Source of the DNA: an uncultured cyanobacterium
Lineage (GTDB): Bacteria > Cyanobacteriota > Vampirovibrionia > Vampirovibrionales > JAGQHJ01
NCBI GenBank assembly: GCA_937922745.1
Contig: CALAJO010000005.1
Coordinates: forward strand, 1,991 to 65,990
Direction: 5' to 3'
Length of the DNA stretch: 64,000 nucleotides
Below, in pieces: positions 1 to 64,000 of this stretch. A program made the position numbers and the translations under genes. The notes beneath the pieces were generated by a model, which was not told the origin of the DNA, did no database searches, and saw only the letters and a list, made by a program, of their open reading frames with translations. How positions within the stretch are numbered: the first letter of the stretch is position 1; every line of letters begins with the position of its first letter.

Positions 1-1753
1 TGATGCCCTGGTATTTTTAATTGGTACGGAACTTCGCCCGACACAGATTATTGACGAACGGTTGACGGAAGAGGCCCGGGATACGGCAGCATCCCGTGTT
101 GAGCCTGTAATTGAGGTTTTTCCCCAGGGGAACATTATTGTGCGCAAAGGGGAAAAAATAAATGACGTGCAGATTGCCGCATTGCAACAACAGGGAAACC
201 TTTTTGCCAAGAACCGATTTCTGGCCGTCGTGGGGGTTTCCATTCTCACCGTCAGCCTGCTGTCCATTGTCTGGATTTACCTGTACCGCTTTGAGCATAG
301 CAACTTCTTTAAACCGGCCTATGCCGGCTTGCTGGCAACCCTTATGGTGGCTTCCACTGCCGGGCTGACCTTACTGTTGGACTTGCAACCCAACCTGGCG
401 ATAGAACTCTTTCCCGTCGGGATAATGTCCCTGATGCTGTGCATCTTTACTCATCCGCGTATCGCCATCCTCACCTCCATGATTGTACTACTGCTTTGCG
501 GGATTACGTTGAAGCTGCCGCTGGAGTCCTTATCGGTTCTAGTGATATCTTCACTGGTTGGGATTTTTGTTCTTTCCCGCAAGCCCATCCCCAAGGATCG
601 CAATGATATTATCCTGGCGGGTTTGGGTATTGGGCTCAGCCGAGGCATTGTCATCCTTGCTATCAGCCTGATCTACGACTCCTACGCCCAAATTTCCGAC
701 TTAAGCCTGATGTACCGTGCCTGGGTCGGAATTCTCTCCGGGGTATTTACCGGAATTATCACGCTGGGCGCCCTGCCGATCGTGGAAAACTGGTTCAAGC
801 TGGTTACGCCGTATACCCTGCTGGAGCTGGGCAATCATGACAAGCCATTGTTGCGGCGGATGCAGATGGAAGCGCCCGGCACATTTCACCACAGCCTAAT
901 GGTGGCAACCCTGGCGGAAGCCGCCGCTGAAGCGATAGAAGCGAATCCCATCCTGGCCCGCGTTGGGGCACTCTACCACGATATCGGTAAGATGAAGCGC
1001 CCGTTGTTCTTCGTGGAGAACCAGGCCTATTTTGGTGTTGAAAACCCGCATGACAAGTTAACCCCTCGCCTCAGCAAGATGGTGGTAACCGCCCACCCCC
1101 GTGATGGGGTTGAAATGGCGAAACAATGGGGCCTGCCCAAAGTGATTGCCCGCTTTATGCCGGAACATCATGGAACCCTGACGGCCGGTTATTTTTATAA
1201 CAAGGCCGTGCTGGAAGAAGGGGAAGAAAACGTCAACAAGGCCCAATTCCGTTATCCGGGGCCCAAGCCTCAATCCAAGGAAACCGCTATTGTTATGCTG
1301 GCTGACGCCTGTGAGTCAGCCGTTCGAGCCTTGAAGAACCCTACGCTGGCCCAGGTTGAGGAACGGGTGGATAAAATCATTAAGCAACGTGTGGATGACG
1401 CCCAGTTTAACGAATGCGCGATTACCTTCCAGGATATCCAGGTTGTTCGGGATACGTTTATTCGCATTCTCCGTGGGATTCAGCACAACCGAATTGAATA
1501 CCAGCAGAATGTCCTGGCAGAGCTGGGCAAAAAACCCGGCCAAGACGCCAAGTTGCTGGCCCAGGGACTAAAAACGATTCCGGAGCAGCAGCCCACTGTT
1601 GCGCCGGTTTCCGTGCTGCCACTTGCCGCGGTAAAGGAGCAAAACGGCCAACCTGGGAACGGTCATAGCGGCGACCCGTTAATCGAGCTGGATTCCCTGG
1701 CGGATGCCAATAAACAGCAGCCCGATCAGGAACCGGGGCCAAGCTGTTGCTGA
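1..1753 (+). CDS. pgpH: 7TM receptor with intracellular HD hydrolase (PgpH/YqfF-like, probable c-di-AMP phosphodiesterase); 5' end lies outside the window
   Basis: Reading frame is open to nt 2 with no stop, so the gene is probably truncated at the window edge. Multi-TM N-terminal half followed by an HD domain with motif LYHDIGK. Conserved gene order with ybeY and dgkA downstream. Confidence 0.8.
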   Translation, partial: DALVFLIGTELRPTQIIDERLTEEARDTAASRVEPVIEVFPQGNIIVRKGEKINDVQIAALQQQGNLFAKNRFLAVVGVSILTVSLLSIVWIYLYRFEHSNFFKPAYAGLLATLMVASTAGLTLLLDLQPNLAIELFPVGIMSLMLCIFTHPRIAILTSMIVLLLCGITLKLPLESLSVLVISSLVGIFVLSRKPIPKDRNDIILAGLGIGLSRGIVILAISLIYDSYAQISDLSLMYRAWVGILSGVFTGIITLGALPIVENWFKLVTPYTLLELGNHDKPLLRRMQMEAPGTFHHSLMVATLAEAAAEAIEANPILARVGALYHDIGKMKRPLFFVENQAYFGVENPHDKLTPRLSKMVVTAHPRDGVEMAKQWGLPKVIARFMPEHHGTLTAGYFYNKAVLEEGEENVNKAQFRYPGPKPQSKETAIVMLADACESAVRALKNPTLAQVEERVDKIIKQRVDDAQFNECAITFQDIQVVRDTFIRILRGIQHNRIEYQQNVLAELGKKPGQDAKLLAQGLKTIPEQQPTVAPVSVLPLAAVKEQNGQPGNGHSGDPLIELDSLADANKQQPDQEPGPSCC

Positions 1754-2349
1754 ATTTATCCGAATCCTTTTCTACGACGATTCCGTTAAACGAGCCTGGC
1801 AGCCTAAACTGCGATTTTTCCATCTCTGAAACCCTGTTGGAAAAACTGCCTGATGAAGCCCGGCACATCAACGTGGTTGTACTGGAAAAGATGCCCTCGC
1901 TTTGGGCGCACTTGTCCAGGCAGATTGAGGAAAACCGTTGGGTTCAGCTCATCAGCACCGTAGAACAAACCTTTAACCTTAGCCTGATCCTGGTTTCCGA
2001 TGAGGAGATCCGGGCGATGAACCGGGAATATCGGAATAAAGACGAGGCCACCGACGTGTTAACCTTTACCCTGCTGGAGGAAACCGCCGAGGAAAGCGGC
2101 ATGGCCATGTTGCCGGAGCTGGATCTGGGGGAAATTTATATTTCCGTGGAATGGGCGAAAGCCGCTATTTGTAAAGAAAACGCAGCGATTTCAGACAATC
2201 CGCTCAACTTTTATCATGGACTGACGTTATTTATACTGGAGCGGATCACCCATGGTTGCCTCCATCTCTTAGGGGTACACCATGATACGATGGCATCCTA
2301 TAATAAAGTGGTAGCAATTCAACAAGCGGTGCTGAATGCCCTCTACTGA
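1747..2349 (+). CDS. ybeY: rRNA maturation endoribonuclease YbeY
   Basis: UPF0054 signature DEATDVLTF and zinc site HGCLHLLGVHHD. Start is uncertain: the track uses a TTG at 1747 overlapping the pgpH stop; the first ATG is at 1891. Confidence 0.85.
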   Translation: MLNLSESFSTTIPLNEPGSLNCDFSISETLLEKLPDEARHINVVVLEKMPSLWAHLSRQIEENRWVQLISTVEQTFNLSLILVSDEEIRAMNREYRNKDEATDVLTFTLLEETAEESGMAMLPELDLGEIYISVEWAKAAICKENAAISDNPLNFYHGLTLFILERITHGCLHLLGVHHDTMASYNKVVAIQQAVLNALY

Positions 2350-2824
2350 AAATCCGACAATCCAAGCCATAGACCTGGATGATAAGCCGACCGTCATACC
2401 GGGAGGCCGATTTATTTCCACTCGCCGCGATTTGCGGGCCGGGTTCAAGGCGCATAACATTCTTGCCAGCTTTGGCTATGCCTTCGAAGGCTTGTTATAT
2501 GCCACCCGAACCCAGCGAAACTTCAGGATCCATTTGTGCATTACCATTGTGGCCTTTACCTTGGCCTTGCTGTTGCATATTACACTAATTGAAATGGCAG
2601 TGCTGGCCATTGTCATCGGCATTGTGCTGTTTGCCGAACTCGCAAACACCACTATCGAACTGTTTGTGGATATGCTGACCGAAGGCCGCTACGATATCCG
2701 CGCCAAGGCCATCAAGGATATGGCTGCCGGCGCCGTTCTGATCACCGCAATTAGCGCATTAACCTGCGGCGTCTGCATTTTTGTGCCGTATCTCAGCGCG
2801 TTGTTTATTTCCACTGGGAATTAG
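2336..2824 (+). CDS. dgkA: diacylglycerol kinase / undecaprenol kinase (DgkA family)
   Basis: Three-TM small protein with DgkA-like motifs (AFEGLLYA...ELANTTIE...AKDMAAGAV). Third gene of the pgpH-ybeY-dgkA order. Its 3' end overlaps the convergent minus-strand ORF by 66 nt. Confidence 0.8.
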   Translation: MPSTENPTIQAIDLDDKPTVIPGGRFISTRRDLRAGFKAHNILASFGYAFEGLLYATRTQRNFRIHLCITIVAFTLALLLHITLIEMAVLAIVIGIVLFAELANTTIELFVDMLTEGRYDIRAKAIKDMAAGAVLITAISALTCGVCIFVPYLSALFISTGN

Positions 2825-4063
2825 AGCATTATTTACTTTGAGTTCGTTTGCCAGCCAGTTTGCTGAAGCCAACCCTGGATTATGAACTTGCCCGACAATG
2901 GGTTCTCTCCGATTTCCATCCGGCAGCACTTGCACCTGGTTATTGCTATCAACTGTGTAAAGTGACACTTGACTCTTATGCCTGATGTTAAAATAGACAT
3001 CACGCCATTCCGGATGTTGTTTTGCGAGTTCCGCATCCAGCCAGTTTAACGCCACCATCTGATGAAATGAAAGCAGGCAACCTTCGGTAATGTCAAACAC
3101 TTCAGGCCAGCTGTTATATTGCTTGTAACGCTTAATCTCATCAATTTGCCAAGCTTTGGCCAAAACATTCCAGAGAACGCTTCCCTCAAACCGAGCATTT
3201 ACCGAAGGCATTGCTTCGACTTCATCGTCATAAACATCTGCTTTGCCATCACCTGTAACATCATATCCCTGCTGAACCTTAGTTACGGTAAAGGAGCCTT
3301 GTGCCCAATCTGTAATTAAGCCATCATCCTGGCTGTAAAATGCCGGTTTGCCATTGATACCCGTAGCACCAATTACTTTCGCACCGTCGACAATCCCAAG
3401 TAAATTAAATTTCTGCCAATTGCCACCAGCCCCAGGTAACACAACGGTTCGACCTTTCCAGATTAATTGTTGTAGCGCCTGGATGCCTTTATATAGTTCC
3501 CGCTGGAAAGGTTCAACACTGATAGACAAAACATGTCCAAGGGCATTTCTTTTTTGATGCACTGTCTCGCGGGAATTGGTTATAATTTTGTAATAAGGCT
3601 GTGCGTACGGTGCCAAAATAGCACACTGCAATAAAAGGATAGCACCTCTTTTATGTGGTGCTTCCAAATCCCGGGCAACTTTTTTCAATTGCTCAGGAAG
3701 CTCCTTGTAATCCCCTTTCAAATTCAAACCAAAAACCTGCGCCATCGGATTCTTCTGAAGTATCAACCGACTATACAGTTCACCGGAGGTAATATCCATT
3801 TTTCCATCCTGGTTGATATCCATATCCTTTTCGCTAAAATTGCTCAAAATGGCAACTTGAGGTCTCGACGAATCCATATTGAACACTCGGCCAGCCCATT
3901 TTTTTAGGGCCTCAAAAACCAATTTCCCTGGCTTCGCATCTTCCGGCAAGTCCATCACAATCCAGCCATCCTGATTGACACGTTTTATGGGGCGTACGCC
4001 AAATCGAGGCGGCTGTGACAAGCCCACTTTATGAGCGTAATCGGTTATCAATGTATTCCACAT
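2759..4063 (-). CDS. hypothetical protein with EF-hand-like Asp-rich calcium-binding loops
   Basis: 434-aa ORF in an AT-richer patch. Loops DINQDGKMD and TGDGKADVYDDE resemble EF-hand/FG-GAP Ca-binding loops. No signal peptide and no recognisable catalytic motif. Confidence 0.45.
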   Translation of the reverse strand: MWNTLITDYAHKVGLSQPPRFGVRPIKRVNQDGWIVMDLPEDAKPGKLVFEALKKWAGRVFNMDSSRPQVAILSNFSEKDMDINQDGKMDITSGELYSRLILQKNPMAQVFGLNLKGDYKELPEQLKKVARDLEAPHKRGAILLLQCAILAPYAQPYYKIITNSRETVHQKRNALGHVLSISVEPFQRELYKGIQALQQLIWKGRTVVLPGAGGNWQKFNLLGIVDGAKVIGATGINGKPAFYSQDDGLITDWAQGSFTVTKVQQGYDVTGDGKADVYDDEVEAMPSVNARFEGSVLWNVLAKAWQIDEIKRYKQYNSWPEVFDITEGCLLSFHQMVALNWLDAELAKQHPEWRDVYFNIRHKSQVSLYTVDSNNQVQVLPDGNRREPIVGQVHNPGLASANWLANELKVNNALIPSGNKQRAEIRHKNADAAG

Positions 4064-4197
4064 GGCAACTATACTGGCAGACTAATAGTGAGTATCATTC
4101 ATGCAAGAATAAGGGAGACAGAGTTAAAAAGCTAGATGTTAGGATTTGAACCTATTCCTGATTACGATAATCGTTAAGGGGCAGTACCACGGTTCAT

Positions 4198-4226
4198 TTG
4201 ACATTGCGCTTTTAACCCACTAAAAT
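4198..4226 (+). promoter_or_regulatory. sigma70-type promoter for tRNA-Cys (TTGACA-17-TAAAAT)
   Basis: Perfect -35 TTGACA at 4198-4203, 17-nt spacer, -10 TAAAAT at 4221-4226, about 11 nt upstream of the tRNA 5' end. Confidence 0.6.
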
Positions 4227-4237
4227 CGAGTGTTCAA

Positions 4238-4309
4238 GGCGACATGGCCAAGTGGTAAGGCAGGAGTCTGCAAAACTCCCACTCCCCAGTTCGAATCTGG
4301 GTGTCGCCT
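4238..4309 (+). tRNA. tRNA-Cys (anticodon GCA)
   Basis: Cloverleaf traced by hand: acceptor GGCGACA/TGTCGCC, anticodon stem GGAGT/ACTCC with loop CTGCAAA (anticodon GCA), T-arm CCCAG-TTCGAATC-CTGGG. CCA is not encoded. Confidence 0.9.
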
Positions 4310-4494
4310 TTCTTCTCTCCCAAAGGGGTTCAGTCTTTCACATTTTACTTTCAACAGTACTTTGTTGCATTCATGTAGCAACAGCGTTCAATATTTCTCA
4401 ATAATAAATAAACCACACTGTCCGGCCAAACAAGATGAATGGGTAAGGGCAAAACAAGAACTGAATTGACTGGCACTGCGGCTATCTTTTGGCT

Positions 4495-6066
4495 TCACTT
4501 TGCAAGGGGATTGTTTTTGGGATGGTACACGGCAAATTGGTACCCTGGCGGCGTACTCTCGATCGGTATCCCGAAGAGTCGGGGCTTATGCTGGACAAAG
4601 AAGTGGCGCTGCAATGGGTGGTTGTCGATCGCGTCGGCCGGCTTAAAATCCAGGTAGTTCTGCTGTTTTACCAAGAGAGCATTCGAGTACTTGTGCCCAC
4701 TCACTTTGGGATAGGTTTGCGGACCTTCATAAATAAACATTTGCTGGTAATTCTCGGAAAGTACCCATAGCGTGCGGGAAATGCCGATGGGGCGATCCGT
4801 GGTCGATTCAACTTCCCGGAAAACCTGCCTGGCTTGCTGAAGCGACATGCCATGCTGAAGAAAACCGGGGAATGCCAACGTGGTCCAGATAAATCCAATC
4901 GTCGTCAAAGAGAGCATCAGCAGGCCGGTTGTCTGCAACAGCGTACGGTATTTTGTTTCACTTTGGGTCAGATGCAAGAGGGTGTAGAGGCAAACCCCAA
5001 AGAGTACTGGCGTAAACAGAAAGAGGTTATAGCTGCTAAACGGAGTACGGACGCAGGACATATACACTAAGGCAAATATGCCGGTTGCAAACAGCCCGAG
5101 GCAAATCGGCAAAGCAATTTGTCCCTGGTAATGACGCCACCAGTAAAATCCTGAAACGGCGGAAAAAATCGCCACTAATCCGTAAAACGTCATTCGGCTT
5201 TTGAGAAAGTAATAATGAACCAGGTCTTTTAAAGGGGGCAGCATACCATACCGCTGGAAGGCATTTTCGCTTTGGTAGGCTGCATGCGCTTTGGTCCCCA
5301 GAAGGGTTTCCATGATGCCGTAAGGGCTGGCAAGCAATAGAACTATCAGAAAACAAACAAGACTTACACTATACACCATACCTAATGACTTCAAAAAGTC
5401 TTTTCCCTTCTGGAACAGGCTGAAATAGCCGCCAATTAAAAATGCAAAGACCACAGCGCCCCAGGCTTGTGTCGCGCCCATGAGCCCCAACAACAGGCCC
5501 AGCAGGATAGGCAAGTAAAGGGATCGGTGACGAAAGAAAAAAGGCAGCAGGCAAGCAATGGCTATAAGCAGCGTGGCCAAGGCTTCTGGCCGACCGTCGT
5601 TTTGGCCGGTAAACCGGCTGCCCATACCGATTAGACACAAACAAACCATCAGGAAGCCAAAACCGGAAAGGGTTCTTCGAGGAGATGCCGCAAGTGCAAT
5701 TCGGTAAAAGAGAAACGCACAAATCGCCAGGGTCAAGCTATTCAAAACCGCAATGCCGACAAACGCGCTTTGCGGCGTCGCATCCTGCATCAAAAGGCTC
5801 AAAACCACCGGGAACAAGGGAACATAGTACACAAACCGATAGCCTGTTTGCAGCCCAATATCCAACGGCAAATCATAGATCTCATTCACCAGGCCCAGGC
5901 CCTGTTTAAACTGGATAGCCGTTGGAATAAAGGCCACGGCATCCGCTCCGGGAAGGGGATAACCGGTATAACCGAACGTAATTAACAATGTTGCCAGGCT
6001 AATAACCAGGACAGCGATGCTTGCCGTAAAAAGCACTTTTGGCTGAATCACGCGTTTAAGCCTCAC
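4495..6066 (-). CDS. polytopic membrane protein, GT-C-like (ArnT/PMT-type) putative glycosyltransferase
   Basis: 523 aa with 10 or more predicted TM helices, an Asp-containing first loop (YDLPLDIG) and a C-terminal soluble domain. Assignment is by architecture only. Confidence 0.5.
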   Translation of the reverse strand: MRLKRVIQPKVLFTASIAVLVISLATLLITFGYTGYPLPGADAVAFIPTAIQFKQGLGLVNEIYDLPLDIGLQTGYRFVYYVPLFPVVLSLLMQDATPQSAFVGIAVLNSLTLAICAFLFYRIALAASPRRTLSGFGFLMVCLCLIGMGSRFTGQNDGRPEALATLLIAIACLLPFFFRHRSLYLPILLGLLLGLMGATQAWGAVVFAFLIGGYFSLFQKGKDFLKSLGMVYSVSLVCFLIVLLLASPYGIMETLLGTKAHAAYQSENAFQRYGMLPPLKDLVHYYFLKSRMTFYGLVAIFSAVSGFYWWRHYQGQIALPICLGLFATGIFALVYMSCVRTPFSSYNLFLFTPVLFGVCLYTLLHLTQSETKYRTLLQTTGLLMLSLTTIGFIWTTLAFPGFLQHGMSLQQARQVFREVESTTDRPIGISRTLWVLSENYQQMFIYEGPQTYPKVSGHKYSNALLVKQQNYLDFKPADAIDNHPLQRHFFVQHKPRLFGIPIESTPPGYQFAVYHPKNNPLAK

Positions 6067-6146
6067 CTCATCCTACAACAGTAAGCGGGAGAAACACAGG
6101 TATCGTTTTCCATTATAGAGGCTTTTTGTAGTGGCCCTGCAAATCG

Positions 6147-7265
6147 TTACCGCAGATGCTCCCAATGGAGGACACTGTCTTCCGCCATGGGGAGGGTGAG
6201 GGTTTTCCCGATAACCGCTTCCAGTTGGGCCGGTGAAATGCCTGTTCCAGGACGCTTGATGGCCAGGTCATTCAGGGAGAGCTGATGTCCGGCCGGCAAA
6301 TCTTTGCGGATAATCAGGCTTTTGCGCGCCTTTGCAATACAATCGCCCTCGATTGGCTGGGGTTGTTTTACCCCATCACCTAGGGCGGACTCAACCTCGC
6401 GAATGGCCTGCATCATGGCCTTCAATTCCGCAGCAGTCAGGGACATTTTATGATCTGGGCCGGGCAGATCCTTGTCTAGCGTGTAATGCTTTTCGATGAT
6501 CCGTGCGCCGAGCGCAACGGCGGCAACTGTGACATTCCAACCCAGCGTATGATCGGAGTAACCGATCAAACAGTTCGGGAAAGCCTGGTCAAGGGTCTGC
6601 AATGCCCTGAGATTAACAGAGTCCGGCGTGGTTGGGTAAGAGCTGACGCAATGGAGCAGAGACAAGGGCAAGTCCGGGTTTTCCTGGCGCAAAGCCGCCT
6701 CGGCCGCTTGCACTTCGGCCAGGGTGGACATGCCGGTGGACAGAATAATCGGCGTGTTCATTCGTCCCAGCATCCGTAGAAAGGGTAAATTAGTCACTTC
6801 GCCGGAAGGGATCTTCAGCATCGGCAATTGCAAATCATGATGCAGGTACTGCGCAGCGACTTCATCAAACGGGGTGCAGAGAAACATGATACCCCTCTGC
6901 GCCGCATAGGCTTGAAGCTCCTTATACGCTTCCTCAGGCAATGTCAGGGAGGCAAGCAGGTCATGCTGGGTCTTGGTCTTCTGGTCCGACAGGGTTTCCG
7001 CCTGGTATGCCGCTAGAGGTGTTTGTTTGGACGCCAGCGTATCAGGGTTGAAAAGTTGGAATTTAACCGCATCGGCTTTGGCTTCAATTGCGGCATCCAC
7101 CAATTCCTTGGCCATGGAAAGATTCCCGTTATGGTTAACCCCGGCCTCCGCAATCACAAAGGTTTTGTCCGTCCCTAAAATTTCGTCCCACTGCAATGCG
7201 GTCTGGCTCATTGTTTTTTCTGCGGGCTGTGAAAGGGTGGCTGGTTGCATTCGCGTCTTCTCCAA
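6147..7265 (-). CDS. NeuB-family nonulosonic acid synthase (legionaminic/pseudaminic/N-acetylneuraminic acid synthase-like)
   Basis: N-terminal AEAGVNHNGNL...DAVKFQ NeuB TIM-barrel signature and a C-terminal SAF-like antifreeze domain. Confidence 0.85.
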   Translation of the reverse strand: MEKTRMQPATLSQPAEKTMSQTALQWDEILGTDKTFVIAEAGVNHNGNLSMAKELVDAAIEAKADAVKFQLFNPDTLASKQTPLAAYQAETLSDQKTKTQHDLLASLTLPEEAYKELQAYAAQRGIMFLCTPFDEVAAQYLHHDLQLPMLKIPSGEVTNLPFLRMLGRMNTPIILSTGMSTLAEVQAAEAALRQENPDLPLSLLHCVSSYPTTPDSVNLRALQTLDQAFPNCLIGYSDHTLGWNVTVAAVALGARIIEKHYTLDKDLPGPDHKMSLTAAELKAMMQAIREVESALGDGVKQPQPIEGDCIAKARKSLIIRKDLPAGHQLSLNDLAIKRPGTGISPAQLEAVIGKTLTLPMAEDSVLHWEHLR

Positions 7266-7331
7266 ACGTGATACGGTGATAATTATTCTTGATCGTAGGC
7301 CAAGCCAGGCAGGAAGTCCAGGCCACCCTGG

Positions 7332-8075
7332 TTAGCGTAACACCGGCATGGCTTTATCCACACAATCGTCAGACTCTTGCTGGAGCAGAAACTCGGCCAG
7401 TCGCAAGTCAAACAGGGTATCGATATCCACCGCGGCTTCCGGCGGCATTACATATGCATAGACTGGCCCCGCTAAAAAGCCATGGGCATAGGCCTGTTCT
7501 GCTTCAGTGCAGTAGATGGCGCCATTCAGGCAGAAGTTGTGGGCCAGTTGCTGACGATTGGTCTTTTGCTGATCAAAGCCGTGTAAAGCCAGCTCGCCGG
7601 TTTTGGAAACCGTGCCTTGCCAGGAGAGCGGCTTGCCGGGAGAAACACTCACCACGCTAACCGAACCCTTCGCTGCTTGTTGATGATAAAGCTGAAGCGC
7701 CTCATCAATATGCCGAGCAGTCCGTAGTGGCGATGTGGGTTGCAGTAACACCAAGGTGTCTGGATAGGCGGCGTTCGCATCAAGGTACCAATCCAGGAAG
7801 TGGCGGATGACCTGCTGGGTCGTGGCCGTGTCATTCGCAAGCTCCGCCGGGCGCGCTGCAGAGAGCAGTGCGCCATGCGCTTGGGCAACCTCTGCGATTG
7901 CCGCGTCATCCGTCGAAACATACACTGCATCAATCGTTTTGGCCTGCTGCGCCGCTTCGATGGTGTAGGCGATCAGCGGCTTACCACAGAGCGGATGGAT
8001 ATTCTTTCCAGGCAGGCCCTTTGATCCGCCCCGCGCAGGAATCAGCGCAACGGTTTTCACGCTTGGCCTATCCAT
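7332..8075 (-). CDS. CMP-nonulosonic acid synthetase (acylneuraminate cytidylyltransferase family, NeuA/LegF-like)
   Basis: CTP_transf_3 N-terminal motif ALIPARGGSKGLPGKN. Overlaps the upstream aminotransferase gene by 19 nt, indicating an operon. Confidence 0.8.
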   Translation of the reverse strand: MDRPSVKTVALIPARGGSKGLPGKNIHPLCGKPLIAYTIEAAQQAKTIDAVYVSTDDAAIAEVAQAHGALLSAARPAELANDTATTQQVIRHFLDWYLDANAAYPDTLVLLQPTSPLRTARHIDEALQLYHQQAAKGSVSVVSVSPGKPLSWQGTVSKTGELALHGFDQQKTNRQQLAHNFCLNGAIYCTEAEQAYAHGFLAGPVYAYVMPPEAAVDIDTLFDLRLAEFLLQQESDDCVDKAMPVLR

Positions 8076-9253
8076 TGATCCAACACATCCATAACGGATT
8101 GAATGACGCGCGTTTGCTGATCAGGCATCAGTGTAGAGGAGCTGGGGAGGTTAAAGCCATATCGTTGCCAGTGTTCCGCGTTAGGGCAAGGATGCTGGGC
8201 AAAAGGCTGGAATGGTTTCTGCAAATGCCCCGGCTTGAAGAACGGTCGGGACTGGATCTGTTGATCGTTCAACGCCTTCACCATATCCATGGCAGTGTAA
8301 CCGGGCACAGCCTCAGGATTCAGCGCAACACCGTAAAGCCAGTCGGAGCTAATCGCATCCGCGGGCGGCGCAAACCGTAAGAGGGCCGGATGACCGACAA
8401 AAGCCTCGCTATAGCGACGGGCGATATCCTGCCGGTTTTGGACGAAACGGGAAACCTGCTCCAGTTGCGCAACGCCCATGGCGGCCTGGACATTGGTGAG
8501 GCGGTAATTATAGCCTACTTCATCGTGGGAAAAGGTAAGGGCGTCATCCTTGGCCTGGTTGATAAGGTAGTGCGCCCGCTCCATCAAGGCCGTATTCTGG
8601 CTGATGATGAGGCCGCCACCACCGGTTGTCATTGTCTTGTTCCCGTTGAAGCTCAGGCAGCCAATCGTCCCGATTCGGCCGCACGGCTGGCCCTGCCAGT
8701 AGGCTCCCATTGCTTCCGCAGCGTCCTCAATCACCTTCAGGTTATGGCGCGCTGCAACATCAAGGACAGGTTCCATATTCATTGGGTGCCCATAAAGATG
8801 GACGGTGATAATCGCTTTGGTCTTCGGGGTAATCAAGGCTTCCAGCTTCGCCGGGTCAGCATTCCAGTGCGTTGCCTGGGAATCCCAAAATACGGGAGTC
8901 GCCTGGACATAACGGATCACATTAATGGATGAAATAAACGTCAAGCTGGGCACAATCACTTCGTCCCCCGGCTGGACGCCAGCCAGCAAAAGCGCAATAT
9001 GAAGCGCCGCAGTGCCGTTGACGGTTGCGACCGTCCGTTCAACGTTGAAATAATAAGCCATTTCCTGTTCAAAACGGGTTACGTAAGGGCCCACCGACGA
9101 AACCCAGCCGGAATCCAAGGCATCTTTCACATAATTCCAGGTATTGCCTTCCAGACAAGGCTCGGAAAGCGGGATAAAAGGCTGCATCGCCACGGCGTTA
9201 GACATGGTACAGGGCGACCTTTTCGTTGTTTTCCTGGGCCTTAAAGAAATCAA
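8057..9253 (-). CDS. DegT/DnrJ/EryC1/StrS-family PLP-dependent sugar aminotransferase (LegC/PseC-like)
   Basis: Fold-type I aminotransferase with PLP-lysine motif SFNGNKTMTTGGGG and the DegT-like N-terminal region. Confidence 0.85.
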   Translation of the reverse strand: MISLRPRKTTKRSPCTMSNAVAMQPFIPLSEPCLEGNTWNYVKDALDSGWVSSVGPYVTRFEQEMAYYFNVERTVATVNGTAALHIALLLAGVQPGDEVIVPSLTFISSINVIRYVQATPVFWDSQATHWNADPAKLEALITPKTKAIITVHLYGHPMNMEPVLDVAARHNLKVIEDAAEAMGAYWQGQPCGRIGTIGCLSFNGNKTMTTGGGGLIISQNTALMERAHYLINQAKDDALTFSHDEVGYNYRLTNVQAAMGVAQLEQVSRFVQNRQDIARRYSEAFVGHPALLRFAPPADAISSDWLYGVALNPEAVPGYTAMDMVKALNDQQIQSRPFFKPGHLQKPFQPFAQHPCPNAEHWQRYGFNLPSSSTLMPDQQTRVIQSVMDVLDQWIGQA

Positions 9254-10199
9254 CCGTCATTCGCAAGCCTTCTTTCAGGGAGTATTGCGGCGCGTAGTCG
9301 AGGATGGCCTTAGCCTTGTCGATATTCGACCAGAGGCGGAACACTTCACTCTTGTCCGGGCGGAAGCGCTCTTCCTGTTGAACGATATTCAGTTCCCGGC
9401 CCAAAAGATCTTCCACTTCCTTGATCAGGTCGGCAATGCTGATTTCATATCCCGCACCCACGTTGATCACTTGGCCTTCGGCAGCCTTGGTAGCGCCCGC
9501 TTTCAGGAAGCCCTGCACTGTATCCAGGACAAAGTTAAAATCACGCGTCGGCGTCAGGTTGCCTACCCGAACTACCTCGCCAGCCAGGCCCTGGCGGATG
9601 AGGTTGGGAATGATGGCCCGCATAGACTGGCGCGGCCCGTAGGTGTTAAACGGCCTCAGCAGCACCACCGGCAGATCGAACGAGCGGTAGTAGCTCTCCG
9701 CAATCTGATCGGCCCCGATTTTACTTGCGGAGTAGGGAGATTGCCCTTGCAAAGGATGCTGCTCATCAATCGGCACGTATTGGGCAGTGCCGTAAACCTC
9801 GCTGGTAGAAGTCGTCACAACACGCTCAATGTCAAAATCGCGACAGGCGTCCATCACGTTCAGCGTCCCGGTCACATTAGTATCCACATAAGAGCGCGGC
9901 GCAACATAGGAGTAGGGAATCGAAATGAGGGCCGCAAGATGGAACCCGTGGGTGCAACCTTTTACAAAATGGCGCACAAAACCACTATCCCGAACGTCGC
10001 CGGGCATTACCTCAATGGCTTCAAGCACTTCCGGGCTTAGCGTATCCAGCCAACCCCACTGGTTGGAGGAGTTGTAGCGCACCATTGCCTTGACGGACGC
10101 CCCTTCGCGCACCATCATCTCCGTAAGGTGGCTGCCGATAAAACCGCCGGCACCGGTGATAAAGACTTTCTTACCTTCCCAATATCTATTTGTATTCAT
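9198..10199 (-). CDS. NAD-dependent nucleotide-sugar 4,6-dehydratase/epimerase (extended SDR, LegB/RmlB-like)
   Basis: GxxGxxG Rossmann motif ITGAGGFIGSHL and catalytic YxxxK (YSASK). Overlaps the downstream gene by 56 nt. Confidence 0.75.
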   Translation of the reverse strand: MNTNRYWEGKKVFITGAGGFIGSHLTEMMVREGASVKAMVRYNSSNQWGWLDTLSPEVLEAIEVMPGDVRDSGFVRHFVKGCTHGFHLAALISIPYSYVAPRSYVDTNVTGTLNVMDACRDFDIERVVTTSTSEVYGTAQYVPIDEQHPLQGQSPYSASKIGADQIAESYYRSFDLPVVLLRPFNTYGPRQSMRAIIPNLIRQGLAGEVVRVGNLTPTRDFNFVLDTVQGFLKAGATKAAEGQVINVGAGYEISIADLIKEVEDLLGRELNIVQQEERFRPDKSEVFRLWSNIDKAKAILDYAPQYSLKEGLRMTVDFFKAQENNEKVALYHV

Positions 10200-10209
10200 C
10201 GTGATGTGC

Positions 10210-11274
10210 TTAAACTCCTACTGAAATATACTGTTCCGAGTCCTGGTTAACGCGAGCGTAATCCTCGGGCTGGCCAATGTCAATCCACGCCTCGGAAATG
10301 GGGAACGTTCCCACTTGCTGGCCTGATGAAAGCAGCACTTCAATCAGATCCGTCATATCAAAATAACGATTATCGGGGATATATTGCAAGGCCATCGGGT
10401 CGATCAAATAGATCCCCGCATTGATATTAAAGTGCTGAACCGGTTTCTCCTCCAGTTGAACCAGCCTCTGCCCCTCGGTGTTGAGGACGCCGTAAGGCAC
10501 CTGGTACTGAAAATGCCGTGAGCCCAAGGTCAACACATTGTTGTTTGCATGATGCCATTCCAGCATATCGTGGAAATTAATCCGGGTGAGGATATCGCCG
10601 TTCATCACGAAAATAGGGCGATCCAGGGCCTGGTTATGGAGGAACTTGAGGGAGCCGCCGGTTCCCATCGGGTTTTCTTCCCGGATGACATTGATATTGA
10701 GGGATTTCGGTGCATCCGCAGTCAGGAAATTCTCAATCATCTCGGACTTGTAATGGGTCATCACCCAGATGTCCTCAAACCCCTGTGCTTCGATATGGTT
10801 AAGGATATGCCCCAATATCGGGCGTTCGTTAATGGGAAGCAGCGGTTTCGGCGTTGTCAGCGTCAGCGGCCAAAGGCGCTTGCCTGCCCCGCCAGCCATA
10901 ATAACAATAGGGCACTTATGGTTGTCCCGCGGCACGTAATCCCGAAGCAGCACCAGGTTGGTTACCCGGTTGTTCTCATCCACAACGGGCAAGGCTTCGT
11001 TTTTATGCTTGGTCATCACGTCACGCAACTCCGTGGCGGTCATCGTGTCCCGGCCAACAACGGGTTTACTGTTCATCAAGCCGGATACACCGGTTAAGAG
11101 CGATACCCCCTTCAGCAAGGCCGTCCGCACATCCCAATCCGTAATGATGCCCAGCAGCGTTTCATCCTTGTCCACGACAAGCGAAATCTTAAACCCGGTC
11201 TTATTCAGGTTTTCCAGGACATCGGCCAGGGAATGGGTGGTTTCCAGATAGGCTTTGCGGTAATCATTGCGCAT
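10210..11274 (-). CDS. CBS-domain sugar-phosphate nucleotidyltransferase (PtmE-like, e.g. GlcN-1-P guanylyltransferase)
   Basis: N-terminal CBS pair (IITDWDVRTALLKG) fused to an NTP-transferase domain (IVIMAGGAGKRLWPLT...KPLLP). This architecture matches the PtmE enzyme of GDP-dependent legionaminic acid pathways. Confidence 0.75.
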   Translation of the reverse strand: MRNDYRKAYLETTHSLADVLENLNKTGFKISLVVDKDETLLGIITDWDVRTALLKGVSLLTGVSGLMNSKPVVGRDTMTATELRDVMTKHKNEALPVVDENNRVTNLVLLRDYVPRDNHKCPIVIMAGGAGKRLWPLTLTTPKPLLPINERPILGHILNHIEAQGFEDIWVMTHYKSEMIENFLTADAPKSLNINVIREENPMGTGGSLKFLHNQALDRPIFVMNGDILTRINFHDMLEWHHANNNVLTLGSRHFQYQVPYGVLNTEGQRLVQLEEKPVQHFNINAGIYLIDPMALQYIPDNRYFDMTDLIEVLLSSGQQVGTFPISEAWIDIGQPEDYARVNQDSEQYISVGV

Positions 11275-11381
11275 GAATGGGGTAATGCCTCCTCTTTAAT
11301 CCATCGCATTATGTTCCAGAATGACAGAAGCAGTAGAGAGATCATAATACAAGGACTTGGTGCGTAAGACGAATTTTGCTT

Positions 11382-11411
11382 TTCAATGATTTTTTCTTTA
11401 CATTGTATAAT
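11382..11411 (+). promoter_or_regulatory. candidate sigma70 promoter (TTCAAT-18-TATAAT) for the plus-strand nonulosonate operon
   Basis: Perfect -10 TATAAT at 11406-11411 in the AT-rich divergent intergenic region, about 90 nt upstream of the ATG at 11501. Confidence 0.4.
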
Positions 11412-11500
11412 CATCTGGCCGGTTTTCCCAAAGTCGCCAGGATTCTTTGTTCAAGGCCTTTTTACCTTATCGTAAAAGCGTTAAACCAGGAAAGAAACGC

Positions 11501-12727
11501 ATGTCCCCTTCGCTGAAACTTATGGTCGTCACCACCTCCCGTGCGGACTACGGACTATTATCGCCGTTGCTTCAGCGGCTTGGGAAAGATCCCCATTTCG
11601 AGGTGCTACTGGTGGCAACCGGCACCCATTTATCTCCTCTGCACGGCTATACGCTCAAACAGATCCAGGAGGAGTGGGATGGGGAGCTTACAACCGTGGA
11701 TATGACGATGAGTAACGATTCCGAGCAGGCGCTTTGCAATGCGGTTTCCGTCGGGGTGCAAGGATTCTCGCGCGTGTTAATGGATGAGAAGCCCGACGCG
11801 GTTATCCTGCTTGGCGATCGCTATGAATTGTTCTCTATTGCGCCTGCCGCAGTCATCCACAAAATCCCCATCATCCATATCCACGGTGGTGAGGCCACGT
11901 TCGGAGCCATAGATGAAGCCATCCGCCACGCCGTAACCAAAATGGCCGCCATTCATTTCCCAACCATTCCCGCCTATGCCCGGCGGATTATCCAGATGGG
12001 CGAAAACCCGGCCCATGTTTTTGCGGTTGGCGCACTCGGCGTGGATAATATCCACCAGATTGAAACCTACTCCGTTGAGGCATTCAGCAAACTGACCGGC
12101 GTTCAATTCGTAACTGAAAAAGTTGCCTTGATGACGTATCACCCGGTGACGCTGGAAGGGTACAAAGAGGCCGCGCAACAGGCGAAAAACCTAATGGATG
12201 CGTTGCTGGATACCGATTTAACCGTGCTGGTGACCATGCCCAACGCCGATACGGGCGGTGTACAGGTTTATGAAACCATACAGGGCTATCTCAACCACTA
12301 TCCGCAAAAGTTCAGGCTGATGAAAAGCCTGGGGCAGAAAGGTTACCTGAGCGCCATGCGCTACGCCCGCCTGATGGTTGGCAATTCTTCGAGCGGCATT
12401 TTGGAAAGCGCATCGTTTCAGCTTCCGGTGGTGAACATCGGCGACCGGCAGGCGGGGCGCTTTGCGCCGGAGAACGTCATCCATTGCGGATACGATACGG
12501 CATCCATCAAGGCAGCCATTCAAGACGCTTGCTCCGATGCGTTTCGGGCCGCCATTGCAGGGCTTGTTAACCCCTATGGGGATGGCAAGGCAGCGGAGCG
12601 CATTGCTGAAACGCTTAAGACCATTGACTTTCGGGATAAGACCCTGCTGCTTAAGAAAGGGTTTTTCGATATGCCTGCCGAAGTCATTGACGGTGCGGTT
12701 GAGCCGTTGCATCTGGCCCATGCTTAA
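11501..12727 (+). CDS. hydrolysing nucleotide-sugar 2-epimerase (NeuC/LegG/PseG family)
   Basis: Epimerase_2 motifs TSRADYGLL...HIHGGE. Start placed at ATG 11501 with RBS GGAAAG; the track's TTG at 11447 is less likely. Confidence 0.8.
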   Translation: MSPSLKLMVVTTSRADYGLLSPLLQRLGKDPHFEVLLVATGTHLSPLHGYTLKQIQEEWDGELTTVDMTMSNDSEQALCNAVSVGVQGFSRVLMDEKPDAVILLGDRYELFSIAPAAVIHKIPIIHIHGGEATFGAIDEAIRHAVTKMAAIHFPTIPAYARRIIQMGENPAHVFAVGALGVDNIHQIETYSVEAFSKLTGVQFVTEKVALMTYHPVTLEGYKEAAQQAKNLMDALLDTDLTVLVTMPNADTGGVQVYETIQGYLNHYPQKFRLMKSLGQKGYLSAMRYARLMVGNSSSGILESASFQLPVVNIGDRQAGRFAPENVIHCGYDTASIKAAIQDACSDAFRAAIAGLVNPYGDGKAAERIAETLKTIDFRDKTLLLKKGFFDMPAEVIDGAVEPLHLAHA

Positions 12728-12784
12728 CTCCGACGAGGATTATATGGTGCTGGATTTGTCTCAACGGATTAAGGGAACGGGATA

Positions 12785-13567
12785 ATGCGCATACTCTACA
12801 TGGGGAAAAACAAGCCTGCTGTTATTGCCGGGTTGGAATACCTGGTTGAGCAGGGGCATGATGTGGTGGCCGTTGCGGCGCAGAAGAACAAAATGCCTGG
12901 CTCGCATTGCCTGGTGGAGACGGCCCATCGCTTTGGCATTCCTGTAACGAGCGATATTGCGTTATATCAAAACATCGCGGCGGGACAGTGCCCGCCGGAG
13001 TGCGGCTATCACCTTCAGGACATCGATCTGGTGATCTCCTACCTGTTTTGGAAGAAGATCAGAAAGCCGCTGATTGAGCTGCCGAAACTGGGATGCATCA
13101 ACTTCCACCCTGCACCGCTGCCGGATTACAAGGGGCTTGGCGGATACAACTTCGCGATTTACGAAGGCGCACAACAGTGGGGTGTTTCCGCCCACTTTGT
13201 GAACGAGGATTTTGACGCGGGCGATCTCATCAAAGTGATGCGCTTTGATATCAACCCCAACCGCGAAACGGCCTACTCCTTGGAGCAGAAGAGCCAGAGC
13301 GTCATGTTTGAGCTTTTTCAATATGTGATGGATCTGATAGCTTCCGGCCAACCCTTGCCGAGAATCCCCCAGCTGCAAGGCGGAAAATATATTACCCGCG
13401 CCGATTTTGAAGCCCTGCGCAAGGTGTCCGAGACCGACACGGTTGAGGAAATCAAGCGAAAAGTTCGCGCCTTCTGGTATCCGCCGTATGAAGGGGCGTA
13501 TGTTGATATTAATGGGGAGAGTTTTACGCTCGTATCCAGGGAATTGCTGCAAGATCTGCGCCCGTGA
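12785..13567 (+). CDS. formyltransferase-family protein (sugar N-formyltransferase-like, Fmt N-terminal domain only)
   Basis: About 260 aa with formyl_trans_N core HPAPLPDYKGLGG...SAHFVNEDFDAGDLI (His/Asp catalytic motif) and no tRNA-binding C-terminal domain. Size and motifs resemble sugar N-formyltransferases. Confidence 0.7.
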   Translation: MRILYMGKNKPAVIAGLEYLVEQGHDVVAVAAQKNKMPGSHCLVETAHRFGIPVTSDIALYQNIAAGQCPPECGYHLQDIDLVISYLFWKKIRKPLIELPKLGCINFHPAPLPDYKGLGGYNFAIYEGAQQWGVSAHFVNEDFDAGDLIKVMRFDINPNRETAYSLEQKSQSVMFELFQYVMDLIASGQPLPRIPQLQGGKYITRADFEALRKVSETDTVEEIKRKVRAFWYPPYEGAYVDINGESFTLVSRELLQDLRP

Positions 13568-13645
13568 CCCTGAGGTGCGCTTCTTGTCGGCAGGATGGGA
13601 CTATGCTAACCTCGGTGTAAAGCCTTCCCAAGGAGAGAGACAGAG

Positions 13646-14644
13646 ATGACGAATGCACTGCTGGTCGCACTGGGCGTAATGGGAAAGCGCTATCAAAAAG
13701 CGCTGGAGACAGTCTTTGGCGAAGACTTGAACCTGTACACGGTGGATCCCAAATTCCCAACCAACCATGGAAGCCGACATTATGCCGATATTGCGGAAGT
13801 ACCGGACAACATCGCGTTTGACATCGCCGTGGATGCGCGCCCAAATTTGGGCCGGATGGGCGTTTTCAAGCATTTCCTGGTTCGCAACATCCCCCGCATT
13901 GTGATTGAAAAGCCCTCAGCTTCCTCAATGGAGGAGTCGCGCGCCATGCTGGCCTTATACCAGCAGGCTGTCAACAAGCCCACCATCCTGGTTCCGTTTT
14001 ACCGTCGCTTTACCAGCGCGTTCGCCCCGCAAACCCTCTCAAAACTGGATGCCGGCCAGCTGAAATCTGTTGTCATTTCCGCCGGCGCGGTCGGGTTGGG
14101 CTGTGTAGGCATCCATTACGTCGATCTGGCCAATTACTTGTTTGGTGCGACGCCAACCGATGTTTACGCCCAGCTGGAGTTGGGGACGATTCCCAGCCCG
14201 CGCGGGGAGCAGTTTAAGGATGACGCCGGGACGCTGATCGTCAACTATCCCAATGGGCGCTTTGTGCTGAATCTGCTTTCAGACTCCACGGCCGGGGCGA
14301 ACATTACATTGCTCTACGAGCGCGGGAAGATTCAGTTCCTGGATCAGCGGGGCTACCAATGGCTCTGGTTTCGACAGCCCAGGGAAAACTGGCAGGAGCC
14401 GTACTACAAAACCCACCAGGAAGTGATGATCGATCCGCCGGAACCTTATGGGTTTAACCTGGAAGAGATGATGGCAAAAGGGATTCGCGCGCTCTGCGAT
14501 GATAAGGTTTCTATCCCAACGCTGGAAGACGGGCATCATGCGCTTCAGGTGCTGGCGCTGGCCATGAAGTCCTCGCAGGAAGGCAGGACTATTGCCTGGA
14601 CGGATCAATCCGCCATAGAAGCCGTTTCGTTCCACTTTACCTAG
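13646..14644 (+). CDS. Gfo/Idh/MocA-family oxidoreductase
   Basis: Rossmann N-terminus and an EKP motif (IVIEKPSAS), followed by a C-terminal alpha/beta dimerisation domain. Confidence 0.6.
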   Translation: MTNALLVALGVMGKRYQKALETVFGEDLNLYTVDPKFPTNHGSRHYADIAEVPDNIAFDIAVDARPNLGRMGVFKHFLVRNIPRIVIEKPSASSMEESRAMLALYQQAVNKPTILVPFYRRFTSAFAPQTLSKLDAGQLKSVVISAGAVGLGCVGIHYVDLANYLFGATPTDVYAQLELGTIPSPRGEQFKDDAGTLIVNYPNGRFVLNLLSDSTAGANITLLYERGKIQFLDQRGYQWLWFRQPRENWQEPYYKTHQEVMIDPPEPYGFNLEEMMAKGIRALCDDKVSIPTLEDGHHALQVLALAMKSSQEGRTIAWTDQSAIEAVSFHFT

Positions 14645-14655
14645 GAGGTTAGCCC

Positions 14656-15588
14656 TTGCGGATTGCATTTATCGGGGCCGGAAATATTGCGCCGTTTCAC
14701 CTACAAGCCATCCGCCTGCTGGGGGCGGAGGTCGTCGGGGTCTGCACGCGAAGCGATCGGGGCCGGGTTTTTGCCGAGGAAAACCGGATTCCGCATTTCT
14801 CCCCGGATGCCAGGACGCTGGTTAAGGAAAGTCAGGCACAGGCCGTAATGCTGCTGGCGCAGCCATCCGCGTACCCGCAGATCCTGTCGGACTTGAAGCC
14901 GCTGAACCTCCCGACGTTCCTTGAAAAGCCGTTGAGCTATACCGTTCAGCAGGCCGAGGCGTTGCGTCCCCTGCTGCCCGATGTCGTTTTTGTGGGCCTA
15001 AACCGTCGTTTTTACGGCAACATCCAGCAGATTATGCCACTGCTGCAAGCCTCGCCCTCATTCTCTGCCGAGCTGGTAATGCCGGAGCGCCTGAAGGATT
15101 TTGAACACCGGGATGAATTGACCCGCCACTTCTGGCCCATGATGAACAGCATCCACGGGATTGATTTGATGACGTTTCTGGCAGGCGCACCAACCGAGCT
15201 GCTTCATCTGCATCGGTGGAACTACCTGGAACCAATCGACGAAATGCAGTACCGGACGGCTGTTTACCAGACCGAACACAACCATACCGTCACATTTCTG
15301 AGCAATTTGGACTCCCCCGGCGGATGGCGCATGCATTTCTTCCTGGCGAAGCAGGAAGTGATAGTGTCCCCGCTTGAGAAAACAATTATCAGATCCTTAT
15401 CCGGCGTGGAGGAAGTGCCTGTAACCAAGGCTGATCGGCTGGCAAAGCCCGGTTTTCTGCACCAGATGCAAACCTTTCTGGAAGGGGCGGCCAATCCGAA
15501 GCATTTTCCGGCAGAATGGGTTTCGTTCGATGCGGCGTTACAGTCCATGCGCGCGGTAGAACTGCTTTTCCCAAAATCGGCTTCATGA
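14656..15588 (+). CDS. Gfo/Idh/MocA-family oxidoreductase
   Basis: IAFIGAGNIA Rossmann motif and LEKPL. TTG start preceded by AGGAGG. Confidence 0.7.
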   Translation: MRIAFIGAGNIAPFHLQAIRLLGAEVVGVCTRSDRGRVFAEENRIPHFSPDARTLVKESQAQAVMLLAQPSAYPQILSDLKPLNLPTFLEKPLSYTVQQAEALRPLLPDVVFVGLNRRFYGNIQQIMPLLQASPSFSAELVMPERLKDFEHRDELTRHFWPMMNSIHGIDLMTFLAGAPTELLHLHRWNYLEPIDEMQYRTAVYQTEHNHTVTFLSNLDSPGGWRMHFFLAKQEVIVSPLEKTIIRSLSGVEEVPVTKADRLAKPGFLHQMQTFLEGAANPKHFPAEWVSFDAALQSMRAVELLFPKSAS

Positions 15589-15717
15589 TTTATTTTTCAT
15601 TAAACAGTCCCATATGTTGAAGCCGTTTTCAAAAGATGGCTTTATAATGTTTGGGAGAGATTTGGAAGTTTTTTCCAGCTTGCTTCATTTGGGCTGAAAC
15701 TGAGACGCTAGGAAGAG

Positions 15718-17973
15718 ATGAATATCTACGGAACCAATGGACGGGACACCATTAGAGCCGGCAACGGCCACGATGTGATTTTTGGCTACGCCGGAGACGA
15801 CACGATTTACGGCCAAGGCGGCAACGACTGGATTCACGTGACGTTTTTGCCGGGCAACGATTACATCCATGGCGGCGCAGGCTTTGATACGGTCGAGATT
15901 TCAAACCGCTATTGGACACAGTACCGGAACCGCTTCGAGATTTACAACACGGAATTTAACCTGCATACCGGAAGGGCCACATTTGACACGTTTACCATTC
16001 GTACCTTCAGCATCGAGCAGGTTGTTGGCACGGGCAACCCTGATTTGCAGGACGTCATTTCAGCCGCGGGGGCAACCCGCAGCGTCACGATTAACCTGCT
16101 GAACGGCCGCATTGTTGGCGCGGCATCCGGCCTAAAGATGGTTAGCCGTTTTGAGGCGGCAACTGGCGGGCTTGGCCGGGATACCCTGATAGGCGATCAT
16201 CTGCAAAATGAGCTGAACGGCGGGGCCAATGCCGACACCATGAACGGCCAGGGCGGCTACGATCTATTCTGGGTGGATAATCTCGGCGATCGGGTCGTAG
16301 ATACTGCAAGCCGTACGATTGATACGGTGATTGCCAGCGTTGATTACACATTGCCAATCTACCTGGAAAACCTGATTCTCCTGGAGTTCTTCCCTGTTAC
16401 GACCGCCACGGGAAATGCCCACCATAACTTCCTGCTGGGCAATGCTTCCGCAACCCTGATGAGTGGGTTGGCTGGGCATGATGTCATCTGGGGACAGGAC
16501 GGCAATGATACATTGCTCGGCGGTCTCGGAAACGATTTCCTTTCCGGCGGGGCAGGCGATGATACCTTTGTCTATATCGCATCGGGCGGCCATGAATTCA
16601 TCCTGGATAGCCAGGGCCAGGATATCCTTGACATGAGCGTCTTTCTGCTGGCTGACATTGCGAGTTGGGTTGCGTTGGATGGCCCCGATGCGGATACGTG
16701 GATCGACCAACTGGCGGTTTATATCAATACCGGCAGCACGATAACCATGGCGCAGTTCTTTGACAACAGCACAGCCGATATCAACCTGCTCTCTGCCGGA
16801 ACGGGGCAGGTTGAATCGATACGGCTGGGCGATGTGACGCTGCAATTCACGGATATATTGCCTTTGATCACCGCCGATCCTGGTTTGCAAAGCACGCTTC
16901 TCGCCTTGCAAACTAACGTGGACTGGATGAATCAAGGATTTAACCACTTGGGCATCATTCCCACAACCTTTCTCGACCAAGGTGATAATTTCCTCATCGG
17001 GACGCCGCAGGAAGATATTATTGATGGCCTGGCCGGTAATGATACTATTCGCAGTGGCGTTGGCGCGGACACGATTTATGGGAACGAGGGCAACGATGTC
17101 CTGCTGGGCGGCAACCACTACGACCAGATTTATGGCGGGCCGGGGAACGATACCATTAAAGGAGGCCCGGGCACCGACTTGCTACTGGGTGGATCCGGCG
17201 ACGACACGTATTCCATTATTTCCACCACCGATATGGTTGTGGAGGACGCCAATAACGGGAATGATACGGTGGTAAGTACGGTATCGTACAGGCTGACTCC
17301 CAATGTCGAAGCCCTGATCCTGAGCCAGTCGGCCGGATCAATTCACGGAACGGGGAATGAACTCCACAACGCCATTCGCGGCAACGCCGGGGCGAATCGT
17401 CTTTATGGCTTGGGCGGCAACGATACCATGTGGGGCGGGGGCAGTAATGATACGCTGTATGGCGGAACCGGGCACGATCTGCTTAATGGCGATTCGCGGA
17501 ATGATATGCTTTTTGGCGATGACGGCAACGATACCCTTTGGGGCGGAACCGGCAACGACACCTTGACCGGCGGCCAAGGTGACGACGTTTTATACGGCGA
17601 GTCGGACAGGGATGTCTTAATATCCGATTGGGGGAATGACACTTTGATGGGGGGCATTTCGGATGACACCTATCGTATTCTGTCCGCCACCAGCGAGCAG
17701 CGCGTAATCCAAGATACGGCAGGTTTGCTGGATGTGTTGGATCTGCGGACAATAGCAGCCAGCGGCAACGTCACCTTCCAGGCGGTGGATGGCAGCGATG
17801 CAGACACAGACTTGGATGCGTTACGAATCGTATTTGGCTCCGGCGCGGAACTTCGCATAAACCAGTATTTCGCCAACGCTCCGACACTCTCGCCGGGGAA
17901 TGGGCTGATTGAAAGAATTATGCTGGCGGATACGACCTTTGATTATAATATGGTCGTAAACGCCCTGATTTAA
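15718..17973 (+). CDS. RTX-type calcium-binding repeat protein (hemolysin-type Ca-binding repeats), likely a secreted or surface protein
   Basis: Many GGxGxDxL/I/F nonapeptide repeats (GNGHDVIFGYAGDDTIYGQGGND, GGLGNDFLSGGAGDDTF and others). No N-terminal signal peptide, consistent with a T1SS-type substrate. Confidence 0.8.
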   Translation: MNIYGTNGRDTIRAGNGHDVIFGYAGDDTIYGQGGNDWIHVTFLPGNDYIHGGAGFDTVEISNRYWTQYRNRFEIYNTEFNLHTGRATFDTFTIRTFSIEQVVGTGNPDLQDVISAAGATRSVTINLLNGRIVGAASGLKMVSRFEAATGGLGRDTLIGDHLQNELNGGANADTMNGQGGYDLFWVDNLGDRVVDTASRTIDTVIASVDYTLPIYLENLILLEFFPVTTATGNAHHNFLLGNASATLMSGLAGHDVIWGQDGNDTLLGGLGNDFLSGGAGDDTFVYIASGGHEFILDSQGQDILDMSVFLLADIASWVALDGPDADTWIDQLAVYINTGSTITMAQFFDNSTADINLLSAGTGQVESIRLGDVTLQFTDILPLITADPGLQSTLLALQTNVDWMNQGFNHLGIIPTTFLDQGDNFLIGTPQEDIIDGLAGNDTIRSGVGADTIYGNEGNDVLLGGNHYDQIYGGPGNDTIKGGPGTDLLLGGSGDDTYSIISTTDMVVEDANNGNDTVVSTVSYRLTPNVEALILSQSAGSIHGTGNELHNAIRGNAGANRLYGLGGNDTMWGGGSNDTLYGGTGHDLLNGDSRNDMLFGDDGNDTLWGGTGNDTLTGGQGDDVLYGESDRDVLISDWGNDTLMGGISDDTYRILSATSEQRVIQDTAGLLDVLDLRTIAASGNVTFQAVDGSDADTDLDALRIVFGSGAELRINQYFANAPTLSPGNGLIERIMLADTTFDYNMVVNALI

Positions 17974-18009
17974 AAGCCGGGGTAGAAGACAGGACGAAAG
18001 CCCCTTAAA

Positions 18010-19851
18010 TTGATTTCCTTCCTGAGCAAGCGCCTTTTTTCGAGAAACGTGGTTTTAACGCCAGCGTTTTCATACTATACCTTGCAGTACTTGCATGATC
18101 GGGCAAAACAACCCCATGGACTGTTTTGCTCCAGCCATATTGAATGCTACGCGTTAACGCCGAGCCAAAAGCAGCTTGAGAAGAAACTGCCTCCCAATGT
18201 TGCAATGGTTGTGCTGCCACCCGTTGAGAGCGATGCGGACGATATTTACCTGCATGCTTACCAGACCACAGACAGCCTGGTTCAGCAGATTGGGGACGCG
18301 TTTCCCGGTTTCTTTCATTTTCGGGGTGCAAGGATTGATTTGGAGAAGGCGTATCGGTTTAATGTTCAGCATTTGCTCTGCCGGTCCGAATTCTGTTTCT
18401 ACCGCAGCCTGCCGGATATCAAGGACAGTAATGCGCCCATTTTTGTGGATATTTTACTAAACCGGACAATGCTGGATGCGTTTCTCAAATCGAGCAAACG
18501 AAGCCAATATCGCCAATACCGCCTTGAGTCCTCGCTAATGGCCGAAACTTTGAGTGAACGGTTTGCGCAACTGGCCGCCAATCGGGTGGCGCCGCCGGGG
18601 CAGGACACGATTTCGCAGGGCGGCGTTTTTGCTTTTGTGGGCAGCAAACGGGGCTTGGACAGCTTTATCGATGCCTTGCAGATTCTGGCGAAGCGCCAAC
18701 CGGTTTGCCTCTACTTCTATAATGGCAAGTTCGATCTACCAAAGTCTATCATCGAAAGCCTTTCCGAGATTTCACCGGTCGTGATACTGGACAACCAGTC
18801 TTATTCCAGCCCCGCTTTGGCAAAGGCCCTTGCAGCGGATATCAGGGAGAGGCAGCATGCCCTGGCCAGCCTGGCCTCGGCAGAAGACCGGGCCTTTCTC
18901 TGCAACCAGTTCCAGAAGCTCTTTCCTATCCTGGATAAACTCCTAACGTGTGACGCGCTGTTTCAAGCCACCCGCCCGGCAATTGTCCTGGGCGCCCTAG
19001 AGTCCAATATTTATAGTGTGCTTTGCTCTCAACTGCGTGAGGTTTATGGATTTCGGCTCCTCAATTTCCAGCACGGAATGAAGCCTCCCACCCGAACGCT
19101 TCATCTGGCAAGGTTTAACGCATATTTCGTATGGAACGAACTGACACGGAACGTGCTGGAGGCCGATCAGTACCCAAACTTGGAAGGGGTTTATATCATA
19201 GGCAACCCCGATGCGGACAAGCTCCGAACGATTGTGGCCCAAGTCGATACGGGACATTACCGGCAACTGCTGGGATGGAAGGGAAATAGCCAGCTGATTG
19301 TTGCATACACCCAGCCCAACAAAGGCTTGATGACGGCCGCAATCAAGCGGGACTTTATCGCGGCCCTGCTGAAATACTGCCTGGACGTGAATCCCCATTG
19401 CAAGCTGCTGGTGGCCATGCACCCAGCCGAAACACAGGCGGATATTCCGCCTGATTTGCAAGCGTCGATTCAACAGCTTGGCACTCGATGCCATGTCACG
19501 CTCCCGGGAGGACTGAGCCTGCCTGAAAGCCTGAAGTTGGCGGACTTGGCCGTCTCGGTTTATTCCACCACGCTGATGGAAGCCTTGTATATCGGCAAGC
19601 CGGCCCTTGCCCTGGATTTCAGCCACACCATCCGGCGCCAGGAACTGGGTTACGATCAGGTTTTGCCCGTGGTTACAATGCCAGAAGCGGTTGTCGAAGC
19701 ATTGGACGCCCAATTGAGCCAGCCTGGGGCAGAAACAAACCAAACAATGGACAAAGCATTGAGGGGCAATTTTTTTATTCCCCATTTTGAAAAACCTTAC
19801 CAACAAAGGCTTTCGGATGTGCTGGACACGCTGGTTCCTTGCACGCTTTAA
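18010..19851 (+). CDS. large GT-B-like putative glycosyl/phosphotransferase (TagF/capsule-biosynthesis-like C-terminal domain)
   Basis: C-terminal region with IIGNPDADKL (GxPxxD-like), an HG motif and SVYSTTLMEALYIGKPAL resembles CDP-glycerol glycerophosphotransferase/KpsC-like GT-B enzymes. Paralogous to the next gene. Start codon uncertain (TTG). Confidence 0.5.
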   Translation: MISFLSKRLFSRNVVLTPAFSYYTLQYLHDRAKQPHGLFCSSHIECYALTPSQKQLEKKLPPNVAMVVLPPVESDADDIYLHAYQTTDSLVQQIGDAFPGFFHFRGARIDLEKAYRFNVQHLLCRSEFCFYRSLPDIKDSNAPIFVDILLNRTMLDAFLKSSKRSQYRQYRLESSLMAETLSERFAQLAANRVAPPGQDTISQGGVFAFVGSKRGLDSFIDALQILAKRQPVCLYFYNGKFDLPKSIIESLSEISPVVILDNQSYSSPALAKALAADIRERQHALASLASAEDRAFLCNQFQKLFPILDKLLTCDALFQATRPAIVLGALESNIYSVLCSQLREVYGFRLLNFQHGMKPPTRTLHLARFNAYFVWNELTRNVLEADQYPNLEGVYIIGNPDADKLRTIVAQVDTGHYRQLLGWKGNSQLIVAYTQPNKGLMTAAIKRDFIAALLKYCLDVNPHCKLLVAMHPAETQADIPPDLQASIQQLGTRCHVTLPGGLSLPESLKLADLAVSVYSTTLMEALYIGKPALALDFSHTIRRQELGYDQVLPVVTMPEAVVEALDAQLSQPGAETNQTMDKALRGNFFIPHFEKPYQQRLSDVLDTLVPCTL

Positions 19852-19910
19852 AAATTCACATTAAAATACCAAGCACATCACGCTTGCATAACCCTTGATG
19901 ATTTTACCTG

Positions 19911-22172
19911 ATGGTTGATCTCCCCCAACAGCATATTCTCTACGCCGGTGGACATAATGATCCGCTGTTCCTTTCGCACTTGGCACACTATGTCCAACGT
20001 CCCGGGCTTTGCCTGTATATCCAGTCGCCGAAGACCCGGCATAAAATAGAGAAGCTCAACCTGTTTTCCCCTGGGCAGTATCGTTTTTGCGGATTGCCGG
20101 AGGCCGGAACGGGACAGGCCCATTGGACACGCTGCAAACAGTTTGCGTTACAGCGCAGCAATACCTTGCAGCATTGGGATCCGGGGTTTTACGCGCTAAA
20201 GGATCCGGCGGTTGAGCTACGCAAGCCGTTTATCCGCTTTTTATCGCTGTCTCGGTTTAACGGGGAGCTGATGATGGTGGAGGCGCTGGCCGGGTTGATT
20301 GCCGGGCATCAAGCCAGTTCCAGCGAGCAGCACCAATATGTCCTCTTTACCGGTTTGCTCAGTCCGGCTGAGGTGCAAGCCCTGCTAGGCAACAAGCCCA
20401 ACGTGCAGGTAATCCTGTTGCCGCTGAATCCCAACGCTTCCCCCCATTTTTTGCATGTGGCGCTCAAACAGTTGGAAAGCGAATACCAGGCCGAGCATGC
20501 CGAAATCCTGAAAGACCCTTACGCAGATGATATCCTGGCGGCGTCTGAAGACCAGGAAGATGCGCTGTCTCACGCAGCCGGGGAACCGGCCCTGGTTCGA
20601 TTTTTCTCCGGTCTTAAGCGGCAGCCGAGAAAAACCGTCCTGGGCTTATTCCGGGAAGTTTACAGGGCCATGCGCCGGTTTTACCGTCATCAGGTCAAAC
20701 CGCTCCTGGCTTTTGCGCTCTCGCTGCTTTACCCTGTTGCCTGGCTGCTGGAAAAGGCAACCCGGCCGTTCCTGCTGCTTTACCGCAAGGCTTACCTGTT
20801 TGCCCGGCTGGAGGTGTATTACGGTAACCCGTGGATATACACGTTGTTGAGCCGAAAGGGATTGCAGCTCATTGTTTCCCTTCGCGGAAACTTCAGCCTG
20901 CCCGCGCTGTTCCAGAATGTGCAACTGCTGGTAAAAATGGAGCCGGAAGCCGCCATCGTTTTTTCCATCGGCAAGCCCAGCAACATCCCCGCCCGGCTGA
21001 AGGTTTTAAAGCCCGTGATCGAAAGGCTTCTGGTGGAGCGAAAGCGGGTCAAACTGATTGCCTTTATGGCCCACCTCGATGCGGATATCTATATGGACGT
21101 GCTGGGCCCGGCCGTGATGAACCATTTCCTCTTTTCCCTGCACCATGTGCCCTATTTGAGCCCATCCAAGGGCGGGGAGTACCAGACGTTCGATAAGGCG
21201 CTTTTCCCGGCAAACCAGGAGCGGATCGCGTCAGTCTTGGAAACCGGTTTGCCGCTGGAGGAGAAGATGTTACTCCTGAATGCCGCGGCGCAATACGGGC
21301 ACCTGAAGAAAACCGCCGTTTCCCTGAACCAGGTTTTTGCCTTCTTCCCCGGCCAGCATATCATCGGCACGTTGGACGTGCATTTTTTGACGATTTTGAG
21401 CCAACTCCGGAAACACCATCACCGGGATACCCGGATTCATGGCGTGCAGTTCGGGGTGGCAGCCCTGCGCGATTGCATGGACTGCCTGGACTTCGACACG
21501 TTTTTCGTCAGCGACGAGGCCGCGCAAGCAGTGTATGAAGCCGCCGGTTGTAATGCCGGACAATATCGCATTGTGGGCAACCCGGAGTGGGAAGCCCCGC
21601 TTTTGGCGGACAGCGCAAAAAACCCAATTGAGCGCTTTGATCAAGGATTTTGCGGCATGGTAGGCGTATTTACCCAACCCCTGGACGGAAGTGGCATGAG
21701 CTGCGAGGTGATGTTATTGGTTTACCAGGGGATTTTTGATTTCGCGGCACGGCACCCGGATATTGGCATCCTCATCAAGCCCCATTACCGGGATGACATC
21801 GCCCGCCTCAAAGCCATCATCCCGCCCCGAAACAACATCCTGCTGCTGGAAAGCCGGGTTGACAACACGCCCATCTTTCAAGGAATTGATGTAGCCGTTT
21901 CCTTCTTCTCTGCCGTCCTGCAATCGGCGCTTGCCAACGGTGTGCCCGCAGCGGCCTTTTGCGGCCCCCCGGAATTCCATCAGCTTTATAGCCAACTGGA
22001 ACAGCATGGCGGCCATTACGCCCCAGATTTGAACGATGCCATGGCTTGGCTGGAAACTTATTTTACCGATACGGCCTTGCAAGCGAAGTATAAGGCCAAG
22101 GCCAAAGCATATCAGTTAGCCTTGCTGGAAAACCTGCCTTCGACCCAGATCGTCAGCCACCTTTACAGTTGA
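19911..22172 (+). CDS. large GT-B-like putative glycosyl/phosphotransferase, paralog of the preceding gene
   Basis: Shares RIVGNPEWEAPL, an HG motif and a C-terminal GT-B-like core with 18010-19851. Confidence 0.5.
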   Translation: MVDLPQQHILYAGGHNDPLFLSHLAHYVQRPGLCLYIQSPKTRHKIEKLNLFSPGQYRFCGLPEAGTGQAHWTRCKQFALQRSNTLQHWDPGFYALKDPAVELRKPFIRFLSLSRFNGELMMVEALAGLIAGHQASSSEQHQYVLFTGLLSPAEVQALLGNKPNVQVILLPLNPNASPHFLHVALKQLESEYQAEHAEILKDPYADDILAASEDQEDALSHAAGEPALVRFFSGLKRQPRKTVLGLFREVYRAMRRFYRHQVKPLLAFALSLLYPVAWLLEKATRPFLLLYRKAYLFARLEVYYGNPWIYTLLSRKGLQLIVSLRGNFSLPALFQNVQLLVKMEPEAAIVFSIGKPSNIPARLKVLKPVIERLLVERKRVKLIAFMAHLDADIYMDVLGPAVMNHFLFSLHHVPYLSPSKGGEYQTFDKALFPANQERIASVLETGLPLEEKMLLLNAAAQYGHLKKTAVSLNQVFAFFPGQHIIGTLDVHFLTILSQLRKHHHRDTRIHGVQFGVAALRDCMDCLDFDTFFVSDEAAQAVYEAAGCNAGQYRIVGNPEWEAPLLADSAKNPIERFDQGFCGMVGVFTQPLDGSGMSCEVMLLVYQGIFDFAARHPDIGILIKPHYRDDIARLKAIIPPRNNILLLESRVDNTPIFQGIDVAVSFFSAVLQSALANGVPAAAFCGPPEFHQLYSQLEQHGGHYAPDLNDAMAWLETYFTDTALQAKYKAKAKAYQLALLENLPSTQIVSHLYS

Positions 22173-22658
22173 ATACATATTATCGAATGATTGAAACATT
22201 AACTTGTAGCGACTGCGAGCGCTTCGATAGTTTTTCATCCGCATTTTACACAAGGCCAGCCCTAATCCTCTAAACGCTCTGAGAGTTTGTTTAGTAAGGC
22301 TTGGTAACGACCTCGGGATACCGCCTAAGCTTGAATAACAGGACAACAACCTTGTAACATTCTCCTGGCCTCTATTTTGCGTGTGTCTTCCTATAAAATC
22401 GAGACTCTCGGTTTATTTGGCGACTTCAGCTATTTTCAATTCAGAAAAATCCTTTATTTTTATAGGGTGGCAAAATGCTACCCGGTTTTGCGATAAGGCG
22501 ATGCTTTAAAATTGCCAAATTTAACCTCTTTGTAAACAAAAACAAACGCAATCGTTACATCCATTAAAGTTCACCTTTCCATATGACGAAAAAAACAGAG
22601 AGAAGAGTCGCTGTTACTGGCGTATTCGAGAAGAAGTCGATGGAGAGGAAAGCCCTCT

Positions 22659-22988
22659 ATGGGAATGGCCGCAAGCCAAGCAAGATTCTTACTGCTTACA
22701 TCGCGCAAGAGTGACCTGGAGTTTACCGGACAGCAGGTTAACCAATCGCGGATGCAGCTTGCCAATATTACCAACCAACTGTTTACCGTGGCCACAAACT
22801 TGGAGCCCGATTCGCCGGAAGCCATTCAAATCCAGCTACGTATTAACGCGATGCAAAGCCTGGATGAATCGCTTGAACTCCAGCTTCGCCGGGTGGATAC
22901 CCAGCAGAAATCCGTCCAAACCGAGATTGAAGCCGTCCAGAAAGTCATTGATAAAAATGTCTCAATGACGTTTAAAACCTTTGCCTAA
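22659..22988 (+). CDS. small coiled-coil hypothetical protein
   Basis: 109-aa all-helical ORF after a 486-bp non-coding stretch. No recognisable family. Confidence 0.4.
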   Translation: MGMAASQARFLLLTSRKSDLEFTGQQVNQSRMQLANITNQLFTVATNLEPDSPEAIQIQLRINAMQSLDESLELQLRRVDTQQKSVQTEIEAVQKVIDKNVSMTFKTFA

Positions 22989-23380
22989 TCCTGGGGATAA
23001 CCGCAAGTCGAAAGCGTTTTGTTGTAGACGCTCAAATCCTGCTTGCGAATGGTTTCGTTTTTACGCATTTTTTCCCGCATATCGTCAAAGCGATTATATC
23101 GCATGGTATTTTGCAACTCGCTCGTTACGCAATGACAAACTTTTAGGCAGTAAGGCCCTGTTTGTTCGTCCAGCGGGCCGCGCTTTTTCTCATATGCAAC
23201 CAGGCATTCATTAACGCACTCCAGCACAACGGTTTTCGGATAGTAATATTTGCCCATGGAGGGTTGCACATCCTTGGCTGTATAGCCGTAGCGGGAGATA
23301 GGCTGGCTGCATCCGGTGAGAAACAGAAGAAAAAGCAGGATGAAGAAAAGGGGCTTCGGCACGAATCCTGCTCCTCGCAT
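22985..23380 (-). CDS. Cys-rich lipoprotein, hypothetical
   Basis: Signal peptide with lipobox LTGC and 8 Cys in the mature part. Start overlaps the dapA stop, so the two are probably translationally coupled. Confidence 0.55.
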   Translation of the reverse strand: MRGAGFVPKPLFFILLFLLFLTGCSQPISRYGYTAKDVQPSMGKYYYPKTVVLECVNECLVAYEKKRGPLDEQTGPYCLKVCHCVTSELQNTMRYNRFDDMREKMRKNETIRKQDLSVYNKTLSTCGYPQD

Positions 23381-24294
23381 CAGGACAGTGTCTTCTGCGG
23401 CTGAAGGGCCTGAATTTGTTTCATCAACTGGTCTATACGTAACATCTCATCCGCATCGGGCGGAACCAGGGGCAGGCGCAGATGCCCTTCGATAATGCCC
23501 ATCTTTGCGAGGCAGGCTTTCACCACCGTGGGGTTCGGCAGGAAAAACAGCTCCTTGAAGATATCCATCTGCCGAAGGTGCAAGTCCAGCGCCTTCCGGG
23601 TATCGCCTTGTTTAAAGGCCTTTACCATATCCCGAATCAGGTTGCCGGTAACGTGGGAGGCCACGCTAAAAACCCCGATAGCCCCCAGGGCCATAAACGG
23701 AACCGTCAGGCTGTCATCACCGCACCAAATTTGGAATGTATCCGCGGTTTTGCGCCGGATGTCGCTCACTTGATCCATATCCGGGTTGCTTTGTTTGACG
23801 CCAATGATATTCGGGTATCTTTCGGCCAGCGTTGCCATGGTTTCCGGCAGCATGTTCACCACGCTGCGGCCAGGGATGTTGTAGATGATGATCGGGCTGT
23901 CAACGGCTTGCGCAAGCGCCCCGTAATGGGCCAGCATCCCTTTTTGGGAAGGCTTGTTGTAATAGGGCACCACCACGAGCAGGGCATCCACACCCACGTC
24001 GAGAGAGGCTTTGGAAAGTTCAATGGTGGACTGGGTATCATTGGTTCCCGTTCCGGCAATCAGCTTTACGTCCCGGCTACCGATAACGCGCTTGACGATT
24101 TTAAGGGCCTCGATCTTCTCAACTTTGGAAACCGTGGGGCTTTCCCCGGTGGAGCCGTTCACCAGGATTCCATCGGAGCCTGTGGCAATCAGATGCTCAA
24201 CCAGGCGTTCCAAGGCAGGTGTATCCAGCCGGCCCTCGGCAGTAAACGGGGTCACAATGGCGGTGACCATCTCACAATTCAACGGTTGCATCAT
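23380..24294 (-). CDS. dapA: 4-hydroxy-tetrahydrodipicolinate synthase
   Basis: TAIVTPF...GSTGES...active-site region and full-length DapA similarity. Start placed at an internal Met by analogy to known DapA N-termini. Confidence 0.85.
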   Translation of the reverse strand: MMQPLNCEMVTAIVTPFTAEGRLDTPALERLVEHLIATGSDGILVNGSTGESPTVSKVEKIEALKIVKRVIGSRDVKLIAGTGTNDTQSTIELSKASLDVGVDALLVVVPYYNKPSQKGMLAHYGALAQAVDSPIIIYNIPGRSVVNMLPETMATLAERYPNIIGVKQSNPDMDQVSDIRRKTADTFQIWCGDDSLTVPFMALGAIGVFSVASHVTGNLIRDMVKAFKQGDTRKALDLHLRQMDIFKELFFLPNPTVVKACLAKMGIIEGHLRLPLVPPDADEMLRIDQLMKQIQALQPQKTLS

Positions 24295-24339
24295 CCGGTG
24301 TTTCCTCCCCAAGTGCATCAACGCTAACTGATGATGTGG

Positions 24340-25389
24340 CTATACGGCCTCGGCGACTTTCCCTGTCTTACGCACCAGCCCCATGCGATCCAATGCCTCG
24401 GCAAGCTTAACCGCGTTTAAGGCGGCCCCAATCCGCAGGTTATCGGCAACAACCCACATATTTAACCCCGTTTCCGGGTTGGAGGTATCGCGCCGGATAC
24501 GGCCCACCAGGACAGGATCCGTCCCTTCTGCCTGCTGAGGTGTCGGGTAATCTTCGGGGCGCTCGAACACGGTCACTTCCGGTACGGTTTTTAGCGCAGC
24601 AACGGCCTGCTCCGGAGACACCGGGCGCTCAAAGTCAATCGTGACGGATTCGCTGTGGCTTACAAAAACCGGGACGCGAACGGCCGTTGCGGTAATGCGC
24701 AGGTTGGGCAGCCCCAGGATCTTGCGGCTTTCCGCAACCACCTTGAATTCTTCCTTGGTGTAGCCGTCTTCCATAAACTTATCGATATGCGGGATCAGGT
24801 TAAAAGCCAACGGATGCTGAAAAACTTCGGCCTTGCCACGGGTTTTGAAGTCTGAGGCAATCACTTCTTTGGTCACTTCGCGAAGCTCGTCCATGGCTTC
24901 CTTGCCGGCGCCGCTTGCGGATTGGTATGTGCTGACGATCACCCGCTGCAGACCGCCGATTTCGTGCAATTTTTTGAAGACCGGCATCAATTGCATGGTG
25001 GAGCAGTTGGGGTTGGCAATAATCCCCTGGTGATTTTTCAGGGCCTCGTCATTGACACCGGCAACCACCAGCGGCACATCCTCATGCAAACGGAAGTGGC
25101 TCGTGTTATCCACGACAACCGCCCCACGCTTTACAGCTTCCGGCACCAGCTTTTCGCTTACGCCGGCCCCAGCGGAAGCCAGGACGATATCCACGCCCTC
25201 AAAGCTCTCTGGTTTGGCTTCTTCCACAATATAAGGCTTGCCTTGAAACATGACGGTTTCACCGGCAGTACGGCTGCTGGCCAGAGGTTTCAAGGTCTTC
25301 ACCGGAAAATTGCGCTCTTCCAGGATTTCCATAATTTTTTGGCCCACGAGCCCGGTGGCTCCTAAAACCGCAACCGTATATTTCGTCAT
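24340..25389 (-). CDS. asd: aspartate-semialdehyde dehydrogenase
   Basis: VAVLGATGLVGQ NAD-binding motif and NPNCST active-site Cys region. Lies 18 nt upstream of dapA. Confidence 0.9.
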   Translation of the reverse strand: MTKYTVAVLGATGLVGQKIMEILEERNFPVKTLKPLASSRTAGETVMFQGKPYIVEEAKPESFEGVDIVLASAGAGVSEKLVPEAVKRGAVVVDNTSHFRLHEDVPLVVAGVNDEALKNHQGIIANPNCSTMQLMPVFKKLHEIGGLQRVIVSTYQSASGAGKEAMDELREVTKEVIASDFKTRGKAEVFQHPLAFNLIPHIDKFMEDGYTKEEFKVVAESRKILGLPNLRITATAVRVPVFVSHSESVTIDFERPVSPEQAVAALKTVPEVTVFERPEDYPTPQQAEGTDPVLVGRIRRDTSNPETGLNMWVVADNLRIGAALNAVKLAEALDRMGLVRKTGKVAEAV

Positions 25390-25624
25390 TGCCCTGTCCT
25401 CTGGTTGTAGCAGTAAATATCTTTCTCTTTCAGTCTAGTACAGCAAGGCCAAAGCATCAACCTTTCCTGTTCTGGCCATCTCCATTTTGGGCCATTGAAC
25501 CCGAGATGACTTCCATAACCTTTTGAAACTTGAACCCTAAAAATATACTCTCCCCAGTGTTTGTCGAATGGGGTTTGTTTTGACATAATGAGCGCTAGAT
25601 AGAGAGTGATCACTGAAGCGCGCG

Positions 25625-26725
25625 ATGAATAATCCCAAACCATTTCTGGACCAGTTATCAACCGGCGTCATGATTTTTAGCCTGGATGGGGACGGCACTT
25701 GGAGAGTATCCGAGTGCAACCCGGCCCTGGATGGCATCCGGGAAGGCTCGGCTGCGGAACTGAACGGCAAGCAGACCAAGGACTTTATCCAGGTTGATGC
25801 CAAGACCAATGCGCCGTTTTGCCAGGGCAAGCCCTTCAAGCCCCTGGAAAAGCTACCCATCCATACGGCGTTGTTTGAAACCGCCTCCCAGCAATGGGTG
25901 CGCGTTAAGGTAAAGTATGACTGGCTGGATGAGAAAACCATCCTGTTCTGGGTCGAGCCGTTCTCGGAAGATATGGCGCTTACGCAGGCCCACGCGGACT
26001 TTGTCAGCACGGTGAGCCATGAATTCAGGACACCGTTGACCAGCATTAAAGGCTTTGCGGATACGCTGCTCCGGTATGGCGCCAATCTGGATACCGAGCA
26101 GCAAAAGCGTTTTATCACCATCATCAAGCACCAGGCGGATCGCTTGACCCGACTGGTCGAGAACCTGTTAACCGTGTCCAAACTGGGCGCGCAGAAGACG
26201 CAGTTTATCTTCCGGCCGATCCCGCTGAAGCGTACGGTGGAGCGCATTGTGCAAAGCGTGGAAGGAAAGTTACCGGAGCCAAGGGTTTTCAAGATCAACA
26301 TTCCGGAAGATTTGCCGGAAGTGTGGGCTGACCCGGACAAGCTGGAACAGGTGCTGCTGAACCTGATTGATAACGCCGCCAAGTATTCCTACCCGGATAG
26401 CGAAGTGCGGGTAAAGGCCCAGTTGCATCCGGAGGATAATGACAAGATCAAGATAGACATTGAGGATCAAGGGGTTGGCATTCCGGAAGAGCATCTGCCA
26501 AATATCTTTAACAAGTTCTCTCGCATCGATAACCCCTTAACGCGTGAGGTAGAGGGCACCGGACTGGGGCTTTACATCACCAAGTCGCTGACCAACGCCA
26601 TGGGCGGCCAGATTTTTGTGCAAAGCGAAAACAAGAAGGGAACGACTTTTACCGTGGTTCTCCCGGTTGCCACGCCGGAGCGCCAAGCGGCAGCCCGCTT
26701 GAAGGATGAAGAGGAGGCCCTCTGA
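25625..26725 (+). CDS. sensor histidine kinase (PAS-HisKA-HATPase_c)
   Basis: H-box VSHEFRTPLTSIKGF, N/G1/G2 boxes (NLIDNAAKY...DQGVGIPEE...GTGLGL). Confidence 0.85.
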   Translation: MNNPKPFLDQLSTGVMIFSLDGDGTWRVSECNPALDGIREGSAAELNGKQTKDFIQVDAKTNAPFCQGKPFKPLEKLPIHTALFETASQQWVRVKVKYDWLDEKTILFWVEPFSEDMALTQAHADFVSTVSHEFRTPLTSIKGFADTLLRYGANLDTEQQKRFITIIKHQADRLTRLVENLLTVSKLGAQKTQFIFRPIPLKRTVERIVQSVEGKLPEPRVFKINIPEDLPEVWADPDKLEQVLLNLIDNAAKYSYPDSEVRVKAQLHPEDNDKIKIDIEDQGVGIPEEHLPNIFNKFSRIDNPLTREVEGTGLGLYITKSLTNAMGGQIFVQSENKKGTTFTVVLPVATPERQAAARLKDEEEAL

Positions 26726-28035
26726 TGACCTTCCAACTGGTTCAGATAATCGGGACGCCGCCCGCTGAACTGACCGAGGTGCTTCGCCAGGAGTTGAACC
26801 AGGAAGCCCTGGTTCAGGCCATTGAGATGAACACGATACAGGAGGCCAAGGAAAGCCTGCCCTCGCTGTTGCCGGACTTGGTGGTGTTATTCCTGGATTC
26901 GCTGGATGAGAACGCCGCCCTGTTTTGCCAGGAAGTGCGCGGCCAGATGACGGAACACCGTCCGATTATCGTGGTTTCCTCCGCGACGGCCAATAAAGAC
27001 CAACGGATTGAATACTTTTTAAGCGGCGCCGACGACTACCTGACGACGGATATTGAATCCGAAGAGTTTGCCGTCCGTCTCCTGGTTCACCTGCGCCGAA
27101 ACGTGGAATTGCTATCCAACAGCCAGACTCGCCTGCCCGGCTTGCCGCTGTTCTCCCGTCTGATCCAGCGAAAGATCAATCTGGAATTGCCCTGGGCGTT
27201 TCTGCTGGTTGAACTCAACAACTTTGCCGTCTACAACGAAGTGTACGGCAAAATCCCCAGCGAGCAGATCCTGAAAACGCTGGCGTCCCTGCTGAAGTCC
27301 ATTATCCTGCCGCCGGATATTGTGGGCCAGACGGACAGCGAGACCTTCCTGGTGCTGACATCGCCGGAAAAAGCCGAACGGATTGCCGAGCATATGTGCA
27401 GCCAGTTTGATGACGTTGTTTCCAACTTCTATTCCGACAAGGATCAGAAGCGCGGCTACCTGATTTCAGTCGTCAACGAGCAGATTAGCCAGCGTGTGCC
27501 CTTTGTGTGCCTTAGTATTGGGGTGGTTTCCAGCGAAAACCGTAATTTCCGAAATTATATGTCGGTGTTTAACAGCGCGCTGGAGATGAAAAACATTGCC
27601 AAAGGCAAGTACGGCAGCAATTGGGCCAGCGAGCGCTTGAAGCTGACCGGCAGCATCACGGCCGAGCCGGAGCGTGTCCGCCGCATCCTGATTGCCGAAG
27701 GCGATGCGGCCTTGGCCTTCCTGCTAAAAAGTACGCTTGAAATGCAGGGATACCAGATTGAAACCTGCATTAGCCACGAAGAAGCCCGCAGCTTTATGGA
27801 GCGCGAGTATTTCGATCTGCTGCTGGTCGATCCGCTCATCCACGGGGAAACCTGCGGCTGGGATCTCTGCGAGTGGGTTCGCCAGCAGGAAAACCTCAAG
27901 ATGATGCATATCATCTGCATCTCCAGCGTGCATGACCGTGAAACGGCGCTTGGCTCCGGGGCCGACTTGTACCTCCCCAAGCCGTTTGAACTTACCTCCC
28001 TGTTTACCTGGGTGGATAAATTTCTGAAACGTTAA
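26725..28035 (+). CDS. response regulator with pseudo-receiver, degenerate GGDEF-like domain and C-terminal receiver (REC*-GGDEF*-REC)
   Basis: ATG overlaps the kinase stop (TGATG). The middle domain aligns to GGDEF, but GGDEF is replaced by QTDSETF and DxDxFK by ELNNF. The C-terminal receiver is canonical (LLLVDPL...KP). The N-terminal receiver lacks the acidic pair and Lys. Confidence 0.75.
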   Translation: MTFQLVQIIGTPPAELTEVLRQELNQEALVQAIEMNTIQEAKESLPSLLPDLVVLFLDSLDENAALFCQEVRGQMTEHRPIIVVSSATANKDQRIEYFLSGADDYLTTDIESEEFAVRLLVHLRRNVELLSNSQTRLPGLPLFSRLIQRKINLELPWAFLLVELNNFAVYNEVYGKIPSEQILKTLASLLKSIILPPDIVGQTDSETFLVLTSPEKAERIAEHMCSQFDDVVSNFYSDKDQKRGYLISVVNEQISQRVPFVCLSIGVVSSENRNFRNYMSVFNSALEMKNIAKGKYGSNWASERLKLTGSITAEPERVRRILIAEGDAALAFLLKSTLEMQGYQIETCISHEEARSFMEREYFDLLLVDPLIHGETCGWDLCEWVRQQENLKMMHIICISSVHDRETALGSGADLYLPKPFELTSLFTWVDKFLKR

Positions 28036-28157
28036 ATCTTATTCTGCGAACTTGTGGCGACCGATGCAAGATAAAGACCATCGGCTAAGGTGCTTGACGC
28101 CTTAAAATGATAAGATCCTGTGTAGCTTTTACAAGTTGCAACGATGGAGGGAGCTGG

Positions 28158-28817
28158 ATGGTTGATTTTGATACGAACGAAGCCAAAATCCTTCGACGGC
28201 GGATGATTGAAACCCAGCTTAAAGCCCGCGGGATCAACGACAGGAAGGTTCTTAATGCCTTTGAGCAGGTCGAGCGGCATCGTTTTGCCCCGTTTAACTC
28301 GTTGGAGGAGGCCTATGCAGATAACCCGTCTTCTATCGATTGCAAGCAAACCATCTCCCAGCCGTATATGGTGGCGTTGATGACCCAGGAGCTGGATCTG
28401 AAGCCAAACCATCAGATTTTGGAAATCGGCACGGGCTCAGGGTACCAGACGGCCATTCTCTGCAAAATATGCGAATTCGTTTGCAGCATCGAGCGGCATG
28501 AGAGCCTGGCCGAAAAAGCCAAGGCAACGTTGACGGCGCATCATATCATCAACTTTCAAATCACCGTGGGCGATGGCTCCCAGGGGCTCCCGGATGAGGC
28601 CCCCTTTGATCGAATCATCGTGACAGCGGCGGCGGAGACCTTTCCGCCGGCCCTGTTGGCGCAGCTTTCATCCCAGGAGGGCGTCATGGTCATTCCCAAG
28701 ACAGTCGTCAAGGATCAGCAGGAGCTGTTTAAAGTGGTGCGGCACAGCCAAACCCACTACGAATACCATCGCTTGGGGAGTGTCCGCTTCGTGCCGCTGG
28801 TAGTGGATTCGGTTTGA
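28158..28817 (+). CDS. pcm: protein-L-isoaspartate O-methyltransferase
   Basis: SQPYMVA and SAM motif LEIGTGSGYQTA. Start at ATG 28158 with RBS GGAGGGAG. Confidence 0.85.
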   Translation: MVDFDTNEAKILRRRMIETQLKARGINDRKVLNAFEQVERHRFAPFNSLEEAYADNPSSIDCKQTISQPYMVALMTQELDLKPNHQILEIGTGSGYQTAILCKICEFVCSIERHESLAEKAKATLTAHHIINFQITVGDGSQGLPDEAPFDRIIVTAAAETFPPALLAQLSSQEGVMVIPKTVVKDQQELFKVVRHSQTHYEYHRLGSVRFVPLVVDSV

Positions 28818-28833
28818 TTTAAGACAAGGAAAA

Positions 28834-28852
28834 GGCTCCCAAGTCGGGAGCC
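28834..28852. terminator. hairpin GGCTCCC-aagtc-GGGAGCC between convergent pcm and threonine dehydratase genes
   Basis: Perfect 7-bp stem. The U-tract is only on the minus-strand reading (TTTTCCTT), so it may terminate the minus-strand operon. Confidence 0.3.
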
Positions 28853-29039
28853 CGATTAGTCCTTGATGTTGAGTTTGAGTACGGACTTAACATGTTCATG
28901 ATAAAAGCAGTTTCCCCGGAATCATCCAAAATCAAGGATGATTTAATCAGTATTAACTTTTGATTATCGAACGGGGATAAGGAACATCTCCAAGGCAAAT
29001 AACGGAGCCGGGACGAATGGGCTGAGGGGCCGGTCTGTT

Positions 29040-30071
29040 TCAGCCCGCCAGGATTTCAGCAAAGCGCTGCACATCCACATTGCCTCCGGAAAGCACCACG
29101 GCAACTATTTGACCTGAAGCCTTGATTTTTCCGGATAACACGGCGGCCAACGCCACAGCCCCACCCGGTTCCACCACCAGCTTCAGATGCTCGAAAGCAA
29201 ACCGCATGGCGGCTTTCACCTCGTCATCGGTCACGGCCAGGCCGCCATGGAGATGGTGGGCGTTAATCTGAAAAGTTAACCGGCCGGGCTCCGGCATCAT
29301 CAAGGCATCGCACATGGTTGTTGCGCCGGGTGCGTTTCGCTGGCGCTGTTTGGCTTGCAGCGACCGCGCCGTATCATCAAACCCCTCCGGTTCCACGGAA
29401 TAAATTTCCGTTTCGGGGCTCATGGCCTTAATGGCCAGTGCGCATCCGGCAATCAGGCCGCCGCCGCTGCATGGGGCGAGCAGCTTATCCAGTTTAATGT
29501 GTCTTGCATTGGCTTCTCTGTAAATTTCCATCCCCACGGTGCCTTGCCCGGCAATGGTGTACGGATGATCATAGGGGGGCAGCAAGGTGGCCCCGGATTC
29601 CTCCGCCAGGGCTTGCGCAATGGCTTCGCGGGATTCCGCTTGTCGATCGTACAGAACGACGGATGCGCCATAAGATTGAGTCTTCTCAATCTTAATTCTC
29701 GGGGCGTCGGACGGCATGACAATGGTTGCCGGAATATCGAACAATTGGGCGGCATAGGCCACGGCCTGTGCATGGTTACCGGAAGAGTAGGCTAATACGC
29801 CTCGCTGGCGGGTCTGGCGATCCAATTGGCTAATGAAATTGTACGCCCCGCGAAACTTAAACGAACCCGTCTTTTGCAAAACTTCCGGCTTCAGCAGGAT
29901 ATGCCCGCCGGTGATTTCATCCAGGCGCTCTGAGACCAGCAAGGGGGTTTGGATAATATGCCCTTCCAGGCGCTTCTCCGCCCGCAGGATATCGTCAAAG
30001 CTGGGCAGTGTCTCCGCTTCAATAAGATTCGACCCGGATGGTTTCATACTCTCCCCCGTACTTTTGCTCAT
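29040..30071 (-). CDS. catabolic-type threonine/serine dehydratase (fold-type II PLP enzyme, no ACT domain)
   Basis: PLP-lysine motif SFKFRGA and a Gly-rich loop. 343 aa without a regulatory C-terminal domain. Confidence 0.8.
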   Translation of the reverse strand: MSKSTGESMKPSGSNLIEAETLPSFDDILRAEKRLEGHIIQTPLLVSERLDEITGGHILLKPEVLQKTGSFKFRGAYNFISQLDRQTRQRGVLAYSSGNHAQAVAYAAQLFDIPATIVMPSDAPRIKIEKTQSYGASVVLYDRQAESREAIAQALAEESGATLLPPYDHPYTIAGQGTVGMEIYREANARHIKLDKLLAPCSGGGLIAGCALAIKAMSPETEIYSVEPEGFDDTARSLQAKQRQRNAPGATTMCDALMMPEPGRLTFQINAHHLHGGLAVTDDEVKAAMRFAFEHLKLVVEPGGAVALAAVLSGKIKASGQIVAVVLSGGNVDVQRFAEILAG

Positions 30072-31164
30072 ACATCACCCGCCGCTCGGCATTCTCATCA
30101 TCGTAGAAAAAGGAGAGCAGGGCAAAGCGTTTTCCTTGCGTCACGTCTGTCGCCTCATGCATCAACGAGCAGGAGAAGATGATGGCGCTGCCGGTTTCCG
30201 CCTGATACAGGTGCGGGCCATATTCAGGGAAGCGCAGGTAGCCGCCTTCGTATTCGCCTACGTTCAGGTTCAGCGTCATTGCAAACTGCCGATGGGCGGT
30301 TCCGCCGGAGGTGTTATCCCGGTGCTTGCGAAAATATCCACCGCGCGATCCGTCATAGCAGGCTATCTTGTAATCCTCCCTCCGGGAAAGTTCGACTTGA
30401 AACGCTTTCTGTACTTCCGGGAAAACCCGTCGCTTCATCAGCCGATCCAGCCGCACCTTCATATCACCTTCCTGGATGAAGTGATCCCGGCGGATTTTGA
30501 AGCTGTAATCGTAAACGCCGATGGTTTTATCCCCATCCGGGCGCATAAAGCCGGAGTCCTCGTTCCCCTCCGTTTCCCAAATGCGGATGAGTTCCTGGCA
30601 CATGGCCTGCGGCAACACGTTGGGAATAATAACAATGGGCGCGTGGGTATAATGCCGGATGATTTTGGTTTCAACAGGCGGGAAATAGGCTGCCAGATCC
30701 GCTGCGATTTCCGACTGGAAATCCTGCAAGTCCAGTAAGCGATAGATATTCAGGACGCGCAGATTTTCATCCAGCAAAAAGGCGCATCGCGCGTAGGTCA
30801 GGGTCGATTTTGACTGATCAGGGCTGGAAACGCCGCATACCCCGTAGCGCAGGCTGCATTCCTGATCCAGATCCGATAGAAGCGGATAGGGAATGTTATG
30901 GTGCAAGGCAAACTCGGCCCGTGCTTCGGGTGCATCCAGGCTAATCCCGTATGGATGGATATCATACTGCTGCCAAAGGGGCTTTAAATCGCGCATCAGG
31001 CAGGCCACTTCCTCGCAGGCCGGCAACGCATCCTTGGCGTAAAAGAAAAGCAATAACCGTGAGCCTGCTTTATCCCGCAACACCGTGGCTTTTCCGGTCT
31101 GGTCAGGCAGGTTGAACAGCGGGGCCGTATCGCCAACGGCAACAGTGCGGGTTGCAAATACCAT
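30019..31164 (-). CDS. fusion of AhpC/TSA (Bcp-like redoxin) N-terminal domain with a prolyl-4-hydroxylase-like 2OG-Fe(II) oxygenase
   Basis: N-terminal FFYAKDALPACEE aligns to the Bcp FYPKDxTPGCT motif, with Thr replaced by Leu. C-terminal HxD...H triad (KHRDNT...LMHEAT) plus Arg in a double-stranded beta-helix context. 3' end overlaps the dehydratase start by 53 nt. Confidence 0.7.
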   Translation of the reverse strand: MVFATRTVAVGDTAPLFNLPDQTGKATVLRDKAGSRLLLFFYAKDALPACEEVACLMRDLKPLWQQYDIHPYGISLDAPEARAEFALHHNIPYPLLSDLDQECSLRYGVCGVSSPDQSKSTLTYARCAFLLDENLRVLNIYRLLDLQDFQSEIAADLAAYFPPVETKIIRHYTHAPIVIIPNVLPQAMCQELIRIWETEGNEDSGFMRPDGDKTIGVYDYSFKIRRDHFIQEGDMKVRLDRLMKRRVFPEVQKAFQVELSRREDYKIACYDGSRGGYFRKHRDNTSGGTAHRQFAMTLNLNVGEYEGGYLRFPEYGPHLYQAETGSAIIFSCSLMHEATDVTQGKRFALLSFFYDDENAERRVMYEQKYGGEYETIRVESY

Positions 31165-31317
31165 CTTGATTCACCCTGTCTACTCCATTCCCTTCATCAT
31201 AGCAAACCTGCAAACATCGGCTTATCCAATATGGAAACGATTTTGAGAACGAACCCGCGGGATTGCGAAAACCCGTATTAAGATGAGAACAAGTGCTGTT
31301 TTGCAAGGGCGAAAACC

Positions 31318-33885
31318 ATGCCGCAGACCCATCCTTCATTGCAAGAAATATATCATCATATCCTGTTAGGTCGGGTGGACTTGGCGCGGCAACAATGCGA
31401 AGCCCTGATCAGTCAAAGCCAGGACCTGGAAGAAGCGCACACATTGCTTGGCCTGATTGACGCGGAGAGCAACCAGCCTGAAAAAGCCGCTGAGAATTTA
31501 TTGCGCGCATTGCTGGCGTCCTCGCAGACGCCGGAGTCCCTCAAGCAAATCGGGCTGACCTGCTTACGACAGAAGAAACCAGGTTTGGCAATCGCTTTTT
31601 TCGAGAAAACCCTGCGCAGCAACCCTCGCCAGCCGGACGTATGGATATGGCTGGGCCAAGCGCACACGATGCAAGGCACGATCGAGCGGGCGCAGCAAAG
31701 CTTTGCCCAAGCCATCCAGTTTGCCCCCAACCATCCGGATGGCTATTCGCAACTGGCGCTGATTTTCCAAAAAACCGGCAAGCTGCAGGAAGCGTTAGCC
31801 CTGTATGAAAAGGGGTTGCCATTGGCGCCACGCAACGCGGATATCCTTTGCAACTATGCCCTGGCACTTCACCAGGCCGGGCAGGTAGACAAGGCCGAGG
31901 CCGTTTGCCGTGACGCCCTTCGCATCAACCCGAGCAGCCTGGAAGCGTATCTGAACCTGGGGGTTATATTGGCGAGCCGACGGCAGTTTGATGACGCCCA
32001 CCAGGCTTTTGCCGAAGCGATTAAAATGAACCCGACTCACCCGCAGGCCATGCTCAGCATGGGGAACATCCTGCTGGAAAAGCAGCAGTACCGGGACGCG
32101 CTGGGCTGGTACGAAAAACTGCTGCCGGTTATTCCAAACAACCCCGACCTGATGATCAACATGGGCATGGCCTGTAAGCATCTCGGGGAAATGGACAGGG
32201 CGGAGGCATGTTTCCGGAAAGCCATCTCGCTCAATCCCCAGAAATCGGAAGCCTATTATAACCTGGGCCTTTTGTATCGCCTCAAGGACGACTTTGGGCA
32301 GGCGTTTAAGATGTATCAACTGGCTGTCAAGCACAATCCCCGGCACGCGGCATCCTGGAATAACCTGGGATTGATTTACAGCGATCAGATACTGGATATT
32401 GCCGAAGCCCACCGCTGTTACCAGAAGGCCATCGAAGCCAATCCCCAACTGCCGGAAGCCTTCAACAACCTGGCGGACTCCCTGTTAAACCTCAACCGGC
32501 CCGAAGAAGCCCTCACTGCGTATCAGCGATCTCTCGCCCTGAAACCCCGGGATGAGATTCGGGTGAAGGAAGCGGTTGCCATTCCCCGGTTTTACCAAAC
32601 AGTGGAGGAAATCCAGCATTGGCGCAACCGGGCTATGGACTCGGTCAAAGCCTTACGGCAGGAAAAGCTGAATTTGACCAATCCGGTGGATATTGGCGCG
32701 CCCACGTTTTTCTGGGCCTACCACGGCCTGGGCAACTACGAAATCCAGCATGAGCTGGGACAATTGTTCGCTGACAACATCCCCCTGCACAGCGTGGTTC
32801 ATCCGCGCAATAAGACGCCTCGAATCGGCTTTATTTCCCGGTATTTTATGCCCACGCACACCATTGCAAAGGTCTTTTTCGGTTTAATTGAGCAGTTGGC
32901 CCGTCAGCAATTCGATATCGTGGTGTTTAACATCGGGCATACCCAACCGCTACCGATTAACGCTCCCTTCCAGCAGGTGAACCTGGGCGTGAGCAGCCTG
33001 GAAAAAGCCATGGAAGCAGTTGAAAACGCACAATTGGATCTCCTTTGCTACACGGATTTGGGCATGGATCCGCTGACCTATTTTCTGTCCTTCCACCGGC
33101 TGGCCCGGGTGCAGTGTGTAACCTGGGGACACCCGGAAACATCCGGCAGCCCCAACGTGGATTACTACATTTCCACTCGGCTGTTTGAGACGGAAGCCAG
33201 CCCCAAAGCGTATACGGAAACCCTGATCCGGATGGATACCGTGCCCACGTATTACCCCCGGCCGGAACCCATCCAGGAACGTTTGACGGCAGAGGACTTC
33301 GGCTACCGCAGCCAGGATCGCCTTTATTTATGCCCGCAGTCCTTGTTTAAATTCCATCCGGATTTCGATGATATCCTGGGGAATTTGCTGCGGGCAGACC
33401 CGCAAGGGCAGTTGGTCCTGGCCAATGCCGCGTATAAAATCTGGACACCTATGCTGGAGAACCGACTGAAAACCAAGCTCCCGGATGTGGCCGATCGGAT
33501 CCGCATCCTGGACAATATGCCTTACGATCGCTTTTTGAATCTGCTTAATATTGCCCACGTCATGATTGATACGCTTCACTTTGGTGGCGGCAGCACCACT
33601 TATGAGGCCCTCTCGCTGGGAACGCCGATTGTCACTCTGCCCACCCAATTCCTTCGCGGACGGATGGCGTATGGGCTGTATCAGAAAATCGGAGTGACGG
33701 ACGCCATTGCCGACACCGCCGACGCCTATGTGGAAAAGGCCGTCGCAATCGCCACCCAGCCGGATTACCGCCAGGAACTGTCCGAACGAATCAAGGCCAA
33801 CCATGACGTGCTGTACTCCGAGCAAGCCGCCGTGGACGAAATGGCTCGCCTGTTTATGGAGCTGATTGAACGCCACACCGAATAA
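31318..33885 (+). CDS. TPR-repeat glycosyltransferase family 41 protein (OGT-like)
   Basis: Ten or more TPR units in the N-terminal half. The C-terminal half has GT41 signatures (IGFISRYFMPTH..., VTWGHPETSG..., LYLCPQSLFKFHPDFD). Confidence 0.8.
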   Translation: MPQTHPSLQEIYHHILLGRVDLARQQCEALISQSQDLEEAHTLLGLIDAESNQPEKAAENLLRALLASSQTPESLKQIGLTCLRQKKPGLAIAFFEKTLRSNPRQPDVWIWLGQAHTMQGTIERAQQSFAQAIQFAPNHPDGYSQLALIFQKTGKLQEALALYEKGLPLAPRNADILCNYALALHQAGQVDKAEAVCRDALRINPSSLEAYLNLGVILASRRQFDDAHQAFAEAIKMNPTHPQAMLSMGNILLEKQQYRDALGWYEKLLPVIPNNPDLMINMGMACKHLGEMDRAEACFRKAISLNPQKSEAYYNLGLLYRLKDDFGQAFKMYQLAVKHNPRHAASWNNLGLIYSDQILDIAEAHRCYQKAIEANPQLPEAFNNLADSLLNLNRPEEALTAYQRSLALKPRDEIRVKEAVAIPRFYQTVEEIQHWRNRAMDSVKALRQEKLNLTNPVDIGAPTFFWAYHGLGNYEIQHELGQLFADNIPLHSVVHPRNKTPRIGFISRYFMPTHTIAKVFFGLIEQLARQQFDIVVFNIGHTQPLPINAPFQQVNLGVSSLEKAMEAVENAQLDLLCYTDLGMDPLTYFLSFHRLARVQCVTWGHPETSGSPNVDYYISTRLFETEASPKAYTETLIRMDTVPTYYPRPEPIQERLTAEDFGYRSQDRLYLCPQSLFKFHPDFDDILGNLLRADPQGQLVLANAAYKIWTPMLENRLKTKLPDVADRIRILDNMPYDRFLNLLNIAHVMIDTLHFGGGSTTYEALSLGTPIVTLPTQFLRGRMAYGLYQKIGVTDAIADTADAYVEKAVAIATQPDYRQELSERIKANHDVLYSEQAAVDEMARLFMELIERHTE

Positions 33886-33949
33886 TCCCTTTATATAGGG
33901 GATTTTGAATTTTTCCGCTTGGATACAATGAGGGGATGGAGTGATTTGC

Positions 33950-34780
33950 ATGAGCATTAGTATTATCAAGCGCAGTGTCAAAAGCCTGACCGATCCCAGG
34001 GAGCTTTATCTGGATCTGATGAAACGCTGCCTGCTGAACCTGATCTACCTGGACGAAACCAATATGCTGAACGACAACGGCTATGTTTTAGACGAGGCCA
34101 CCGGGAAATACGTGTTCGTTAAAGGGGTGCCGTTTACCATGGAGCAAAAGCTCACCGGGCAAATGTGGCCTTCCAAGGCGCACACCATGATCGGCATCCA
34201 TCGCCTGGATAACCTCCAGGAATGCGTCAAGCACGTTATCGAAAACCACGTGCCCGGCGATCTCGTTGAAACCGGGGTTTGGCGCGGTGGCGCAACCATC
34301 CTCATGCGGGCCATTCTACAGGCTTATGGCGACACAACCCGAAAAGTATGGGCCGCCGACTCGTTTGAGGGATTGCCCGAGACCGACCTGGAGCGATACC
34401 CGGTTGATCAAAAGCATGGCGTCCTCAACAAGGTCAACATCCTTGCCGTATCGCTGGAAGAAGTGCAATCCAACTTTGCCCGTTACGGCCTGCTGGATGA
34501 TCAGGTCCGGTTTCTCAAGGGGTGGTTTAAGGATACGCTGCCCCATGCGCCAATCGACCGGATTGCCGTTTTGCGCCTGGACGGCGATTATTATGAGTCC
34601 ACCATGGATGCCCTGAAAGCCCTTTACCACAAGGTTTCAAAAGGCGGCTTCGTCATTGTGGACGATTACAAGCTGGAAGGTTGCCATACGGCCATTAACG
34701 ACTTTCGCAAAGCGAACAATATCTTCGAGCCCATGCAGGCCATCGATTCCGATGCGGTTTTCTGGCAAAAGGCCGGTTAA
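33950..34780 (+). CDS. TylF/MycF-family (macrocin-type) O-methyltransferase
   Basis: PGDLVETGVWRGGA SAM motif and metal-binding LRLDGDYYEST. RBS AGGGGATGGAG upstream of ATG 33950. Confidence 0.75.
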   Translation: MSISIIKRSVKSLTDPRELYLDLMKRCLLNLIYLDETNMLNDNGYVLDEATGKYVFVKGVPFTMEQKLTGQMWPSKAHTMIGIHRLDNLQECVKHVIENHVPGDLVETGVWRGGATILMRAILQAYGDTTRKVWAADSFEGLPETDLERYPVDQKHGVLNKVNILAVSLEEVQSNFARYGLLDDQVRFLKGWFKDTLPHAPIDRIAVLRLDGDYYESTMDALKALYHKVSKGGFVIVDDYKLEGCHTAINDFRKANNIFEPMQAIDSDAVFWQKAG

Positions 34781-35112
34781 GCGGAAACCGGCGTATACCA
34801 GTTAAACGACTTGGCCCAATCCTTGACCGCTTCGCGGTTGGATTCCTGCATCGTTTTGGTCGCCTCAAGCATGGCGCGCTCTTTTTCCAGCTCCAGCACA
34901 AGGCCTTTCTCATACGTCACCAGGTTTTGCTTGATGGTATCCAGCAAAGACGATTCCACAGTGCCGGGCATCACATTGGTTGCCTGTACCGCGATTCGGC
35001 CGGCCGCGGCCTGTACCTGAAGTAAATTTTCCTGTAGCTGAGAGATCTTTTGCGTTGAATTCGATCGACGTGCTGTATACAGCATGTCAAAGCCCACCGC
35101 ACTTCCACCCAT
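34777..35112 (-). CDS. small helical hypothetical protein
   Basis: ATG preceded by GGAGG at 5 nt. No family recognised. Confidence 0.4.
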   Translation of the reverse strand: MGGSAVGFDMLYTARRSNSTQKISQLQENLLQVQAAAGRIAVQATNVMPGTVESSLLDTIKQNLVTYEKGLVLELEKERAMLEATKTMQESNREAVKDWAKSFNWYTPVSA

Positions 35113-35241
35113 AGAAGCCTCCACACACTAAAAATTCAAATTAACCCAACACTGTTATAAAACCGCGCAACTGCAAACTTGTTGACAGCCTTTATAAATT
35201 CATCAGATTTGGGTGGAGGATTTCCATCCTTCAGGCTTTGG

Positions 35242-35511
35242 TTACATCAAGCCCTTCACGAAATTCTTGATCTTCTGGCGGCGGGTGATTTTTTGCCCGG
35301 TAAACGGGTTAAGCCCTTTTTGCGTCGCATTATGATAGTAATCCATGTTATGGAAACCTACTTTTTGCTCATATTTTTTGACCATAGGGCCACTGGCACC
35401 GCTAATGCCGTTAGGATTTTGCTGCTTGTCACGCCCGAACAGCTTAAAGGCCGAAGCGTCCTGCGGAATGAGCATCATTCCCACCAGGAATAAGGGCAAT
35501 AACCGTTTCAT
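35242..35511 (-). CDS. small secreted hypothetical protein
   Basis: Strong RBS AAAGGAGGAG and a clear signal peptide (MKRLLPLFLVGMMLIPQDASA). Confidence 0.5.
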   Translation of the reverse strand: MKRLLPLFLVGMMLIPQDASAFKLFGRDKQQNPNGISGASGPMVKKYEQKVGFHNMDYYHNATQKGLNPFTGQKITRRQKIKNFVKGLM

Positions 35512-35684
35512 CTCTATACTCCTCCTTTAGCCGTTATCCTTATTGTGCCGACAGATCCCCCCAGGGCGCATCCTGAGTATGGTGTATCCTCGCCTCAAAT
35601 CCGCCGTTAAGGCCGGTTTACCTCAAATTGATAATGGCTGAAGGCTGTGGTATGGTTTTGCTACCGATAGGTTCAGGTTCCTCC

Positions 35685-36665
35685 ATGACAAAGTTGATCA
35701 TTCAAATCCCGTGCTATAACGAGGAAAAAACGCTTGGGACGACATTAATGGCCTTGCCGCGAAGTGTTCCCGGTGTGGATGTTGTGGAATGGCTCATAAT
35801 TAACGATGGCAGCTCGGATCGGACGATAGAAACCGCCCTGGAATATGGCGTCGATCATATTGTTGACCTGAAGTTTAACCAGGGCTTGGCCAAGGCGTTT
35901 ATGGCCGGCGTGGATGCCTGCCTGAAAAATGGCGCCGATATCATTGTGAATACCGATGCGGATAACCAGTATTTCGCCGGGGATATTCCCAAGCTCATCC
36001 AGCCGATTCTGGATGGGCAAGCCCAAATTGTGATCGGCTCCCGGCCCATCAGCCAGATTGCGCATTTTTCGCCGCTCAAGAAATTGTTGCAGAAAGTGGG
36101 CAGCAGCGTCGTCCGGCTCGCCAGCAATACGGAAATCGAGGACGCCCCCAGCGGGTTCCGCGCCATGAGTCGGGATGCCGCGATGCGCCTCAACGTGTTC
36201 GATGATTATACCTATACATTGGAAACCATTATTCAGGCCGGGCAAAAGGGGATGGCCATCATGTCCGTGCCCATCCGCACCAACCCGGATTTACGACCAT
36301 CCCGCCTGGTGAAAAGTATTTTTTCCTACGTCCGCCGGTCGATGACGACCATTATGCACATCTACCTCACTTATAAGCCCCGCCGATTATTTAACGTCTT
36401 AGGTACAATACCCTTTACAATGGGTGTATTACTTGGCGTTCGCTGGCTGGCGCTATATTTTGGCGGCACGACGCGCTCCCATGTGCCCTCGCTGGTGCTG
36501 GCCGCCATCCTGATCCTGATGGGCGTCCAGCTCTGGATCTTTAGCCTGGCTGCGTACCTGACGGAAGTGAACCGCAAGATCCTGGAAGACATCCAACTGC
36601 GGCTGCGTAAGCAGGACTATGACAAGGCACTGGCTTCTGAAAAGCAAGCCCTATGGGTCGACTGA
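35685..36665 (+). CDS. GT2-family polyprenyl-phosphate sugar synthase (DPM1/GtrB/ArnC-like) with C-terminal TM anchor
   Basis: IQIPCYNEE...INDGSSD...NTDADNQY (DxD) and two C-terminal TM helices. Confidence 0.8.
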   Translation: MTKLIIQIPCYNEEKTLGTTLMALPRSVPGVDVVEWLIINDGSSDRTIETALEYGVDHIVDLKFNQGLAKAFMAGVDACLKNGADIIVNTDADNQYFAGDIPKLIQPILDGQAQIVIGSRPISQIAHFSPLKKLLQKVGSSVVRLASNTEIEDAPSGFRAMSRDAAMRLNVFDDYTYTLETIIQAGQKGMAIMSVPIRTNPDLRPSRLVKSIFSYVRRSMTTIMHIYLTYKPRRLFNVLGTIPFTMGVLLGVRWLALYFGGTTRSHVPSLVLAAILILMGVQLWIFSLAAYLTEVNRKILEDIQLRLRKQDYDKALASEKQALWVD

Positions 36666-38305
36666 GCGGCATGTCCACCTTGGCCGGCAGTACGATAACC
36701 ACTCCGGATCAGTCGCTTCGGCACATCCTGGCCTCTGAAGCCCTGGCCCAAATTCCAAAAATCCTGACCTTGCAAGATCGTAATCCGCACAGCCCAACCT
36801 ATGGCTGCTTCGATCGAAACTTCTGGCATTACAAAATCATCGATTTCCCCAGCGGGATGGCCCAGGAGTTTGTATGGCCACTGGCCTTGGCTTACGCTCT
36901 GGATTGTCCGGATAACCGCTTTTACCAGGCACCCCGGATTAAGGAGTGGGTTGAGGCCGGGATTCGGTTTGCCGCCCGCTCCGCCCACTTTGATGGATCG
37001 TGCGATGACTACTTCCCGTTCGAAAAAGCGGCGGGGGCTGCGGCATTCTCGCTGCTCGCCTGTATGGAAGCCTATCGCCTGCTGAGCCTGGATGCGCCGG
37101 ATCTGCTGGATTTCTTTGCCCGCCGTTCGGATTGGCTGGCCGATCACCAGGAGAGCGGCAGGCTCTCCAACCACCAGGCGCTTATTGCCCTATGCCTTCA
37201 TGTGGCGGGTCAATTGCTGTCCACTACACGCTGGGACGACGCAAAAGCCCGGCGGATTGCACAAGTCTTATCCTGGCAAAGCGAGGAGGGCTGGTTCCAG
37301 GAATATGAGGGCTGCGATCCCGGCTACCATACATTGACGATATCCTGCCTGGCCCGGTTGTACCAATCCCAGCCCTCGCCGGAGCTGCAATCGGCACTCA
37401 CTAAAGCGGTTCGGCTTGCTACCCTGTTTATGCACCCGGATGGCAGTTATGGCGGCGAATATACCAGTCGGAATACGTATAACTACTTCCCCCATGGGTT
37501 TGAACTGGTGGGCCGGTGGCTGCCGGAAGCATTGGCCCTGAATACACATTTCCTCAAGGGATTAGCCAATGGCCGTGGGGCTTGCTATGCCGATGATCAC
37601 ATACTGGGCCATCACGCCTGGAACTATCTGCTGGCCTGGCAGGATTACCAAGCCGACCGGCCCAGTGATAACAGTTTGCCCCAAGGCCGCTTTCATCTGA
37701 AGGAAGCCGGATTGCTGATCGACCGGCAGGAAGGGTGTGCGTTGTTTTTGGCGCTTAACAAGGGCGGGGCGTTCAAGTTCTTTAAAAATGGCCAACTGGT
37801 GGCGTCCGATACGCAGTTTTCCTTTCAAGTTCGGCAGGGCGGCAAGTTAAGGAACGCCGTCGCGCACCTGGTGGATCGATACGCGGTTGATATTGCCGAT
37901 GACGTGTTCACGATTCAAGGGCAGTTCGGCTGGGCCAAGCAAAAGCAGATGACGCCCCTTAACCTGATGATCCTGCGTGTGGTGATGCTGACACTAGGCC
38001 GGTTCAATCCGGACTTGATCCGCCGGTTGCTTCAGAAGATGCTGATTACCGGCAAGCAATCCGCCCCGTTTGGCTTCGTTCGTCAAATAACGCTTCGTGA
38101 TGATCAGCTTGTGGTTCGGGACACCCTGACCGCTGAAAATTGGGATACGGTTGAATCCGCCGCCATCGGTTGCGATCAGACCTCCATTTATGTCGTGATG
38201 AGCCGGACGTTCCAGCAAGGGCAGCTTCAGCCGTGGGTTGATCTGACGGCACAAGTCAGACAGCTTCGCCAAGGGGAGCCGTTGGTTGTCGAGCGGGCTT
38301 ACTAG
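36653..38305 (+). CDS. hypothetical protein, (alpha/alpha)-toroid-like (heparinase II/III- or six-hairpin-glycosidase-like)
   Basis: Repeated aromatic/Gly hairpin motifs (SEEGWFQEYEG, HPDGSYGGEY). Start overlaps the GT2 stop. The fold call is inferred from sequence alone and is weak. Confidence 0.45.
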   Translation: MGRLSGMSTLAGSTITTPDQSLRHILASEALAQIPKILTLQDRNPHSPTYGCFDRNFWHYKIIDFPSGMAQEFVWPLALAYALDCPDNRFYQAPRIKEWVEAGIRFAARSAHFDGSCDDYFPFEKAAGAAAFSLLACMEAYRLLSLDAPDLLDFFARRSDWLADHQESGRLSNHQALIALCLHVAGQLLSTTRWDDAKARRIAQVLSWQSEEGWFQEYEGCDPGYHTLTISCLARLYQSQPSPELQSALTKAVRLATLFMHPDGSYGGEYTSRNTYNYFPHGFELVGRWLPEALALNTHFLKGLANGRGACYADDHILGHHAWNYLLAWQDYQADRPSDNSLPQGRFHLKEAGLLIDRQEGCALFLALNKGGAFKFFKNGQLVASDTQFSFQVRQGGKLRNAVAHLVDRYAVDIADDVFTIQGQFGWAKQKQMTPLNLMILRVVMLTLGRFNPDLIRRLLQKMLITGKQSAPFGFVRQITLRDDQLVVRDTLTAENWDTVESAAIGCDQTSIYVVMSRTFQQGQLQPWVDLTAQVRQLRQGEPLVVERAY

Positions 38306-38306
38306 G

Positions 38307-39284
38307 ATGAAAAAGCTGCTCTCGCTCCTGGTCAGTCTGGTCATTCTGTCCATCATCTATACCCGTATCCCCATGGCGCAACTGCTTTCGGTCTTCCAGA
38401 GCAGTAACCCGTTTTGGATGGTCATCAGCCTGGGCATGTTCATCCCGCTAACGCTCCTCACCTCCTGGCGCTTGCTGTGGCTTGCCCCAACCAGCGCGGA
38501 TCTTGGCCTGGCGGAATCCACCCGGCTAACGCTGCAAGCCAGCGTCCTTAACATGGTGTTGCCCTCCAAAATGGGCGATATCATCAAGGCGGTCTTTATG
38601 GCCGATCGCGGCCATATTTCCCGTTCGCTGGCTCTGTCGATCGTGGTGTTCGAAAAGGCCTGCGACATGCTTTCGCTGCTGGTATGGTGCTTGGGCGCGT
38701 TGCTGCTTTACCCCAATAAGGGGCAAGGCCTTGGCTGGCTAACGCTGATGATTGCCTTGATGTTTTTTCTGGGCGTCTTTCTCTTGGCCTCCAGAGGCTT
38801 TGCTAAGAGCTTCTTTGCCTTGGCTTCCCAACTCGCCCCCGGCAAAATCGGAGCCAAGCTGGGCAGCCTGAAGGCATCTTGGGCCGAGATGCAGGCCTAC
38901 TTCTGGGGAAATCGTGCCCGGCTATTCAAAGTGAGCCTGCTTTCCATTTTAATCTGGCTGATGCATCTCCTCCAGATCTGGTTGTTTGTTCTCGCGTTGA
39001 ATGCCTGGGTGCCGTTTTCGGCGAACCTGGCGCTGGCGCCGTTGGCCATTTTAGCTGGCTTGCTCCCACTCACCTTTGCCGGCGTCGGAACGCGTGATGC
39101 AGCCATTATCAGCCTATATAGCGCTTACCTCGCACCTTCCGCCGCTGCGGCCTTGGGATTGCTCTGTACATCGCGCTATTTGCTACCCGCGTTGGCCGGC
39201 CTTCCCTTTATCCGCCTGGAACAGCTCTCCTTCACCCGCTCCCCCCATCTGCCAATTGAGGCGAATTTAAGCCATCCCAATTGA
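38307..39284 (+). CDS. flippase-like integral membrane protein (UPF0104 / lysyl-PG-synthase TM-region family)
   Basis: Eight predicted TM helices and sequence typical of UPF0104. Such proteins are commonly paired with GT2 Dol-P-sugar-synthase-like enzymes. Confidence 0.7.
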   Translation: MKKLLSLLVSLVILSIIYTRIPMAQLLSVFQSSNPFWMVISLGMFIPLTLLTSWRLLWLAPTSADLGLAESTRLTLQASVLNMVLPSKMGDIIKAVFMADRGHISRSLALSIVVFEKACDMLSLLVWCLGALLLYPNKGQGLGWLTLMIALMFFLGVFLLASRGFAKSFFALASQLAPGKIGAKLGSLKASWAEMQAYFWGNRARLFKVSLLSILIWLMHLLQIWLFVLALNAWVPFSANLALAPLAILAGLLPLTFAGVGTRDAAIISLYSAYLAPSAAAALGLLCTSRYLLPALAGLPFIRLEQLSFTRSPHLPIEANLSHPN

Positions 39285-39540
39285 ATCACCGAGTAGGAAT
39301 TGGCGAAATCATTTCCCACGGCCGAGCGCAGCGGCGCAGCCGCAAGCGAAGGCCGAAAAAAGGAATAAGGGTCGGTCCAGGGGCAGGAACAGGCCCTGAA
39401 TCCTAAGCAAACATCCGTGCAGATCGTGCCTTGTTTCCGGATATTCAAATTTCCATTTGATGGGGGACAAACGCTTTGATTAAAACCGATTACAATAGCG
39501 TTACAAGAAACCGAGAAGCAGTCCTAAAGGTCAACGGTGG

Positions 39541-40647
39541 ATGGAGCAGGAAGAGTCCTTTCAAAGTAAGCTGAATAAGTTCATTCAGGTGTGTTTGTGG
39601 ATGGCGTTTATCTTATACCTGATGGATCCGGGCATGCTGGGCCCCCGGCCCCCGGAAAGCCCCTTTGCCACCTATGCCTTTATGATCGACCCGTATTATC
39701 GTTTCATCAACTGGATTGTGACGCCCATTTACTGGGTTATTGGCGCGATGGGGCTGTATTCGCCTTACCACGATACCTGGTTTCCCTTTACCTCCGGTGC
39801 GGAGTTTGCGGCGTTCTGCCAGGCGCTGGGGTTTGGTTTTATCCCGGCTACCATTTACGAAGGCGCCATTAACTGGTGGGTTCCGCTCAGTTCCTTCCTA
39901 TACTGGCTTTTCCTGGGGCCGATGAACTTTGTGTACGATAAATTCCGTAACTGGGCGTGGAATATCATCATCGAGTACGTGTTCCAGCGGAAAAAGGCCC
40001 GCGAGTTCCAGCAGGAACTGGACAAGAAGAACAAGGACTTTATGCGCCTCAACACGCAGTACCGTCAGCTGGCGGAAGAGGCGCACTCGCTCAAGGATTC
40101 GGTTTTAACGGACGAATTGACCCAGGTCTTCAACAAGCGCTTTTTCCTCAACCGCTTGCAGCAGGATTTCGACCTGTGCCGCAAGGATCGGATGATGTTC
40201 AGCCTCATCATGATTGACATCGATTACTTCAAGCGCCTCAACGATACGTACGGCCACCTCGCCGGTGATGATGTGCTGAAGGCCGTTGCCGGGGTCATCA
40301 AGCGGTTCTCCCCGGATTTAACCTATCCCTGCCGTTATGGCGGCGAGGAGTTCTCCGTGATTATGCCTAAAAAAGGCCCTCGGGAAGCCATGGAAACCGC
40401 CCGCCTGATCCAGGAAAATACGCAGATGCTCCGTTTCCCGGAGATCGATCCCAAGCTGCGCGTTTCCGTAAGCCAGGGCATCTGTACCGTGGATTTTGCC
40501 AGCCACGCGTCCTACGTGATTAAGCATTACGATGATGTTATCTCCTATGCCGACCAGGAGCTTTACCGTTCCAAAATCAACGGAAGAAACCGAGTCAGCA
40601 CCCATACCGCCATGGACGTTCCGGGGCAGCAGCAAACGGGCGCTTAA
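39541..40647 (+). CDS. membrane-anchored diguanylate cyclase (GGDEF, motif GGEEF)
   Basis: Four TM helices plus a GGDEF domain with IDIDYFKRLNDTYGH and RYGGEEF. Confidence 0.85.
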   Translation: MEQEESFQSKLNKFIQVCLWMAFILYLMDPGMLGPRPPESPFATYAFMIDPYYRFINWIVTPIYWVIGAMGLYSPYHDTWFPFTSGAEFAAFCQALGFGFIPATIYEGAINWWVPLSSFLYWLFLGPMNFVYDKFRNWAWNIIIEYVFQRKKAREFQQELDKKNKDFMRLNTQYRQLAEEAHSLKDSVLTDELTQVFNKRFFLNRLQQDFDLCRKDRMMFSLIMIDIDYFKRLNDTYGHLAGDDVLKAVAGVIKRFSPDLTYPCRYGGEEFSVIMPKKGPREAMETARLIQENTQMLRFPEIDPKLRVSVSQGICTVDFASHASYVIKHYDDVISYADQELYRSKINGRNRVSTHTAMDVPGQQQTGA

Positions 40648-40702
40648 ACAAGTGCTATACTATAGATAACAGAGTGGCAGTAAAGGGTTAGGGGTTATTC
40701 GG

Positions 40703-42298
40703 ATGAACGAGGTAAATGTGCGTAAAAGCCTGATGGGCCGTGCTTTTTGGTTAAAATTGGCTTCGTTTGGTTTATTTTTCGGAATCGCAGGCATGCTTTC
40801 AAGCCTCTCCGCCGAGGCAGCCGATTTGATTGGTATCAAGACGGATTCAGGGCAGAAACAGGTAATCCTGACTTTCAGCGAAACCACCAAGGGAACGTTG
40901 ATGGCCCCGTTCGATAAGGGGCAGCGCCGCCTCATCCTGGATATCCCGGGGGCCTCCCTTGCCAGCCTGCAAGACAAAAAAGCCCTTTTGCGAGCGCTGC
41001 AAAACGAACTGCCTGAACTGGCAACCATCAGCCTGGATGAGTTTAATACCGGCGAATCCCTGGTGAGGCTGGTCATAAAGACACGCGAGCCGGAAATTAC
41101 GGGGGCGCTTATCCGCAACCAGGATAGCGAACTCGTGATCCAGTTGCTTCAGTCTCCGGCCGCCATTGCCATGCAGCCGGAATCGTATGTGCCGGTCAAC
41201 CATACCTCCACCAACCCTGAGGAAACCGCTCCTCCGCCTACCCTGTCTGGCCGTACCGCGATGGAGTCGGTCGATTCCACGGTTCAGCGAAAGCTGGTTG
41301 AGCATGAACTGTTCCGCAAGCAGATGAACATCCTGAACGACCAGATTGCCAACCTGCACAACCTGGTGAACGACCAGAACAAGATGATCAATCACCTGAA
41401 GGAAGAGCAGCAACGCCTGGTGATGAAAACCCCCAACGAGAAGGAAAAGGCGGAAATTGCCTCCCTCAATCGGGAATTGAAGGACCTTGAAAAAAGCTAC
41501 GACCAAATGAAGAAGATCTTGGAGTCTTATCGGAAGCAGGTTTCCAGCTTCGATACCCAGGCAACCCAACAGGTTGAAGGAAGACGCCTGCCCGAACGAG
41601 CCTCAACCCCTCCTCCGATAACAAGCGGGGCAGATGCCGCGCAAAAGGATTATCTCGAAGCCCAGCGGGCCGCGAACGATGGGGACATGGAGCGCGCCGC
41701 TCAGGCATATCGGCAGGCCATGACGAAAGCTCCCCAGAACAAGACGTATCCATTGGAACTGGCGTCGCTGCATATTCGGATGAAATCCTACAAGGAGGCG
41801 CAGCAGGTTTTGGAAGCGGCTTTGAAGACCCACCCGGACGACCTGGAAATCCTGAATGAGCTGGGAAAAGTGGCCCTGCTTCAGAAGAACGAGGCTGAAG
41901 CGCTGGATTACTTCCGCCAAGCCATCCCAGCAGGCGTGTTGAGCAACTACGCCAGCACATTGCGTCGGATGAACAAGCTGGATGAGGCCGAAGCCGTGTA
42001 CAAACTGGCCATTGCCTCCAGCCCGAAGGATAGCGATTTGCAATATAACCTGGGCAACTTATACCTGAGCAGAAAACGCTTCGCCGATGCCGAAGGCAAG
42101 TTCTCTGAAGCCTTAAAATTAAACCCGGAGTTTGCGGAAGCCCACTTCCACCTTGGCCTGGTTTATGCAGAACAGGGGAAAGGAACCAAGGCCATTACGC
42201 ACTTTAACCAGTACCTTAAGCTAATGCCGCAGGCACCGAACAAGTCAGAAGTCGAGAATTATATCAAGGGTCTCTCCAAGTCGGCCAAAAGCGGATAA
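40703..42298 (+). CDS. secreted AMIN-like domain / coiled-coil / TPR-repeat protein
   Basis: Signal peptide, then an N-terminal beta-rich AMIN-like region (VILTFSE...RLILDIPGA...VRLVIKT), a coiled coil and 6 or more C-terminal TPRs. Confidence 0.6.
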   Translation: MNEVNVRKSLMGRAFWLKLASFGLFFGIAGMLSSLSAEAADLIGIKTDSGQKQVILTFSETTKGTLMAPFDKGQRRLILDIPGASLASLQDKKALLRALQNELPELATISLDEFNTGESLVRLVIKTREPEITGALIRNQDSELVIQLLQSPAAIAMQPESYVPVNHTSTNPEETAPPPTLSGRTAMESVDSTVQRKLVEHELFRKQMNILNDQIANLHNLVNDQNKMINHLKEEQQRLVMKTPNEKEKAEIASLNRELKDLEKSYDQMKKILESYRKQVSSFDTQATQQVEGRRLPERASTPPPITSGADAAQKDYLEAQRAANDGDMERAAQAYRQAMTKAPQNKTYPLELASLHIRMKSYKEAQQVLEAALKTHPDDLEILNELGKVALLQKNEAEALDYFRQAIPAGVLSNYASTLRRMNKLDEAEAVYKLAIASSPKDSDLQYNLGNLYLSRKRFADAEGKFSEALKLNPEFAEAHFHLGLVYAEQGKGTKAITHFNQYLKLMPQAPNKSEVENYIKGLSKSAKSG

Positions 42299-42305
42299 CA
42301 ACGGG

Positions 42306-43055
42306 CTAGGCGCTGTGTGAAACGGCCAGTTCTCTGGCAAGCAGGGCGTTGGCTTGCAGATGCTGGATAACGGACTGCTCTACAATGCCTTTGGCGTAAA
42401 ACGGAAAAATCTGGTGCCCGCCTTCAAGCAGCGTCACAAAATTGGTTTCCGCCGGGATTGCGTTGTAGAGCCATTCGCTGTGGTTATACGGTACGGTCCA
42501 GTCGTAAGGGGAATGCAATAACAAGGTGGGCGTGGTAACAAACTGGGCAGCCTGCTGCACTTCTCTGAAAAGCATTTCCATTTCCCTGTAAAACCGTAGC
42601 AGAGCCAACGGCTGAAACCGTGGCTGCGGCAAGCCGGTATCCCAAATATGGTACTGTTTGCCCGGTAAAAACCGGTTAAAAAAGTTCTTCAGGTGGGTTT
42701 GGCCGTACTCCAGGTTGAAAACCGAACGAGCCGGGGTCGCAACCAGCGTAATGGACTGGAAGATATTCGGGTTGTGGCGGTTCAACACCAGGCTTAAAAC
42801 GCCGCCCAGGCTAAAGCCAACCAGGTGTATCTCACGTCCGCTTTCAGCAAAGTCATTCAATTCCTGTTGGCAGTGGGCCAGCATATCAATCCAGCTCACC
42901 AAGCCCAAATCTCCCGGTTCATCGCCGTGCTGGGGCAGGCAAACCCGGTAGGTTTCATAGCCTTCCGATTCCAAGGCAGTCGTCAATGGGGAAAACTCTT
43001 CAGGGTGACCGCGAAATCCATGAATCAGGAAAACCAGGGGGCGTTCAACTCTCAT
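42306..43055 (-). CDS. alpha/beta-hydrolase fold esterase/lipase
   Basis: HGFRGHP oxyanion region and nucleophile elbow GFSLGG. Confidence 0.7.
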   Translation of the reverse strand: MRVERPLVFLIHGFRGHPEEFSPLTTALESEGYETYRVCLPQHGDEPGDLGLVSWIDMLAHCQQELNDFAESGREIHLVGFSLGGVLSLVLNRHNPNIFQSITLVATPARSVFNLEYGQTHLKNFFNRFLPGKQYHIWDTGLPQPRFQPLALLRFYREMEMLFREVQQAAQFVTTPTLLLHSPYDWTVPYNHSEWLYNAIPAETNFVTLLEGGHQIFPFYAKGIVEQSVIQHLQANALLARELAVSHSA

Positions 43056-43355
43056 CCAATCTTAGGCCTTCAATTTCGATAGTAAACTATCGGTATTATG
43101 GTGCATGCCCTAAAAAGTTTCTTCACTTTATTGCTGTAAAAATATAGAAAAGTGCAACAATCCGTTTTTCAACCGAGCTGATCCTGAAAACACGATTGCC
43201 ATGCGCTTCATGCAGTACAACCGGACTAAATCTTACAAAATGTTTCATTTGTGCTTCACTTTTGCAGGCAAATCAAGTAGTATTAATAAAGTCCAATTTC
43301 TTCGATCTAAAAAACAACGCAATAACACAAAAAAGCACGAAATTTCAACAATGGA

Positions 43356-43384
43356 TTGAATTTCGTGTAAAACTGTGTTATACT
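43356..43384 (+). promoter_or_regulatory. near-consensus sigma70 promoter (TTGAAT-17-TATACT with TGn extended -10)
   Basis: -35 TTGAAT at 43356-43361, 17-nt spacer, -10 TATACT at 43379-43384 preceded by TGT, in an AT-rich region. Drives the zinc-ribbon gene. Confidence 0.6.
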
Positions 43385-43493
43385 GATTTTGGTTTTTTAG
43401 AAAGATCTCCTCTCTGGAATGGTATACGATTCTGAAGGGCTTTCTTAAAAAACGGTTGTAGTCACTAGTTACATTGGAGGCCCGGTTCAAAAC

Positions 43494-43835
43494 ATGTTAA
43501 CCGAACGTCAAATCGCATGCCAATCCTGTGGGCAAGAGTTTACCTTTACTGCTGAAGAGCAGGAGTTCTACTCGCAAAAAGGCTTTCAGGATCCCAAGAA
43601 ATGCAAACCTTGCCGTGACGCTGCAAAAGCAAGTCGTGGTGGCGGTGGTAGCCGTGGTGGCTATGGCAGTGGCGGTGGTCGTGGCGGATACGGCGGTGGT
43701 GGCGGTGGACGCGCTTACCGTCAAATGTACGATGCCGTTTGCGCATCCTGCGGTACCCAAACCCAGGTTCCGTTCCAACCGAACGGCAGCAAACCCATCT
43801 ACTGCCGCGAATGCTACCAGGGAAGCTCCATGTAG
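43494..43835 (+). CDS. zinc-ribbon protein with two CxxC pairs flanking an RGG/GGY glycine-rich linker
   Basis: CQSCG...CKPCRD and CASCG...CRECYQ separated by RGGGGSRGGYGSGGGRGGYGGGGGGR. RBS GGAGG present. Confidence 0.7.
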   Translation: MLTERQIACQSCGQEFTFTAEEQEFYSQKGFQDPKKCKPCRDAAKASRGGGGSRGGYGSGGGRGGYGGGGGGRAYRQMYDAVCASCGTQTQVPFQPNGSKPIYCRECYQGSSM

Positions 43836-43858
43836 CCTGGATTGCATCAATAGCATTC

Positions 43859-43889
43859 AAAACGCCCTGTCTGTCAGACAGGGCGTTTT
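43859..43889. terminator. bidirectional intrinsic terminator (13-bp GC-rich perfect hairpin flanked by A4/T4)
   Basis: AAAACGCCCTGTC-TGTCA-GACAGGGCGTTTT lies between the convergent zinc-ribbon and HNH genes. Confidence 0.75.
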
Positions 43890-43918
43890 AGCGTTGAAAT
43901 TCTATTTGGTGGAGCGAA

Positions 43919-44419
43919 TTAAGTTCCATAAAGGTATTTTTCCCAAACACTGTATTCTTTGGCCGTATTCCACTGCTTGGTAAGTTCGAAATAGGCAAAA
44001 TTAATCGGCCGCATGGGCTTGGAGCGAAAAGTTAGGCCCGCCTCTTCCGGGGTTTTGTTGCCTTTGCCCACGTTGCAGCGTAAACAGGCAACCACCATAT
44101 TCTCCCATTCGTCCTTGCCGCCGCGGGAGCGGGGAAGCACATGATCGATCGTCATATCGTTGCCCGTTTTTCCGCAATACTGGCAGGTATATTTATCGCG
44201 ATGCATCAGGTTTTTACGGGTTAGCGGCACATGCTTGTGCGGGATATTAATATAATGCTGAAGCCGAATGACCAGGGGCAGGGGCATATCCGGGTTAAGC
44301 ATCTTTCCGTTATGCTCTACCTGTACGGCTTTGCCTTTTAAAAGCAACACAATGGCTCTTCGCCAGGAACAGATGTTTAAAGGTTCGTAAGACGCATTGA
44401 GTAGGAGGACTTTTTGCAC
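43919..44419 (-). CDS. HNH endonuclease (small standalone, McrA-like)
   Basis: CQYCG...DHVLPRSRGG...WENMVVACLRCN...K HNH/zinc motif. Confidence 0.8.
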   Translation of the reverse strand: MQKVLLLNASYEPLNICSWRRAIVLLLKGKAVQVEHNGKMLNPDMPLPLVIRLQHYINIPHKHVPLTRKNLMHRDKYTCQYCGKTGNDMTIDHVLPRSRGGKDEWENMVVACLRCNVGKGNKTPEEAGLTFRSKPMRPINFAYFELTKQWNTAKEYSVWEKYLYGT

Positions 44420-44830
44420 CTTCGTACTGCTCCGTTTGTTTCTAAATACAATTATAGAGGGTAACGAAACTCTTGTCTAGCTGTATACGAGCGTTTTACG
44501 GGCTTTTGCTAAGGATCCTTAACAAATCCGTGAATCATGCATCCGTAGTTTATAACGGTTTGATATCGCTGGTGATGTCTCACAATTCATTTTGTTTTGT
44601 GCTATATTAGGTTGGCTCAATCAAATGGGCCAAACGCCTTCAACGATTTTTTTATGGATTCAAACTTGATCCGGGCAACCGGATGAAGCCATCGAAGAAG
44701 GTTACCGGCTGGTGCATGGCGTAAGGCCAACGAACCATGTCAGGGCGGGAACGCAGCAGCATTAAGTTGTACCCTGCGGGTATGTGTCCATCCGGTAACT
44801 GGAGATGGTTTTGTCTGTCAATCTGGTCTT

Positions 44831-44866
44831 TACGAATTAAAAAAGCCCGGCTTTATCACCGGGCTT
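44831..44866. terminator. bidirectional rho-independent terminator downstream of the GHL10 gene
   Basis: AAAAAAGCCCGG-ctttatca-CCGGGCTTTTTT. Confidence 0.7.
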
Positions 44867-44888
44867 TTTTATCAAATGAAGGCGGTTC

Positions 44889-47756
44889 TTATTGCGCAGC
44901 GTCAACCGAACTGACTTTTGCTTGCTGCGATACCTTTGAACTGGTGGAATGATTCGCAATCTGGTAGGTGGCGTAATTAATCATCCGAACCACTTTATCC
45001 ACCATCTGCCGAATGGTCTTGGACTGGAAGCCGATAATGGAGTCACTTTGCGTGGCTTCTTCCCACTGCTCGGCCTGCTGCTTCAGCACCCTGGCGTCAT
45101 CGCGAAGCACATTCAGCAGGTAATTCGATTCAATGGATTGGCTGCCACGTTGGCCCAGATCGTCCATCGCCCGGTTAAGGGTAAGCAGGGAGGTATGGAT
45201 CAACTTCAGGTTTTCCAGGCTGGGAATGCTGTTATGGCTATTTAATACGGACTCGACCATGCTTCGTGTCTCGGTCAGCAACTGGCTGCTGGCGCCCAGT
45301 GGGTCGCGATGCGGCGGAATGGTTTTCTTGCGCTTGTATGGCCCGGTTTGAAGCAACAGTTGCTTGTCATTATCAAATTGGGTAACGGCAAACAACGTGG
45401 TGCCCATAACGCCGGTTTGACGGGCAATCTCAAGCGTGTCCAACAGTTCCACGGCATTCAGTTTTTGCAGGGATAGGCCAGGGTAAACCAGGGTCTTATC
45501 CTCGCTGATATTGTGGACATATTGCACCAGGCGCTGCAACGAACGCGCACTGCGGCTGTAGGCCATCGGGCTTAAGGTTTCCACCCAGCCGTTACGCACC
45601 CACGTTTCCCAATCCTGTTGGATCATGCTCATCCGCTTGTTCCGGGCAATGGGAAACACTGCCGCAGAGATCTTCAAGTCCGGCTTGATCCGCTTGGTCT
45701 GGTAGGTTAAGTCTTTCACAAAGGTCGTTACCTGGAAGGCTTTCCAGGCGGCCCACGCCTTGTTCAGGTATTCGCTGGGCTGATCCAGGTTCAAGCCGGT
45801 TTCCAGCATAAAGCGATTCGCCGAAACCATTTCAAGCCCCATGGGTTCGTTTGGTTTTTGGAAAGGATAGCGGATGTAATCCAGTTGCAAACCATCCACA
45901 TCGTAGTTCGACACGATCTCGGAGAAGTAGCTGATGAGGAAATTGCGGGCCTTGGTGCTGGCCGGGCTCAACCAGTACTCGTGCTGCCCGGAAAGAACCA
46001 GCTCGCCTTGCTTTCCTTTCAATGCCTCGGTCGCCATATCCGGCCGACTTAAGATGGGGCCGGGGAAGGCGTTAGGCTGCCCCAGGATTTTGTTGTGGCG
46101 AATGTTCCCAACCGCAAAGACCCAAACCCAGGCATGGAGTTCCACACCCTGCTTGTGGGCTTCATCCACCGCCACTTCCAGTGGATCCCAGCCGCGCGTA
46201 AGTGGGTTTTGCTCGATAATGCGGCTGGGGTAAATGGGATAGCCGGCATTGATGGTTTCAAAATAAATAGTATTGAAACCGGATGCCGCGATACGGCGAA
46301 TGAGTTGGCGCAATCTGTCCGGAGAACCCGCCTCGACAATGCTGCCCCGGTCAAGCCAGATGGCGCGCCCTTCAATCTGCGTGGTCGGAACCTGGTCGAA
46401 CATGGCCTTCATCAGTACTTCTTTGCTCTGTTCGTACGCATCCAGCGCGATTCCCAGGTTATGCTGGAACCATGCGCTTTCGAACTTGCTCTTGGCCTGG
46501 TTGGATTGCTCCAACGCGCGCTTGAGGTTGTTATGGCGCTGTGTATTATTGAGGCTTTGGGCCGCCAGGAGGTTTACTTTATCCTGCAAGTCGGACAACT
46601 CGCGCATGCGGTCGTTATAGTATTCCGCCATGGCGTTTTGGGTAGCCACGTTCCGGCCGCTGGAAAGGCCTTGCGCGCCGTCAAACTCGTACAAGTCTTC
46701 CGGGTAGGATTCCTTGAAGCTTTCACCGCTGGCCTGCGGACGCGTGCGGGGTACAATGGTTCGAGGGACGGCCGCTTGCTGAATCGCAGCCTGGGGAATG
46801 GTTGCATTACCCAGATCCACTGAAAGGCCCGGAGCGGTAAACGTCAGCTCCTTGCCGGGGGCTGGCTTACCGGGCTGCGTGGCAAAGCGAGGCGTTTCGC
46901 CTGTAGGTTGCTTTTGCACCTGGATACTTTTGGGCTTGGCCGTCAGGGAATCCAGCAGTTTATCCACGTCCCCGGTTGTGCTGGGAGTGTCGGTTGCAAT
47001 TGTTACGCTGGATTGATTATTCAGTTCAGCAATAAAGTCCATCAGGACTTCTTCCGGCATGCCAGCGTTCCAGTTCCAATTCACCAGCATCACGTTCTTT
47101 GAAATTACCGCAGCCGGGATGGAATCTCCCCAAGTGGAGAGGGCAGGCTGGTTGGAGGAGATTTTGAAGACCATGGAGCCCACAGGCAGATACGTCTGCC
47201 AATCCCCACCACCATCTTTCGATTTCAGGCGCAGCGAACTCGTCAGGTATTGCGAACCTTCCGTGCGGAATCCCAGGCGGTTAAGGAAGCTGTCCATCGC
47301 CGGATTACCGTGCATCAGCATAGGCAGGATAATCAAGCGCTTGCCGGATGCAGCATACGACGAAACCAGGTTTAAAAACGGTTCCGGTGTCTCATCAAAA
47401 ACAGGAATAATAACGACATTTCCTTTAAATTTCGTTAATTCTTCCATTTGTATAGTTGTAAAATCCGGATAAATTTGTTTTAATGTATTAAGGAGGGATT
47501 GTTCTGTTCGAGACAACGGGAGCGATACGGAACCCGCGGCTTGTCCCTCTCGCAGCACCACGGCGGTGGAAGCGGATTGTTCACCAGCTTGTGCCGTCTG
47601 CATCATCAATACTGGCATCAATAACCCGAAGATCATGCCAAAGATAAGAAAAAGCGCTATAATTTTCTGTCTGATTCGGGTTGCCTGACTCAACCGTTTT
47701 TTAAAGTGCTGCTGCTGATGTTCCTGACTCATACTGCGACTATCCTTCCGACCCAC
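44889..47756 (-). CDS. membrane-anchored GHL10-family (YngK-like, glycoside-hydrolase-like TIM barrel) protein with long N-terminal extension
   Basis: N-terminal TM helix, a low-complexity linker, and a C-terminal region matching the GHL10/DUF187 pattern (GFNTIYFE...HAWVWVF...DGLQLDYIRYP). Confidence 0.7.
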   Translation of the reverse strand: MGRKDSRSMSQEHQQQHFKKRLSQATRIRQKIIALFLIFGMIFGLLMPVLMMQTAQAGEQSASTAVVLREGQAAGSVSLPLSRTEQSLLNTLKQIYPDFTTIQMEELTKFKGNVVIIPVFDETPEPFLNLVSSYAASGKRLIILPMLMHGNPAMDSFLNRLGFRTEGSQYLTSSLRLKSKDGGGDWQTYLPVGSMVFKISSNQPALSTWGDSIPAAVISKNVMLVNWNWNAGMPEEVLMDFIAELNNQSSVTIATDTPSTTGDVDKLLDSLTAKPKSIQVQKQPTGETPRFATQPGKPAPGKELTFTAPGLSVDLGNATIPQAAIQQAAVPRTIVPRTRPQASGESFKESYPEDLYEFDGAQGLSSGRNVATQNAMAEYYNDRMRELSDLQDKVNLLAAQSLNNTQRHNNLKRALEQSNQAKSKFESAWFQHNLGIALDAYEQSKEVLMKAMFDQVPTTQIEGRAIWLDRGSIVEAGSPDRLRQLIRRIAASGFNTIYFETINAGYPIYPSRIIEQNPLTRGWDPLEVAVDEAHKQGVELHAWVWVFAVGNIRHNKILGQPNAFPGPILSRPDMATEALKGKQGELVLSGQHEYWLSPASTKARNFLISYFSEIVSNYDVDGLQLDYIRYPFQKPNEPMGLEMVSANRFMLETGLNLDQPSEYLNKAWAAWKAFQVTTFVKDLTYQTKRIKPDLKISAAVFPIARNKRMSMIQQDWETWVRNGWVETLSPMAYSRSARSLQRLVQYVHNISEDKTLVYPGLSLQKLNAVELLDTLEIARQTGVMGTTLFAVTQFDNDKQLLLQTGPYKRKKTIPPHRDPLGASSQLLTETRSMVESVLNSHNSIPSLENLKLIHTSLLTLNRAMDDLGQRGSQSIESNYLLNVLRDDARVLKQQAEQWEEATQSDSIIGFQSKTIRQMVDKVVRMINYATYQIANHSTSSKVSQQAKVSSVDAAQ

Positions 47757-47773
47757 AGTTAATAAATGAGACG

Positions 47774-48481
47774 ATGCTTATGATGGAATTCAACCTAAAC
47801 CCGTTATCACTAGATGATGCCATAGATATTGTAAAGAAAAAGGACCAGGCATTGGCCCTTCGTATGGATGCTGTTTTGACTATTGTGAACAAATTTGAAA
47901 CGGAATACTTCCCCCTGTTCGAGGAAATTCTCAAAGATCAGGATGAGAGTGAGGATATTCGCAGTTGCGTGGCACTGGCCCTGGGCAAGATTTCCGGGGA
48001 AATCCCCTTCCAGATTTTAAAGTCCTGCGCCAAGGACAGCAACACCACCGTGCGCAATTACGTGATACAGGCGCTTGGCATGACTTACCAGGAGGCAGCC
48101 GCCCCCTTGCTTATCCAGGCGCTGGAGGACAGCAGCAATACCGTGTTTGCCAGCGCGACTGAAGCATTAAATATGTTGGGTTCAAAGGCAACGCCCTACC
48201 TCATCGAGCTGCTCTCTACCGGGGCGGATGATGCCCGGTGCATTGCCGCCTGGCAACTGGGCGAAATGCAGGAGCAAGACTCTATCCCAGCCTTGTTGGA
48301 AAATATTAAGCGGGGCAGTAGTGTCTCCGTCATTGCCCTGTGTATCTGGGCCCTGGGAGAAATTGGCCTGGGAACGGACGAAGTGCTTCAGATTCTCTCT
48401 GAGGCCCGCAAGGAGCCGGAACCGGATGTTCGCCTCCGGGCCGAAACCGCCATCAAAAAAATCGCCAGCCACCAGAATTAG
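47774..48481 (+). CDS. HEAT/PBS-lyase-like repeat protein
   Basis: Five or more repeats of the type VRxxAxxALGxIG. Confidence 0.65.
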   Translation: MLMMEFNLNPLSLDDAIDIVKKKDQALALRMDAVLTIVNKFETEYFPLFEEILKDQDESEDIRSCVALALGKISGEIPFQILKSCAKDSNTTVRNYVIQALGMTYQEAAAPLLIQALEDSSNTVFASATEALNMLGSKATPYLIELLSTGADDARCIAAWQLGEMQEQDSIPALLENIKRGSSVSVIALCIWALGEIGLGTDEVLQILSEARKEPEPDVRLRAETAIKKIASHQN

Positions 48482-48690
48482 AAACAAGCATGATTACTGC
48501 TTCAACAGACAGATACCTATAGAATCCCATTAAGTTGAGGACAAAAATTTCTGCTGCAAATTCGCATATTTCTCCTTTAAGTTTTGCATTTTATATCCGA
48601 TGACGTCGATATCGTCCTGTTTCTCACGCCTAGAATGATCACAACAATGCCGAGAAATGTGGGCGAATCGTCAGCAAATTGGAAGATTCG

Positions 48691-50361
48691 ATGAAACGCA
48701 TTATTCTTTGTCTTACTTTGATTACCTTGTTATCCGGGTGTGGCTTACTGGGCAAGCCTTATCAAAATAATCCTTATATTCAGGAAATCGAGGCAGCCCT
48801 TGCCAAGCAAGATACCGTTAAGGCGATGAAAATGACAAAGGATGCGCCGCCAGAGCTGGCCCCCGTTATTACTTTGTGGCTGGAAGATAATGCAAACCGT
48901 CTTGAGCCGGTTTATTTATTTCTGCTGGCGGAACACAAATTCGCTCAGGGTAAGAAAGAAGAAGCGGCATCTTGGTTTATGGCAGGCAAAATCCGCTCGT
49001 TATATGACGCTTATCGTTGTACCGATTCGACTGCTCGCTCCGGTATTGCAATTGGCCCAATGCTTGCCCTTAAGACTGCGGAATATATAAATAATGATCA
49101 GAAGGCTGGATATCATGCCGCAAAACGGGCTTTAAAATGGGATGAAATGTATCCGCCGACCAATTCGCCTTTATGGATTTGTAATCATGGCATGATGGCC
49201 TTTAGTGGCCAGGTGACTTTAGAGCCCGAAAGCAAATGGCCTGAAATCAGGAACAAAATCCGGACTGCGATTGAAAAAGGGTTAGACAAGACCAAGGCCA
49301 GCCTCGACAAGATAGACAAGCTTCAGCAAGCAGGAGCAATCCGGGAGATTGGCAAAGCAAGAGTTTTCTCTGAAGTTTTTTATCTGTCGGATGGCCGGGT
49401 AGTAACGCCCTCTCAAAAGGGCTACCAGTTTATCTCCTTAAAGGATGGACATCTTGAAGATGAAATCCAGGCAGAGAAAGGGGGGTATGGCGCCACAAAA
49501 ATTCTGCTTCCGGATGACAAGCTATTGGTGATAGACGGCGAGCAGTGCCTTGCAAATCAAAGGCAGGTGCGCCTCATCGATTTCAGAACAAAAAATACGG
49601 TAACGGGAGGCCAATTAAATTCTTGCCGATATGCCCCTTCAGCAACCATTTTAAGTGACGGCAAAGTGCTAATTGTGGGCAGTCACAGCACAATATTTAA
49701 CAAAAAAACGAAAAAAATTGAAAAACTTGGCCCTGCCGCTACAAAAGCCGAGCTTTACAACCCTAAAACCAAAACATTTGCTTGGGGAGGGGCATTGCAC
49801 CTTCCTCGTTTCAAGCACGAAGCGCTTCGGCTTCCCAATGACGAAGTAGTTATTATCGGCGGCCATAAAGCAGGGATGCATCAGCCAGGCGTAACACAAG
49901 AGCTGAGAACGGTAGAAATATACAATCCTAAAACCCGCCAATTCCGTACCGCCGGAGAAACGATTCTGGCGCATGAGGATAGACATCGCCTCACCTTGTT
50001 GAAAGATGGAAAGGTGCTTATTACCGGTGGGATGATGCGAAACGGCATTACCTCCTCGCCAGCAAAAAGTGCAGAAATCTATGATCCAAAAACGGGTCAA
50101 TCCAAGATAATACCCAACTCCCAAATTTCAAATTACCATCAGACCGCACTGCTGTCCGATGGGCAGGTATTTATTGCCGAGAGCTTAGGGAGTGCCGGTA
50201 GCATCTCGTTTAAACGGTTTAACCCGGCAACAATGGAATTGGCCACGCTGGCTGAGCTTCCTGTTTCGGCACCATCATTGAAGATGGCCTTACACTCCGA
50301 CAAGCAAGCATATCTATTAACAGGATCCACCATATATATGCTGGATCCCAGTGCAATGTAG
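48691..50361 (+). CDS. lipoprotein with Kelch-type beta-propeller repeats
   Basis: Lipobox LLSGC. Repeated hydrophobic-GG Kelch blades (KVLIVGSHS, VVIIGGHKAG, KVLITGGMM). AT-rich. Confidence 0.65.
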   Translation: MKRIILCLTLITLLSGCGLLGKPYQNNPYIQEIEAALAKQDTVKAMKMTKDAPPELAPVITLWLEDNANRLEPVYLFLLAEHKFAQGKKEEAASWFMAGKIRSLYDAYRCTDSTARSGIAIGPMLALKTAEYINNDQKAGYHAAKRALKWDEMYPPTNSPLWICNHGMMAFSGQVTLEPESKWPEIRNKIRTAIEKGLDKTKASLDKIDKLQQAGAIREIGKARVFSEVFYLSDGRVVTPSQKGYQFISLKDGHLEDEIQAEKGGYGATKILLPDDKLLVIDGEQCLANQRQVRLIDFRTKNTVTGGQLNSCRYAPSATILSDGKVLIVGSHSTIFNKKTKKIEKLGPAATKAELYNPKTKTFAWGGALHLPRFKHEALRLPNDEVVIIGGHKAGMHQPGVTQELRTVEIYNPKTRQFRTAGETILAHEDRHRLTLLKDGKVLITGGMMRNGITSSPAKSAEIYDPKTGQSKIIPNSQISNYHQTALLSDGQVFIAESLGSAGSISFKRFNPATMELATLAELPVSAPSLKMALHSDKQAYLLTGSTIYMLDPSAM

Positions 50362-50499
50362 CTGCTGAGCATTATACTTTAGTCTAGTTTTTAAAGCGTT
50401 CACTCCAACGGCTGAAACTTTTCCCGATCGAATTCGTCCATTAGGGTATATCTCAATGGGCGTGAATGTTTTGAATAATCCATGAAAGGGATTTGCTGT

Positions 50500-51009
50500 A
50501 TGCTGCGTTTGTTGAAGTTGAGTGGCGCTAACAAGTTTCTACCAACGGTTTTGGCGGTTACCATGCTGGGGTCGGGCTTAATGCCTGCGGCCGAAGCGGC
50601 TTATAAAAAAGTTTACGATCATCGAACCGGACAGTATTATTACGTGGATGACTCGCTGGAATCCAAGGCGCGACGTGCCTGGACAAACCCTATGGTTAAA
50701 CAGGCGGTGGTTGGCGCCGCAGTTGGAGCTGGCGCAGGGCTCCTGTCCGACAGAAGCTCCGTGTTGAAAGGGGCTGCCGTAGGGGCTGCGACCGGGGTGG
50801 GCACTGGCCTGGTCGATCGGAGCAATTATATGGCCGATAAGCCCTTGTTGAGAACGGCTGTTAAAGGGGCAGCCATTGGTACGGGCGCGGGCGCCGTAAC
50901 CGGCAAAGGATTGGTTAAAGGCGCTGTAGTGGGCGCTGGGGCCGGCGCGGGCCTGCATTACCTGAAAGACTATATGAACCGAAACAACTACGACCGCCGC
51001 TGGTGGTAA
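50500..51009 (+). CDS. secreted glycine-zipper (YMGG/17-kDa-antigen-like) protein ending in RRWW
   Basis: Signal peptide followed by repeated GAAVGAGAG glycine-zipper segments. Confidence 0.6.
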   Translation: MLRLLKLSGANKFLPTVLAVTMLGSGLMPAAEAAYKKVYDHRTGQYYYVDDSLESKARRAWTNPMVKQAVVGAAVGAGAGLLSDRSSVLKGAAVGAATGVGTGLVDRSNYMADKPLLRTAVKGAAIGTGAGAVTGKGLVKGAVVGAGAGAGLHYLKDYMNRNNYDRRWW

Positions 51010-51044
51010 GTATGATATTGAATTGAGGCTGAAAGGGAAAAACG

Positions 51045-51353
51045 ATGTTGAAATCATTGCTGAAAGTGGGTTTAGCCAGTGTTTTGGCATTTACGGCATT
51101 AACTCCGGTCATTACATACGCGGATGACGATTGCCGGGATAACCGACACAGGGGTTACAAAAACGAGTGGCGCAATGATCGTCGCCAGGCCCATCGCGAA
51201 TGGCGGCAGGATAGACGCGAAGCCCGTGAGGCTTGGCGAGAGGAGCGCCGCGATGCCCAACGTGCATGGCGCGACGCCAACCGAAACTGGGCCCGGAACA
51301 ATGGCTGGCATAATGCGTCTTGGCAAGGGTATCACTCTCGCCCGTGGTGGTAA
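51045..51353 (+). CDS. secreted protein with 11-residue Arg/Glu/Trp-rich tandem repeats, ends RPWW
   Basis: Signal peptide ...VITYADDD, then repeats of the type DRRQAHREWRQ. Paralog of the next gene. Confidence 0.55.
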   Translation: MLKSLLKVGLASVLAFTALTPVITYADDDCRDNRHRGYKNEWRNDRRQAHREWRQDRREAREAWREERRDAQRAWRDANRNWARNNGWHNASWQGYHSRPWW

Positions 51354-51650
51354 TGCAACCCATAGGATGACAAATGATGTTAAAAACGATTTTAAAGATT
51401 AGTTTGGCAAGCGTTATTACCTTTATGGCGCTGCCGCCCATGGTGTCTTATGCGGATAATGACAATCATTGGAAAGACCGCCGCAAAGCCCACAAGGAAT
51501 GGCAGAAGGATCGCCGTGAGGCCCATCGGGAATGGGAAAAGAACCAGCGCGAAGCCTGGCGCGAGCGTCAGAAAGATCGCCGGGAAGCCCGTAAGGATTG
51601 GGAGCGGGATCGGCGTGAGGCGCATAGGTACCAGGATAGCCTGTATCAAA
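51130..51650 (+). repeat. 33-nt periodic coding repeats (11-aa Arg/Glu/Trp units) in two adjacent paralogous genes
   Basis: Repeats DRRQAHREWRQ/DRREAREAWRE in the first gene and KDRRKAHKEWQ/KDRREAHREWE and more in the second. Confidence 0.5.
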
Positions 51651-52060
51651 ACCAATGGCGGCAATATAACCGCAACTTCAACGATCCTTTTTATCGCAAT
51701 TCTTCCTGGGGCGGCCCGCCAGGCTATAACTGGCAGGACTATCGATTTAATGACCGACACCGCGCCATTTTATACGATATTTTCTCCCGCCGTCAGCCCG
51801 GCTATTATAACGATCTTCAATGGCAAGCCATCCAGCAACACCGGAACCTCCCGCCCGGCATTCGCAAAAAGCTGGCGCGAGGTGGGCAACTGCCACCCGG
51901 TATGCGCAACCAGTTCGTAAATGTAAATAACGATATCTTTGGGGCGTTGGGTTTGCCCTACAGAAATGATTTGAGACTTGGGGTTTATGGCCGTGACGCC
52001 ATTCTCTATAACATAGACAACGGGATTATTTTGGATATCCTGCAAAATGTTGTAAGATAA
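51374..52060 (+). CDS. secreted protein with 11-residue Arg/Glu/Trp repeats plus a weakly RcnB-like C-terminal domain
   Basis: Signal peptide ...MVSYADND. Five repeats KDRREAHREWE. C-terminus has LPPGMRNQ...ILYNIDNGIILDIL, reminiscent of the periplasmic RcnB/YohN family. Confidence 0.55.
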   Translation: MMLKTILKISLASVITFMALPPMVSYADNDNHWKDRRKAHKEWQKDRREAHREWEKNQREAWRERQKDRREARKDWERDRREAHRYQDSLYQNQWRQYNRNFNDPFYRNSSWGGPPGYNWQDYRFNDRHRAILYDIFSRRQPGYYNDLQWQAIQQHRNLPPGIRKKLARGGQLPPGMRNQFVNVNNDIFGALGLPYRNDLRLGVYGRDAILYNIDNGIILDILQNVVR

Positions 52061-52068
52061 AAGATATC

Positions 52069-52105
52069 GAAACTGTATTTTTTACAGTTTCCTTTCATTT
52101 TTTTC
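52069..52105 (+). terminator. intrinsic terminator (9-bp perfect hairpin GAAACTGTA-ttttt-TACAGTTTC plus T-run)
   Basis: Lies immediately after the stop at 52060 and is followed by CTTTCATTTTTTTC. Confidence 0.6.
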
Positions 52106-52260
52106 TACTACACTAATTCTGCTAATTTCCCAGGCTTGCCGAAGAAATTAGCAGTTTTCTTATGCATTCCTTTTTCATCGTATCGTTTGTTTACTACCCG
52201 GTTGGGTAATAAGAAACGATACGCTTTTAAATCACAATTTATTTTGAAGGTTGTGTTTTA

Positions 52261-54912
52261 ATGGAAAAAACTTTCGTGAGAACAGTTGAGCCTGCTGTAA
52301 AGGCCTCGATTCAAGATTTGCTGAAGAAGGGGCAAAGGGAACTTCGCAAAAAGCTGATTAGCCACGTTTCCATCCAGGAAACGCTGGATACGTTAATCCG
52401 AAATGTTGAAGAGATTGAACCGGACATGCTTGGCTCGGTGCTGCTGTTAGACGGTGAAAACAGAGCCCTCATCCATTGCAGCGCCCCCAGCCTGCCACAG
52501 GAATATTGCGAAGCCATCAACGGGATTAAAATCGGCCCCGCTGTAGGCTCATGCGGAACAGCCGCCCATACGGGCGAATGCGTCATTGTTGAGGATATTG
52601 AAACCCATCCTTACTGGGAGCCTTTCAAGGCATACGCGTTAAAGCATGGGCTTCGCGCTTGCTGGTCGCAACCGATTCTCTCGGCAGACGATAAGATTTT
52701 GGGCACATTCGCCCTATATTACAAACAGGTCCGCACGCCTTCGCAGGCGGAGAAAGAGTTGCTTGAGGCGGCCGCCGAGCTTGCCAGCATTGCAATCGAG
52801 TGGAAACAGTTGGAAGATGAGCTATCACAAAGCACCAAAAGCCTGGCTTATCAGACGGATCTGATTAAGACCATCACCAATAACGCTACGTCTGCCCTGT
52901 TTATGATGGATACAAAAGGGCATTGCACGTTTATGAACACGGCTGCCGAGCGGATGACCGGCTACACGCTGGATGAAATAGCCAACAAGCCTTTGCATAA
53001 TTGCATCCATCATACCCACCCGGATGGGACGCCTTACCCGCTGAAGGAATGCCCGATTGATAGGGCATTGCCGGAGCGAAACCAGGTTCGCGCGCACGAG
53101 GATATTTTTGTACGCAAGGACGGGACGTTCTTCCCGGTATTGTGCGCCGCGGAACCGATTTTTGAGAATGGCGAGCCCGTGGGCACCGTGGTGGAAGTGC
53201 GCGATATTACGCGAGAAAAAGAAGCCCAGAAGGCTTTGACACAATCCCACCGGGAGACGCAGCTTGCAAACCTGTTGCTGGATAGCATGAGCCAGGTGCA
53301 GCAGAAGTTCATTTCCGGGGCCGACCAGTGGACGCTATGGGATGAGTTTGTGAAGGATATGCTGGCGCTGACCAGCAGCGAGTACGGCTATATTGGGGAA
53401 GTCCTCTACAAGGAAAACGGTGATCCCTACCTGGTCTTTCGTGGGCTTACCAACATTGCATGGAACCCTGAAACCCAAAAACTCTTCGAAGGCCTTCGCA
53501 CCCGCGGGCTGGAGTTCCATAATATGGACAACCTCTATGGTGCAGGCCTTGTGGATAACGGCTCTGTTGTCATCTCCAATAACCCGGCCCAGGATCCGCG
53601 CAAGGGCGGCTTGCCGCATGGGCACCCTGCACTTAATGCCTTTATCGGCCTCCCGATTTACGGGCGCGATGGCAAGCTGATTGGCCAGATTGGCCTTTCC
53701 AACCGGCCCGGCGGGTTTGATGAATCCATTGCCGAGTATTTAAAACCGTTGCTCATTACCTGTAGCTATATTCTGGAAGCCTATCGCAATATCGAGTCAC
53801 GCAAAAAGGCAGAGCAAGCCATTGTCGAAAGCGAGGAGCGTTTCCGCGTCATGGCCGAGGCGGCACCGGTCAAAATCTGGATGTTGAATGAAGCGGGCAA
53901 GCTGACTTATTGCAACCAGAAGACCACGGATTTCTTCGGCTATACACTTGCGGAGCTAAGCGACATGGGTTGGGCGGATTTAACCCATCCCGATGATCAA
54001 GAGAAACTGATCGAGATTATTCAAACGTCTTTTAACAGCCAGCAGCCCTACGAGGCGGAGATACGCTATAAACGTTTTGACGGAGAGTACCGCTGGCTAT
54101 TGCTCTCCGCCATTCCCCGGTTTGAGTCGGATCATTTTCTGGGGTTTGTGGGCAGCGCCCTGGATATTACCGAGCGTCGCCAGATGCGCGAAGAGTTGGA
54201 ACGCCTGGTTAAAGAACGGACAGCCCAGTTAACGGCCGTTAACAAGGAGCTGGAAGCCTTTGCCTACTCTGTTTCCCACGATTTGCGCGCCCCGTTGAGA
54301 ACCATTGACGGCTTTAGCCAGGCGGTCCGGGAAATGTACGCGGATAAACTGGATAACCGCGGCCAGGATTACCTGACCCGGATTTACAAGGGCACCCAGC
54401 AAATGGGGCAGCTTATTGACGATATGCTTAATCTCTCCCGGCTAACGCGTGGCGAGTTGCATGTTGAGAAAGGGCTGGATTTAAGCCGGATTGCCAAAGA
54501 AATCCTCGAAGAGTCACAGCGGCATCATCCGGAGCGCACTGTGGCAGTTGAAGTTGAGGATAACCTCATCGCCGACGCGGACCGTAACCTGGCCGCCGTA
54601 TTGCTGAGAAACCTGCTGGAGAATGCCTGGAAGTTCACTTCCAAAAAATCTTCGGCGGCAATTAAAGTCGGATCGTTGATGCAAGATGGTAAAACGGTGT
54701 TTTACGTTCAGGATAACGGCGCAGGCTTTAACATGGATTACCAGGACAAGCTGTTTGGCGCATTTCAGCGTTTGCATGACACGGATGAGTTCCCAGGGAC
54801 AGGGGTTGGGCTGGCAACGGTGCAGCGCATCGTTAATCGCCATGGTGGTAAAATTTGGGCTGAAGGGCGCGTTGATGAAGGCGCGACTTTTTATTTTACG
54901 TTGAGTGCGTAG
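52261..54912 (+). CDS. multi-sensor histidine kinase (GAF-PAS-GAF-PAS-HisKA-HATPase_c)
   Basis: H-box VSHDLRAPLRTI plus N and G boxes. Two GAF-like and two PAS-like segments. Confidence 0.85.
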   Translation: MEKTFVRTVEPAVKASIQDLLKKGQRELRKKLISHVSIQETLDTLIRNVEEIEPDMLGSVLLLDGENRALIHCSAPSLPQEYCEAINGIKIGPAVGSCGTAAHTGECVIVEDIETHPYWEPFKAYALKHGLRACWSQPILSADDKILGTFALYYKQVRTPSQAEKELLEAAAELASIAIEWKQLEDELSQSTKSLAYQTDLIKTITNNATSALFMMDTKGHCTFMNTAAERMTGYTLDEIANKPLHNCIHHTHPDGTPYPLKECPIDRALPERNQVRAHEDIFVRKDGTFFPVLCAAEPIFENGEPVGTVVEVRDITREKEAQKALTQSHRETQLANLLLDSMSQVQQKFISGADQWTLWDEFVKDMLALTSSEYGYIGEVLYKENGDPYLVFRGLTNIAWNPETQKLFEGLRTRGLEFHNMDNLYGAGLVDNGSVVISNNPAQDPRKGGLPHGHPALNAFIGLPIYGRDGKLIGQIGLSNRPGGFDESIAEYLKPLLITCSYILEAYRNIESRKKAEQAIVESEERFRVMAEAAPVKIWMLNEAGKLTYCNQKTTDFFGYTLAELSDMGWADLTHPDDQEKLIEIIQTSFNSQQPYEAEIRYKRFDGEYRWLLLSAIPRFESDHFLGFVGSALDITERRQMREELERLVKERTAQLTAVNKELEAFAYSVSHDLRAPLRTIDGFSQAVREMYADKLDNRGQDYLTRIYKGTQQMGQLIDDMLNLSRLTRGELHVEKGLDLSRIAKEILEESQRHHPERTVAVEVEDNLIADADRNLAAVLLRNLLENAWKFTSKKSSAAIKVGSLMQDGKTVFYVQDNGAGFNMDYQDKLFGAFQRLHDTDEFPGTGVGLATVQRIVNRHGGKIWAEGRVDEGATFYFTLSA

Positions 54913-54939
54913 CAGAGTGGACAGGATAAGAAGAAGAAG

Positions 54940-55404
54940 ATGGACAGCGTGAACACCAAAACCATATTACTGGTGGAAGATAACCCCAACGATGCCGAAT
55001 TGACGCAACTGGCCTTTGAGCGCAATAACATCATTAACCCGGTGGTAATTGCGAAAAATGGCGTGGAAGCGCTGGATTATCTCTTTGGGACGGGGATGTA
55101 CGAAGGACGGAATGTTTATGATCAGCCCCCGGTCATTATCCTGGATCTAAAGCTGCCGAAGGTCGATGGCCTGGAAGTGCTGCGCCGTCTGCGGGCCGAT
55201 GAGCGCACCCGCCTGATCCCGGTTGTGGTTCTCACCACCTCTAACGAGGAGAAGGATTTGATTGAGGCCTATAACCTCGGCACCAACGCCTACGTCCGTA
55301 AGCCGGTGGATTTCACCGAATTCTCCGAAGCCGTAAAGAAGCTGGGTATGTTTTGGCTATTGCTTAACGAAATTTGCGGTACCTGCAAGCCCAGCGGAGA
55401 ATAA
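54940..55404 (+). CDS. single-domain response regulator (CheY-like receiver)
   Basis: LLVEDNPND...ILDLKLP...VVLTTS...KP. Confidence 0.85.
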   Translation: MDSVNTKTILLVEDNPNDAELTQLAFERNNIINPVVIAKNGVEALDYLFGTGMYEGRNVYDQPPVIILDLKLPKVDGLEVLRRLRADERTRLIPVVVLTTSNEEKDLIEAYNLGTNAYVRKPVDFTEFSEAVKKLGMFWLLLNEICGTCKPSGE

Positions 55405-55756
55405 TCACCCTCGCCTCCTGTTGATCAATCAGGGAGCCCGGTCATTTCTCTTCCAAAACCAACAAAGCAAGAGGAGGGATAGCCTGAAGCTGCCAGACTT
55501 ATCTTAAAGCAATAAGGCTCCCGCCTCTGCGACTGGCAAAAGCGAGCAAGAACACCCCTTGCGCATCCAGCAAACATTTTACAAATCACTATCGCCACTC
55601 CAATATTTTTATGATCTTGGAGCCACCTCACCGAATCCCTCTATCGTAGTGGCCATGTTAGCGAATGTCAGGAATGGGTTTTGACATTAGAATAGCGTAA
55701 CAAGTTGATAGTAAGAGAAAAACCCACACTATTTCTGAAGAGAAGGGAGATGTATC

Positions 55757-56077
55757 GTGGCTCAAAAGCGCAATAATCCAGATCAAAATTCCAAGCAAAA
55801 GATGACCGTGGCAGAAGCTGGGCGTAAAGGCGGTAAAAAAACAGCCCAAACCCATGGCGCTGATTTCTACAAAAGCATTGGTAAAAAAGGCGGCACTTCC
55901 CGCAAGGAGGCCCTGGGTCACCAAGGCTATGTGGCAATGGGACAAAAAGGCGGTGAAGTGGTGAAACAAAAATATGGCCCGGAATTTTACCAGGAAATTG
56001 GACGCAAAGGGGGCGAGGCTCGCTCGAAAGCCAGTTTAAAAACTTCAGATACCGAGGAAAGCCTTGCACAATCATAG
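55757..56077 (+). CDS. KGG-repeat general stress protein (YciG/GsiB-like)
   Basis: Four KGG stress repeats (GRKGGKK, GKKGGTS, GQKGGEV, GRKGGEA). GTG start with RBS AAGGGAG. Confidence 0.7.
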   Translation: MAQKRNNPDQNSKQKMTVAEAGRKGGKKTAQTHGADFYKSIGKKGGTSRKEALGHQGYVAMGQKGGEVVKQKYGPEFYQEIGRKGGEARSKASLKTSDTEESLAQS

Positions 56078-56104
56078 CAACACATCCTCTCGGAGGTGAT
56101 GACA

Positions 56105-56329
56105 ATGCCCTATCAGCGCATTACCGAATTACCGGATCGGGTTAAAGACCATTTGCCCCGGCATGCCCAGGAAATTTATAAGGAAGCCTTTAACCATGCC
56201 TGGGACGAATACAAGGATCCGGATGATCGTCGGGGAGACGACTCTCGCGAAGAGGTGTCCCACAAAGTCGCCTGGTCTGCCGTAAAGCGAAAGTACGAGA
56301 AAGAGGGCGATAACTGGGTTCAAAAATAA
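56105..56329 (+). CDS. chaB: ChaB-family protein
   Basis: MPY...LP..V...LP.HAQ.IYKEAFN.AWD.Y...........E..HKVAWSAVK pattern. RBS GGAGGTGA. Confidence 0.75.
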   Translation: MPYQRITELPDRVKDHLPRHAQEIYKEAFNHAWDEYKDPDDRRGDDSREEVSHKVAWSAVKRKYEKEGDNWVQK

Positions 56330-56582
56330 ACTTATATTACTTTCCCATTCCTGTTATTACTGCAGCCATCCTGGTTAGGGTGGCTGTATTTCTCTACCCA
56401 ACTCGGTAATCCACATCCTGTTGATGATAATAAAGACCGGGTTTTGCTTACAATAGAAAGTAGAACCTAATTCATCGAGGGCCATTGCAATTACACAGTA
56501 CCATTCGGATGAAAAACATCTGACACTGAAGTTAATCCAGGCGCAGGAAGACGTCAGGGAAGCAAGAGAAGACTATCGGTTA

Positions 56583-58514
56583 TTGGTGGAGAGCATAAAG
56601 GATTATGCCATCTTCCTGCTGGATGCCGATGGGTTGGTTAAAACCTGGAACACTGGGGCGGAGGCCATTAAAGGCTACTCCCAGGATGAGATCCTGGAGA
56701 AGTCATTCACGGTGTTTTATCGCCCGGAAGACCTTGCCGCCGGGAAGCCCTACAAGCTGCTAGACCGGGCTCGCACGGAGGGCCGGGTGGAAGACGAAGG
56801 CTATCGGGTTCGCAAGGATGGCAAACTCTTTTGGGCCGATGTCATTATCACGGCAATCAAGAACACAAAGGGTGATGTTATCGGCTTTTCCAAAATTACC
56901 CGTGATTTATCGGATCGACGGGCAACGGAAGAGGCATTGCGCCATTCCGAAGAGCGCTTCAGGATGCTGGTGGAAACCGTCAAGGAGTACGCCATCTTTA
57001 TGCTGGACCCTAACGGCCATATTATGACCTGGAATGCCGGTGCGGAAAGACTGAAAGGCTACAGCGAGAAGGAAATTATCGGCAAGCACTTTTCAATTTT
57101 CTATACCCAGGAAGACCTGAATCGCAACCATCCGGCAAACGAGCTTCAAATTGTCAAAGCGCAAGGGCAATACCAGGAGGAAGGCTGGCGGATTCGCAAG
57201 GATGGCTCTCCCTTTTGGGCCAATGTTACCATTACCGCCATTTATAACAGCCAAAGGGATTTAATCGGCTTTACCAAGGTCACCCGCGACCTGACGCAGA
57301 AACGCCAGGCAGATATTGCCCTTCAACTCTCCGAGCAGCGTTTTCGGCTCTTAGTGGATAGCGTAAGGGATTATGCCATTTACATGCTGGATACGGACGG
57401 CAAAATCGTAACGTGGAACAAGGGTGCGGAACGCCTTAAGGGGTATTCCTCCGATGAGATTATCGGGAAGCATTTTTCACTGTTCTATACTCCCGAGTCG
57501 CAGCAGATTAATTATCCTCAATATGAATTGCAGGTTGCCCGGAACGAAGGAAAATACGAAGAGGAAGGCTGGCGTGTTCGCAAGGACGGCAGCCGCTTCT
57601 GGGCGAATGTGGTGATCACCTCCATCGAGGATGAGTCAGGACAACTCCTGGGTTTTTCCAAGGTCACGCGGGATTTGACGGAACGGCGCCGCGCGGAGGA
57701 AAGATTGAAATATATGAATGAAAACCTGGAACTGCTGGTGGAGCAGAGGACCCGGGAATTGTTGGTTGAAAAGGCCAAAGCGGATGAAGCCAAGGAGGCG
57801 GCGGAACTGGCCAATAAACGCAAGGATCAGTTCCTGGCGAATATGTGCCACGAGACGTTTACCCCGATGAACCATATTCTAGGCTTTGCGGAAATGATTA
57901 AAAGCGAGATGGCCGGCCCACTGAGTGAGAAACAGCAGGTTTATATGAATAATATTGTCGACAGCTCCAAACACCTGCACGAGTTGTTGCAGGATATGCT
58001 GGACATCACCAAGATCCAGGAAGGCAAGCTGACTTTATACTATGAGGATTTCGAAGTCGGTGCGGTGCTGGATGAAGTCAATGCCCTGGTGCAGGAGCTG
58101 GCCTCCAGGTATGAGGTACACCTGGTTTACCGGATTGAGCCGGAAGTGGACAAAATCTCCGCAGACCGAAGACGGTTTAAGCAGATACTTATTAATCTCA
58201 TGACTAACGCCATTAAATACAACAAGCCAAATGGCTGGGTCAAAGTTAGTATTTCCCAATCCGAGAACAAGCAATGGCTGATGGTCGACGTGAGCGACTC
58301 CGGGATTGGGATTAGCGAAGAGATGCTCCCAGAGATTTTTAATCCGTTTTTCCAGGTCGATCCCTCATTTTCCCGCAAGCGCGAAGGTTCCGGCTTAGGG
58401 GCCGCAATTGCCAAGCATCTGGTGGAGTTGCATCAGGGCGCCATTCAAATCAGCAGCAAAAAGGATGTGGGCACAACCGTTAAATTTTCCTTGCCGCTGG
58501 TCAATTCCAATTAA
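56583..58514 (+). CDS. sensor histidine kinase with three tandem near-identical PAS domains (PAS-PAS-PAS-HisKA-HATPase_c)
   Basis: Three 126-aa PAS units (YAIFMLD..G.I.TWN.GAERLKGYS...GWR.RKDGS.FWANV) and H-box MCHETFTPMNHI. TTG start per ORF track. Confidence 0.85.
   Translation: MVESIKDYAIFLLDADGLVKTWNTGAEAIKGYSQDEILEKSFTVFYRPEDLAAGKPYKLLDRARTEGRVEDEGYRVRKDGKLFWADVIITAIKNTKGDVIGFSKITRDLSDRRATEEALRHSEERFRMLVETVKEYAIFMLDPNGHIMTWNAGAERLKGYSEKEIIGKHFSIFYTQEDLNRNHPANELQIVKAQGQYQEEGWRIRKDGSPFWANVTITAIYNSQRDLIGFTKVTRDLTQKRQADIALQLSEQRFRLLVDSVRDYAIYMLDTDGKIVTWNKGAERLKGYSSDEIIGKHFSLFYTPESQQINYPQYELQVARNEGKYEEEGWRVRKDGSRFWANVVITSIEDESGQLLGFSKVTRDLTERRRAEERLKYMNENLELLVEQRTRELLVEKAKADEAKEAAELANKRKDQFLANMCHETFTPMNHILGFAEMIKSEMAGPLSEKQQVYMNNIVDSSKHLHELLQDMLDITKIQEGKLTLYYEDFEVGAVLDEVNALVQELASRYEVHLVYRIEPEVDKISADRRRFKQILINLMTNAIKYNKPNGWVKVSISQSENKQWLMVDVSDSGIGISEEMLPEIFNPFFQVDPSFSRKREGSGLGAAIAKHLVELHQGAIQISSKKDVGTTVKFSLPLVNSN
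56586..57720 (+). repeat. three tandem repeats of about 378 bp encoding the PAS modules of the kinase
   Basis: Protein-level units at aa 2-127, 128-253 and 254-379 are roughly 50-60% identical. Confidence 0.5.
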
Positions 58515-58776
58515 TTCTTCAATGATTAATTATTCTAAAACTATTCCGGCGGCATAAAGCGCGCAGAAGCAGGCAAAATGCCATTGCGAACCACATCTTT
58601 CCCGCTCCGCCCTTAATTATGAGAATAGGCGCCAATTATACGCTTGTTTCCCGCGCATTAAATATATCCGCCTGCGAAAATACAAAGTTCTAACCACCTG
58701 TCGAATACTGAGCCGTATGAACAACTGCTATAGTGGCAGTTACAGTATTGTGCGTCGTAAGGAATTGATATCGAAC

Positions 58777-59076
58777 ATGATGAACTTTAAAAATATGGCC
58801 GTCCTCTCCGTTTTGTGCCTCAGCCTGGCTGGCCTGAGCGCCTGCTCTAGATCGGATAATCAAACCACGGGCGAAGCCCCGGTTGATAAGCCGGTTGTGG
58901 GCAGCGAGCAGACGGAAGAGTATGCCGAAAAGCCTGTTAGCGTTGAAAACAGCGACACCGACCCCTACACCGGCACCCGTGATGAGAAAAACTATGTTGG
59001 CAAACATCCCATTGCAGAGGATCAGACCGCTGCCGAAAAGATGGGCGAAGGCCAGGATAGCAAAAGCCAGCATTAA
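58777..59076 (+). CDS. small acidic lipoprotein, hypothetical
   Basis: Lipobox LSAC after a signal peptide, then an acidic low-complexity mature region. Confidence 0.5.
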   Translation: MMNFKNMAVLSVLCLSLAGLSACSRSDNQTTGEAPVDKPVVGSEQTEEYAEKPVSVENSDTDPYTGTRDEKNYVGKHPIAEDQTAAEKMGEGQDSKSQH

Positions 59077-59123
59077 ATTTACCTTTGCGGATAGTATGAA
59101 ATTAGAAAAAGAGGAGATAAACC

Positions 59124-59690
59124 ATGGTTTGGGATGATCCAAGTCGTAAAATCGTTTGTGGTATTTTCCATTCGGATCGGGATGTCGAGAAATTGCTTTC
59201 CCGACTGGAAGACAGAGGCTTTGGCGATACCGACGTCAGCATGATGATGTCGGATAAAACCCGGGAGCGCTATCCGGAGTTGTCCAAATCGTCCAAGTTG
59301 CCGGAAGGGGCTGCAACTGGGGCATTAACCGGCGGCTTGCTGGGCGGGCTCATTGGCGGCCTTACCATGGCCGGCAGCGTCTTGATTCCAGGGGCGGGGC
59401 TGCTGGTTGCAGGGCCCATCGTGGGCGCACTAACCGGTGGTGCGGTAGGCACCTCTACCGGCGGGCTGATTGGCGCACTCATCGGCGCCGGCATACCGGA
59501 GCATGAAGCCAAGCACTACGAGGAAAGCCTGAAAAACGAAGGCAACATCCTGGTGGTGGCGCATGTGGATAAGGAAGAAGTTCAGGAAGTGCGCGATCTC
59601 TTCCGCTCCAACGGCGCGGATAACATTGACGTGCGACTGGAAGACCCCAGCGCACGGCGCGAAACCCCTTTATATTCCCGCGATATTTAA
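59124..59690 (+). CDS. general stress protein 17M/YflT-like with central glycine-zipper membrane segment
   Basis: Strong RBS AAAGAGGAG. Two YflT-like half-domains (KIVCGIFHSDRDVEKLLSRLEDRGF; NILVVAHVDKEEVQEVRDLFRSNGA) flank a Gly-zipper hydrophobic stretch. Confidence 0.6.
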   Translation: MVWDDPSRKIVCGIFHSDRDVEKLLSRLEDRGFGDTDVSMMMSDKTRERYPELSKSSKLPEGAATGALTGGLLGGLIGGLTMAGSVLIPGAGLLVAGPIVGALTGGAVGTSTGGLIGALIGAGIPEHEAKHYEESLKNEGNILVVAHVDKEEVQEVRDLFRSNGADNIDVRLEDPSARRETPLYSRDI

Positions 59691-59741
59691 CTCTGGGAAT
59701 AAACAAGCCTTTTAGGAGCTGGCTGTCGGCCAGCTCCTTGT

Positions 59742-60200
59742 TTATGACTGGCTTTTCAATAGCCGGGTCAGTTCCCGGTCGAAGGCATTGGCAAACTGTT
59801 GCTTGTCCTTGTCGCCAAAGGGCTTGGGGCCACCCGTCTGCACGCCCGCGCCTCGCAGATCCGTCATAAAGTTGCGAATCGACAACCGCTCGCCGATATT
59901 CGCTTCGGTAAACAGCGTGCCATGCACGCTAATCACGGTGACGCCCTTGGGAACCAATATGGCGGCCAGCGGAATATCCTGCGTAATCACCAAGTCGCCC
60001 GGGATGGCGTTGTCGGCAATATACCGATCCGCAACATCCGAGCCCTGCGCCACGTGAACCAGGGACACGCACTCCGATTGCGGCACAAAGATGGCCTTAT
60101 TCGCCACAAATACCGTTTGGACGACCCGTTTATGCGCCGCCTTTACAACGATATCCTTAATAACACCGGGACATGCATCCGCGTCCACCCAGATTTTCAT
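59742..60200 (-). CDS. yaiI: YaiI/YqgV family protein (UPF0178)
   Basis: N-terminus MKIWVDADACP is typical of UPF0178. Confidence 0.75.
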   Translation of the reverse strand: MKIWVDADACPGVIKDIVVKAAHKRVVQTVFVANKAIFVPQSECVSLVHVAQGSDVADRYIADNAIPGDLVITQDIPLAAILVPKGVTVISVHGTLFTEANIGERLSIRNFMTDLRGAGVQTGGPKPFGDKDKQQFANAFDRELTRLLKSQS

Positions 60201-60265
60201 GGTTTACCTGCTCGTGCTTTGCTAAACAACAGTCTAGCAGAGACAACGAACACAAAAGCCATCAA

Positions 60266-60769
60266 TTACTGGGACTTGGCTAAAGCCGCCTTCATCTGTG
60301 GGGTGCAGCCTCCCCGCTGCTTCAGGGCCTCGCTGCTCATGCCCATGGAAACGCCGTGGAGCAGCCCCATGTAAGCCAGTTGCTTCTGGCTCCATGTTTT
60401 CTTGCTGCGCTCCTTGTCCATCATGCCAAGGAAGCCGGTCTTCCAGTCCAGGCCGCAAGCGTTCCTCATTTCGGAATAGATGCCCGTGTTAACAACCTGT
60501 TTTAAGACCGGCAAGGGTAAAATCGGCTTGGCCTTTTCCGCTGCGGTTTCCGGCGGAACAAAGGAGCCATCCGGAAGCTTGGCCATCGTAATCCTGGTTC
60601 TGGCAAACTCGGCAATCTTTAGCACCATTTCATCTTCCGTGGGTTTGGCGGCTTTGGCCGTTTGCGCGGCAGGCTTTGCGCCGGGCGCGACAGCCGACAC
60701 CGTATCGTTTGCCGTAAAGCCCAGTACCAAAATCAGGCCGGGCAGCGTGTGTTTTAATATCCAGTTCAT
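60266..60769 (-). CDS. secreted hypothetical protein
   Basis: Signal peptide present. No recognisable family. Confidence 0.45.
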   Translation of the reverse strand: MNWILKHTLPGLILVLGFTANDTVSAVAPGAKPAAQTAKAAKPTEDEMVLKIAEFARTRITMAKLPDGSFVPPETAAEKAKPILPLPVLKQVVNTGIYSEMRNACGLDWKTGFLGMMDKERSKKTWSQKQLAYMGLLHGVSMGMSSEALKQRGGCTPQMKAALAKSQ

Positions 60770-60809
60770 CTTGCAATCCTTCTGTTTAGCGTAATTTTGG
60801 GGCAGGTGG

Positions 60810-61205
60810 TTACTCGCAGACGTACTCCGCTTCCTTGGCCAGGATGCTGCCGTCTACAATAGGCTCGAACGTTTCATTTTCGTCGGCATCGGCATCAAGC
60901 AACAACTCGCCTTGGCGATCGTATATCGTCAGGTTTAGCTGGATGGATTTTTTTGCCTTGCAATCAATCCCGTGTTCCACAATGGCGGAATTGGCATCCG
61001 GTATATCTTTGCCGTAAATACCGCCCACATTCTCCTGGATTTCATCGTAGGTGCGGATGCCGTCGTCATCTTCTTTCAGCGTATCCAGGTCCACATAAAT
61101 CCGAGCCCCATCCACGGAGCCCACAAATACAATCTGCTTGGCCCAAGCCATTGCCGTTACCGACAAGCTCGCCAGAAGGAACGCCAAAACCAAGGGATGC
61201 TTCAT
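60810..61205 (-). CDS. secreted hypothetical protein
   Basis: Signal peptide MKHPLVLAFLLASLSVTAMAWA, then an acidic mature region. Confidence 0.45.
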   Translation of the reverse strand: MKHPLVLAFLLASLSVTAMAWAKQIVFVGSVDGARIYVDLDTLKEDDDGIRTYDEIQENVGGIYGKDIPDANSAIVEHGIDCKAKKSIQLNLTIYDRQGELLLDADADENETFEPIVDGSILAKEAEYVCE

Positions 61206-61381
61206 CGTGATTCACGCTTTCTCTCTTACAATGTGATTCCGTTGCCCCACCGTTTAACTTCAGGCAATCCGGTTAAAATGGGGCTATTTGGCATCGTATC
61301 AGCGAACCCCATTTTCCACAATTGTTTGTTAAATTTTATATTATAACTTTATAAATAAGGAGATAACGTAATAACTCAGCC

Positions 61382-61903
61382 CTAAGCAGCCTTGGCATAA
61401 TGCGCTTGGATTACAGGTAGAACCTTCTGTTTAATATGTTGTGCCGCGTGCGGAAAAAGCGTTTCTCTGATGAATTCACTATCCAGCCAGGCCCCGCCGC
61501 CGTGGAGCGCGCCAAAAACTTCAGCAAAGGCCTCTTTCCTCGAGCGTTTATCCTCATCGAATTTGGGAATAAAATAAAACGGTGTAATTTTGTCTTGCAT
61601 TGGCCAGCTATGCCCTTTACCCAAACTGTGATACGATCCGGAATAGGCTTGATAGCCAATTGGTAAAAGCTTTTTCTCGTAAATATTTTTCACATCCTTC
61701 ATCACGGCTTGCCTAAAGCCCTCTTGCTCTGAGAACAACTGTTTATCAGGCGTTAAGACCCTTCCCATATCATCCACAAAATGGCCAATCTCATGTCGAA
61801 GCGTCCCAATGGTATTAATAAGGCAGGACGGATATGTGAGAGCTGGACGGCGCCAAAACACACGGCAATCAGGGAAAACGTGGTTATTGGCCTTTCCAGC
61901 CAT
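61382..61903 (-). CDS. hypothetical HExxH zincin-like protein
   Basis: HEIGH motif with a downstream Glu. Start chosen at the Met 77 residues into the 249-aa ORF. The N-terminal part of that ORF is antisense to the acyltransferase gene and looks non-coding. Confidence 0.4.
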   Translation of the reverse strand: MAGKANNHVFPDCRVFWRRPALTYPSCLINTIGTLRHEIGHFVDDMGRVLTPDKQLFSEQEGFRQAVMKDVKNIYEKKLLPIGYQAYSGSYHSLGKGHSWPMQDKITPFYFIPKFDEDKRSRKEAFAEVFGALHGGGAWLDSEFIRETLFPHAAQHIKQKVLPVIQAHYAKAA

Positions 61904-63190
61904 TGGCGATAAAATCAGATCTGTGCGGTTGCCCTCTGGAAGAGACTGTGTTGAACCCGACCTTGAAACAGGAGTCGAACACTCCCTACTTGCCCAACCT
62001 AGACGCGATTCGGGGAATAGCGGCGCTGATGGTGGTTGTGCATCACCTGGAACGCTCCCGGTCCCTTCTAGGCTTTGCCCATTTTCTATGATGCCGGGAT
62101 ACTTGGCAACATGTTCAGGCATTTTGGGCATTATGCCGTAGTGACCTTTTTTATTTTAAGCGGTTTTTTAATTACGTATCTGCTGGCCCAAGAGCTTGGG
62201 CACAATGGTAAAATCAACTTAAAGCGCTTTTATACCCATCGGTTTAAGCGTATTGTACCACTCTATTTTGCCGTATTCCTAATCGCCTTTGTGCTGTTTC
62301 CCGCAATTGCCCCCATTTTCCCGTTCCACCCCTATTATGCCCAATTTATCCCGGCATTCGATGCGGATTGGCCTGTAAAAAGCCTGCTGTACCTGGCTTT
62401 TTTACAGCATACGGCTTCCATTGTTCTTTCGCCGATTCTCGCGGCAAACCAGGCGTGGTCCTTGCAATACGAGTGGTATTTTTATATGCTTTATCCGCTT
62501 GTTCTCTCCAAAGTGGGGCTTAAACGGATTCAGCCCGTATTGCTCCTTGGGCTGGCTTTATTTACGCTCTATCTTGCCGGCCACTATTACCATCTTTTCC
62601 AAACCTCCGGCCTCATCCGAAAGATTCCGTTTTATCCGTTATTCTTGGGATCCCTGGCAGGCGTTGTCGGCTATACCCTCAAGAATCGGGTTGTTGTACA
62701 GAAAACAAAACTGTTTCCATTTTTAACTTCCCGCCCCGCAATATTATTCCTGGTCGGTTGCTGGATTTTATTTTTCTTGTTGCCAGCCATCCCCGGTTGG
62801 TTGGACTTCTTGTTTATGGCCATGTCCGCTTTTTTAATCGCGAATTTTGCGTTACACAAAAAGCTGAACAATGCGCTGGAAGGGCCCACTTTAAAGTGGC
62901 TGGGACGCATTTCCTACAGTGTTTACATGCTTCATCCCGCCATCATATTTTTAACGTTTTCACTTTTCAGCCATTGGCTTCCCGCCACCTGGACGGCTTC
63001 TGTCGCACTCTGCACAGCACTCACTTATTTCACGGTTATTCCACTCACATTATTCCTGGCCCATCTGTCTTACCGGTCCATCGAAACCCCGCTCCGCAGA
63101 TCCTCCTGGAGGGGCTTTCTATTCGCCTTCGGGAAAAAAAACCCACTGCCTCAGTCATCCCAGTTTATCAGTTCCTCATCAGCGCAGTAG
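61903..63190 (+). pseudogene. acyltransferase family 3 (OatA/O-antigen acetylase-like) membrane protein, interrupted by a frameshift around 62072-62091
   Basis: The Acyl_transf_3 N-terminal motif LDAIRGIAALMVVVHH is in frame 1, which ends at TGA 62091. The continuation (FFILSGFLITY, 10 TM helices) is in frame 2, which opens at 62072. Confidence 0.55.
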
Positions 63191-63240
63191 AATATGAGCA
63201 ACTATTTGTATTCAGCGATTTTTATTAAGCAGGTTCGACA

Positions 63241-63690
63241 TTGCAAAGGAGTACCGATATGAACATAGGAAGTGTTACCCCAGCTTTTTCAGGCCGCTAC
63301 GGCATCGCGTTAAAAGGCCCGAAGTTTGCCAGCCAGCAACCTGACCAACGCATCCGTCCAACAATACATGACACGTTTGAGCAAATGATCATCGAATTGC
63401 TGCAAGGCAAATCAAATACCCTATCCCAAAAACTCGCCGTTGAAGACCCAGAGGTTACGCAATTATTATTCATAGGCAAAGCTGAAGTGTTGGCTAGGGA
63501 TTTTCGTGAGAAAGGAAAATTGCCGGGTCACATTCACGAAGCGCTGGCATTTGATTTGGGGTTTGAGGATCCCAAAACTACTTCAATCGAAGAAATCAGG
63601 GAAGCAGCAAGAAAGAGCCGCGAAAATCCAGACACTGGAATGGCCGGCACAATAGGCCCGACTTTAGCGAAATTTATCGGACTGGATTAA
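63241..63690 (+). CDS. hypothetical protein
   Basis: 149-aa ORF with no recognisable motif. Confidence 0.35.
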   Translation: MQRSTDMNIGSVTPAFSGRYGIALKGPKFASQQPDQRIRPTIHDTFEQMIIELLQGKSNTLSQKLAVEDPEVTQLLFIGKAEVLARDFREKGKLPGHIHEALAFDLGFEDPKTTSIEEIREAARKSRENPDTGMAGTIGPTLAKFIGLD

Positions 63691-64000
63691 ACATTATAAC
63701 CCCGTCGGTTAGGTTTCCGAGGTTTGATTTCAGCCATACCAATAGGGTCAGGATATGGCAGCTTGGCCCCTATTCAACTGGGGAAGAAATTGAACCCAGC
63801 CATCCTCTGGCCGACACATAATACGCTATTGCGTTTCAGCGTACCCAAAGCGCCAACAGGAGGGATCTTAGGATGGGGCTCTGGAGGGAAATTTGCATGA
63901 TGGACTTCTTGTTTTGAGGTTTTAAAGCGTCATCGCCCCATAACATCGCGCATGTTCTTTCTCTGCAAGGGCTAGGGCTTTACAAGCGGGCTAATATAAT

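Follow-up and report, generated by a model that had tools for sequence, protein, structure and literature searches.

A GDP-type legionaminic acid gene cluster in which a WbkC-like sugar N-formyltransferase may take the place of LegH

The window analysed here, 64 kb out of one 67-kb contig, carries a gene cluster that, judged from its enzyme profiles, is a GDP-type pathway for legionaminic acid (Leg), a sialic-acid-like bacterial surface sugar, and not a Pse pathway. Our leading interpretation, held at about even confidence, is that a WbkC-like sugar N-formyltransferase replaces the LegH step of this pathway. The most likely product would then be CMP-Leg5Ac7Fo or one of its epimers. The minus strand encodes a PtmE-like protein, LegB, LegC, a CMP synthetase and NeuB/LegI (6147-11274), and the plus strand encodes NeuC/LegG, a 260-aa formyltransferase and two Gfo/Idh/MocA oxidoreductases (11447-15588). 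An ORF check and profile scans with Pfam and NCBIfam found all nine ORFs where a previous sequence-only reading of this DNA had placed them, and each falls in the family that had been named for it (Table 1). The minus-strand genes had also been described as overlapping. This is true of LegB/LegC and LegC/CMP synthetase, but a gap of 10 nt separates PtmE from LegB, and one of 81 nt the CMP synthetase from NeuB.

Table 1. Features of the Leg cluster and its surroundings, in window coordinates
Feature	Position	Strand	Evidence
Membrane protein, about 9-10 transmembrane segments, directly 3' of NeuB	4495..6066	-	Hydropathy scan
NeuB-family synthase, LegI-like	ORF 6147..7265, likely 6147..7250	-	NeuB + SAF; TIGR03569 398.2 (cut-off 399.65) vs PseI 258
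Spacer CMP synthetase-NeuB, 81 bp	7251..7331	.	Sequence read; occupies LegH slot of sister clusters
CMP-nonulosonate synthetase, LegF-like	7332..8075	-	Pfam CTP_transf_3, 91 bits
LegC-family PLP aminotransferase, predicted to make the 4-amino sugar	8057..9253	-	TIGR04181 386.7 bits (cut-off 420); DegT 355 bits
LegB, NAD-dependent 4,6-dehydratase	9198..10199	-	TIGR04180 465.8 bits (cut-off 475); PseB 50.5
PtmE/LegX-like GlcN(Ac)-1-P guanylyltransferase, marker of GDP-type Leg pathway	10210..11274	-	Pfam, two CBS + NTP_transferase
Divergent intergenic region PtmE/NeuC	11275..11446	.	Promoter-like hexamers on both strands, consensus matches only
NeuC/LegG, hydrolysing NDP-sugar 2-epimerase	11447..12727	+	TIGR03568 419.8 bits (cut-off 235.9)
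Sugar N-formyltransferase (predicted), 260 aa, WbkC-like	12785..13567	+	Formyl_trans_N 73.7 bits
Gfo1, Gfo/Idh/MocA-fold sugar oxidoreductase, pair member 1	13646..14644	+	Pfam GFO_IDH_MocA_C
Gfo2, Gfo/Idh/MocA oxidoreductase, pair member 2	14656..15588	+	Pfam GFO_IDH_MocA N-terminal domain; GxGxxA + EKP intact
Terminator-like hairpin	15618..15644	+	Pattern scan: 12-bp stem, then T-rich tail; consensus match only
Candidate nonulosonic acid transferase, 613 aa	18010..19851	+	Weak BFO_1060-family glycosyltransferase + TIGR04396 matches
Candidate KpsS/KpsC-like (Capsule_synth-related) transferase, 753 aa	19911..22172	+	Homology to L169, L170

The assignment to Leg, which the sequence-only reading had left between Leg and Pse, follows from the profile scores, since the LegB, LegC, NeuC and NeuB models score best and the PseB and PseI models far lower. 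NCBIfam profiles detected no Pse-type enzymes in the window. CBS-domain PtmE-like proteins are a published marker of the Leg pathway (bioRxiv 10.1101/2022.03.25.485807), and the PtmE-like protein is 53-56% identical to its counterparts in the sister Leg clusters L169 (Vampirovibrio), L172 and L173. The CMP synthetase shows the same 53-56% identity to its homologues in these clusters. LegB is 76% identical to that of L172, and LegC is 71% identical to those of L169 and L173 and 67% to that of L172. The closest NeuB homologues (57-63% identity) carry the JGI name N,N'-diacetyllegionaminate synthase, and identity to the NeuB of L172 and L173 is 62% and 60%. Translation of NeuB probably starts at the ATG at 7250, which has GGAG upstream. 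The membrane protein that follows NeuB has no match in Pfam or NCBIfam; it could be a polymerase or a membrane-bound glycosyltransferase. The region between PtmE and NeuC is presumed from its hexamers to hold promoters in both directions; the divergent layout is also found in L169 and L173.

In outline, the CMP-legionaminic acid pathway of Campylobacter jejuni consists of PtmE, LegB, LegC, LegH, LegG, LegI and LegF (Schoenhofen et al. 2009, via PMC4481668, PMC5378307). The window has the PtmE-like CBS guanylyltransferase, LegB, LegC, the hydrolysing 2-epimerase, the NeuB-family synthase and the CMP synthetase in common with it. Unlike C. jejuni, it lacks a LegH/PglD-type acetyltransferase throughout its 64 kb and an SDR-type PtmA, and has a formyltransferase. 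In the pathway we propose, the PtmE-like enzyme would provide GDP-linked GlcN(Ac), with housekeeping GlmU acetylating N2. LegB would dehydrate this to a 4-keto-6-deoxy sugar, and LegC would place an amino group at C4. The 260-aa formyltransferase would then act in LegH's stead, formylating the amine just introduced at C4 with N10-formyl-tetrahydrofolate as donor. NeuC/LegG would remove GDP and epimerise C2, NeuB/LegI would condense the hexose with PEP, and the CMP synthetase would yield CMP-5-acetamido-7-formamido-Leg (Leg5Ac7Fo). The Gfo pair might carry out a redox step on the sugar, such as oxidation followed by re-reduction to an epimer, a role like that suggested for ElaA/ElaC in the formation of 8-epi-Leg.

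The absence of a hexapeptide N-acetyltransferase from the window, first noted in the sequence-only reading, stands on three tests. Pfam gave zero Hexapep or GNAT matches in the 58 largest ORFs (all >=145 aa), and tblastn of the window with three LegH/PglD proteins gave nothing at E<=0.01. An HMM built from eight LegH/PglD sequences found nothing at E<=1 in the six-frame translation of the window, while it detected all LegH proteins known from the comparison loci. The nearest sister clusters (L172, L173 and Vampirovibrio L169) all encode LegH. In L172, in L173 and on the P0136 contig, a LegH-type hexapeptide acetyltransferase lies directly upstream of NeuB; in L169 LegH comes after the CMP synthetase at the end of the locus, which does not reach a NeuB. 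In the window this slot is taken by the 81-bp spacer, in which tblastn and the LegH/PglD HMM found no LegH remnant. Relative to the sister clusters, LegH has been lost from this locus.

The 260-aa protein is predicted from its sequence and modelled fold to be a sugar N-formyltransferase. It belongs to a widespread family of ~260-aa proteins, mostly from uncultured lineages, across which N106, H108 and D144 are invariant. Its AlphaFold model (pLDDT 92.7) matches WbkC structures best in Foldseek, over the full length (TM 0.79/0.81-0.84), and further matches are the 4-N-formyltransferases Rv3404c, WbtJ and VioF. A profile search of the PDB returned an Fmt at 9e-25 and WbkC at 2e-23. A tRNA Fmt was considered and rejected, since the Fmt C-terminal domain is absent (Pfam scan), the score with the fmt model, 77.9 bits, is far short of the 201.5 required, and the fold is WbkC-like; the earlier suspicion of a sugar-modifying enzyme is borne out by the same evidence and the invariant triad. 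WbkC is the GDP-perosamine 4-N-formyltransferase of Brucella melitensis (PDB 5VYR, 5VYS, 5VYT, 5VYU). Both proteins have about 260 aa, a two-subdomain fold and an Asn-His-Asp motif, and the WbkC substrate, a GDP-linked 4-amino-4,6-dideoxyhexose, is of the same class as the one proposed here. Identity is, however, about 21-23%, WbkC serves a perosamine O-antigen as opposed to a nonulosonic acid (NulO), and the window protein falls in a separate, uncharacterised family.

Relatives of the formyltransferase adjoin genes for NeuC or DegT proteins in NulO clusters from Omnitrophota, Acidobacteria, Woesearchaeota, Parcubacteria, Micrarchaeota and metagenomes, and NeuC-formyltransferase adjacency recurs in five lineages. 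A LegH-type sequence is present in just 1 of 14 NulO-linked loci of the family. In L089/L090 the gene order is LegB-LegC-NeuC-Fmt-NeuB, with the formyltransferase exactly in the LegH slot and no LegH within 13 kb. NeuC of the window is 43-45% identical to that of formyltransferase-bearing clusters vs 37-38% for LegH-only clusters. These contexts bear on the possibility, which we consider rather improbable, that a canonical LegH elsewhere in the genome makes Leg5Ac7Ac the main product, the formyltransferase serving a minor variant or another glycan. The C. jejuni legH does sit apart from the leg cluster, the absence of LegH established here covers one contig of the genome, and many family members have no link to NulO genes. 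Against it, LegH is gone from the exact slot it holds in sister clusters, the formyltransferase appears to share an operon with NeuC, the recurrent adjacency described above, and in at least one complete Leg operon, that of L089/L090, a formyltransferase is present and LegH is absent.

The site of formylation is a separate question. The enzyme could instead act on the 2-amino group of GDP-GlcN, the PtmE product, placing the formyl group at N5; the 4-amino group would then be formylated too, receive its acyl group from an unlinked enzyme, or stay free. We think this unlikely, yet the fusion of some relatives to LegH and the 5-N-formyl-Leg made by Halorubrum keep N5 as an alternative to N7. The C. 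jejuni PtmE makes GDP-GlcN with a free amine (PMC5378307). The same-family formyltransferase of L003 is fused to a PglD/LegH domain, and those of L036 and L088 are adjacent to one, which implies two different amine targets. With the LegH::Fmt fusion of L172, whose formyltransferase domain is more distant, these cases suggest that both acyltransferases can act jointly, not as alternatives. Halorubrum sp. PV6 provides the only solved structure from a Leg cluster with a predicted formyltransferase (HrrPV6_1050) and a NeuD-like acetyltransferase gene beside it, and it points to N5 (PMC6137143). Ca. Kuenenia stuttgartiensis has a Leg cluster with a predicted formyltransferase and formylated CMP-NulOs, in which one amine is formylated and one is free (bioRxiv 10.64898/2026.04.20.719630).

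As in the window, the formyltransferase genes of these two organisms lie among legB, legC, legG, legI and legF homologues, and a formylated sugar was chemically detected in both. Unlike the window, Halorubrum retains acetyltransferases, an assigned LegH as well as the NeuD-like one, and Kuenenia pairs its predicted formyltransferase with a deacetylase. Both enzymes are compared here by description, and the Halorubrum case would bear on N5 here if its enzyme belongs to the family. Other evidence argues for the 4-amino group. In the stretches examined, no PtmE was seen beside family members that adjoin DegT aminotransferases (L004, L013, L014, L019, L084), so that N2 would be acetylated already and only the DegT-made amine free. 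L089/L090 also encode acetamidino genes (HisF and HisH homologues, beside a 396-aa ORF with no Pfam match); these need one N-acetyl group, which formylation at N5 would not leave. Among sugar-modifying enzymes, the closest neighbours in structure use 4-amino sugars, and the 71% identity of LegC to its counterpart in a LegH-type cluster speaks for a shared N2-acetylated substrate. PseJ, to which the synthesis of Pse5Ac7Fo is attributed (PDB 6CI2, 6CI4; PMC11040635), is likewise a formyltransferase of a NulO cluster that formylates the amine that becomes N7, and this precedent counts for an equivalent role here. It differs in being shorter and core-only (192-217 aa in the PDB entries), in matching the family profile over residues 70-209 alone (E about 7e-11), and in serving a UDP-linked Pse pathway. 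Formylation of the 4-amino group to a 5-acetamido-7-formamido sugar, as first proposed, is the best-supported reading, given the absence of LegH from the window, the WbkC-like fold and the relatives beside NeuC and DegT. To call the product an undescribed nonulosonic acid variant was an overstatement, as Pse5Ac7Fo, the Halorubrum 5-N-formyl-Leg and the Kuenenia CMP-NulOs had been reported. With N-formyl NulOs and cluster formyltransferase genes known before, the proposed pathway is a plausible but incremental step beyond the bacterial sugar chemistry already described.

NeuC, the formyltransferase, Gfo1 and Gfo2 appear from their arrangement to form one operon, closed by the terminator-like hairpin. 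In contrast to canonical Leg clusters, the window has two distinct Gfo/Idh/MocA proteins, whose similarity to the protein that fills the PtmF slot there is no more than remote. Gfo1 has an invariant EKP motif, H157, D160 and D34, and its model (pLDDT 90.4) has a generic Gfo/Idh/MocA fold. The top PDB sequence match of Gfo2 is 3EZY, which is also the closest earlier structure to ElaA, a Gfo/Idh/MocA oxidoreductase (323 aa) of the ElaA/ElaB/ElaC module for 8-epi-legionaminic acid in Acinetobacter baumannii KL49. ElaA, compared here by description, is encoded in a Leg cluster and is proposed to oxidise a CMP-Leg hydroxyl (PMC13656337). In the Ela module an SDR reductase accompanies a single Gfo/Idh/MocA enzyme, whereas the window has two different Gfo/Idh/MocA enzymes and no SDR.

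Orthologues of Gfo1 and Gfo2 lie side by side in L085, L012, L086, L169, L170 and L171, and the window pair is 50-52% identical to that of L169. The two oxidoreductases had been read as present instead of an acetyltransferase. This does not hold, because the pair coexists with LegH in Leg clusters of a Sphingomonadaceae plasmid and of Vampirovibrio chlorellavorus. Comparison of these loci suggests that it is probably a separate, recurrent accessory module for a redox step on the sugar. It is very improbable that the formyltransferase and the pair form a separate formamido-sugar pathway (dehydrogenase, aminotransferase and formyltransferase of the WbpB/WbpE type) that merely neighbours the Leg genes. 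The L084 operon, in which a family member accompanies an SDR, a cupin, a Gfo/Idh/MocA enzyme and a DegT aminotransferase, is consistent with such a pathway. The single apparent operon from NeuC to the hairpin speaks against it, and no second aminotransferase turned up when the 58 largest ORFs of the window were scanned with Pfam. The two components also occur independently in Leg clusters, the pair without a formyltransferase in L085 and L169 and the formyltransferase without the pair in L003 and L089/L090.

Two candidate transferases are encoded further along the plus strand. A 29%-identical homologue of the 613-aa protein follows NeuB in L172 (E 2e-44). The 753-aa protein is 29% identical to a region beside the Gfo pair in L169, where the annotation gives a protein of 720 aa that matches Capsule_synth weakly, and it has a further homologue in L170.

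All of the genes named in the sequence-only reading are present in the region, and their families are borne out by Pfam and NCBIfam, including each family of the GDP-type legionaminic acid (Leg) route (PtmE, LegB, LegC, LegG/NeuC, LegI and LegF). That reading had called the cluster legionaminic/pseudaminic-like. Judged from profile scores, the cluster is of the Leg type: LegB and LegC are the models that fit the dehydratase and the aminotransferase, and the cluster includes a hydrolysing 2-epimerase of the NeuC type, which has no place in the pseudaminic acid (Pse) route. The LegB and LegC scores are slightly below the curated cut-offs, yet these are clearly the top models. The pseudaminic half of the label did not stand: the PseB and PseI models score below their cut-offs, the NeuC-type epimerase takes the place of PseG, and the cluster lacks the PseB, PseC, PseG and PseI set, with PseJ resembling its formyltransferase in the core only. 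Published work treats a CBS-domain guanylyltransferase of the PtmE/LegX type as a marker for the Leg route (bioRxiv 10.1101/2022.03.25.485807; PMC5378307). The window protein of this type is 53-56% identical to the PtmE-like proteins of sister Leg clusters. The nearest homologues of the NeuB-family synthase (57-63% identity) carry the JGI label N,N'-diacetyllegionaminate synthase. The most likely start codon is the ATG at 7250; it is preceded by GGAG and is consistent with database entry P0133 (367 aa).

Features of the legionaminic acid cluster in the window, with the profile matches that define them
Feature	Coordinates	Strand	Evidence
NeuB-family synthase (LegI)	6147-7265	-	TIGR03569 398.2 (cut-off 399.65); PseI 258 (cut-off 340)
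CMP synthetase (LegF), cytidylyltransferase	7332-8075	-	CTP_transf_3 91 bits
LegC-family aminotransferase	8057-9253	-	TIGR04181 386.7 (cut-off 420); PseC 242.6
LegB 4,6-dehydratase	9198-10199	-	TIGR04180 465.8 bits (cut-off 475); PseB 50.5 (cut-off 407.75)
PtmE/LegX-type guanylyltransferase	10210-11274	-	two CBS domains and NTP_transferase (Pfam)
Hydrolysing 2-epimerase NeuC/LegG	11447-12727	+	TIGR03568 419.8 (cut-off 235.9)
Formyl_trans_N protein, 260 aa	12785-13567	+	PF00551 73.7 bits
Gfo1, Gfo/Idh/MocA oxidoreductase	13646-14644	+	Pfam
Gfo2, Gfo/Idh/MocA oxidoreductase	14656-15588	+	Pfam
Terminator-like hairpin	15618-15644	+	follows Gfo2

The absence from the window of a LegH/PseH-type N-acetyltransferase, reported earlier, withstood searches of several kinds. 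No hexapeptide or GNAT acetyltransferase was matched by Pfam in the 58 largest ORFs, that is, every ORF of at least 145 aa. The window gave no match to three LegH/PglD proteins by tblastn (E<=0.01), and its six-frame translation contained nothing that matched an eight-sequence LegH/PglD HMM (E<=1). The same HMM recovered every LegH of the comparison loci at E<1e-80. Sister clusters of the minus-strand operon, taken from NeuB and Gfo1 searches, indicate where the gene would be expected. L172 shares 55% identity with the window in PtmE, 76% in LegB, 67% in LegC, 55% in the CMP synthetase and 62% in NeuB. The corresponding values for L173 are 56% (PtmE), 71% (LegC) and 60% (NeuB), and those for Vampirovibrio chlorellavorus L169 are 53% (PtmE), 71% (LegC), 53% (CMP synthetase), 50% (Gfo1) and 52% (Gfo2). 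In each sister cluster a LegH-type domain adjoins the CMP synthetase. L169, a locus that stops before any NeuB, has it as a free-standing gene, and so does the contig of database entry P0136, where it lies upstream of NeuB. L172 carries it in fusion with a formyltransferase domain that is more distant (Hexapep::Fmt, L172:3712-5211), and in L173 its fusion partner is the CMP synthetase itself. The latter fusion (L173:2625-3971, 448 aa) was seen in both halves by BLAST and the LegH HMM and is not among the precomputed Pfam matches.

In the window, the LegH slot is an 81-bp spacer. The simplest history suggested by these comparisons is that LegH was lost and that a formyltransferase is present beside NeuC. 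In line with this, the window NeuC is only 37% identical to that of Vampirovibrio, whereas LegC is 71% identical, and it shares 43-45% identity with the NeuC proteins of formyltransferase-bearing clusters. Alternatively, LegH could be encoded away from the cluster and the main product could be ordinary. The unlinked legH of C. jejuni lends this arrangement some weight, but it is unlikely here.

The 260-aa formyltransferase is not a methionyl-tRNA formyltransferase. Its score against the fmt equivalog model TIGR00460 is 77.9 bits (cut-off 201.5), it lacks the C-terminal domain Formyl_trans_C, and it is shorter than the approximately 310 aa of that enzyme. It belongs to a family of proteins of about 260 aa with 998 matches, the best 120 of which are 45-59% identical to the window protein. 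Members occur in Omnitrophota, Acidobacteria, Thermoleophilia, Chloroflexota, CPR bacteria and DPANN archaea; databases frequently mislabel them as methionyl-tRNA formyltransferase. The catalytic Asn-His-Asp triad (N106, H108 and D144) is invariant across 25 members. In a PDB search, the family profile matched an Fmt at 9e-25 and WbkC, the GDP-perosamine N-formyltransferase of Brucella, at 2e-23. The AlphaFold model (pLDDT 92.7) has WbkC as its top fold match over the whole chain (TM 0.79/0.81-0.84). Other fold matches included tRNA Fmt, ArnA and the 4-N-formyltransferases Rv3404c, WbtJ and VioF; with tRNA Fmt, no more than about 62-65% of the target is aligned. The protein thus combines the features of sugar N-formyltransferases of the WbkC/VioF/WbtJ/Rv3404c type: a Formyl_trans_N core with the triad and, in the model, a short C-terminal subdomain and the corresponding fold. 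WbkC acts on a GDP-linked 4-amino-4,6-dideoxyhexose, the chemical class to which the LegC product also belongs. PseJ is only distantly related, matching the core alone of the family profile at an E-value of about 7e-11.

About 165 loci of the family were examined through genome and metagenome scans and a few look-ups. A NeuB gene lies nearby in 14 of them, and the genome scan returned mostly Thermoleophilaceae loci with other contexts. Database matches in Vibrio campbellii (L087) and Fusobacterium vincentii (L168) turned out not to be Leg clusters. In the window, as in L003, L004, L013, L014, L019, L036, L084 and L089/L090, the formyltransferase is accompanied by genes for NDP-sugar dehydratases and aminotransferases. 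It directly follows NeuC in the window, L003, L089/L090 and L013, and abuts NeuC in L019. Outside nonulosonic acid (NulO) clusters, the family is found beside DegT aminotransferases (L004, L036 and L084) or PglC-like Bac_transf genes (L082 and L083). The positions next to NeuC and DegT genes fit a family of sugar N-formyltransferases that would act on amines made by aminotransferases. In Omnitrophota L001/L002, a member stands alone among housekeeping genes; therefore, the family is not NulO-specific. That the window enzyme serves a separate formamido-sugar pathway is highly improbable.

With the formyltransferase in LegH's stead, the formyl group would be placed on N7, a reading that we give about an even chance. 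A parallel is L089/L090, where the order is LegB-LegC-NeuC-Fmt-NeuB, with the formyltransferase exactly in the usual place of LegH and no LegH-type sequence within 13 kb. This cluster also carries acetamidino genes, homologues of HisF and HisH, and an adjacent 396-aa ORF without a Pfam match is taken to be a putative amidotransferase. The acetamidino genes need an N-acetyl group, which fits a sugar with N5-acetyl and N7-formyl groups. Two more enzymes of L090 suggest further unusual tailoring of the L089/L090 NulO: a B12-binding radical SAM enzyme whose gene is flanked by NeuB and the CMP synthetase (L090:4402-5790), and a sulfotransferase encoded after PtmE (L090:11172-12149).

Alternatively, the amine destined to be N5 could receive the formyl group, for instance on GDP-GlcN, the product of PtmE (PMC5378307). 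Several relatives argue against a plain exchange of LegH for the formyltransferase. The formyltransferase is fused to PglD_N and Hexapep domains in the Omnitrophota Leg cluster L003 (L003:10001-11482), and to a FemAB/GNAT-like domain (Acetyltransf_6) in Acidobacteria (L009:8837-10789 and L012:8891-10789). In L036 and L088, a PglD-like gene follows the formyltransferase gene. To our knowledge, no bifunctional N-acyltransferases of NulO pathways have been described. Halorubrum sp. PV6 has a predicted formyltransferase beside a NeuD-like gene in its leg cluster, and its product is 5-N-formyl-Leg (PMC6137143). Fusion, adjacency and the Halorubrum case indicate that in some systems formyl- and acetyltransferase act together, so N5 formylation is conceivable. 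For the window cluster, it is rather unlikely.

Two Gfo/Idh/MocA oxidoreductases, Gfo1 and Gfo2, follow the formyltransferase and represent two distinct paralogous families. Adjacent pairs of the same two types recur on a Sphingomonadaceae plasmid (L085), in an Acidobacteriaceae genome (L012), in Vampirovibrio (L169) and on metagenome contigs L170 and L171; on a Mesorhizobium plasmid (L086) the pair lies near a NeuB gene. The pair had been read as present instead of an N-acetyltransferase, together with the formyltransferase. This does not hold for the oxidoreductases, because the Leg clusters of L085 and L169 have both the pair and a normal acetyltransferase. A reading of either protein as PtmF was rejected. 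The Rhizobium plasmid L174 shows the canonical order PtmE, Gfo/Idh/MocA, CMP synthetase and SDR, and the protein that occupies its PtmF slot bears only a remote similarity to Gfo1 and Gfo2 (E 1e-3 to 1e-5, N-terminal region only; E 0.003 for Gfo2). In addition, L085 carries a PtmF-slot gene and an SDR besides the Gfo1-Gfo2 pair. Schoenhofen and colleagues in 2009 reportedly assigned PtmA and PtmF roles in GlcN-6-P supply.

Both oxidoreductases keep the EKP motif, and Gfo1 also has the invariant His and Asp. The Gfo1 model has the standard Gfo/Idh/MocA sugar-dehydrogenase fold; its fold search returned generic sugar and inositol dehydrogenases and no specific match. The nearest described analogue of the pair is ElaA/ElaC of A. 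baumannii KL49. According to the proposal for that module, 8-epi-Leg arises when a Gfo/Idh/MocA enzyme oxidises CMP-Leg at C8 and an SDR then carries out the reduction (PMC13656337). The ElaA/ElaC and PtmF/PtmA modules consist of one Gfo/Idh/MocA protein and an SDR flanking the CMP synthetase. In contrast, the window has two Gfo/Idh/MocA proteins, and LegB is the only SDR among its ORFs scanned with Pfam. By analogy with ElaA/ElaC, redox epimerisation by the pair is a reasonable guess, but no more.

The most specific reading joins these elements. The 260-aa protein would represent an uncharacterised, multi-phylum family of NDP-sugar 4-N-formyltransferases that has repeatedly replaced LegH or fused with it in Leg pathways. 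Here it would operate with a Gfo1-Gfo2 redox module to produce a chemically undescribed NulO, either 7-N-formyl Leg or a C4 or C8 epimer. As a whole, this is possible but doubtful. Flagella, capsules, S-layers and LPS all carry NulOs, whose N-acyl groups determine charge, antigenicity and recognition by phages or lectins. We know of no report of 7-N-formyl legionaminic acid, and a literature search yielded none. The earlier proposal of an undescribed NulO variant is overstated; N-formyl NulOs as such are already established. Pse5Ac7Fo is known, with its synthesis credited to the formyltransferase PseJ (PMC11040635), as is the Halorubrum sugar. Kuenenia has formylated CMP-NulOs and a leg-type cluster with a deacetylase and a formyltransferase (bioRxiv 10.64898/2026.04.20.719630).

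The first observation is thus confirmed, and its interpretation is partly supported. What is new is the enzyme family, WbkC-like and distant from PseJ; the loss of LegH from its slot, for which the comparative evidence is clear; and the recognition of Gfo1-Gfo2 as a recurrent accessory module. If the reading is true, LegH loss together with a WbkC-like formyltransferase beside NeuC would be a genetic signature for predicting N-formyl Leg. A large unannotated formyltransferase family would gain a function, and the Gfo/Idh/MocA pair would be flagged as an unstudied conserved accessory module of Leg pathways. The general picture would not change and the concept would not surprise a specialist, given the N-formyl NulOs and cluster-encoded formyltransferases already known. 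The prediction can be tested, and it would supply an annotation for a large family.

Other genes of the window were also noted. A 613-aa protein (18010-19851) is a candidate legionaminyltransferase: it weakly matches TIGR04396 and the glycosyltransferase family of BFO_1060, which is the Leg-transferase candidate of Tannerella, and a 29%-identical homologue lies directly after NeuB in L172. The next product (19911-22172, 753 aa) has no family match. It is 29% identical to a region beside the Gfo pair in Vampirovibrio L169, where the annotation gives a 720-aa protein that weakly matches Capsule_synth, and to one in L170, and is possibly a KpsS/KpsC-like ulosonic acid transferase. Between the Leg operon and these two candidates lies a 751-aa protein with RTX calcium-binding nonapeptide repeats (15718-17973); that it is a secreted or surface acceptor of the sugar is pure speculation. 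Downstream of NeuB on the same strand are a 523-aa membrane protein with about 9-10 transmembrane segments (4495-6066) and a soluble 434-aa protein (2759-4063), neither with a Pfam or NCBIfam match. A second glycan-related block (31318-39284) encodes a TPR and GT41-like protein (855 aa), a TylF-type O-methyltransferase, a GT2 with weak AglJ- and ArnC-like matches, a 550-aa unknown protein and an LPG_synthase_TM protein. Amid an otherwise housekeeping and signalling region, a stand-alone gene (43919-44419) encodes an HNH endonuclease of 166 aa.

Follow-up and report, generated by a model that had tools for sequence, protein, structure and literature searches.

A rare GT-B family beside nonulosonate genes: a candidate legionaminate transferase and its divergent paralog in an uncultured vampirovibrionian cyanobacterium

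The window analyzed here, a 64-kb stretch of DNA from an uncultured cyanobacterium of the Vampirovibrionia, encodes a nonulosonate (NulO) pathway followed by a calcium-binding repeat protein and two large proteins, which we call P2 and P3. The genes of this region are:

4495-6066, minus strand: polytopic membrane protein of 523 aa, directly downstream of NeuB (hydropathy)
6147-7265, minus strand: NulO synthase NeuB/LegI (TIGR03569, 398 bits against a cutoff of 399.65)
7332-8075, minus strand: CMP-NulO synthetase (LegF, cytidylyltransferase; PF02348)
8057-9253, minus strand: LegC-family aminotransferase (TIGR04181, 387 bits, cutoff 420)
9198-10199, minus strand: LegB 4,6-dehydratase (TIGR04180, 466 bits, cutoff 475)
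10210-11274, minus strand: PtmE-like protein with CBS and nucleotidyltransferase domains (PF00483 plus CBS)
11447-12727, plus strand: hydrolysing 2-epimerase NeuC/LegG (TIGR03568, 420 bits, cutoff 236)
12785-13567, plus strand: formyltransferase-like protein (PF00551)
13646-14644 and 14656-15588, plus strand: two GFO/IDH/MocA oxidoreductases (PF01408, PF02894)
15718-17973, plus strand: RTX calcium-binding repeat protein of 751 aa (ORF, PF00353)
18010-19851, plus strand: P2, an ORF of 613 aa with a TTG start; the public annotation starts at 18049, 13 codons downstream, giving 600 aa
19911-22172, plus strand: P3, an ORF of 753 aa

The sizes that an earlier note on this DNA had given for the last three co-oriented ORFs are exact. 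Their described co-orientation with the nonulosonate operon holds for the plus-strand half of the pathway (11447-15588) but not for its minus-strand half (6147-11274), the pathway being arranged as two divergent operons. The gaps between the pathway and the RTX gene (130 nt), the RTX gene and P2 (36 nt), and P2 and P3 (59 nt) are operon-like, and the RTX-P2-P3 order is repeated in an independent SRA assembly (L012, a 5.7-kb contig). At 15618-15644, the pathway and the RTX gene are separated by a terminator-like hairpin, one of a class of scan hits no more frequent than in shuffles; since the promoter and terminator counts as a whole were indistinguishable from those in shuffled sequence, they were not used to define operons.

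Judging from its gene content, the flanking pathway is of the legionaminic-acid (Leg) type: the genes of the GDP-GlcNAc route, namely PtmE-like, LegB, LegC, LegG, LegI and LegF, are present, with the LegB, LegC and LegI scores falling below their cutoffs, and NeuC/LegG additionally scores 284 bits against PF02350. The pathway appears enzymatically complete without P2 or P3. A LegH-type hexapeptide acetyltransferase was not found in the cluster, which has the formyltransferase-like gene instead; hence, the product may be a sugar with an unusual N-acyl group. The divergent cluster (6147-15588) would supply this sugar as a CMP-activated legionaminic-acid-type nonulosonate. Between 2759 and 22172 no glycosyltransferase other than P2 and P3 was found. 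The membrane protein at 4495-6066, with ~10 hydrophobic segments and a soluble C-terminus of ~120 aa, has no sequence homologs in Pfam, NCBIfam or the PDB and none in the related loci; it may belong to the system as a polymerase, a ligase or a GT-C-like enzyme.

The assignment of the first of the three downstream genes to the RTX proteins proved genuine: PF00353 matches it in 10 stretches (E 6e-62, 205.5 bits against a cutoff of 23), and it contains 10 nonapeptides that strictly fit GGxGxDx[hydrophobic], where shuffled sequence gives an expectation of 0.09. Residues 3-381 align with 435-747 (E 2e-34), and by sequence the protein is a tandem duplication, with two halves each comprising a beta-roll and a cap module of ~75 aa. 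It is acidic and rich in Gly, Asp, Asn and Thr (Thr 9.3%), has 0.3% Lys and no Cys, and contains no enzymatic domain; its PDB sequence matches are confined to the RTX blocks of CyaA, lipases, serralysins and AlgE. D[ST][AILMTV] sites are over-represented in it (19 against 4.9 expected) as a by-product of the GNDT[LI] repeat, and since this motif is also specific to Bacteroidota as an O-glycosylation signal, we did not use the enrichment as evidence. RTX proteins typically leave the cell through a type I secretion system of their own (ABC, MFP and OMP components), often encoded nearby, and have an uncleaved C-terminal signal. As reported before for secretion and flagellin genes, the 64-kb window contains no type I secretion system or flagellin, and a pilin gene is likewise absent; the secretion genes may lie in another part of the genome. 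In its lack of Cys and of an enzymatic domain, its acidity and its Ca-binding repeats, the protein resembles oscillin of Phormidium and SwmA of Synechococcus WH8102, a likeness between descriptions rather than between compared sequences. Both of these cyanobacterial RTX proteins are reported cell-surface glycoproteins (PMC3034196). To our knowledge, the glycans of oscillin and SwmA and their glycosyltransferases are undefined.

The AF2 model of P2 (pLDDT 90.7, pTM 0.91) shows an alpha/beta domain at the N-terminus (~1-195) and, after it, a GT-B fold (~200-610); the 274 PDB matches recovered with Foldseek at E <= 1e-3 are all GT-B enzymes or epimerases. The prediction thus places P2 confidently in the GT-B superfamily with its two Rossmann-like domains, as the earlier note had supposed from short motifs. 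The best matches are non-hydrolysing UDP-GlcNAc 2-epimerases (E 2.5e-10, TMt ~0.65) and not sialyltransferases, and TagF, TarL and Cps3D are also among them (E 6.5e-9 to 1e-8); by itself, the modelled fold does not identify the donor. P2 is without a TM segment (maximum KD19 hydrophobicity 1.27), and neither P2 nor P3 has a signal peptide. Whether started from P2, P3 or the family profile, word-indexed homology searches yielded nothing beyond the queries themselves, and it took an exhaustive HMMER search to recover the P2 family: of 1.84 billion cluster representatives, 103 belong to it. The family is rare and previously unnamed, lacks both a curated model in Pfam or NCBIfam and a solved structure, and has the label "hypothetical protein" on all the named members seen. 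Against PDB sequences the family profile gave nothing significant, the single alignment being with Cps3D (E 0.49).

Two conserved motifs of P2 map as follows:

19063-19137, plus strand: family signature N352-x-Q-H355-G...F369-N...W375-N (alignments A1 and A3; back-translated pattern)
19414-19431, plus strand: x-x-H471-P472-x-E474 motif at the start of the C-terminal Rossmann domain (alignment columns)

H355 (codon 19072-19074) is invariant in all other aligned family sequences (30 in A1 and 35 in A3), and P323, S519 and D536 are invariant alongside it; located in the N-terminal Rossmann domain, H355 is by analogy a putative catalytic base. The family has [KR]-x-[HR]-P-x-[ED] as its consensus at the second motif; P2 and 20-22 of 35 relatives keep the HP, and 13 relatives have R in place of H. 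Such a motif has been described for bacterial sialyltransferases and for transferases of Tannerella (PMC5420450), and by analogy we infer that H471-P472 is the donor-phosphate-binding HP motif of the CMP/CDP-donor GT-B type. The D/E-D/E-G motif of the sialyltransferase type is not conserved in the P2 family, which has N-x-Q-H-G instead, and profiles of the sialyltransferase families (GT38, GT52 and GT80) match neither P2, P3 nor any of 31 family members. At four positions that are well conserved in the family, P2 itself has a different residue (D370N, G387Q, W402A and K/R469A).

Within NCBIfam, P2 and its relatives match two families only: NF046086, the family of BFO_1060, and TIGR04396, a model for surface carbohydrate biosynthesis. 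P2 matches the former over profile positions 107-301 of 365 with 28.7 bits (E 7e-7) against a curated cutoff of 200 bits, and is hence homologous to this family but outside it. Of the 31 family members, 16 match NF046086 (best E 8e-12, all far under the cutoff) and nine match TIGR04396 weakly. A search for literature on DUF6716, TIGR04396 and PF20471 found nothing. BFO_1060, Tanf_01245 and TFUB4_00887 of Tannerella forsythia are Pse/Leg-derivative transferases validated by knockout and complementation, and are encoded beside the CMP-NulO locus (Tomek et al. 2017, PMC5420450). Like P2, they are GT-B/TagB-like and soluble without TM segments, carry an HP motif in their C-terminal half, and are encoded directly beside the CMP-NulO locus, from which the RTX-P2-P3 genes are separated here by the 130-nt gap. 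They differ from P2 in size (~445 aa against 613 aa with an extra N-terminal domain of ~195 aa), in signature (that of P2 being NxQHG, FD..WN, GNPxW and TQP), in their hosts (Bacteroidota against Cyanobacteria, Vampirovibrionia and Phycisphaerae), and in the degenerate paralog that accompanies P2. Their acceptor is a lipid-linked O-glycan, later moved to S-layer proteins.

The TagF/KpsC-type resemblance proposed in the earlier note survives as far as the general GT-B fold. PF04464 (Glyphos_transf) matches neither P2 nor P3 at E <= 0.01 and none of the 31 family members at E <= 1e-3, while PF05159 (Capsule_synth) matches neither P2 nor P3 and one of the 31 weakly (E 4.7e-6). MAF_flag10 matches none of these proteins, and the expectation of a Maf-like or KpsC-like transferase is not supported. 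TagF, TagB, TarL and the TagF-like capsule polymerases (PF04464; PDB 3L7K, 8VA1 and 8QOY) share the GT-B fold with P2, which can also be likened to the cytoplasmic, peripheral-membrane enzymes of the TagF type. H444 and H584 of TagF presumably correspond to the combination of an N-domain His and a C-domain His-Pro type motif seen in P2, a parallel between motifs rather than superposed structures. However, the structural match of P2 to TagF is no better than to generic GT-B enzymes (TMt ~0.5; for 3L7K, E 6.5e-9 and TMt 0.52), and P2 is situated among NulO genes as opposed to the CDP-glycerol or CDP-ribitol genes that surround the TagF type. Neither of the two findings that together would have counted against the earlier note's proposal, homology to TagF and a lack of co-occurrence with NulO genes, was made.

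P3 is related to P2 as a divergent paralog: the relationship is weak in direct comparison (BLASTP, 25% identity over 226 aa, E 4e-6) but real and convincing at the profile level, where P3 444-720 aligns with P2 286-569 (hhalign probability 99.4%, E 3e-21). It combines a P2-like N-terminal domain and a GT-B core with a low-confidence helical insert of ~150 aa (residues 195-343) that includes its sole hydrophobic helix (262-280). The AF2 model (pLDDT 69) is confident in the C-terminal half and yields Foldseek matches to GT-B proteins, with non-hydrolysing UDP-GlcNAc 2-epimerases at the top. GxPxxD and HG motifs had been attributed to both paralogs; P2 indeed has them (GNPDAD and QHG), but P3 has GNPEWE, and QFG at the homologous site, its IHG (509-511) not being the His-Gly of the family. 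F514 (codon 21450-21452) takes the place of H355 of P2 (H355F), and, in P2 numbering, D536 (C684), D/E524 (S672), P323, N352, W375, W423 and R493 are also lost. NF046086 does not match P3, and no ortholog turned up in any of the databases searched. From these substitutions P3 is probably catalytically impaired or changed in function, and since it lacks the invariant His and about eight further conserved residues, the earlier picture of two transferases is doubtful.

The genomic neighborhoods of the family were surveyed by scanning 185,579 species genomes with a back-translated degenerate motif, which returned eight loci. As this one strict motif is carried by 24 of 102 family representatives and the flanks are short, the result is a sample and not a census. 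Two of the loci are chance matches, about one being expected for a ~40-bit pattern: L005 (Pseudoalteromonas) encodes a Ycf48-like protein beside an RND transporter, and the frame in L003 is full of stops. The true family members in reference genomes adjoin NulO genes in all six cases, with NeuB as the neighbor in L006 and L008, a CMP-transferase in L002 and L007, and NeuC/LegB/PtmE-like genes in L001, L004 and L007; at the phylum or class level their hosts belong to Cyanobacteria, Vampirovibrionia, Phycisphaerae and Bacillota. A HisF/HisH-like amidotransferase pair is also present in L011, while L010 holds a short-form relative in a polysaccharide cluster with no core NulO gene visible within 12 kb. 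A weak tblastn match of a 434-aa protein of the window to L001 was discarded as a spurious high-GC frame with a low-complexity translation.

The idea of a dedicated CMP-nonulosonate transferase is thus supported for P2 by its GT-B fold, its link to NF046086 and TIGR04396, and the NulO synteny in six of six genomic members. Adding the flanking Leg pathway, we therefore consider P2 most likely to be a CMP-legionaminate (NulO) transferase, and because its family lies beside NulO pathways in every other genome found, P2 probably supplies the missing step, attachment of the sugar to the cell surface. It would be a soluble GT-B enzyme, either cytoplasmic or peripheral to the membrane, and remotely related to the Pse/Leg-derivative transferases of Tannerella forsythia. 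On the model of other CMP/CDP-donor GT-B enzymes, H355 would activate the acceptor hydroxyl, and H471-P472, S516/S519 and E524 of the C-terminal Rossmann domain would hold the phosphate and ribose of CMP; the extra N-terminal domain would probably recognize the acceptor. P3 appears to be a degenerate duplicate: its fold is kept, but the His and further invariant residues are gone, and an insert that is helical and partly hydrophobic has been added; it would most likely serve as a non-catalytic partner, either a membrane tether or an acceptor-binding subunit, or might have drifted to another activity. As acceptor, a surface glycan linked to a lipid might serve, or else the neighboring RTX protein, which is an unproven candidate or the product of an unrelated passenger gene: what favors it is its adjacency in this organism, and the 3-12 kb covered at each of eight distinct related loci showed no RTX gene. 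Taken as a whole, with P2 using the CMP-Leg-type donor of the cluster, P3 as its degenerate partner and one of these two acceptors, this reading is in our view reasonably probable.

A narrower proposal would make P2 and P3 a protein-glycosylation machine for the RTX protein, with P2 catalytic and P3 binding the unfolded substrate. A comparable pair is GtfA/GtfB, the O-GlcNAc transferase of serine-rich-repeat adhesins, whose GT-B paralogs, one of them non-catalytic and substrate-binding, are encoded beside their secreted repeat-protein substrate; with its UDP-sugar donor, Gram-positive hosts and aSec export, it resembles P2/P3 in pair architecture only. In the cytoplasm, ahead of type I secretion, the Leg derivative would be transferred to Ser/Thr, a step for which the Maf flagellin NulO transferases and FlmG are the mechanistic precedent: cytoplasmic like P2, they use CMP-Pse or CMP-Leg to modify Ser/Thr of a protein that is secreted afterwards. 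However, Maf is of a different fold class, the window has no flagellin or flagellar genes, and we know of no flagella in Cyanobacteria. This proposal would account for the RTX gene being wedged, at operon-like spacing and in the order repeated in L012, between the pathway and P2/P3, and for P3 keeping its fold while losing catalytic-looking residues. The missing signal peptides, and the missing TM segment of P2, would imply action in the cytoplasm, where type I substrates are still accessible; moreover, the putative substrate is Thr-rich without an enzymatic domain, and the oscillin and SwmA precedents are reported as glycosylated. Set against this, none of the eight other distinct loci has an RTX gene beside the family member within their short flanks, and cyanobacterial RTX genes are so numerous, with up to 35 per genome (PMC3034196), that chance adjacency is plausible. 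Further, the window lacks a type I secretion system, P3 has no ortholog elsewhere, so that the pair is not a conserved system, and the hairpin parts the pathway from the RTX gene, albeit in a scan at shuffle level. We regard such a machine as unlikely though conceivable, and its strict form, a heterocomplex of enzyme and pseudo-enzyme that O-glycosylates the RTX surface protein with a Leg derivative in the cytoplasm prior to type I secretion, as quite unlikely.

Equally, P2 and P3 might build the same surface glycan from another donor, either a CDP-alditol in the manner of TagF/TagB or an ordinary sugar, with the NulO transferase encoded elsewhere. The structural matches to TagF, TarL and Cps3D, the last also giving the sole, non-significant PDB sequence alignment, are consistent with this, as are the sharing of HP-type motifs by CDP- and CMP-donor enzymes and the placement of the L010 relative in a general polysaccharide cluster. 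Yet PF04464 matches none of the proteins, genes of CDP-glycerol or CDP-ribitol synthesis (TagD/TarI/TarJ type) were not detected in the cluster, the linkage to NulO genes is tight and phylogenetically broad, and no transferase would remain for the Leg cluster; we hold this to be unlikely. A further alternative, that P2 and P3 are not transferases but GT-B enzymes modifying nucleotide sugars in NulO biosynthesis in the manner of 2-epimerases, draws on the UDP-GlcNAc 2-epimerases that head the Foldseek matches of both models and on weak PF02350 (Epimerase_2) matches in two of the 31 family members (E 4.6e-4). It appears very improbable, given that a genuine NeuC/LegG is already encoded in the window as well as in L001 and L007, that identity to the epimerases is 13-15% with no PF02350 match for P2 or P3, that the epimerase fold is the generic GT-B fold, and that the curated families matched by the P2 family are transferases only.

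With P2 as the likely CMP-legionaminate transferase, the locus bears on a gap in NulO biology, where the enzymes that attach Pse and Leg are poorly known compared to the well-mapped biosynthetic pathways. Together with its relatives, it defines a rare, unannotated GT-B family linked to Leg/Pse-type clusters across environmental phyla, which can be annotated by the motif set NxQHG, GNPxW, TQP, [KR]x[HR]PxE and SxxSTxLx[DE]A. P2 and P3 form a natural pair of a predicted active and a degenerate paralog in which the catalytic residues could be probed. Should the RTX protein be the acceptor, the locus would explain the glycosylation of cyanobacterial RTX surface proteins; and if a P2/P3-RTX complex exists, it would represent a new class of protein-directed NulO transferases distinct from Maf, FlmG and the lipid-linked route of Tannerella, and the first glycosylation machinery identified for RTX proteins of the oscillin/SwmA type. 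More generally, the family offers a testable candidate for the missing transferase in lineages of Cyanobacteria, Vampirovibrionia, Phycisphaerae and Bacillota.

Three co-oriented ORFs, with exactly the sizes given in the earlier note, follow the nonulosonate (NulO) cluster (6147-15588):

15718-17973, +, RTX protein with Ca-binding repeats, 751 aa
18010-19851, +, P2, 613 aa, TTG start
19911-22172, +, P3, 753 aa

The RTX gene starts 130 nt past the last plus-strand gene of the cluster, and the gaps between the RTX and P2 genes and between the P2 and P3 genes are 36 and 59 nt. P2 is found in public records both as the 613-aa form and as a 600-aa form with a start 13 codons later. The cluster comprises two divergent operons, and the co-orientation earlier attributed to the NulO operon as a whole holds for its plus-strand half only:

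Minus-strand half, -, PtmE-like protein with CBS and nucleotidyltransferase domains
Minus-strand half, -, LegB (TIGR04180, 466 bits against a cutoff of 475)
Minus-strand half, -, LegC-family aminotransferase (387 bits against a cutoff of 420)
Minus-strand half, -, cytidylyltransferase
Minus-strand half, -, NeuB/LegI (398 bits against a cutoff of 399.65)
Plus-strand half, +, NeuC/LegG hydrolysing 2-epimerase (420 bits against a cutoff of 236)
12785-13567, +, formyltransferase-like protein of 260 aa, directly after NeuC/LegG (PF00551, E 2e-20)
Plus-strand half, +, two GFO/IDH/MocA oxidoreductases

This is a legionaminic-acid (Leg)-type pathway using the GDP-GlcNAc route; its NeuB has its closest counterpart in an Oculatellaceae MAG. 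As a hexapeptide N-acetyltransferase of the LegH/PglD type is absent from 6147-15588, we infer that the formyltransferase-like enzyme could attach another N-acyl group instead, so that the product may be N-formylated or some other unusual form of Leg. The Leg pathway needs neither P2 nor P3 to be complete, and the cluster contains no other glycosyltransferase; hence, the role left to fill is that of the transferase.

P2 itself shows a sub-threshold match to Glycos_transf_1 (E 6.5e-4), a weak match to NF046086, the model of the BFO_1060 family (E 7e-7, 28.7 bits where the cutoff is 200), and a weak match to the NCBIfam model TIGR04396 (surface carbohydrate biosynthesis protein). None of the Pfam or NCBIfam models of TagF, KpsC/S, Maf, sialyltransferases or 2-epimerases recognizes it. 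A word-indexed search of 5.8 billion proteins recovered only P2 and no relative; exhaustive phmmer searches against 1.84 billion cluster representatives retrieved 103 relatives, of which 21 reach E <= 1e-30. These are mostly 550-650 aa long, the closest being ~30% identical to P2, and all named members are labelled 'hypothetical protein'. An alignment of 31 members revealed five invariant residues (P323, H355, G398, S519 and D536) and the motifs N-x-Q-H-G, FD(4)WN, GNPxW, TQP, [KR]-x-[HR]-P-x-[ED] and S-x-x-S-T-x-L-x-[DE]-A. The matches of these members to curated models are as follows:

Table. Family models matched by the 31 aligned members of the P2 family
NF046086 (BFO_1060 family): 16 members, best E 8e-12
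TIGR04396: 9 members, best E 1.4e-8
DUF6716 (putative glycosyltransferase): 6 members, best E 6.3e-8
Epimerase_2: 2 members, best E 4.6e-4
Capsule_synth: 1 member, best E 4.7e-6
Glyphos_transf (TagF): 0 members
MAF_flag10: 0 members

The Capsule_synth and MAF_flag10 rows do not bear out the suggestion that these proteins are Maf-like or KpsC-like. The BFO_1060 family comprises the Tannerella forsythia transferases of pseudaminic- or legionaminic-acid derivatives (BFO_1060, Tanf_01245 and TFUB4_00887), whose function was validated through knockouts, complementation and mass spectrometry of the glycans, and whose genes adjoin the CMP-NulO locus (PMC5420450). P2 is remotely homologous to these enzymes, though far under the curated threshold of their family, and may be likened to them in function.

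An AlphaFold2 model of P2, built with the 31-member alignment as input, is confident (pLDDT 90.7, pTM 0.91) and displays an N-terminal α/β domain (~1-195) and, after it, two Rossmann-like domains, with no TM-like segment in the protein. The family profile recovered nothing significant among the sequences of solved structures. A Foldseek search of the PDB with the model returned only GT-B-fold proteins: UDP-GlcNAc 2-epimerases rank first (E 2.5e-10, target TM ~0.65, 13-15% identity), followed by TagF, TarL, the TagF-like capsule polymerase Cps3D and MshA.

To survey gene neighborhoods, the signature N-x-Q-H-G-(12)-F-D-(4)-W-N was back-translated into a degenerate DNA pattern of ~40 bits with fixed spacing, which yielded eight loci in a scan of 185,579 species, each represented by one genome. 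Two are chance matches: L005 encodes a Ycf48-like protein and L003 has stop codons throughout the frame. At the other six a P2 family member directly adjoins NulO genes, and a metagenome scan added two further loci:

Table. Loci with P2 family members and their adjacent genes
L006, Oculatellaceae cyanobacterium: NeuB
L008, Vampirovibrio sp.: NeuB
L002, V. chlorellavorus: CMP-NulO synthetase
L001, Phycisphaerales: NeuC, LegB and PtmE-like genes
L004, Phycisphaeraceae: LegC-family aminotransferase, LegB and PtmE-like genes
L007, Bacillota, 394-aa short form (1821-3005; hhalign 97.9%): CMP-synthetase, NeuC, NeuB and PtmE-like genes
L011, metagenome: HisF/HisH-like pair
L010, metagenome, 379-aa short form (7945-9084): Bac_transf/GT2/GT4/MurJ-Wzx polysaccharide cluster, a DegT-type gene being the only NulO-like gene visible

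Further neighbors in the six-locus set belong to the usual repertoire of NulO tailoring: HisF-like proteins, glutamine amidotransferases and a hexapeptide acetyltransferase. The short forms lack the ~195-aa N-terminal domain, and their occurrence in a NulO cluster (L007) and a polysaccharide cluster (L010) suggests that this domain is an add-on setting acceptor specificity.

Taken together, the fold, the remote homology and the conserved synteny support the earlier proposal of a dedicated NulO transferase; TagF homology without NulO co-occurrence, which had been named as the contrary outcome, is not what we find, as Glyphos_transf matches none of the 31 members and NulO genes adjoin all six loci. 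P2 is therefore probably a GT-B transferase with a CMP-NulO donor, a known kind, within which the remote Tannerella homology and the lack of a match at any curated family threshold place it as a variant.

P3 has no Pfam or NCBIfam match, and the searches recovered neither relatives outside the P2 family nor an ortholog in the databases covered. Its residues 444-720 match the P2 family profile (hhalign 99.4%, E 3e-21), which upholds the claimed paralogy, although pairwise identity to P2 is just 25% over 226 aa. The AF2 model (pLDDT 69) is confident in the N-terminal domain (~70-170) and the GT-B part (~350-750), and Foldseek again points to GT-B proteins; a poorly predicted helical insert of ~150 aa (195-343) holds the only hydrophobic helix (262-280). 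BLASTP, hhalign and MAFFT agree in placing Phe514 (codon 21450-21452) opposite the His355 found in 35 of the 35 other aligned members. Hence, the HG motif reported for both paralogs is the family QHG in P2, whereas the IHG of P3 (509-511) lies elsewhere than the family histidine. About eight further conserved residues are lost, including P323, N352, W375, W423, R493, D/E524 and D536; of the positions invariant in the other members of this second alignment (P323, H355, S519 and D536), P3 keeps S519 only. The best reading of P3 is that of a degenerate paralog, which either serves as a non-catalytic partner or has changed its chemistry, and it looks like a pseudo-glycosyltransferase; a pair of active transferases is thus doubtful.

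We consider it fairly probable that P2 transfers the CMP-Leg-type sugar from the flanking pathway to an acceptor at the cytoplasmic face. The flanking genes would furnish this donor; by analogy to TagF and bacterial sialyltransferases, H355 of the N-domain would act as the base that activates the acceptor, and the phosphate and ribose of CMP would be held by H471-P472, S516/S519 and E524 of the C-domain. The extra N-terminal domain might, again by analogy, confer the acceptor specificity.

A lipid-linked surface glycan is a candidate acceptor, consistent with the precedent set by Tannerella, the polysaccharide cluster around the L010 relative, and the combination of a polytopic membrane protein (4495-6066) downstream of NeuB with the hydrophobic insert of P3. 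The RTX protein specifically is an improbable one. Its repeats are clear (PF00353 at 205 bits, cutoff 23; 10 nonapeptides of the strict form GGxGxDx[hydrophobic], where shuffles would give 0.09), and it arose by internal tandem duplication (residues 3-381 versus 435-747, E 2e-34), each half being a β-roll block followed by a ~75-aa module. Its solved relatives are RTX blocks only, those in CyaA, lipases, serralysins and AlgE, which points to a protein without an enzymatic domain. It also contains 19 D-[ST]-[AILMTV] tripeptides where shuffling predicts ~4.9, an excess arising from the GNDT[LI] repeat register; Bacteroidota use this tripeptide as their O-glycosylation sequon, but the resemblance is probably a coincidence. 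The RTX gene does lie inside the gene string, an arrangement recurring in an independent assembly (L012), and the cyanobacterial RTX proteins oscillin and SwmA are reported to be glycosylated (PMC3034196); however, cyanobacteria are very rich in RTX genes (PMC3034196), and none adjoins the other P2 family members in the flanking sequence examined.

Downstream of NeuB, the 4495-6066 (-) protein (523 aa) has ~10 hydrophobic segments and a soluble C-terminus, and 2759-4063 (-) encodes a soluble 434-aa protein with only a faint FG-GAP match. Neither has Pfam, NCBIfam or PDB relatives; both may be part of a glycan export or attachment system, the GT-C identity suggested for the former being tentative. 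Another glycan-related group lies ~9 kb downstream of the three ORFs (31318-39284, +):

855-aa TPR protein with a C-terminal GT41 (O-GlcNAc-transferase-like) domain, +
TylF-type O-methyltransferase and GT2, +
550-aa protein without family and LPG_synthase_TM-family membrane protein, +

With its PBS-lyase HEAT repeats, its GAF/PAS kinases and a NeuB closest to that of an Oculatellaceae MAG, the window looks cyanobacterial. Elsewhere it encodes an unusual 381-aa fusion of AhpC/TSA peroxiredoxin and 2OG-Fe(II) oxygenase domains (30019-31164, -) and an isolated 166-aa HNH endonuclease ORF (43919-44419, -), flanked by genes for an α/β hydrolase and a 955-aa GHL10 glycosyl-hydrolase-like protein, that may be a mobile-element remnant.

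In comparison with the known CMP-NulO GT-B transferases, P2 has its own signature, an added N-terminal domain and, in this genome, a degenerate paralog. While the principle is not new, known NulO transferases are scarce, and the analysis provides a solid and testable function prediction for an unannotated family.

Follow-up and report, generated by a model that had tools for sequence, protein, structure and literature searches.

The window, by which we mean the whole 64,000-nucleotide stretch of DNA that was analysed, encodes a 381-amino-acid member of a large bacterial family, widespread but unstudied, in which a decayed peroxiredoxin-like (Prx-like) domain is joined to an intact 2OG-Fe(II) hydroxylase domain. 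An earlier note on this DNA had called the architecture unusual; an architecture search contradicts this, as no fewer than 596 species genomes carry the fusion, which forms about 1000 clusters at 50% identity. Carriers are mostly cyanobacteria, with some Alphaproteobacteria and Planctomycetes, and the fusion is among the commoner uncharacterised two-domain architectures in cyanobacteria. The note had also raised the possibility of a common fusion already annotated with an unrelated function. Common it is, and its database names are generic only: "redoxin domain-containing protein", "alkyl hydroperoxide reductase" and "peroxiredoxin/predicted 2OG-Fe(II) dioxygenase YbiX", the YbiX label coming from IMG annotators. 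No published study of the fusion family was found in the literature.

Table 1 Features of the fusion locus and its surroundings (positions in the window).
Feature	Position	Strand	Basis
Terminator-like hairpin, 9-bp stem and T-rich tail	28833..28853	(-)	Consensus scan only
Fold-type II PLP enzyme, serine racemase/hydroxy-amino-acid dehydratase type, 343 aa	29040..30071	(-)	Pfam, NCBIfam, PDB, L082 orthologue
Fusion gene, 381-aa pseudo-peroxiredoxin/2OG-Fe(II) hydroxylase (predicted)	30019..31164	(-)	ORF, Pfam, homologues, AlphaFold2
Overlap of fusion 3' end and PLP gene start	30019..30071	(-)	Sequence read
Double-stranded beta-helix 2OG/Fe(II) oxygenase domain, ~residues 170-366	30067..30657	(-)	Invariance, Foldseek, profiles
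PrxQ/BCP-like thioredoxin-fold domain, ~residues 10-160	30685..31137	(-)	Foldseek, BcpB alignment, family statistics
Divergent intergenic region between fusion and TPR-GT41, 153 bp	31165..31317	.	Sequence
TPR-GT41 (OGT/HMW1C-like) protein glycosyltransferase, 855 aa	31318..33885	(+)	Pfam, PDB relatives
TylF-family O-methyltransferase, directly downstream of GT41	33941..34780	(+)	Pfam TylF, 344 bits
GT2, first of three overlapping genes	35628-36665	(+)	ORF
550-aa ORF without Pfam match, second of three	36653-38305	(+)	ORF
LPG_synthase_TM-family membrane protein, third of three	38286-39284	(+)	ORF

The fusion is a genuine gene and not a chance reading frame, since its exact sequence is on record in NCBI, ENA and Logan, it has 1281 homologues, and AlphaFold2 predicts its fold with confidence (pLDDT 94, pTM 0.87). 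Pfam matches AhpC-TSA at residues 10-137 (E 4.9e-21, 75 bits, cutoff 26) and 2OG-FeII_Oxy_3 at residues 266-354 (E 2.2e-11, 45 bits, cutoff 27). The observation reported in the note, a Bcp-like thioredoxin fold followed by a P4H-like oxygenase, is thus confirmed by Pfam and Foldseek; the interpretation built on it is partly supported.

Foldseek places the N-terminal domain close to PrxQ/BCP structures (TM 0.82-0.89), so that its assignment to the thioredoxin fold stood. In an alignment with Mycobacterium tuberculosis BcpB, FFYAKDALPACEEVAC of the fusion (motif FYAKDALPAC) lies opposite FFYPAAMTPGCTKEAC of BcpB. In the PxxxTxxC site Ala43 replaces Pro and Leu47 replaces Thr, the latter as first described, while Cys50 at the peroxidatic position (31015-31017), Cys55 at the +5 resolving position (31000-31002) and Arg126 (30787-30789) are kept. 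The Cys and the Arg of the peroxiredoxin site are each present in 55% of 240 family members, the Thr/Ser in 11% and the Pro in 7%. Cys and Arg are both kept in 116 of the 240 and occur together with Thr/Ser in only 9, and 81 members (34%) have no residue of the site left. The Cys50-Cys55 dithiol is kept in 43/240, the protein of the window among them. Because the site has decayed over these 240 members, the N-terminal domain of the family is, judged from its sequences, a pseudo-peroxiredoxin, in which the fold is kept and the PxxxTxxC/Arg site is not. Consistent with this, the fusion scores 74 bits against the NCBIfam thiol peroxidase model, whose cutoff is 140.

Retention of Cys50, Cys55 and Arg126 in the window protein, and of both Cys and Arg in nearly half of the members, would suit a bifunctional antioxidant enzyme, whose N-terminal domain would be an active PrxQ-type peroxidase that clears peroxide from uncoupled turnover or reduces a hydroperoxide product of the oxygenase. 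The joining of a Prx to a second redox enzyme has a precedent in the Prx-nitroreductase fusion of Thermotoga maritima (4eo3), although the Prx domain of 4eo3 is catalytically intact and its partner domain is unrelated to the oxygenase. We regard this explanation as very unlikely in view of Leu47 and Ala43, the rarity of the full site in the family, the members that have lost it entirely and the score below the thiol peroxidase cutoff. Furthermore, the degenerate domain is also found fused to a GT60 glycosyltransferase without any oxygenase, and this points to a role outside redox chemistry.

The C-terminal domain has the Fe(II) ligands H281 (30322-30324), D283 (30316-30318) and H336 (30157-30159), which form the H281-R282-D283...H336 motif reported earlier, and the 2OG-binding residue R346 (30127-30129); the catalytic set is complete. 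These four residues, together with Y270, R292, K223 and R225, are invariant in 240/240 members. Foldseek relates the domain to PHD2 (with HIF peptides) and Pseudomonas putida P4H (with EF-Tu), both prolyl hydroxylases, at TM scores of about 0.68-0.70 over about 200-210 residues. By sequence, it resembles lysyl hydroxylases and PiuC, with profile matches to 3dkq (6e-8), the mimivirus lysyl hydroxylase L230 (2e-7), PiuC (2e-6) and LH3 (2e-5). These relationships do not reveal which residue is hydroxylated, because PHD2 and the lysyl hydroxylases are only remotely similar to the domain (E values of 1e-5 to 1e-8, or a shared fold alone).

Each of these relatives differs from the fusion. PHD2/EGLN1 and the EF-Tu prolyl hydroxylase of P. 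putida (PPHD), the closest structural neighbours, have in common with it the HxD...H triad, an Arg for the 2OG C5 carboxylate about 10 residues past the distal His, and the Pfam clan (PF13640). Their sequence similarity to it is marginal, however (phmmer E 0.01-0.1), they lack a Prx-like domain, and bacteria have no HIF. LH3/PLOD3 and L230 themselves combine a hydroxylase with a glycosyltransferase, so that a sugar is added to the hydroxyl just formed, a logic shared with the GT60 and GT4 fusions described below, but their glycosyltransferase domains are unrelated to those of the family and they too lack the Prx-like domain. Collagen is their substrate, either in the secretory pathway or in a virus, and nothing like collagen is seen in the window. 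Among proteins of solved structure, the nearest in sequence are PKHD-type PiuC/YbiX and Shewanella Sbal_3634, the 3dkq protein (E 6e-8 to 2e-6). The fusion scores only 33 bits against the NCBIfam PRK05467 models (cutoffs 143-336) and is therefore no member of the PiuC/YbiX group. Unlike the fusion, PiuC genes sit with siderophore receptors and encode no Prx-like domain, and in the literature consulted the biochemical function of PiuC itself is unsettled.

Taken together, the protein is very probably active as a 2OG hydroxylase, and its Prx-like domain non-peroxidatic. It would decarboxylate 2OG with O2 and hydroxylate a side chain, most probably of a prolyl or lysyl residue in a protein rather than of a free metabolite; we lean slightly towards a protein substrate. 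The pseudo-peroxiredoxin domain may be a docking or regulatory module and, in members that keep Cys50, Cys55 and Arg126, as the window protein does, could be a thiol/disulfide switch.

Such a switch could also make the protein an O2/redox sensor, in which a PHD-like hydroxylase gated by the Cys50-Cys55 disulfide would modify a protein of regulation or translation, much as EF-Tu is the target of Pseudomonas PPHD, and no glycosylation step would follow. The nearest folds and the dithiol fit this idea. So do the gene contexts of several cyanobacterial lineages, where orthologues of an OmpR-type response regulator (74-84% identical) lie directly upstream of the fusion, and of others, in which response regulator-histidine kinase pairs occupy that place. 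However, most of the family lacks the Cys pair, so disulfide gating is not a general mechanism; no such regulator is adjacent in the window, and the sensor would leave the glycosyltransferase fusions unexplained. We consider it improbable, if slightly less so than the antioxidant enzyme.

In five divergent bacterial lineages the module is fused to a glycosyltransferase of PF11397 (GT60), a Pfam entry that we take to be equivalent to Gnt1. These proteins (P0282, P0328, P0358, P0351 and P0294/P0392; 34-57% mutual identity) each combine a PF11397 GlcNAc-transferase, the Prx-like domain and the oxygenase, all except P0351 have a second oxygenase domain, and their genomic contexts are clearly bacterial. 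A reverse search among bacterial PF11397 proteins gave AhpC-TSA-like fusions in at least 10 of 120 matches and PF13640 fusions in 3 of 120, others being fused to methyltransferases or a sulfotransferase. A further, single lineage (L038) encodes a 960-aa Prx-like/oxygenase/GT4 fusion, and at another locus (L054) the same GT4 is encoded by the adjacent gene. Since this GT4 occurs in other genomes, even at 91% identity, as a separate and highly conserved enzyme of housekeeping type, its fusion may be a recent accident. The module has joined two unrelated glycosyltransferase families, so a link to a transferase exists somewhere in the family. These fusions hint that the hydroxylase marks its target for glycosylation, in that a transferase, as a rule a glycosyltransferase, would use the new hydroxyl as its acceptor. 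Our best reading, held with evenly balanced confidence, is a hydroxylase of the protein-modifying type with a probably glycosylated product; the glycosylation step taken by itself is more tentative.

The idea of protein hydroxylation followed by glycosylation had been put forward in the note for the GT41 neighbour; the fusions support it in general form. In the protist Skp1 pathway, the prolyl 4-hydroxylase PhyA is followed by Gnt1 (GT60), a HyPro GlcNAc-transferase. Gnt1 is a hydroxyproline-specific member of GT60 (PMC6939170), but Ser/Thr-directed enzymes also fall within GT60 (PMC8724618), which weakens the argument from this family. The protist pathway has a cytoplasmic P4H-type oxygenase and glycosylates the hydroxyl in a second step, the order proposed here, and bacterial relatives of the module are covalently fused to a PF11397/GT60-type domain. 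In contrast, the window has a GT41 in place of a GT60, bacteria have no Skp1/SCF, and the oxygenase is no PhyA orthologue.

The PLP enzyme encoded downstream matches PALP (Pfam, 263 bits), has its PLP lysine, Lys72, within SFKFRG and is of the short type that lacks an ACT regulatory domain, in agreement with the catabolic-type call of the note. Among NCBIfam models, all of whose cutoffs it misses, it scores highest against threo-3-hydroxy-L-aspartate ammonia-lyase (369 bits, cutoff 452). In the PDB its top match is Schizosaccharomyces pombe serine racemase (1v71, 4.6e-74), and serine racemases are as close to it as the hydroxyaspartate model. The 53-nt overlap with the fusion holds for the gene-caller start, and the resulting 343-aa product is present in public collections; with the ATG at 30047, which is preceded by an SD-like GGGGGAGAG, the overlap is 29 nt. 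The two genes are likely co-transcribed, and the PLP enzyme would then be co-expressed with the hydroxylase in this lineage. The terminator-like hairpin follows the PLP gene, ahead of a convergent PCMT gene.

This arrangement had suggested hydroxylation of an amino acid coupled to deamination: the oxygenase would hydroxylate a free amino acid (e.g. aspartate or asparagine at C3), and the translationally coupled PLP enzyme would dehydrate and deaminate the resulting beta-hydroxy amino acid, giving a 2-oxo acid. Apart from the overlap and the top curated model, weak support comes from the locus of a distant relative, L082, where a fusion 57% and a PLP enzyme 59% identical to those of the window overlap by 4 nt (ATGA) with no further synteny and no clear sister relation between the two fusions, and from L156, where the fusion directly adjoins a convergent gene for a PLP homologue (42% identical). 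The pair is missing from the other loci, 141 of 169 of which have the at least 1 kb of downstream DNA needed to judge, so the pathway cannot explain the family. The sub-cutoff score and equal closeness to serine racemases also count against it, as do the protein hydroxylases among the fold and profile neighbours of the oxygenase. The free-amino-acid hydroxylases known to date fall into different families of 2OG oxygenases (clavaminate-synthase/TauD-like, PhyH-like). We therefore think it improbable, though less so than the sensor. The fusion-PLP operon conserved in L082, taken on its own, is a better fit to a small-molecule substrate.

For glycosylation of a hydroxylated protein, our preferred reading, the candidate transferase in the window would be the divergent cytoplasmic TPR-GT41, followed by the TylF methyltransferase, a pairing specific to this genome. 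The coordinates and Pfam agree with its earlier description (TPR families and Glyco_transf_41, 43 bits, cutoff 25), and its PDB relatives, NGT/HMW1C-like, XcOGT, SPINDLY and human OGT (3e-15 to 1e-8), are protein glycosyltransferases only. A GT41 catalytic domain lies beside the fusion in this window and at none of the other loci; early candidates elsewhere were dropped as their matches covered the TPR region only. GT41 is thus a possible partner whose link is not conserved, and we doubt that it is the transferase here.

The neighbours may instead be coincidental, with the fusion acting alone, GT41 belonging with the TylF, GT2 and LPG_synthase_TM glycan genes and the PLP gene merely packed in. 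Besides the isolated GT41 adjacency, this agrees with the spacer, in which neither a sigma-70-type consensus nor a notable repeat or shared regulatory element was detected, and with the ordinary base composition of the fusion, PLP, GT41 and neighbouring genes. Gene contexts also vary within the family: in 80 genomes the genes flanking the fusion differ from lineage to lineage (Ycf66, trypsin-like peptidase, SAM synthetase, two-component systems), and no partner gene is conserved family-wide, neither PLP nor GT41. Transferase genes adjoin the two-domain form at only about 5 of 170 loci, close to background glycosyltransferase density, which also weighs against the glycosylation reading. However, chance would hardly produce the PLP overlap a second time in L082, where no other synteny is shared, and the module is covalently fused to two unrelated glycosyltransferase families; coincidence is plausible but on the whole unlikely. 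The three overlapping genes downstream form a glycan or lipid-linked sugar cluster whose place within the feature is uncertain; orthologues of its GT2 and its LPG_synthase_TM gene occur near the fusion in L070 and L038, respectively.

Profile searches resolved the 381-aa fusion protein into a peroxiredoxin (Prx)-like AhpC-TSA domain at residues 10–137 (Pfam, E 4.9e-21, 75 bits against a cutoff of 26) and a 2-oxoglutarate (2OG)-Fe(II) oxygenase domain, 2OG-FeII_Oxy_3 or PF13640, at residues 266–354 (E 2.2e-11, 45 bits against 27). Both scores exceed the curated cutoffs, and the domain calls that an earlier note had made from the DNA were thus right. The three ORFs lie where that note placed them, and its observation as a whole is confirmed, including the overlap of the fusion gene with the gene for a PLP enzyme and the 153-bp spacer that separates it from the divergent TPR-GT41 gene. 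The overlap measures 53 nt with the start used in public gene calls and shrinks to 29 nt from the ATG at 30047, where a better SD-like sequence is found. Scans of the spacer for promoters, terminators and repeats gave nothing above background. In an AlphaFold2 model built on a 43-sequence alignment (pLDDT 94, pTM 0.87) the two domains are predicted to form one confident unit. The locus is ordinary for a cyanobacterium-like genome; the cyanobacterial look comes from the genes present and from their best matches.

Positions of the features discussed. Positions without a prefix are those of the window; L numbers designate other loci with the fusion or a related module.
Feature	Position	Strand	Length or remark
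Fusion ORF	30019-31164	-	381 aa
PLP enzyme ORF	29040-30071	-	343 aa
TPR-GT41 ORF	31318-33885	+	855 aa
Terminator-like hairpin	28853-28833	-	consensus scan
TylF O-methyltransferase	33941-34780		longest ORF, GTG start, 279 aa
Small ORF	34777-35124	-	115 aa
Small ORF	35242-35511	-	89 aa
GT2, 550-aa ORF, LPG_synthase_TM	35628-39284		
RTX protein and two ORFs	15718-22172		751, 613 and 753 aa
Histidine kinase	25625-26725		
GGDEF/receiver protein	26725-28035		436 aa
tRNA	4238-4309		
Bacterial small SRP RNA	44703-44800		
PF11397 fusion P0328	L171:8001-10991		
PF11397 fusion P0351	L176:10001-12358		
PF11397 fusion P0392	L173:10001-12994		
Prx-like/oxygenase/GT4 ORF	L038:8013-10895		960 aa
Fusion with GT4 as separate gene downstream	L054:3231-5737		
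OmpR-type regulator	L038:6890-7567		
OmpR-type regulator	L059:6693-7394		
OmpR-type regulator	L063:7081-7755		
OmpR-type regulator	L169:3959-4675		
TPR-Sulfotransfer_3	L072:782-2743	-	
TPR-Sulfotransfer_3	L080:749-2722	-	
TPR-Sulfotransfer_3	L173:15745-17667	-	
TPR-Sulfotransfer_3	L175:7968-9863	-	
Double GNAT	L083:4854-5822		
Double GNAT	L084:1299-2267		
Double GNAT	L167:1-156		

The earlier note also considered the fusion architecture unusual, which an architecture search overturned. A protein search gave 1281 matches, the best 120 of which all have the two-domain architecture. Relatives were found in at least 596 genomes in a scan of one genome per species, mostly in cyanobacteria (Lyngbya, Limnoraphis, Arthrospira, Okeania, Trichodesmium, Planktothrix, Microcoleus, Nostoc, Leptolyngbya, Elainella and Pseudanabaenaceae) and also in Sphingomonadales, Rhodospirillales, Kordiimonas, Phycisphaerae, Isosphaeraceae and Pseudomonas carbonaria. 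A metagenome scan added at least 578 relatives, and an exhaustive profile search (E up to 1e-30) yielded 1034 clusters at 50% identity. The fusion itself is not a new object: hundreds of genomes hold it under the generic names ‘redoxin domain-containing protein’ or ‘alkyl hydroperoxide reductase’, and a third name in the sources is ‘peroxiredoxin/predicted 2-oxoglutarate/Fe(II)-dependent dioxygenase YbiX’. No description of the family was found in literature on the fusion, cyanobacterial Prx inventories, PiuC/YbiX or bacterial Gnt1/PhyA fusions, and a 2012 census of cyanobacterial Prx does not mention an oxygenase fusion. The family is catalogued yet uncharacterised, and the window protein, whose identity to other members does not exceed 57%, is a new member of it.

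The C-terminal domain carries the HxD...H iron triad (H281-R-D283 and H336) and the basic residue for the 2OG C5-carboxylate (R346) that characterize the prolyl 4-hydroxylase (P4H) type of PF13640. An alignment of 240 non-identical members, the source of all family statistics here, shows H281, D283, H336, R346, Y270, R292, K223 and R225 to be invariant (240/240), with C189 and C332 kept in 98% and 90%, respectively. The double-stranded beta-helix fold is borne out by the Pfam match, by the AlphaFold2 model (pLDDT 94) and by Foldseek matches to PHD2 and to PPHD, the P. putida P4H; the nearest folds are PHD2-HIF peptide complexes and PPHD with EF-Tu (TM ~0.68–0.70). A profile of this domain alone matched the Shewanella PKHD-type hydroxylase 3dkq (6e-8), the mimivirus L230 lysyl hydroxylase (2e-7), PiuC (2e-6) and human LH3 (2e-5), and with a PHD2 sequence the alignment was confined to the core (13 bits). 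Membership in PiuC/YbiX was rejected (NCBIfam PRK05467, best 33.3 bits against a cutoff of 143). Together with the fold and profile neighbours, this failure points to a distinct branch of the P4H-type clan. Judged by those matches, side chains of proteins are the targets of its closest characterised relatives. A peptidyl-prolyl or lysyl substrate would agree with the fold analogy, the profile matches and the glycosyltransferase fusions, which are its sole indications, prolyl versus lysyl specificity being beyond what such sequence distances can tell.

The N-terminal domain is predicted to retain its fold despite loss of its site. The Pfam match supports the thioredoxin fold assigned by the earlier note, Foldseek gave TM 0.82–0.89 to PrxQ/BCP structures with Prx topology, and the domain is modelled at pLDDT 96–98, with G34, F41, D98, G108 and N134 as conserved structural positions. 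Aligned to M. tuberculosis BcpB (FFYPAAMTPGCTKEAC), the window protein reads FFYAKDALPACEEVAC: the Thr of TxxC is Leu47, as had been stated, and the Pro of PxxxT/SxxC is also gone (Ala43). The motif is thus absent though Cys50 is present, and Cys55 at the +5 resolving position and Arg126 are retained as well. Scores were 74.4 bits with the curated thiol-peroxidase model NF006960 (cutoff 140) and 57 with the PrxQ model NF053650 (cutoff 260). Across the family, the peroxidatic-position Cys and the active-site Arg each occur in 55% of members, the Thr/Ser of the motif in 11%, the Pro in 7% and the +5 Cys in just 21%; all of Cys, Arg, Thr/Ser and Pro are missing in 81 of the 240, and Cys, Arg and Thr/Ser occur together in only nine. 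The decayed site and the score below the thiol-peroxidase cutoff point to a pseudo-peroxiredoxin that is kept for a role other than peroxide reduction. A dithiol switch can be imagined for the minority class of 43 members, window protein included, that retain Cys50, Cys55 and Arg126. Because the peroxidatic site has decayed, and conservation, presumably with function, lies in the hydroxylase, the generic names are probably wrong; correct names would change thousands of annotations, and with them the counts of cyanobacterial ‘peroxiredoxins’.

Domain fusions, taken together, tie the Prx-like/oxygenase module to enzymes of group transfer, above all to glycosyltransferases. The best 150 representatives include five long bacterial proteins of 785–997 aa (P0282, P0328, P0358, P0351 and P0294/P0392; mutual identity 34–57%) that combine a PF11397 ‘Glycosyltransferase (GlcNAc)’ domain with the AhpC-TSA-like domain and the 2OG oxygenase; all except P0351 have a second 2OG oxygenase domain. 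Their contigs are bacterial by gene content: one holds LexA, SulA, ImuB, ABC transporters and, three genes off, a TPR-SEC-C-sulfotransferase, and that of P0351 has a GT2 gene immediately upstream of the fusion, besides a ChlB-like gene, T2SSE and Omp85. We take PF11397 to be the family to which Gnt1 belongs, the GT60 enzyme by which hydroxyproline of Skp1 receives GlcNAc. Gnt1 is hydroxyproline-specific (PMC6939170), and Ser/Thr-directed enzymes also belong to GT60 (PMC8724618). With the GT60-like domain as query, a bacterial ‘GlcNAc-transferase family’ was retrieved, in which at least 10 of 120 matches are fused to an AhpC-TSA-like domain, three to PF13640, many to a methyltransferase and one to a sulfotransferase; a solved structure or curated family for the domain was sought and none was found. 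Many bacterial PF11397 proteins are about 520 aa long with a C-terminal class I methyltransferase domain (P0427, P0445, P0447, P0450 and others), P0504 has a sulfotransferase, and several of 450–530 aa have the Prx-like domain alone.

In Egbenema sp. FJBBOT/2019 (CP182236.1; L038) a single ORF encodes the Prx-like domain, the oxygenase and, after an acidic low-complexity linker of ~200 aa, a GT4 enzyme (PF12000 + PF00534). At L054 this GT4 (67% identical) is encoded by a gene of its own, immediately after the fusion gene, and as it is elsewhere a highly conserved standalone enzyme, the L038 fusion may be recent. This conserved cyanobacterial GT4 (70–75% identical across genera) is also fused, in three clusters (P0154, P0185, P0237), to a parvulin-type peptidyl-prolyl isomerase domain (PF00639), another proline-directed partner. 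In P0289 (388 aa) a GNAT acetyltransferase domain takes the place of the Prx-like domain. LH3 and mimivirus L230 share the organisation of these transferase fusions.

The boldest reading, to which we give low confidence, is that the family forms the hydroxylase arm of an undescribed bacterial cytoplasmic system of protein hydroxylation followed by O-glycosylation, which would resemble the protist Skp1 PhyA/Gnt1 system in mechanism and perhaps be linked to it in evolution. The arms would be fused in some lineages, as GT60-Prx-like-oxygenase-oxygenase or Prx-like-oxygenase-GT4, and in the window genome separate genes would encode them, one for the fusion, one for the divergently transcribed TPR-GT41 and one for a TylF sugar O-methyltransferase. 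The domain of Prx origin would serve to dock the target or would control activity through the redox state of Cys50-Cys55. Neither the window nor the immediate surroundings of any two-domain locus contain a GT60 domain, and the window thus lacks the Skp1-type pairing of a P4H with a GT60 hydroxyproline GlcNAc-transferase; the likeness to PhyA/Gnt1 lies in five other lineages, where GT60 is covalently fused to the module. Hydroxyproline and hydroxylysine glycosylation are known mainly from eukaryotes and giant viruses. The family may mark an unstudied bacterial hydroxylation-glycosylation modification, a widespread one of the hydroxyproline/hydroxylysine type if the hydroxylase feeds a glycosyltransferase, and if true it would give a handle on bacterial relatives of the Skp1 GlcNAc-transferase. 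It is abundant in bloom- and mat-forming cyanobacteria (Microcoleus, Arthrospira, Trichodesmium, Lyngbya, Nostoc), and its predicted co-substrates are O2 and 2OG, the latter a central C/N signal in cyanobacteria.

The divergent neighbour in the window is a bona fide GT41, as had been called: it joins a TPR array (TPR families up to 196 bits) to a GT41 catalytic domain (PF13844, 42.9 bits against a cutoff of 25, over model positions 377–526 only), and its solved relatives, NGT/HMW1C, XcOGT, SPINDLY and OGT (E 3e-15 to 1e-8), are all protein glycosyltransferases. Downstream lie the TylF-type O-methyltransferase and then an apparent operon of GT2, unknown and LPG_synthase_TM genes. Reading the window as hydroxylase, protein glycosyltransferase and methyltransferase is consistent with the family-level fusions and draws on a single genome; none of 169 other two-domain loci has a GT41 catalytic domain. 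That GT41 is the actual partner of the fusion here is possible but doubtful. The Skp1-like option of the earlier note, protein hydroxylation followed by GT41 glycosylation, is accordingly weakened in its GT41 link, while the general idea is supported by the family-level glycosyltransferase fusions. Divergent GT41 candidates in the Rhodospirillales loci L072 and L080 matched in the TPR region only, their catalytic domain being a sulfotransferase.

The 279-aa TylF ORF is absent from the public protein collection, where the call is 276 aa with a different start codon. The GT2 gene, the 550-aa ORF without a Pfam match and the gene for the LPG_synthase_TM-family membrane protein overlap one another in an apparent operon; in L070 a GT2 orthologue (68% identical) is two genes away from the fusion, and in L038 an orthologue of the membrane protein (52%) lies 4.5 kb from it. 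Two small ORFs between TylF and GT2 have no Pfam match, and the 89-aa one has a signal-peptide-like start, MKRLLPLFLVGMMLIPQDASA.

The gene overlapping the fusion encodes a short fold-type II PLP enzyme with a PALP domain (Pfam, 263 bits), Lys72 in SFKFRG, SSGNH from residue 96 and SGGGL at 202, and it is closest to S. pombe serine racemase (4.6e-74). The top curated model was threo-3-hydroxy-L-aspartate ammonia-lyase (368.8 bits against a cutoff of 452); every specific equivalog model, those for TdcB and IlvA included, scored below its cutoff. At L082, the locus of P0011, a PLP gene is again co-directional with the fusion through an ATGA overlap, the two products being 57% (fusion) and 59% (PLP enzyme) identical to those of the window. 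Such co-directional recurrence is confined to L082 among the 169 other two-domain loci (at least 1 kb available downstream in 141 and upstream in 132), and P0011 alone has a PLP gene among the looked-up P0002, P0003, P0004, P0005, P0007 and P0011. L082 and the 64-kb window have nothing else in common besides the pair, and their fusions are no obvious sisters. At L156 a 42%-identical PLP gene abuts the fusion convergently. The pairing is real but rare and lineage-restricted. An operon with the PLP gene is better supported than the GT41 pairing, since the two genes overlap, the pair recurs in L082 and a terminator-like hairpin follows. Such an operon would suit the main alternative, a small-molecule substrate on which the oxygenase is coupled to the PLP enzyme, which we consider improbable, as the remaining family evidence does not favour it. 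This alternative corresponds to the amino-acid hydroxylation and deamination suggested by the earlier note. The interpretation of that note is thus partly supported: both functional guesses are alive in weakened form, and the Skp1-like idea has gained support at family level.

The neighbourhoods of the two-domain form revealed clade-specific synteny only, both in an all-against-all clustering of 989 flanking ORFs from the best 80 of at least 596 genomes and in Pfam scans of 74 upstream and 79 downstream neighbours. The immediate neighbours are Ycf66 and a trypsin-like peptidase in Microcoleus and SAM synthetase in Lyngbya and Limnoraphis, and two-component systems adjoin the fusion in several lineages. 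A transferase adjoins the two-domain fusion at about 5 of 170 loci, a frequency not above that expected from the background density of glycosyltransferases. Orthologous OmpR-type regulators (74–84% identical) lie directly upstream on the same strand at four loci, at L169 beside a divergent CHASE3 histidine kinase, and a second RR-HK pair (73–96% identical) precedes the fusion at L014, L015 and L057. The module also has TPR-Sulfotransfer_3 proteins as recurrent neighbours: in two Rhodospirillales MAGs their genes adjoin the two-domain fusion in divergent orientation, and in another lineage one lies three genes from a GT60 fusion. A double-GNAT gene stands directly upstream in Microcoleus vaginatus-type loci.

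Elsewhere in the window, the Rfam matches are one tRNA gene and the small SRP RNA, and no others. The GGDEF/receiver protein has a weak partial GGDEF domain (positions 21–115 of 161) and a C-terminal receiver domain, and its gene overlaps the stop of the upstream histidine-kinase gene. Two long ORFs without a Pfam match come after the gene for an RTX calcium-binding repeat protein.
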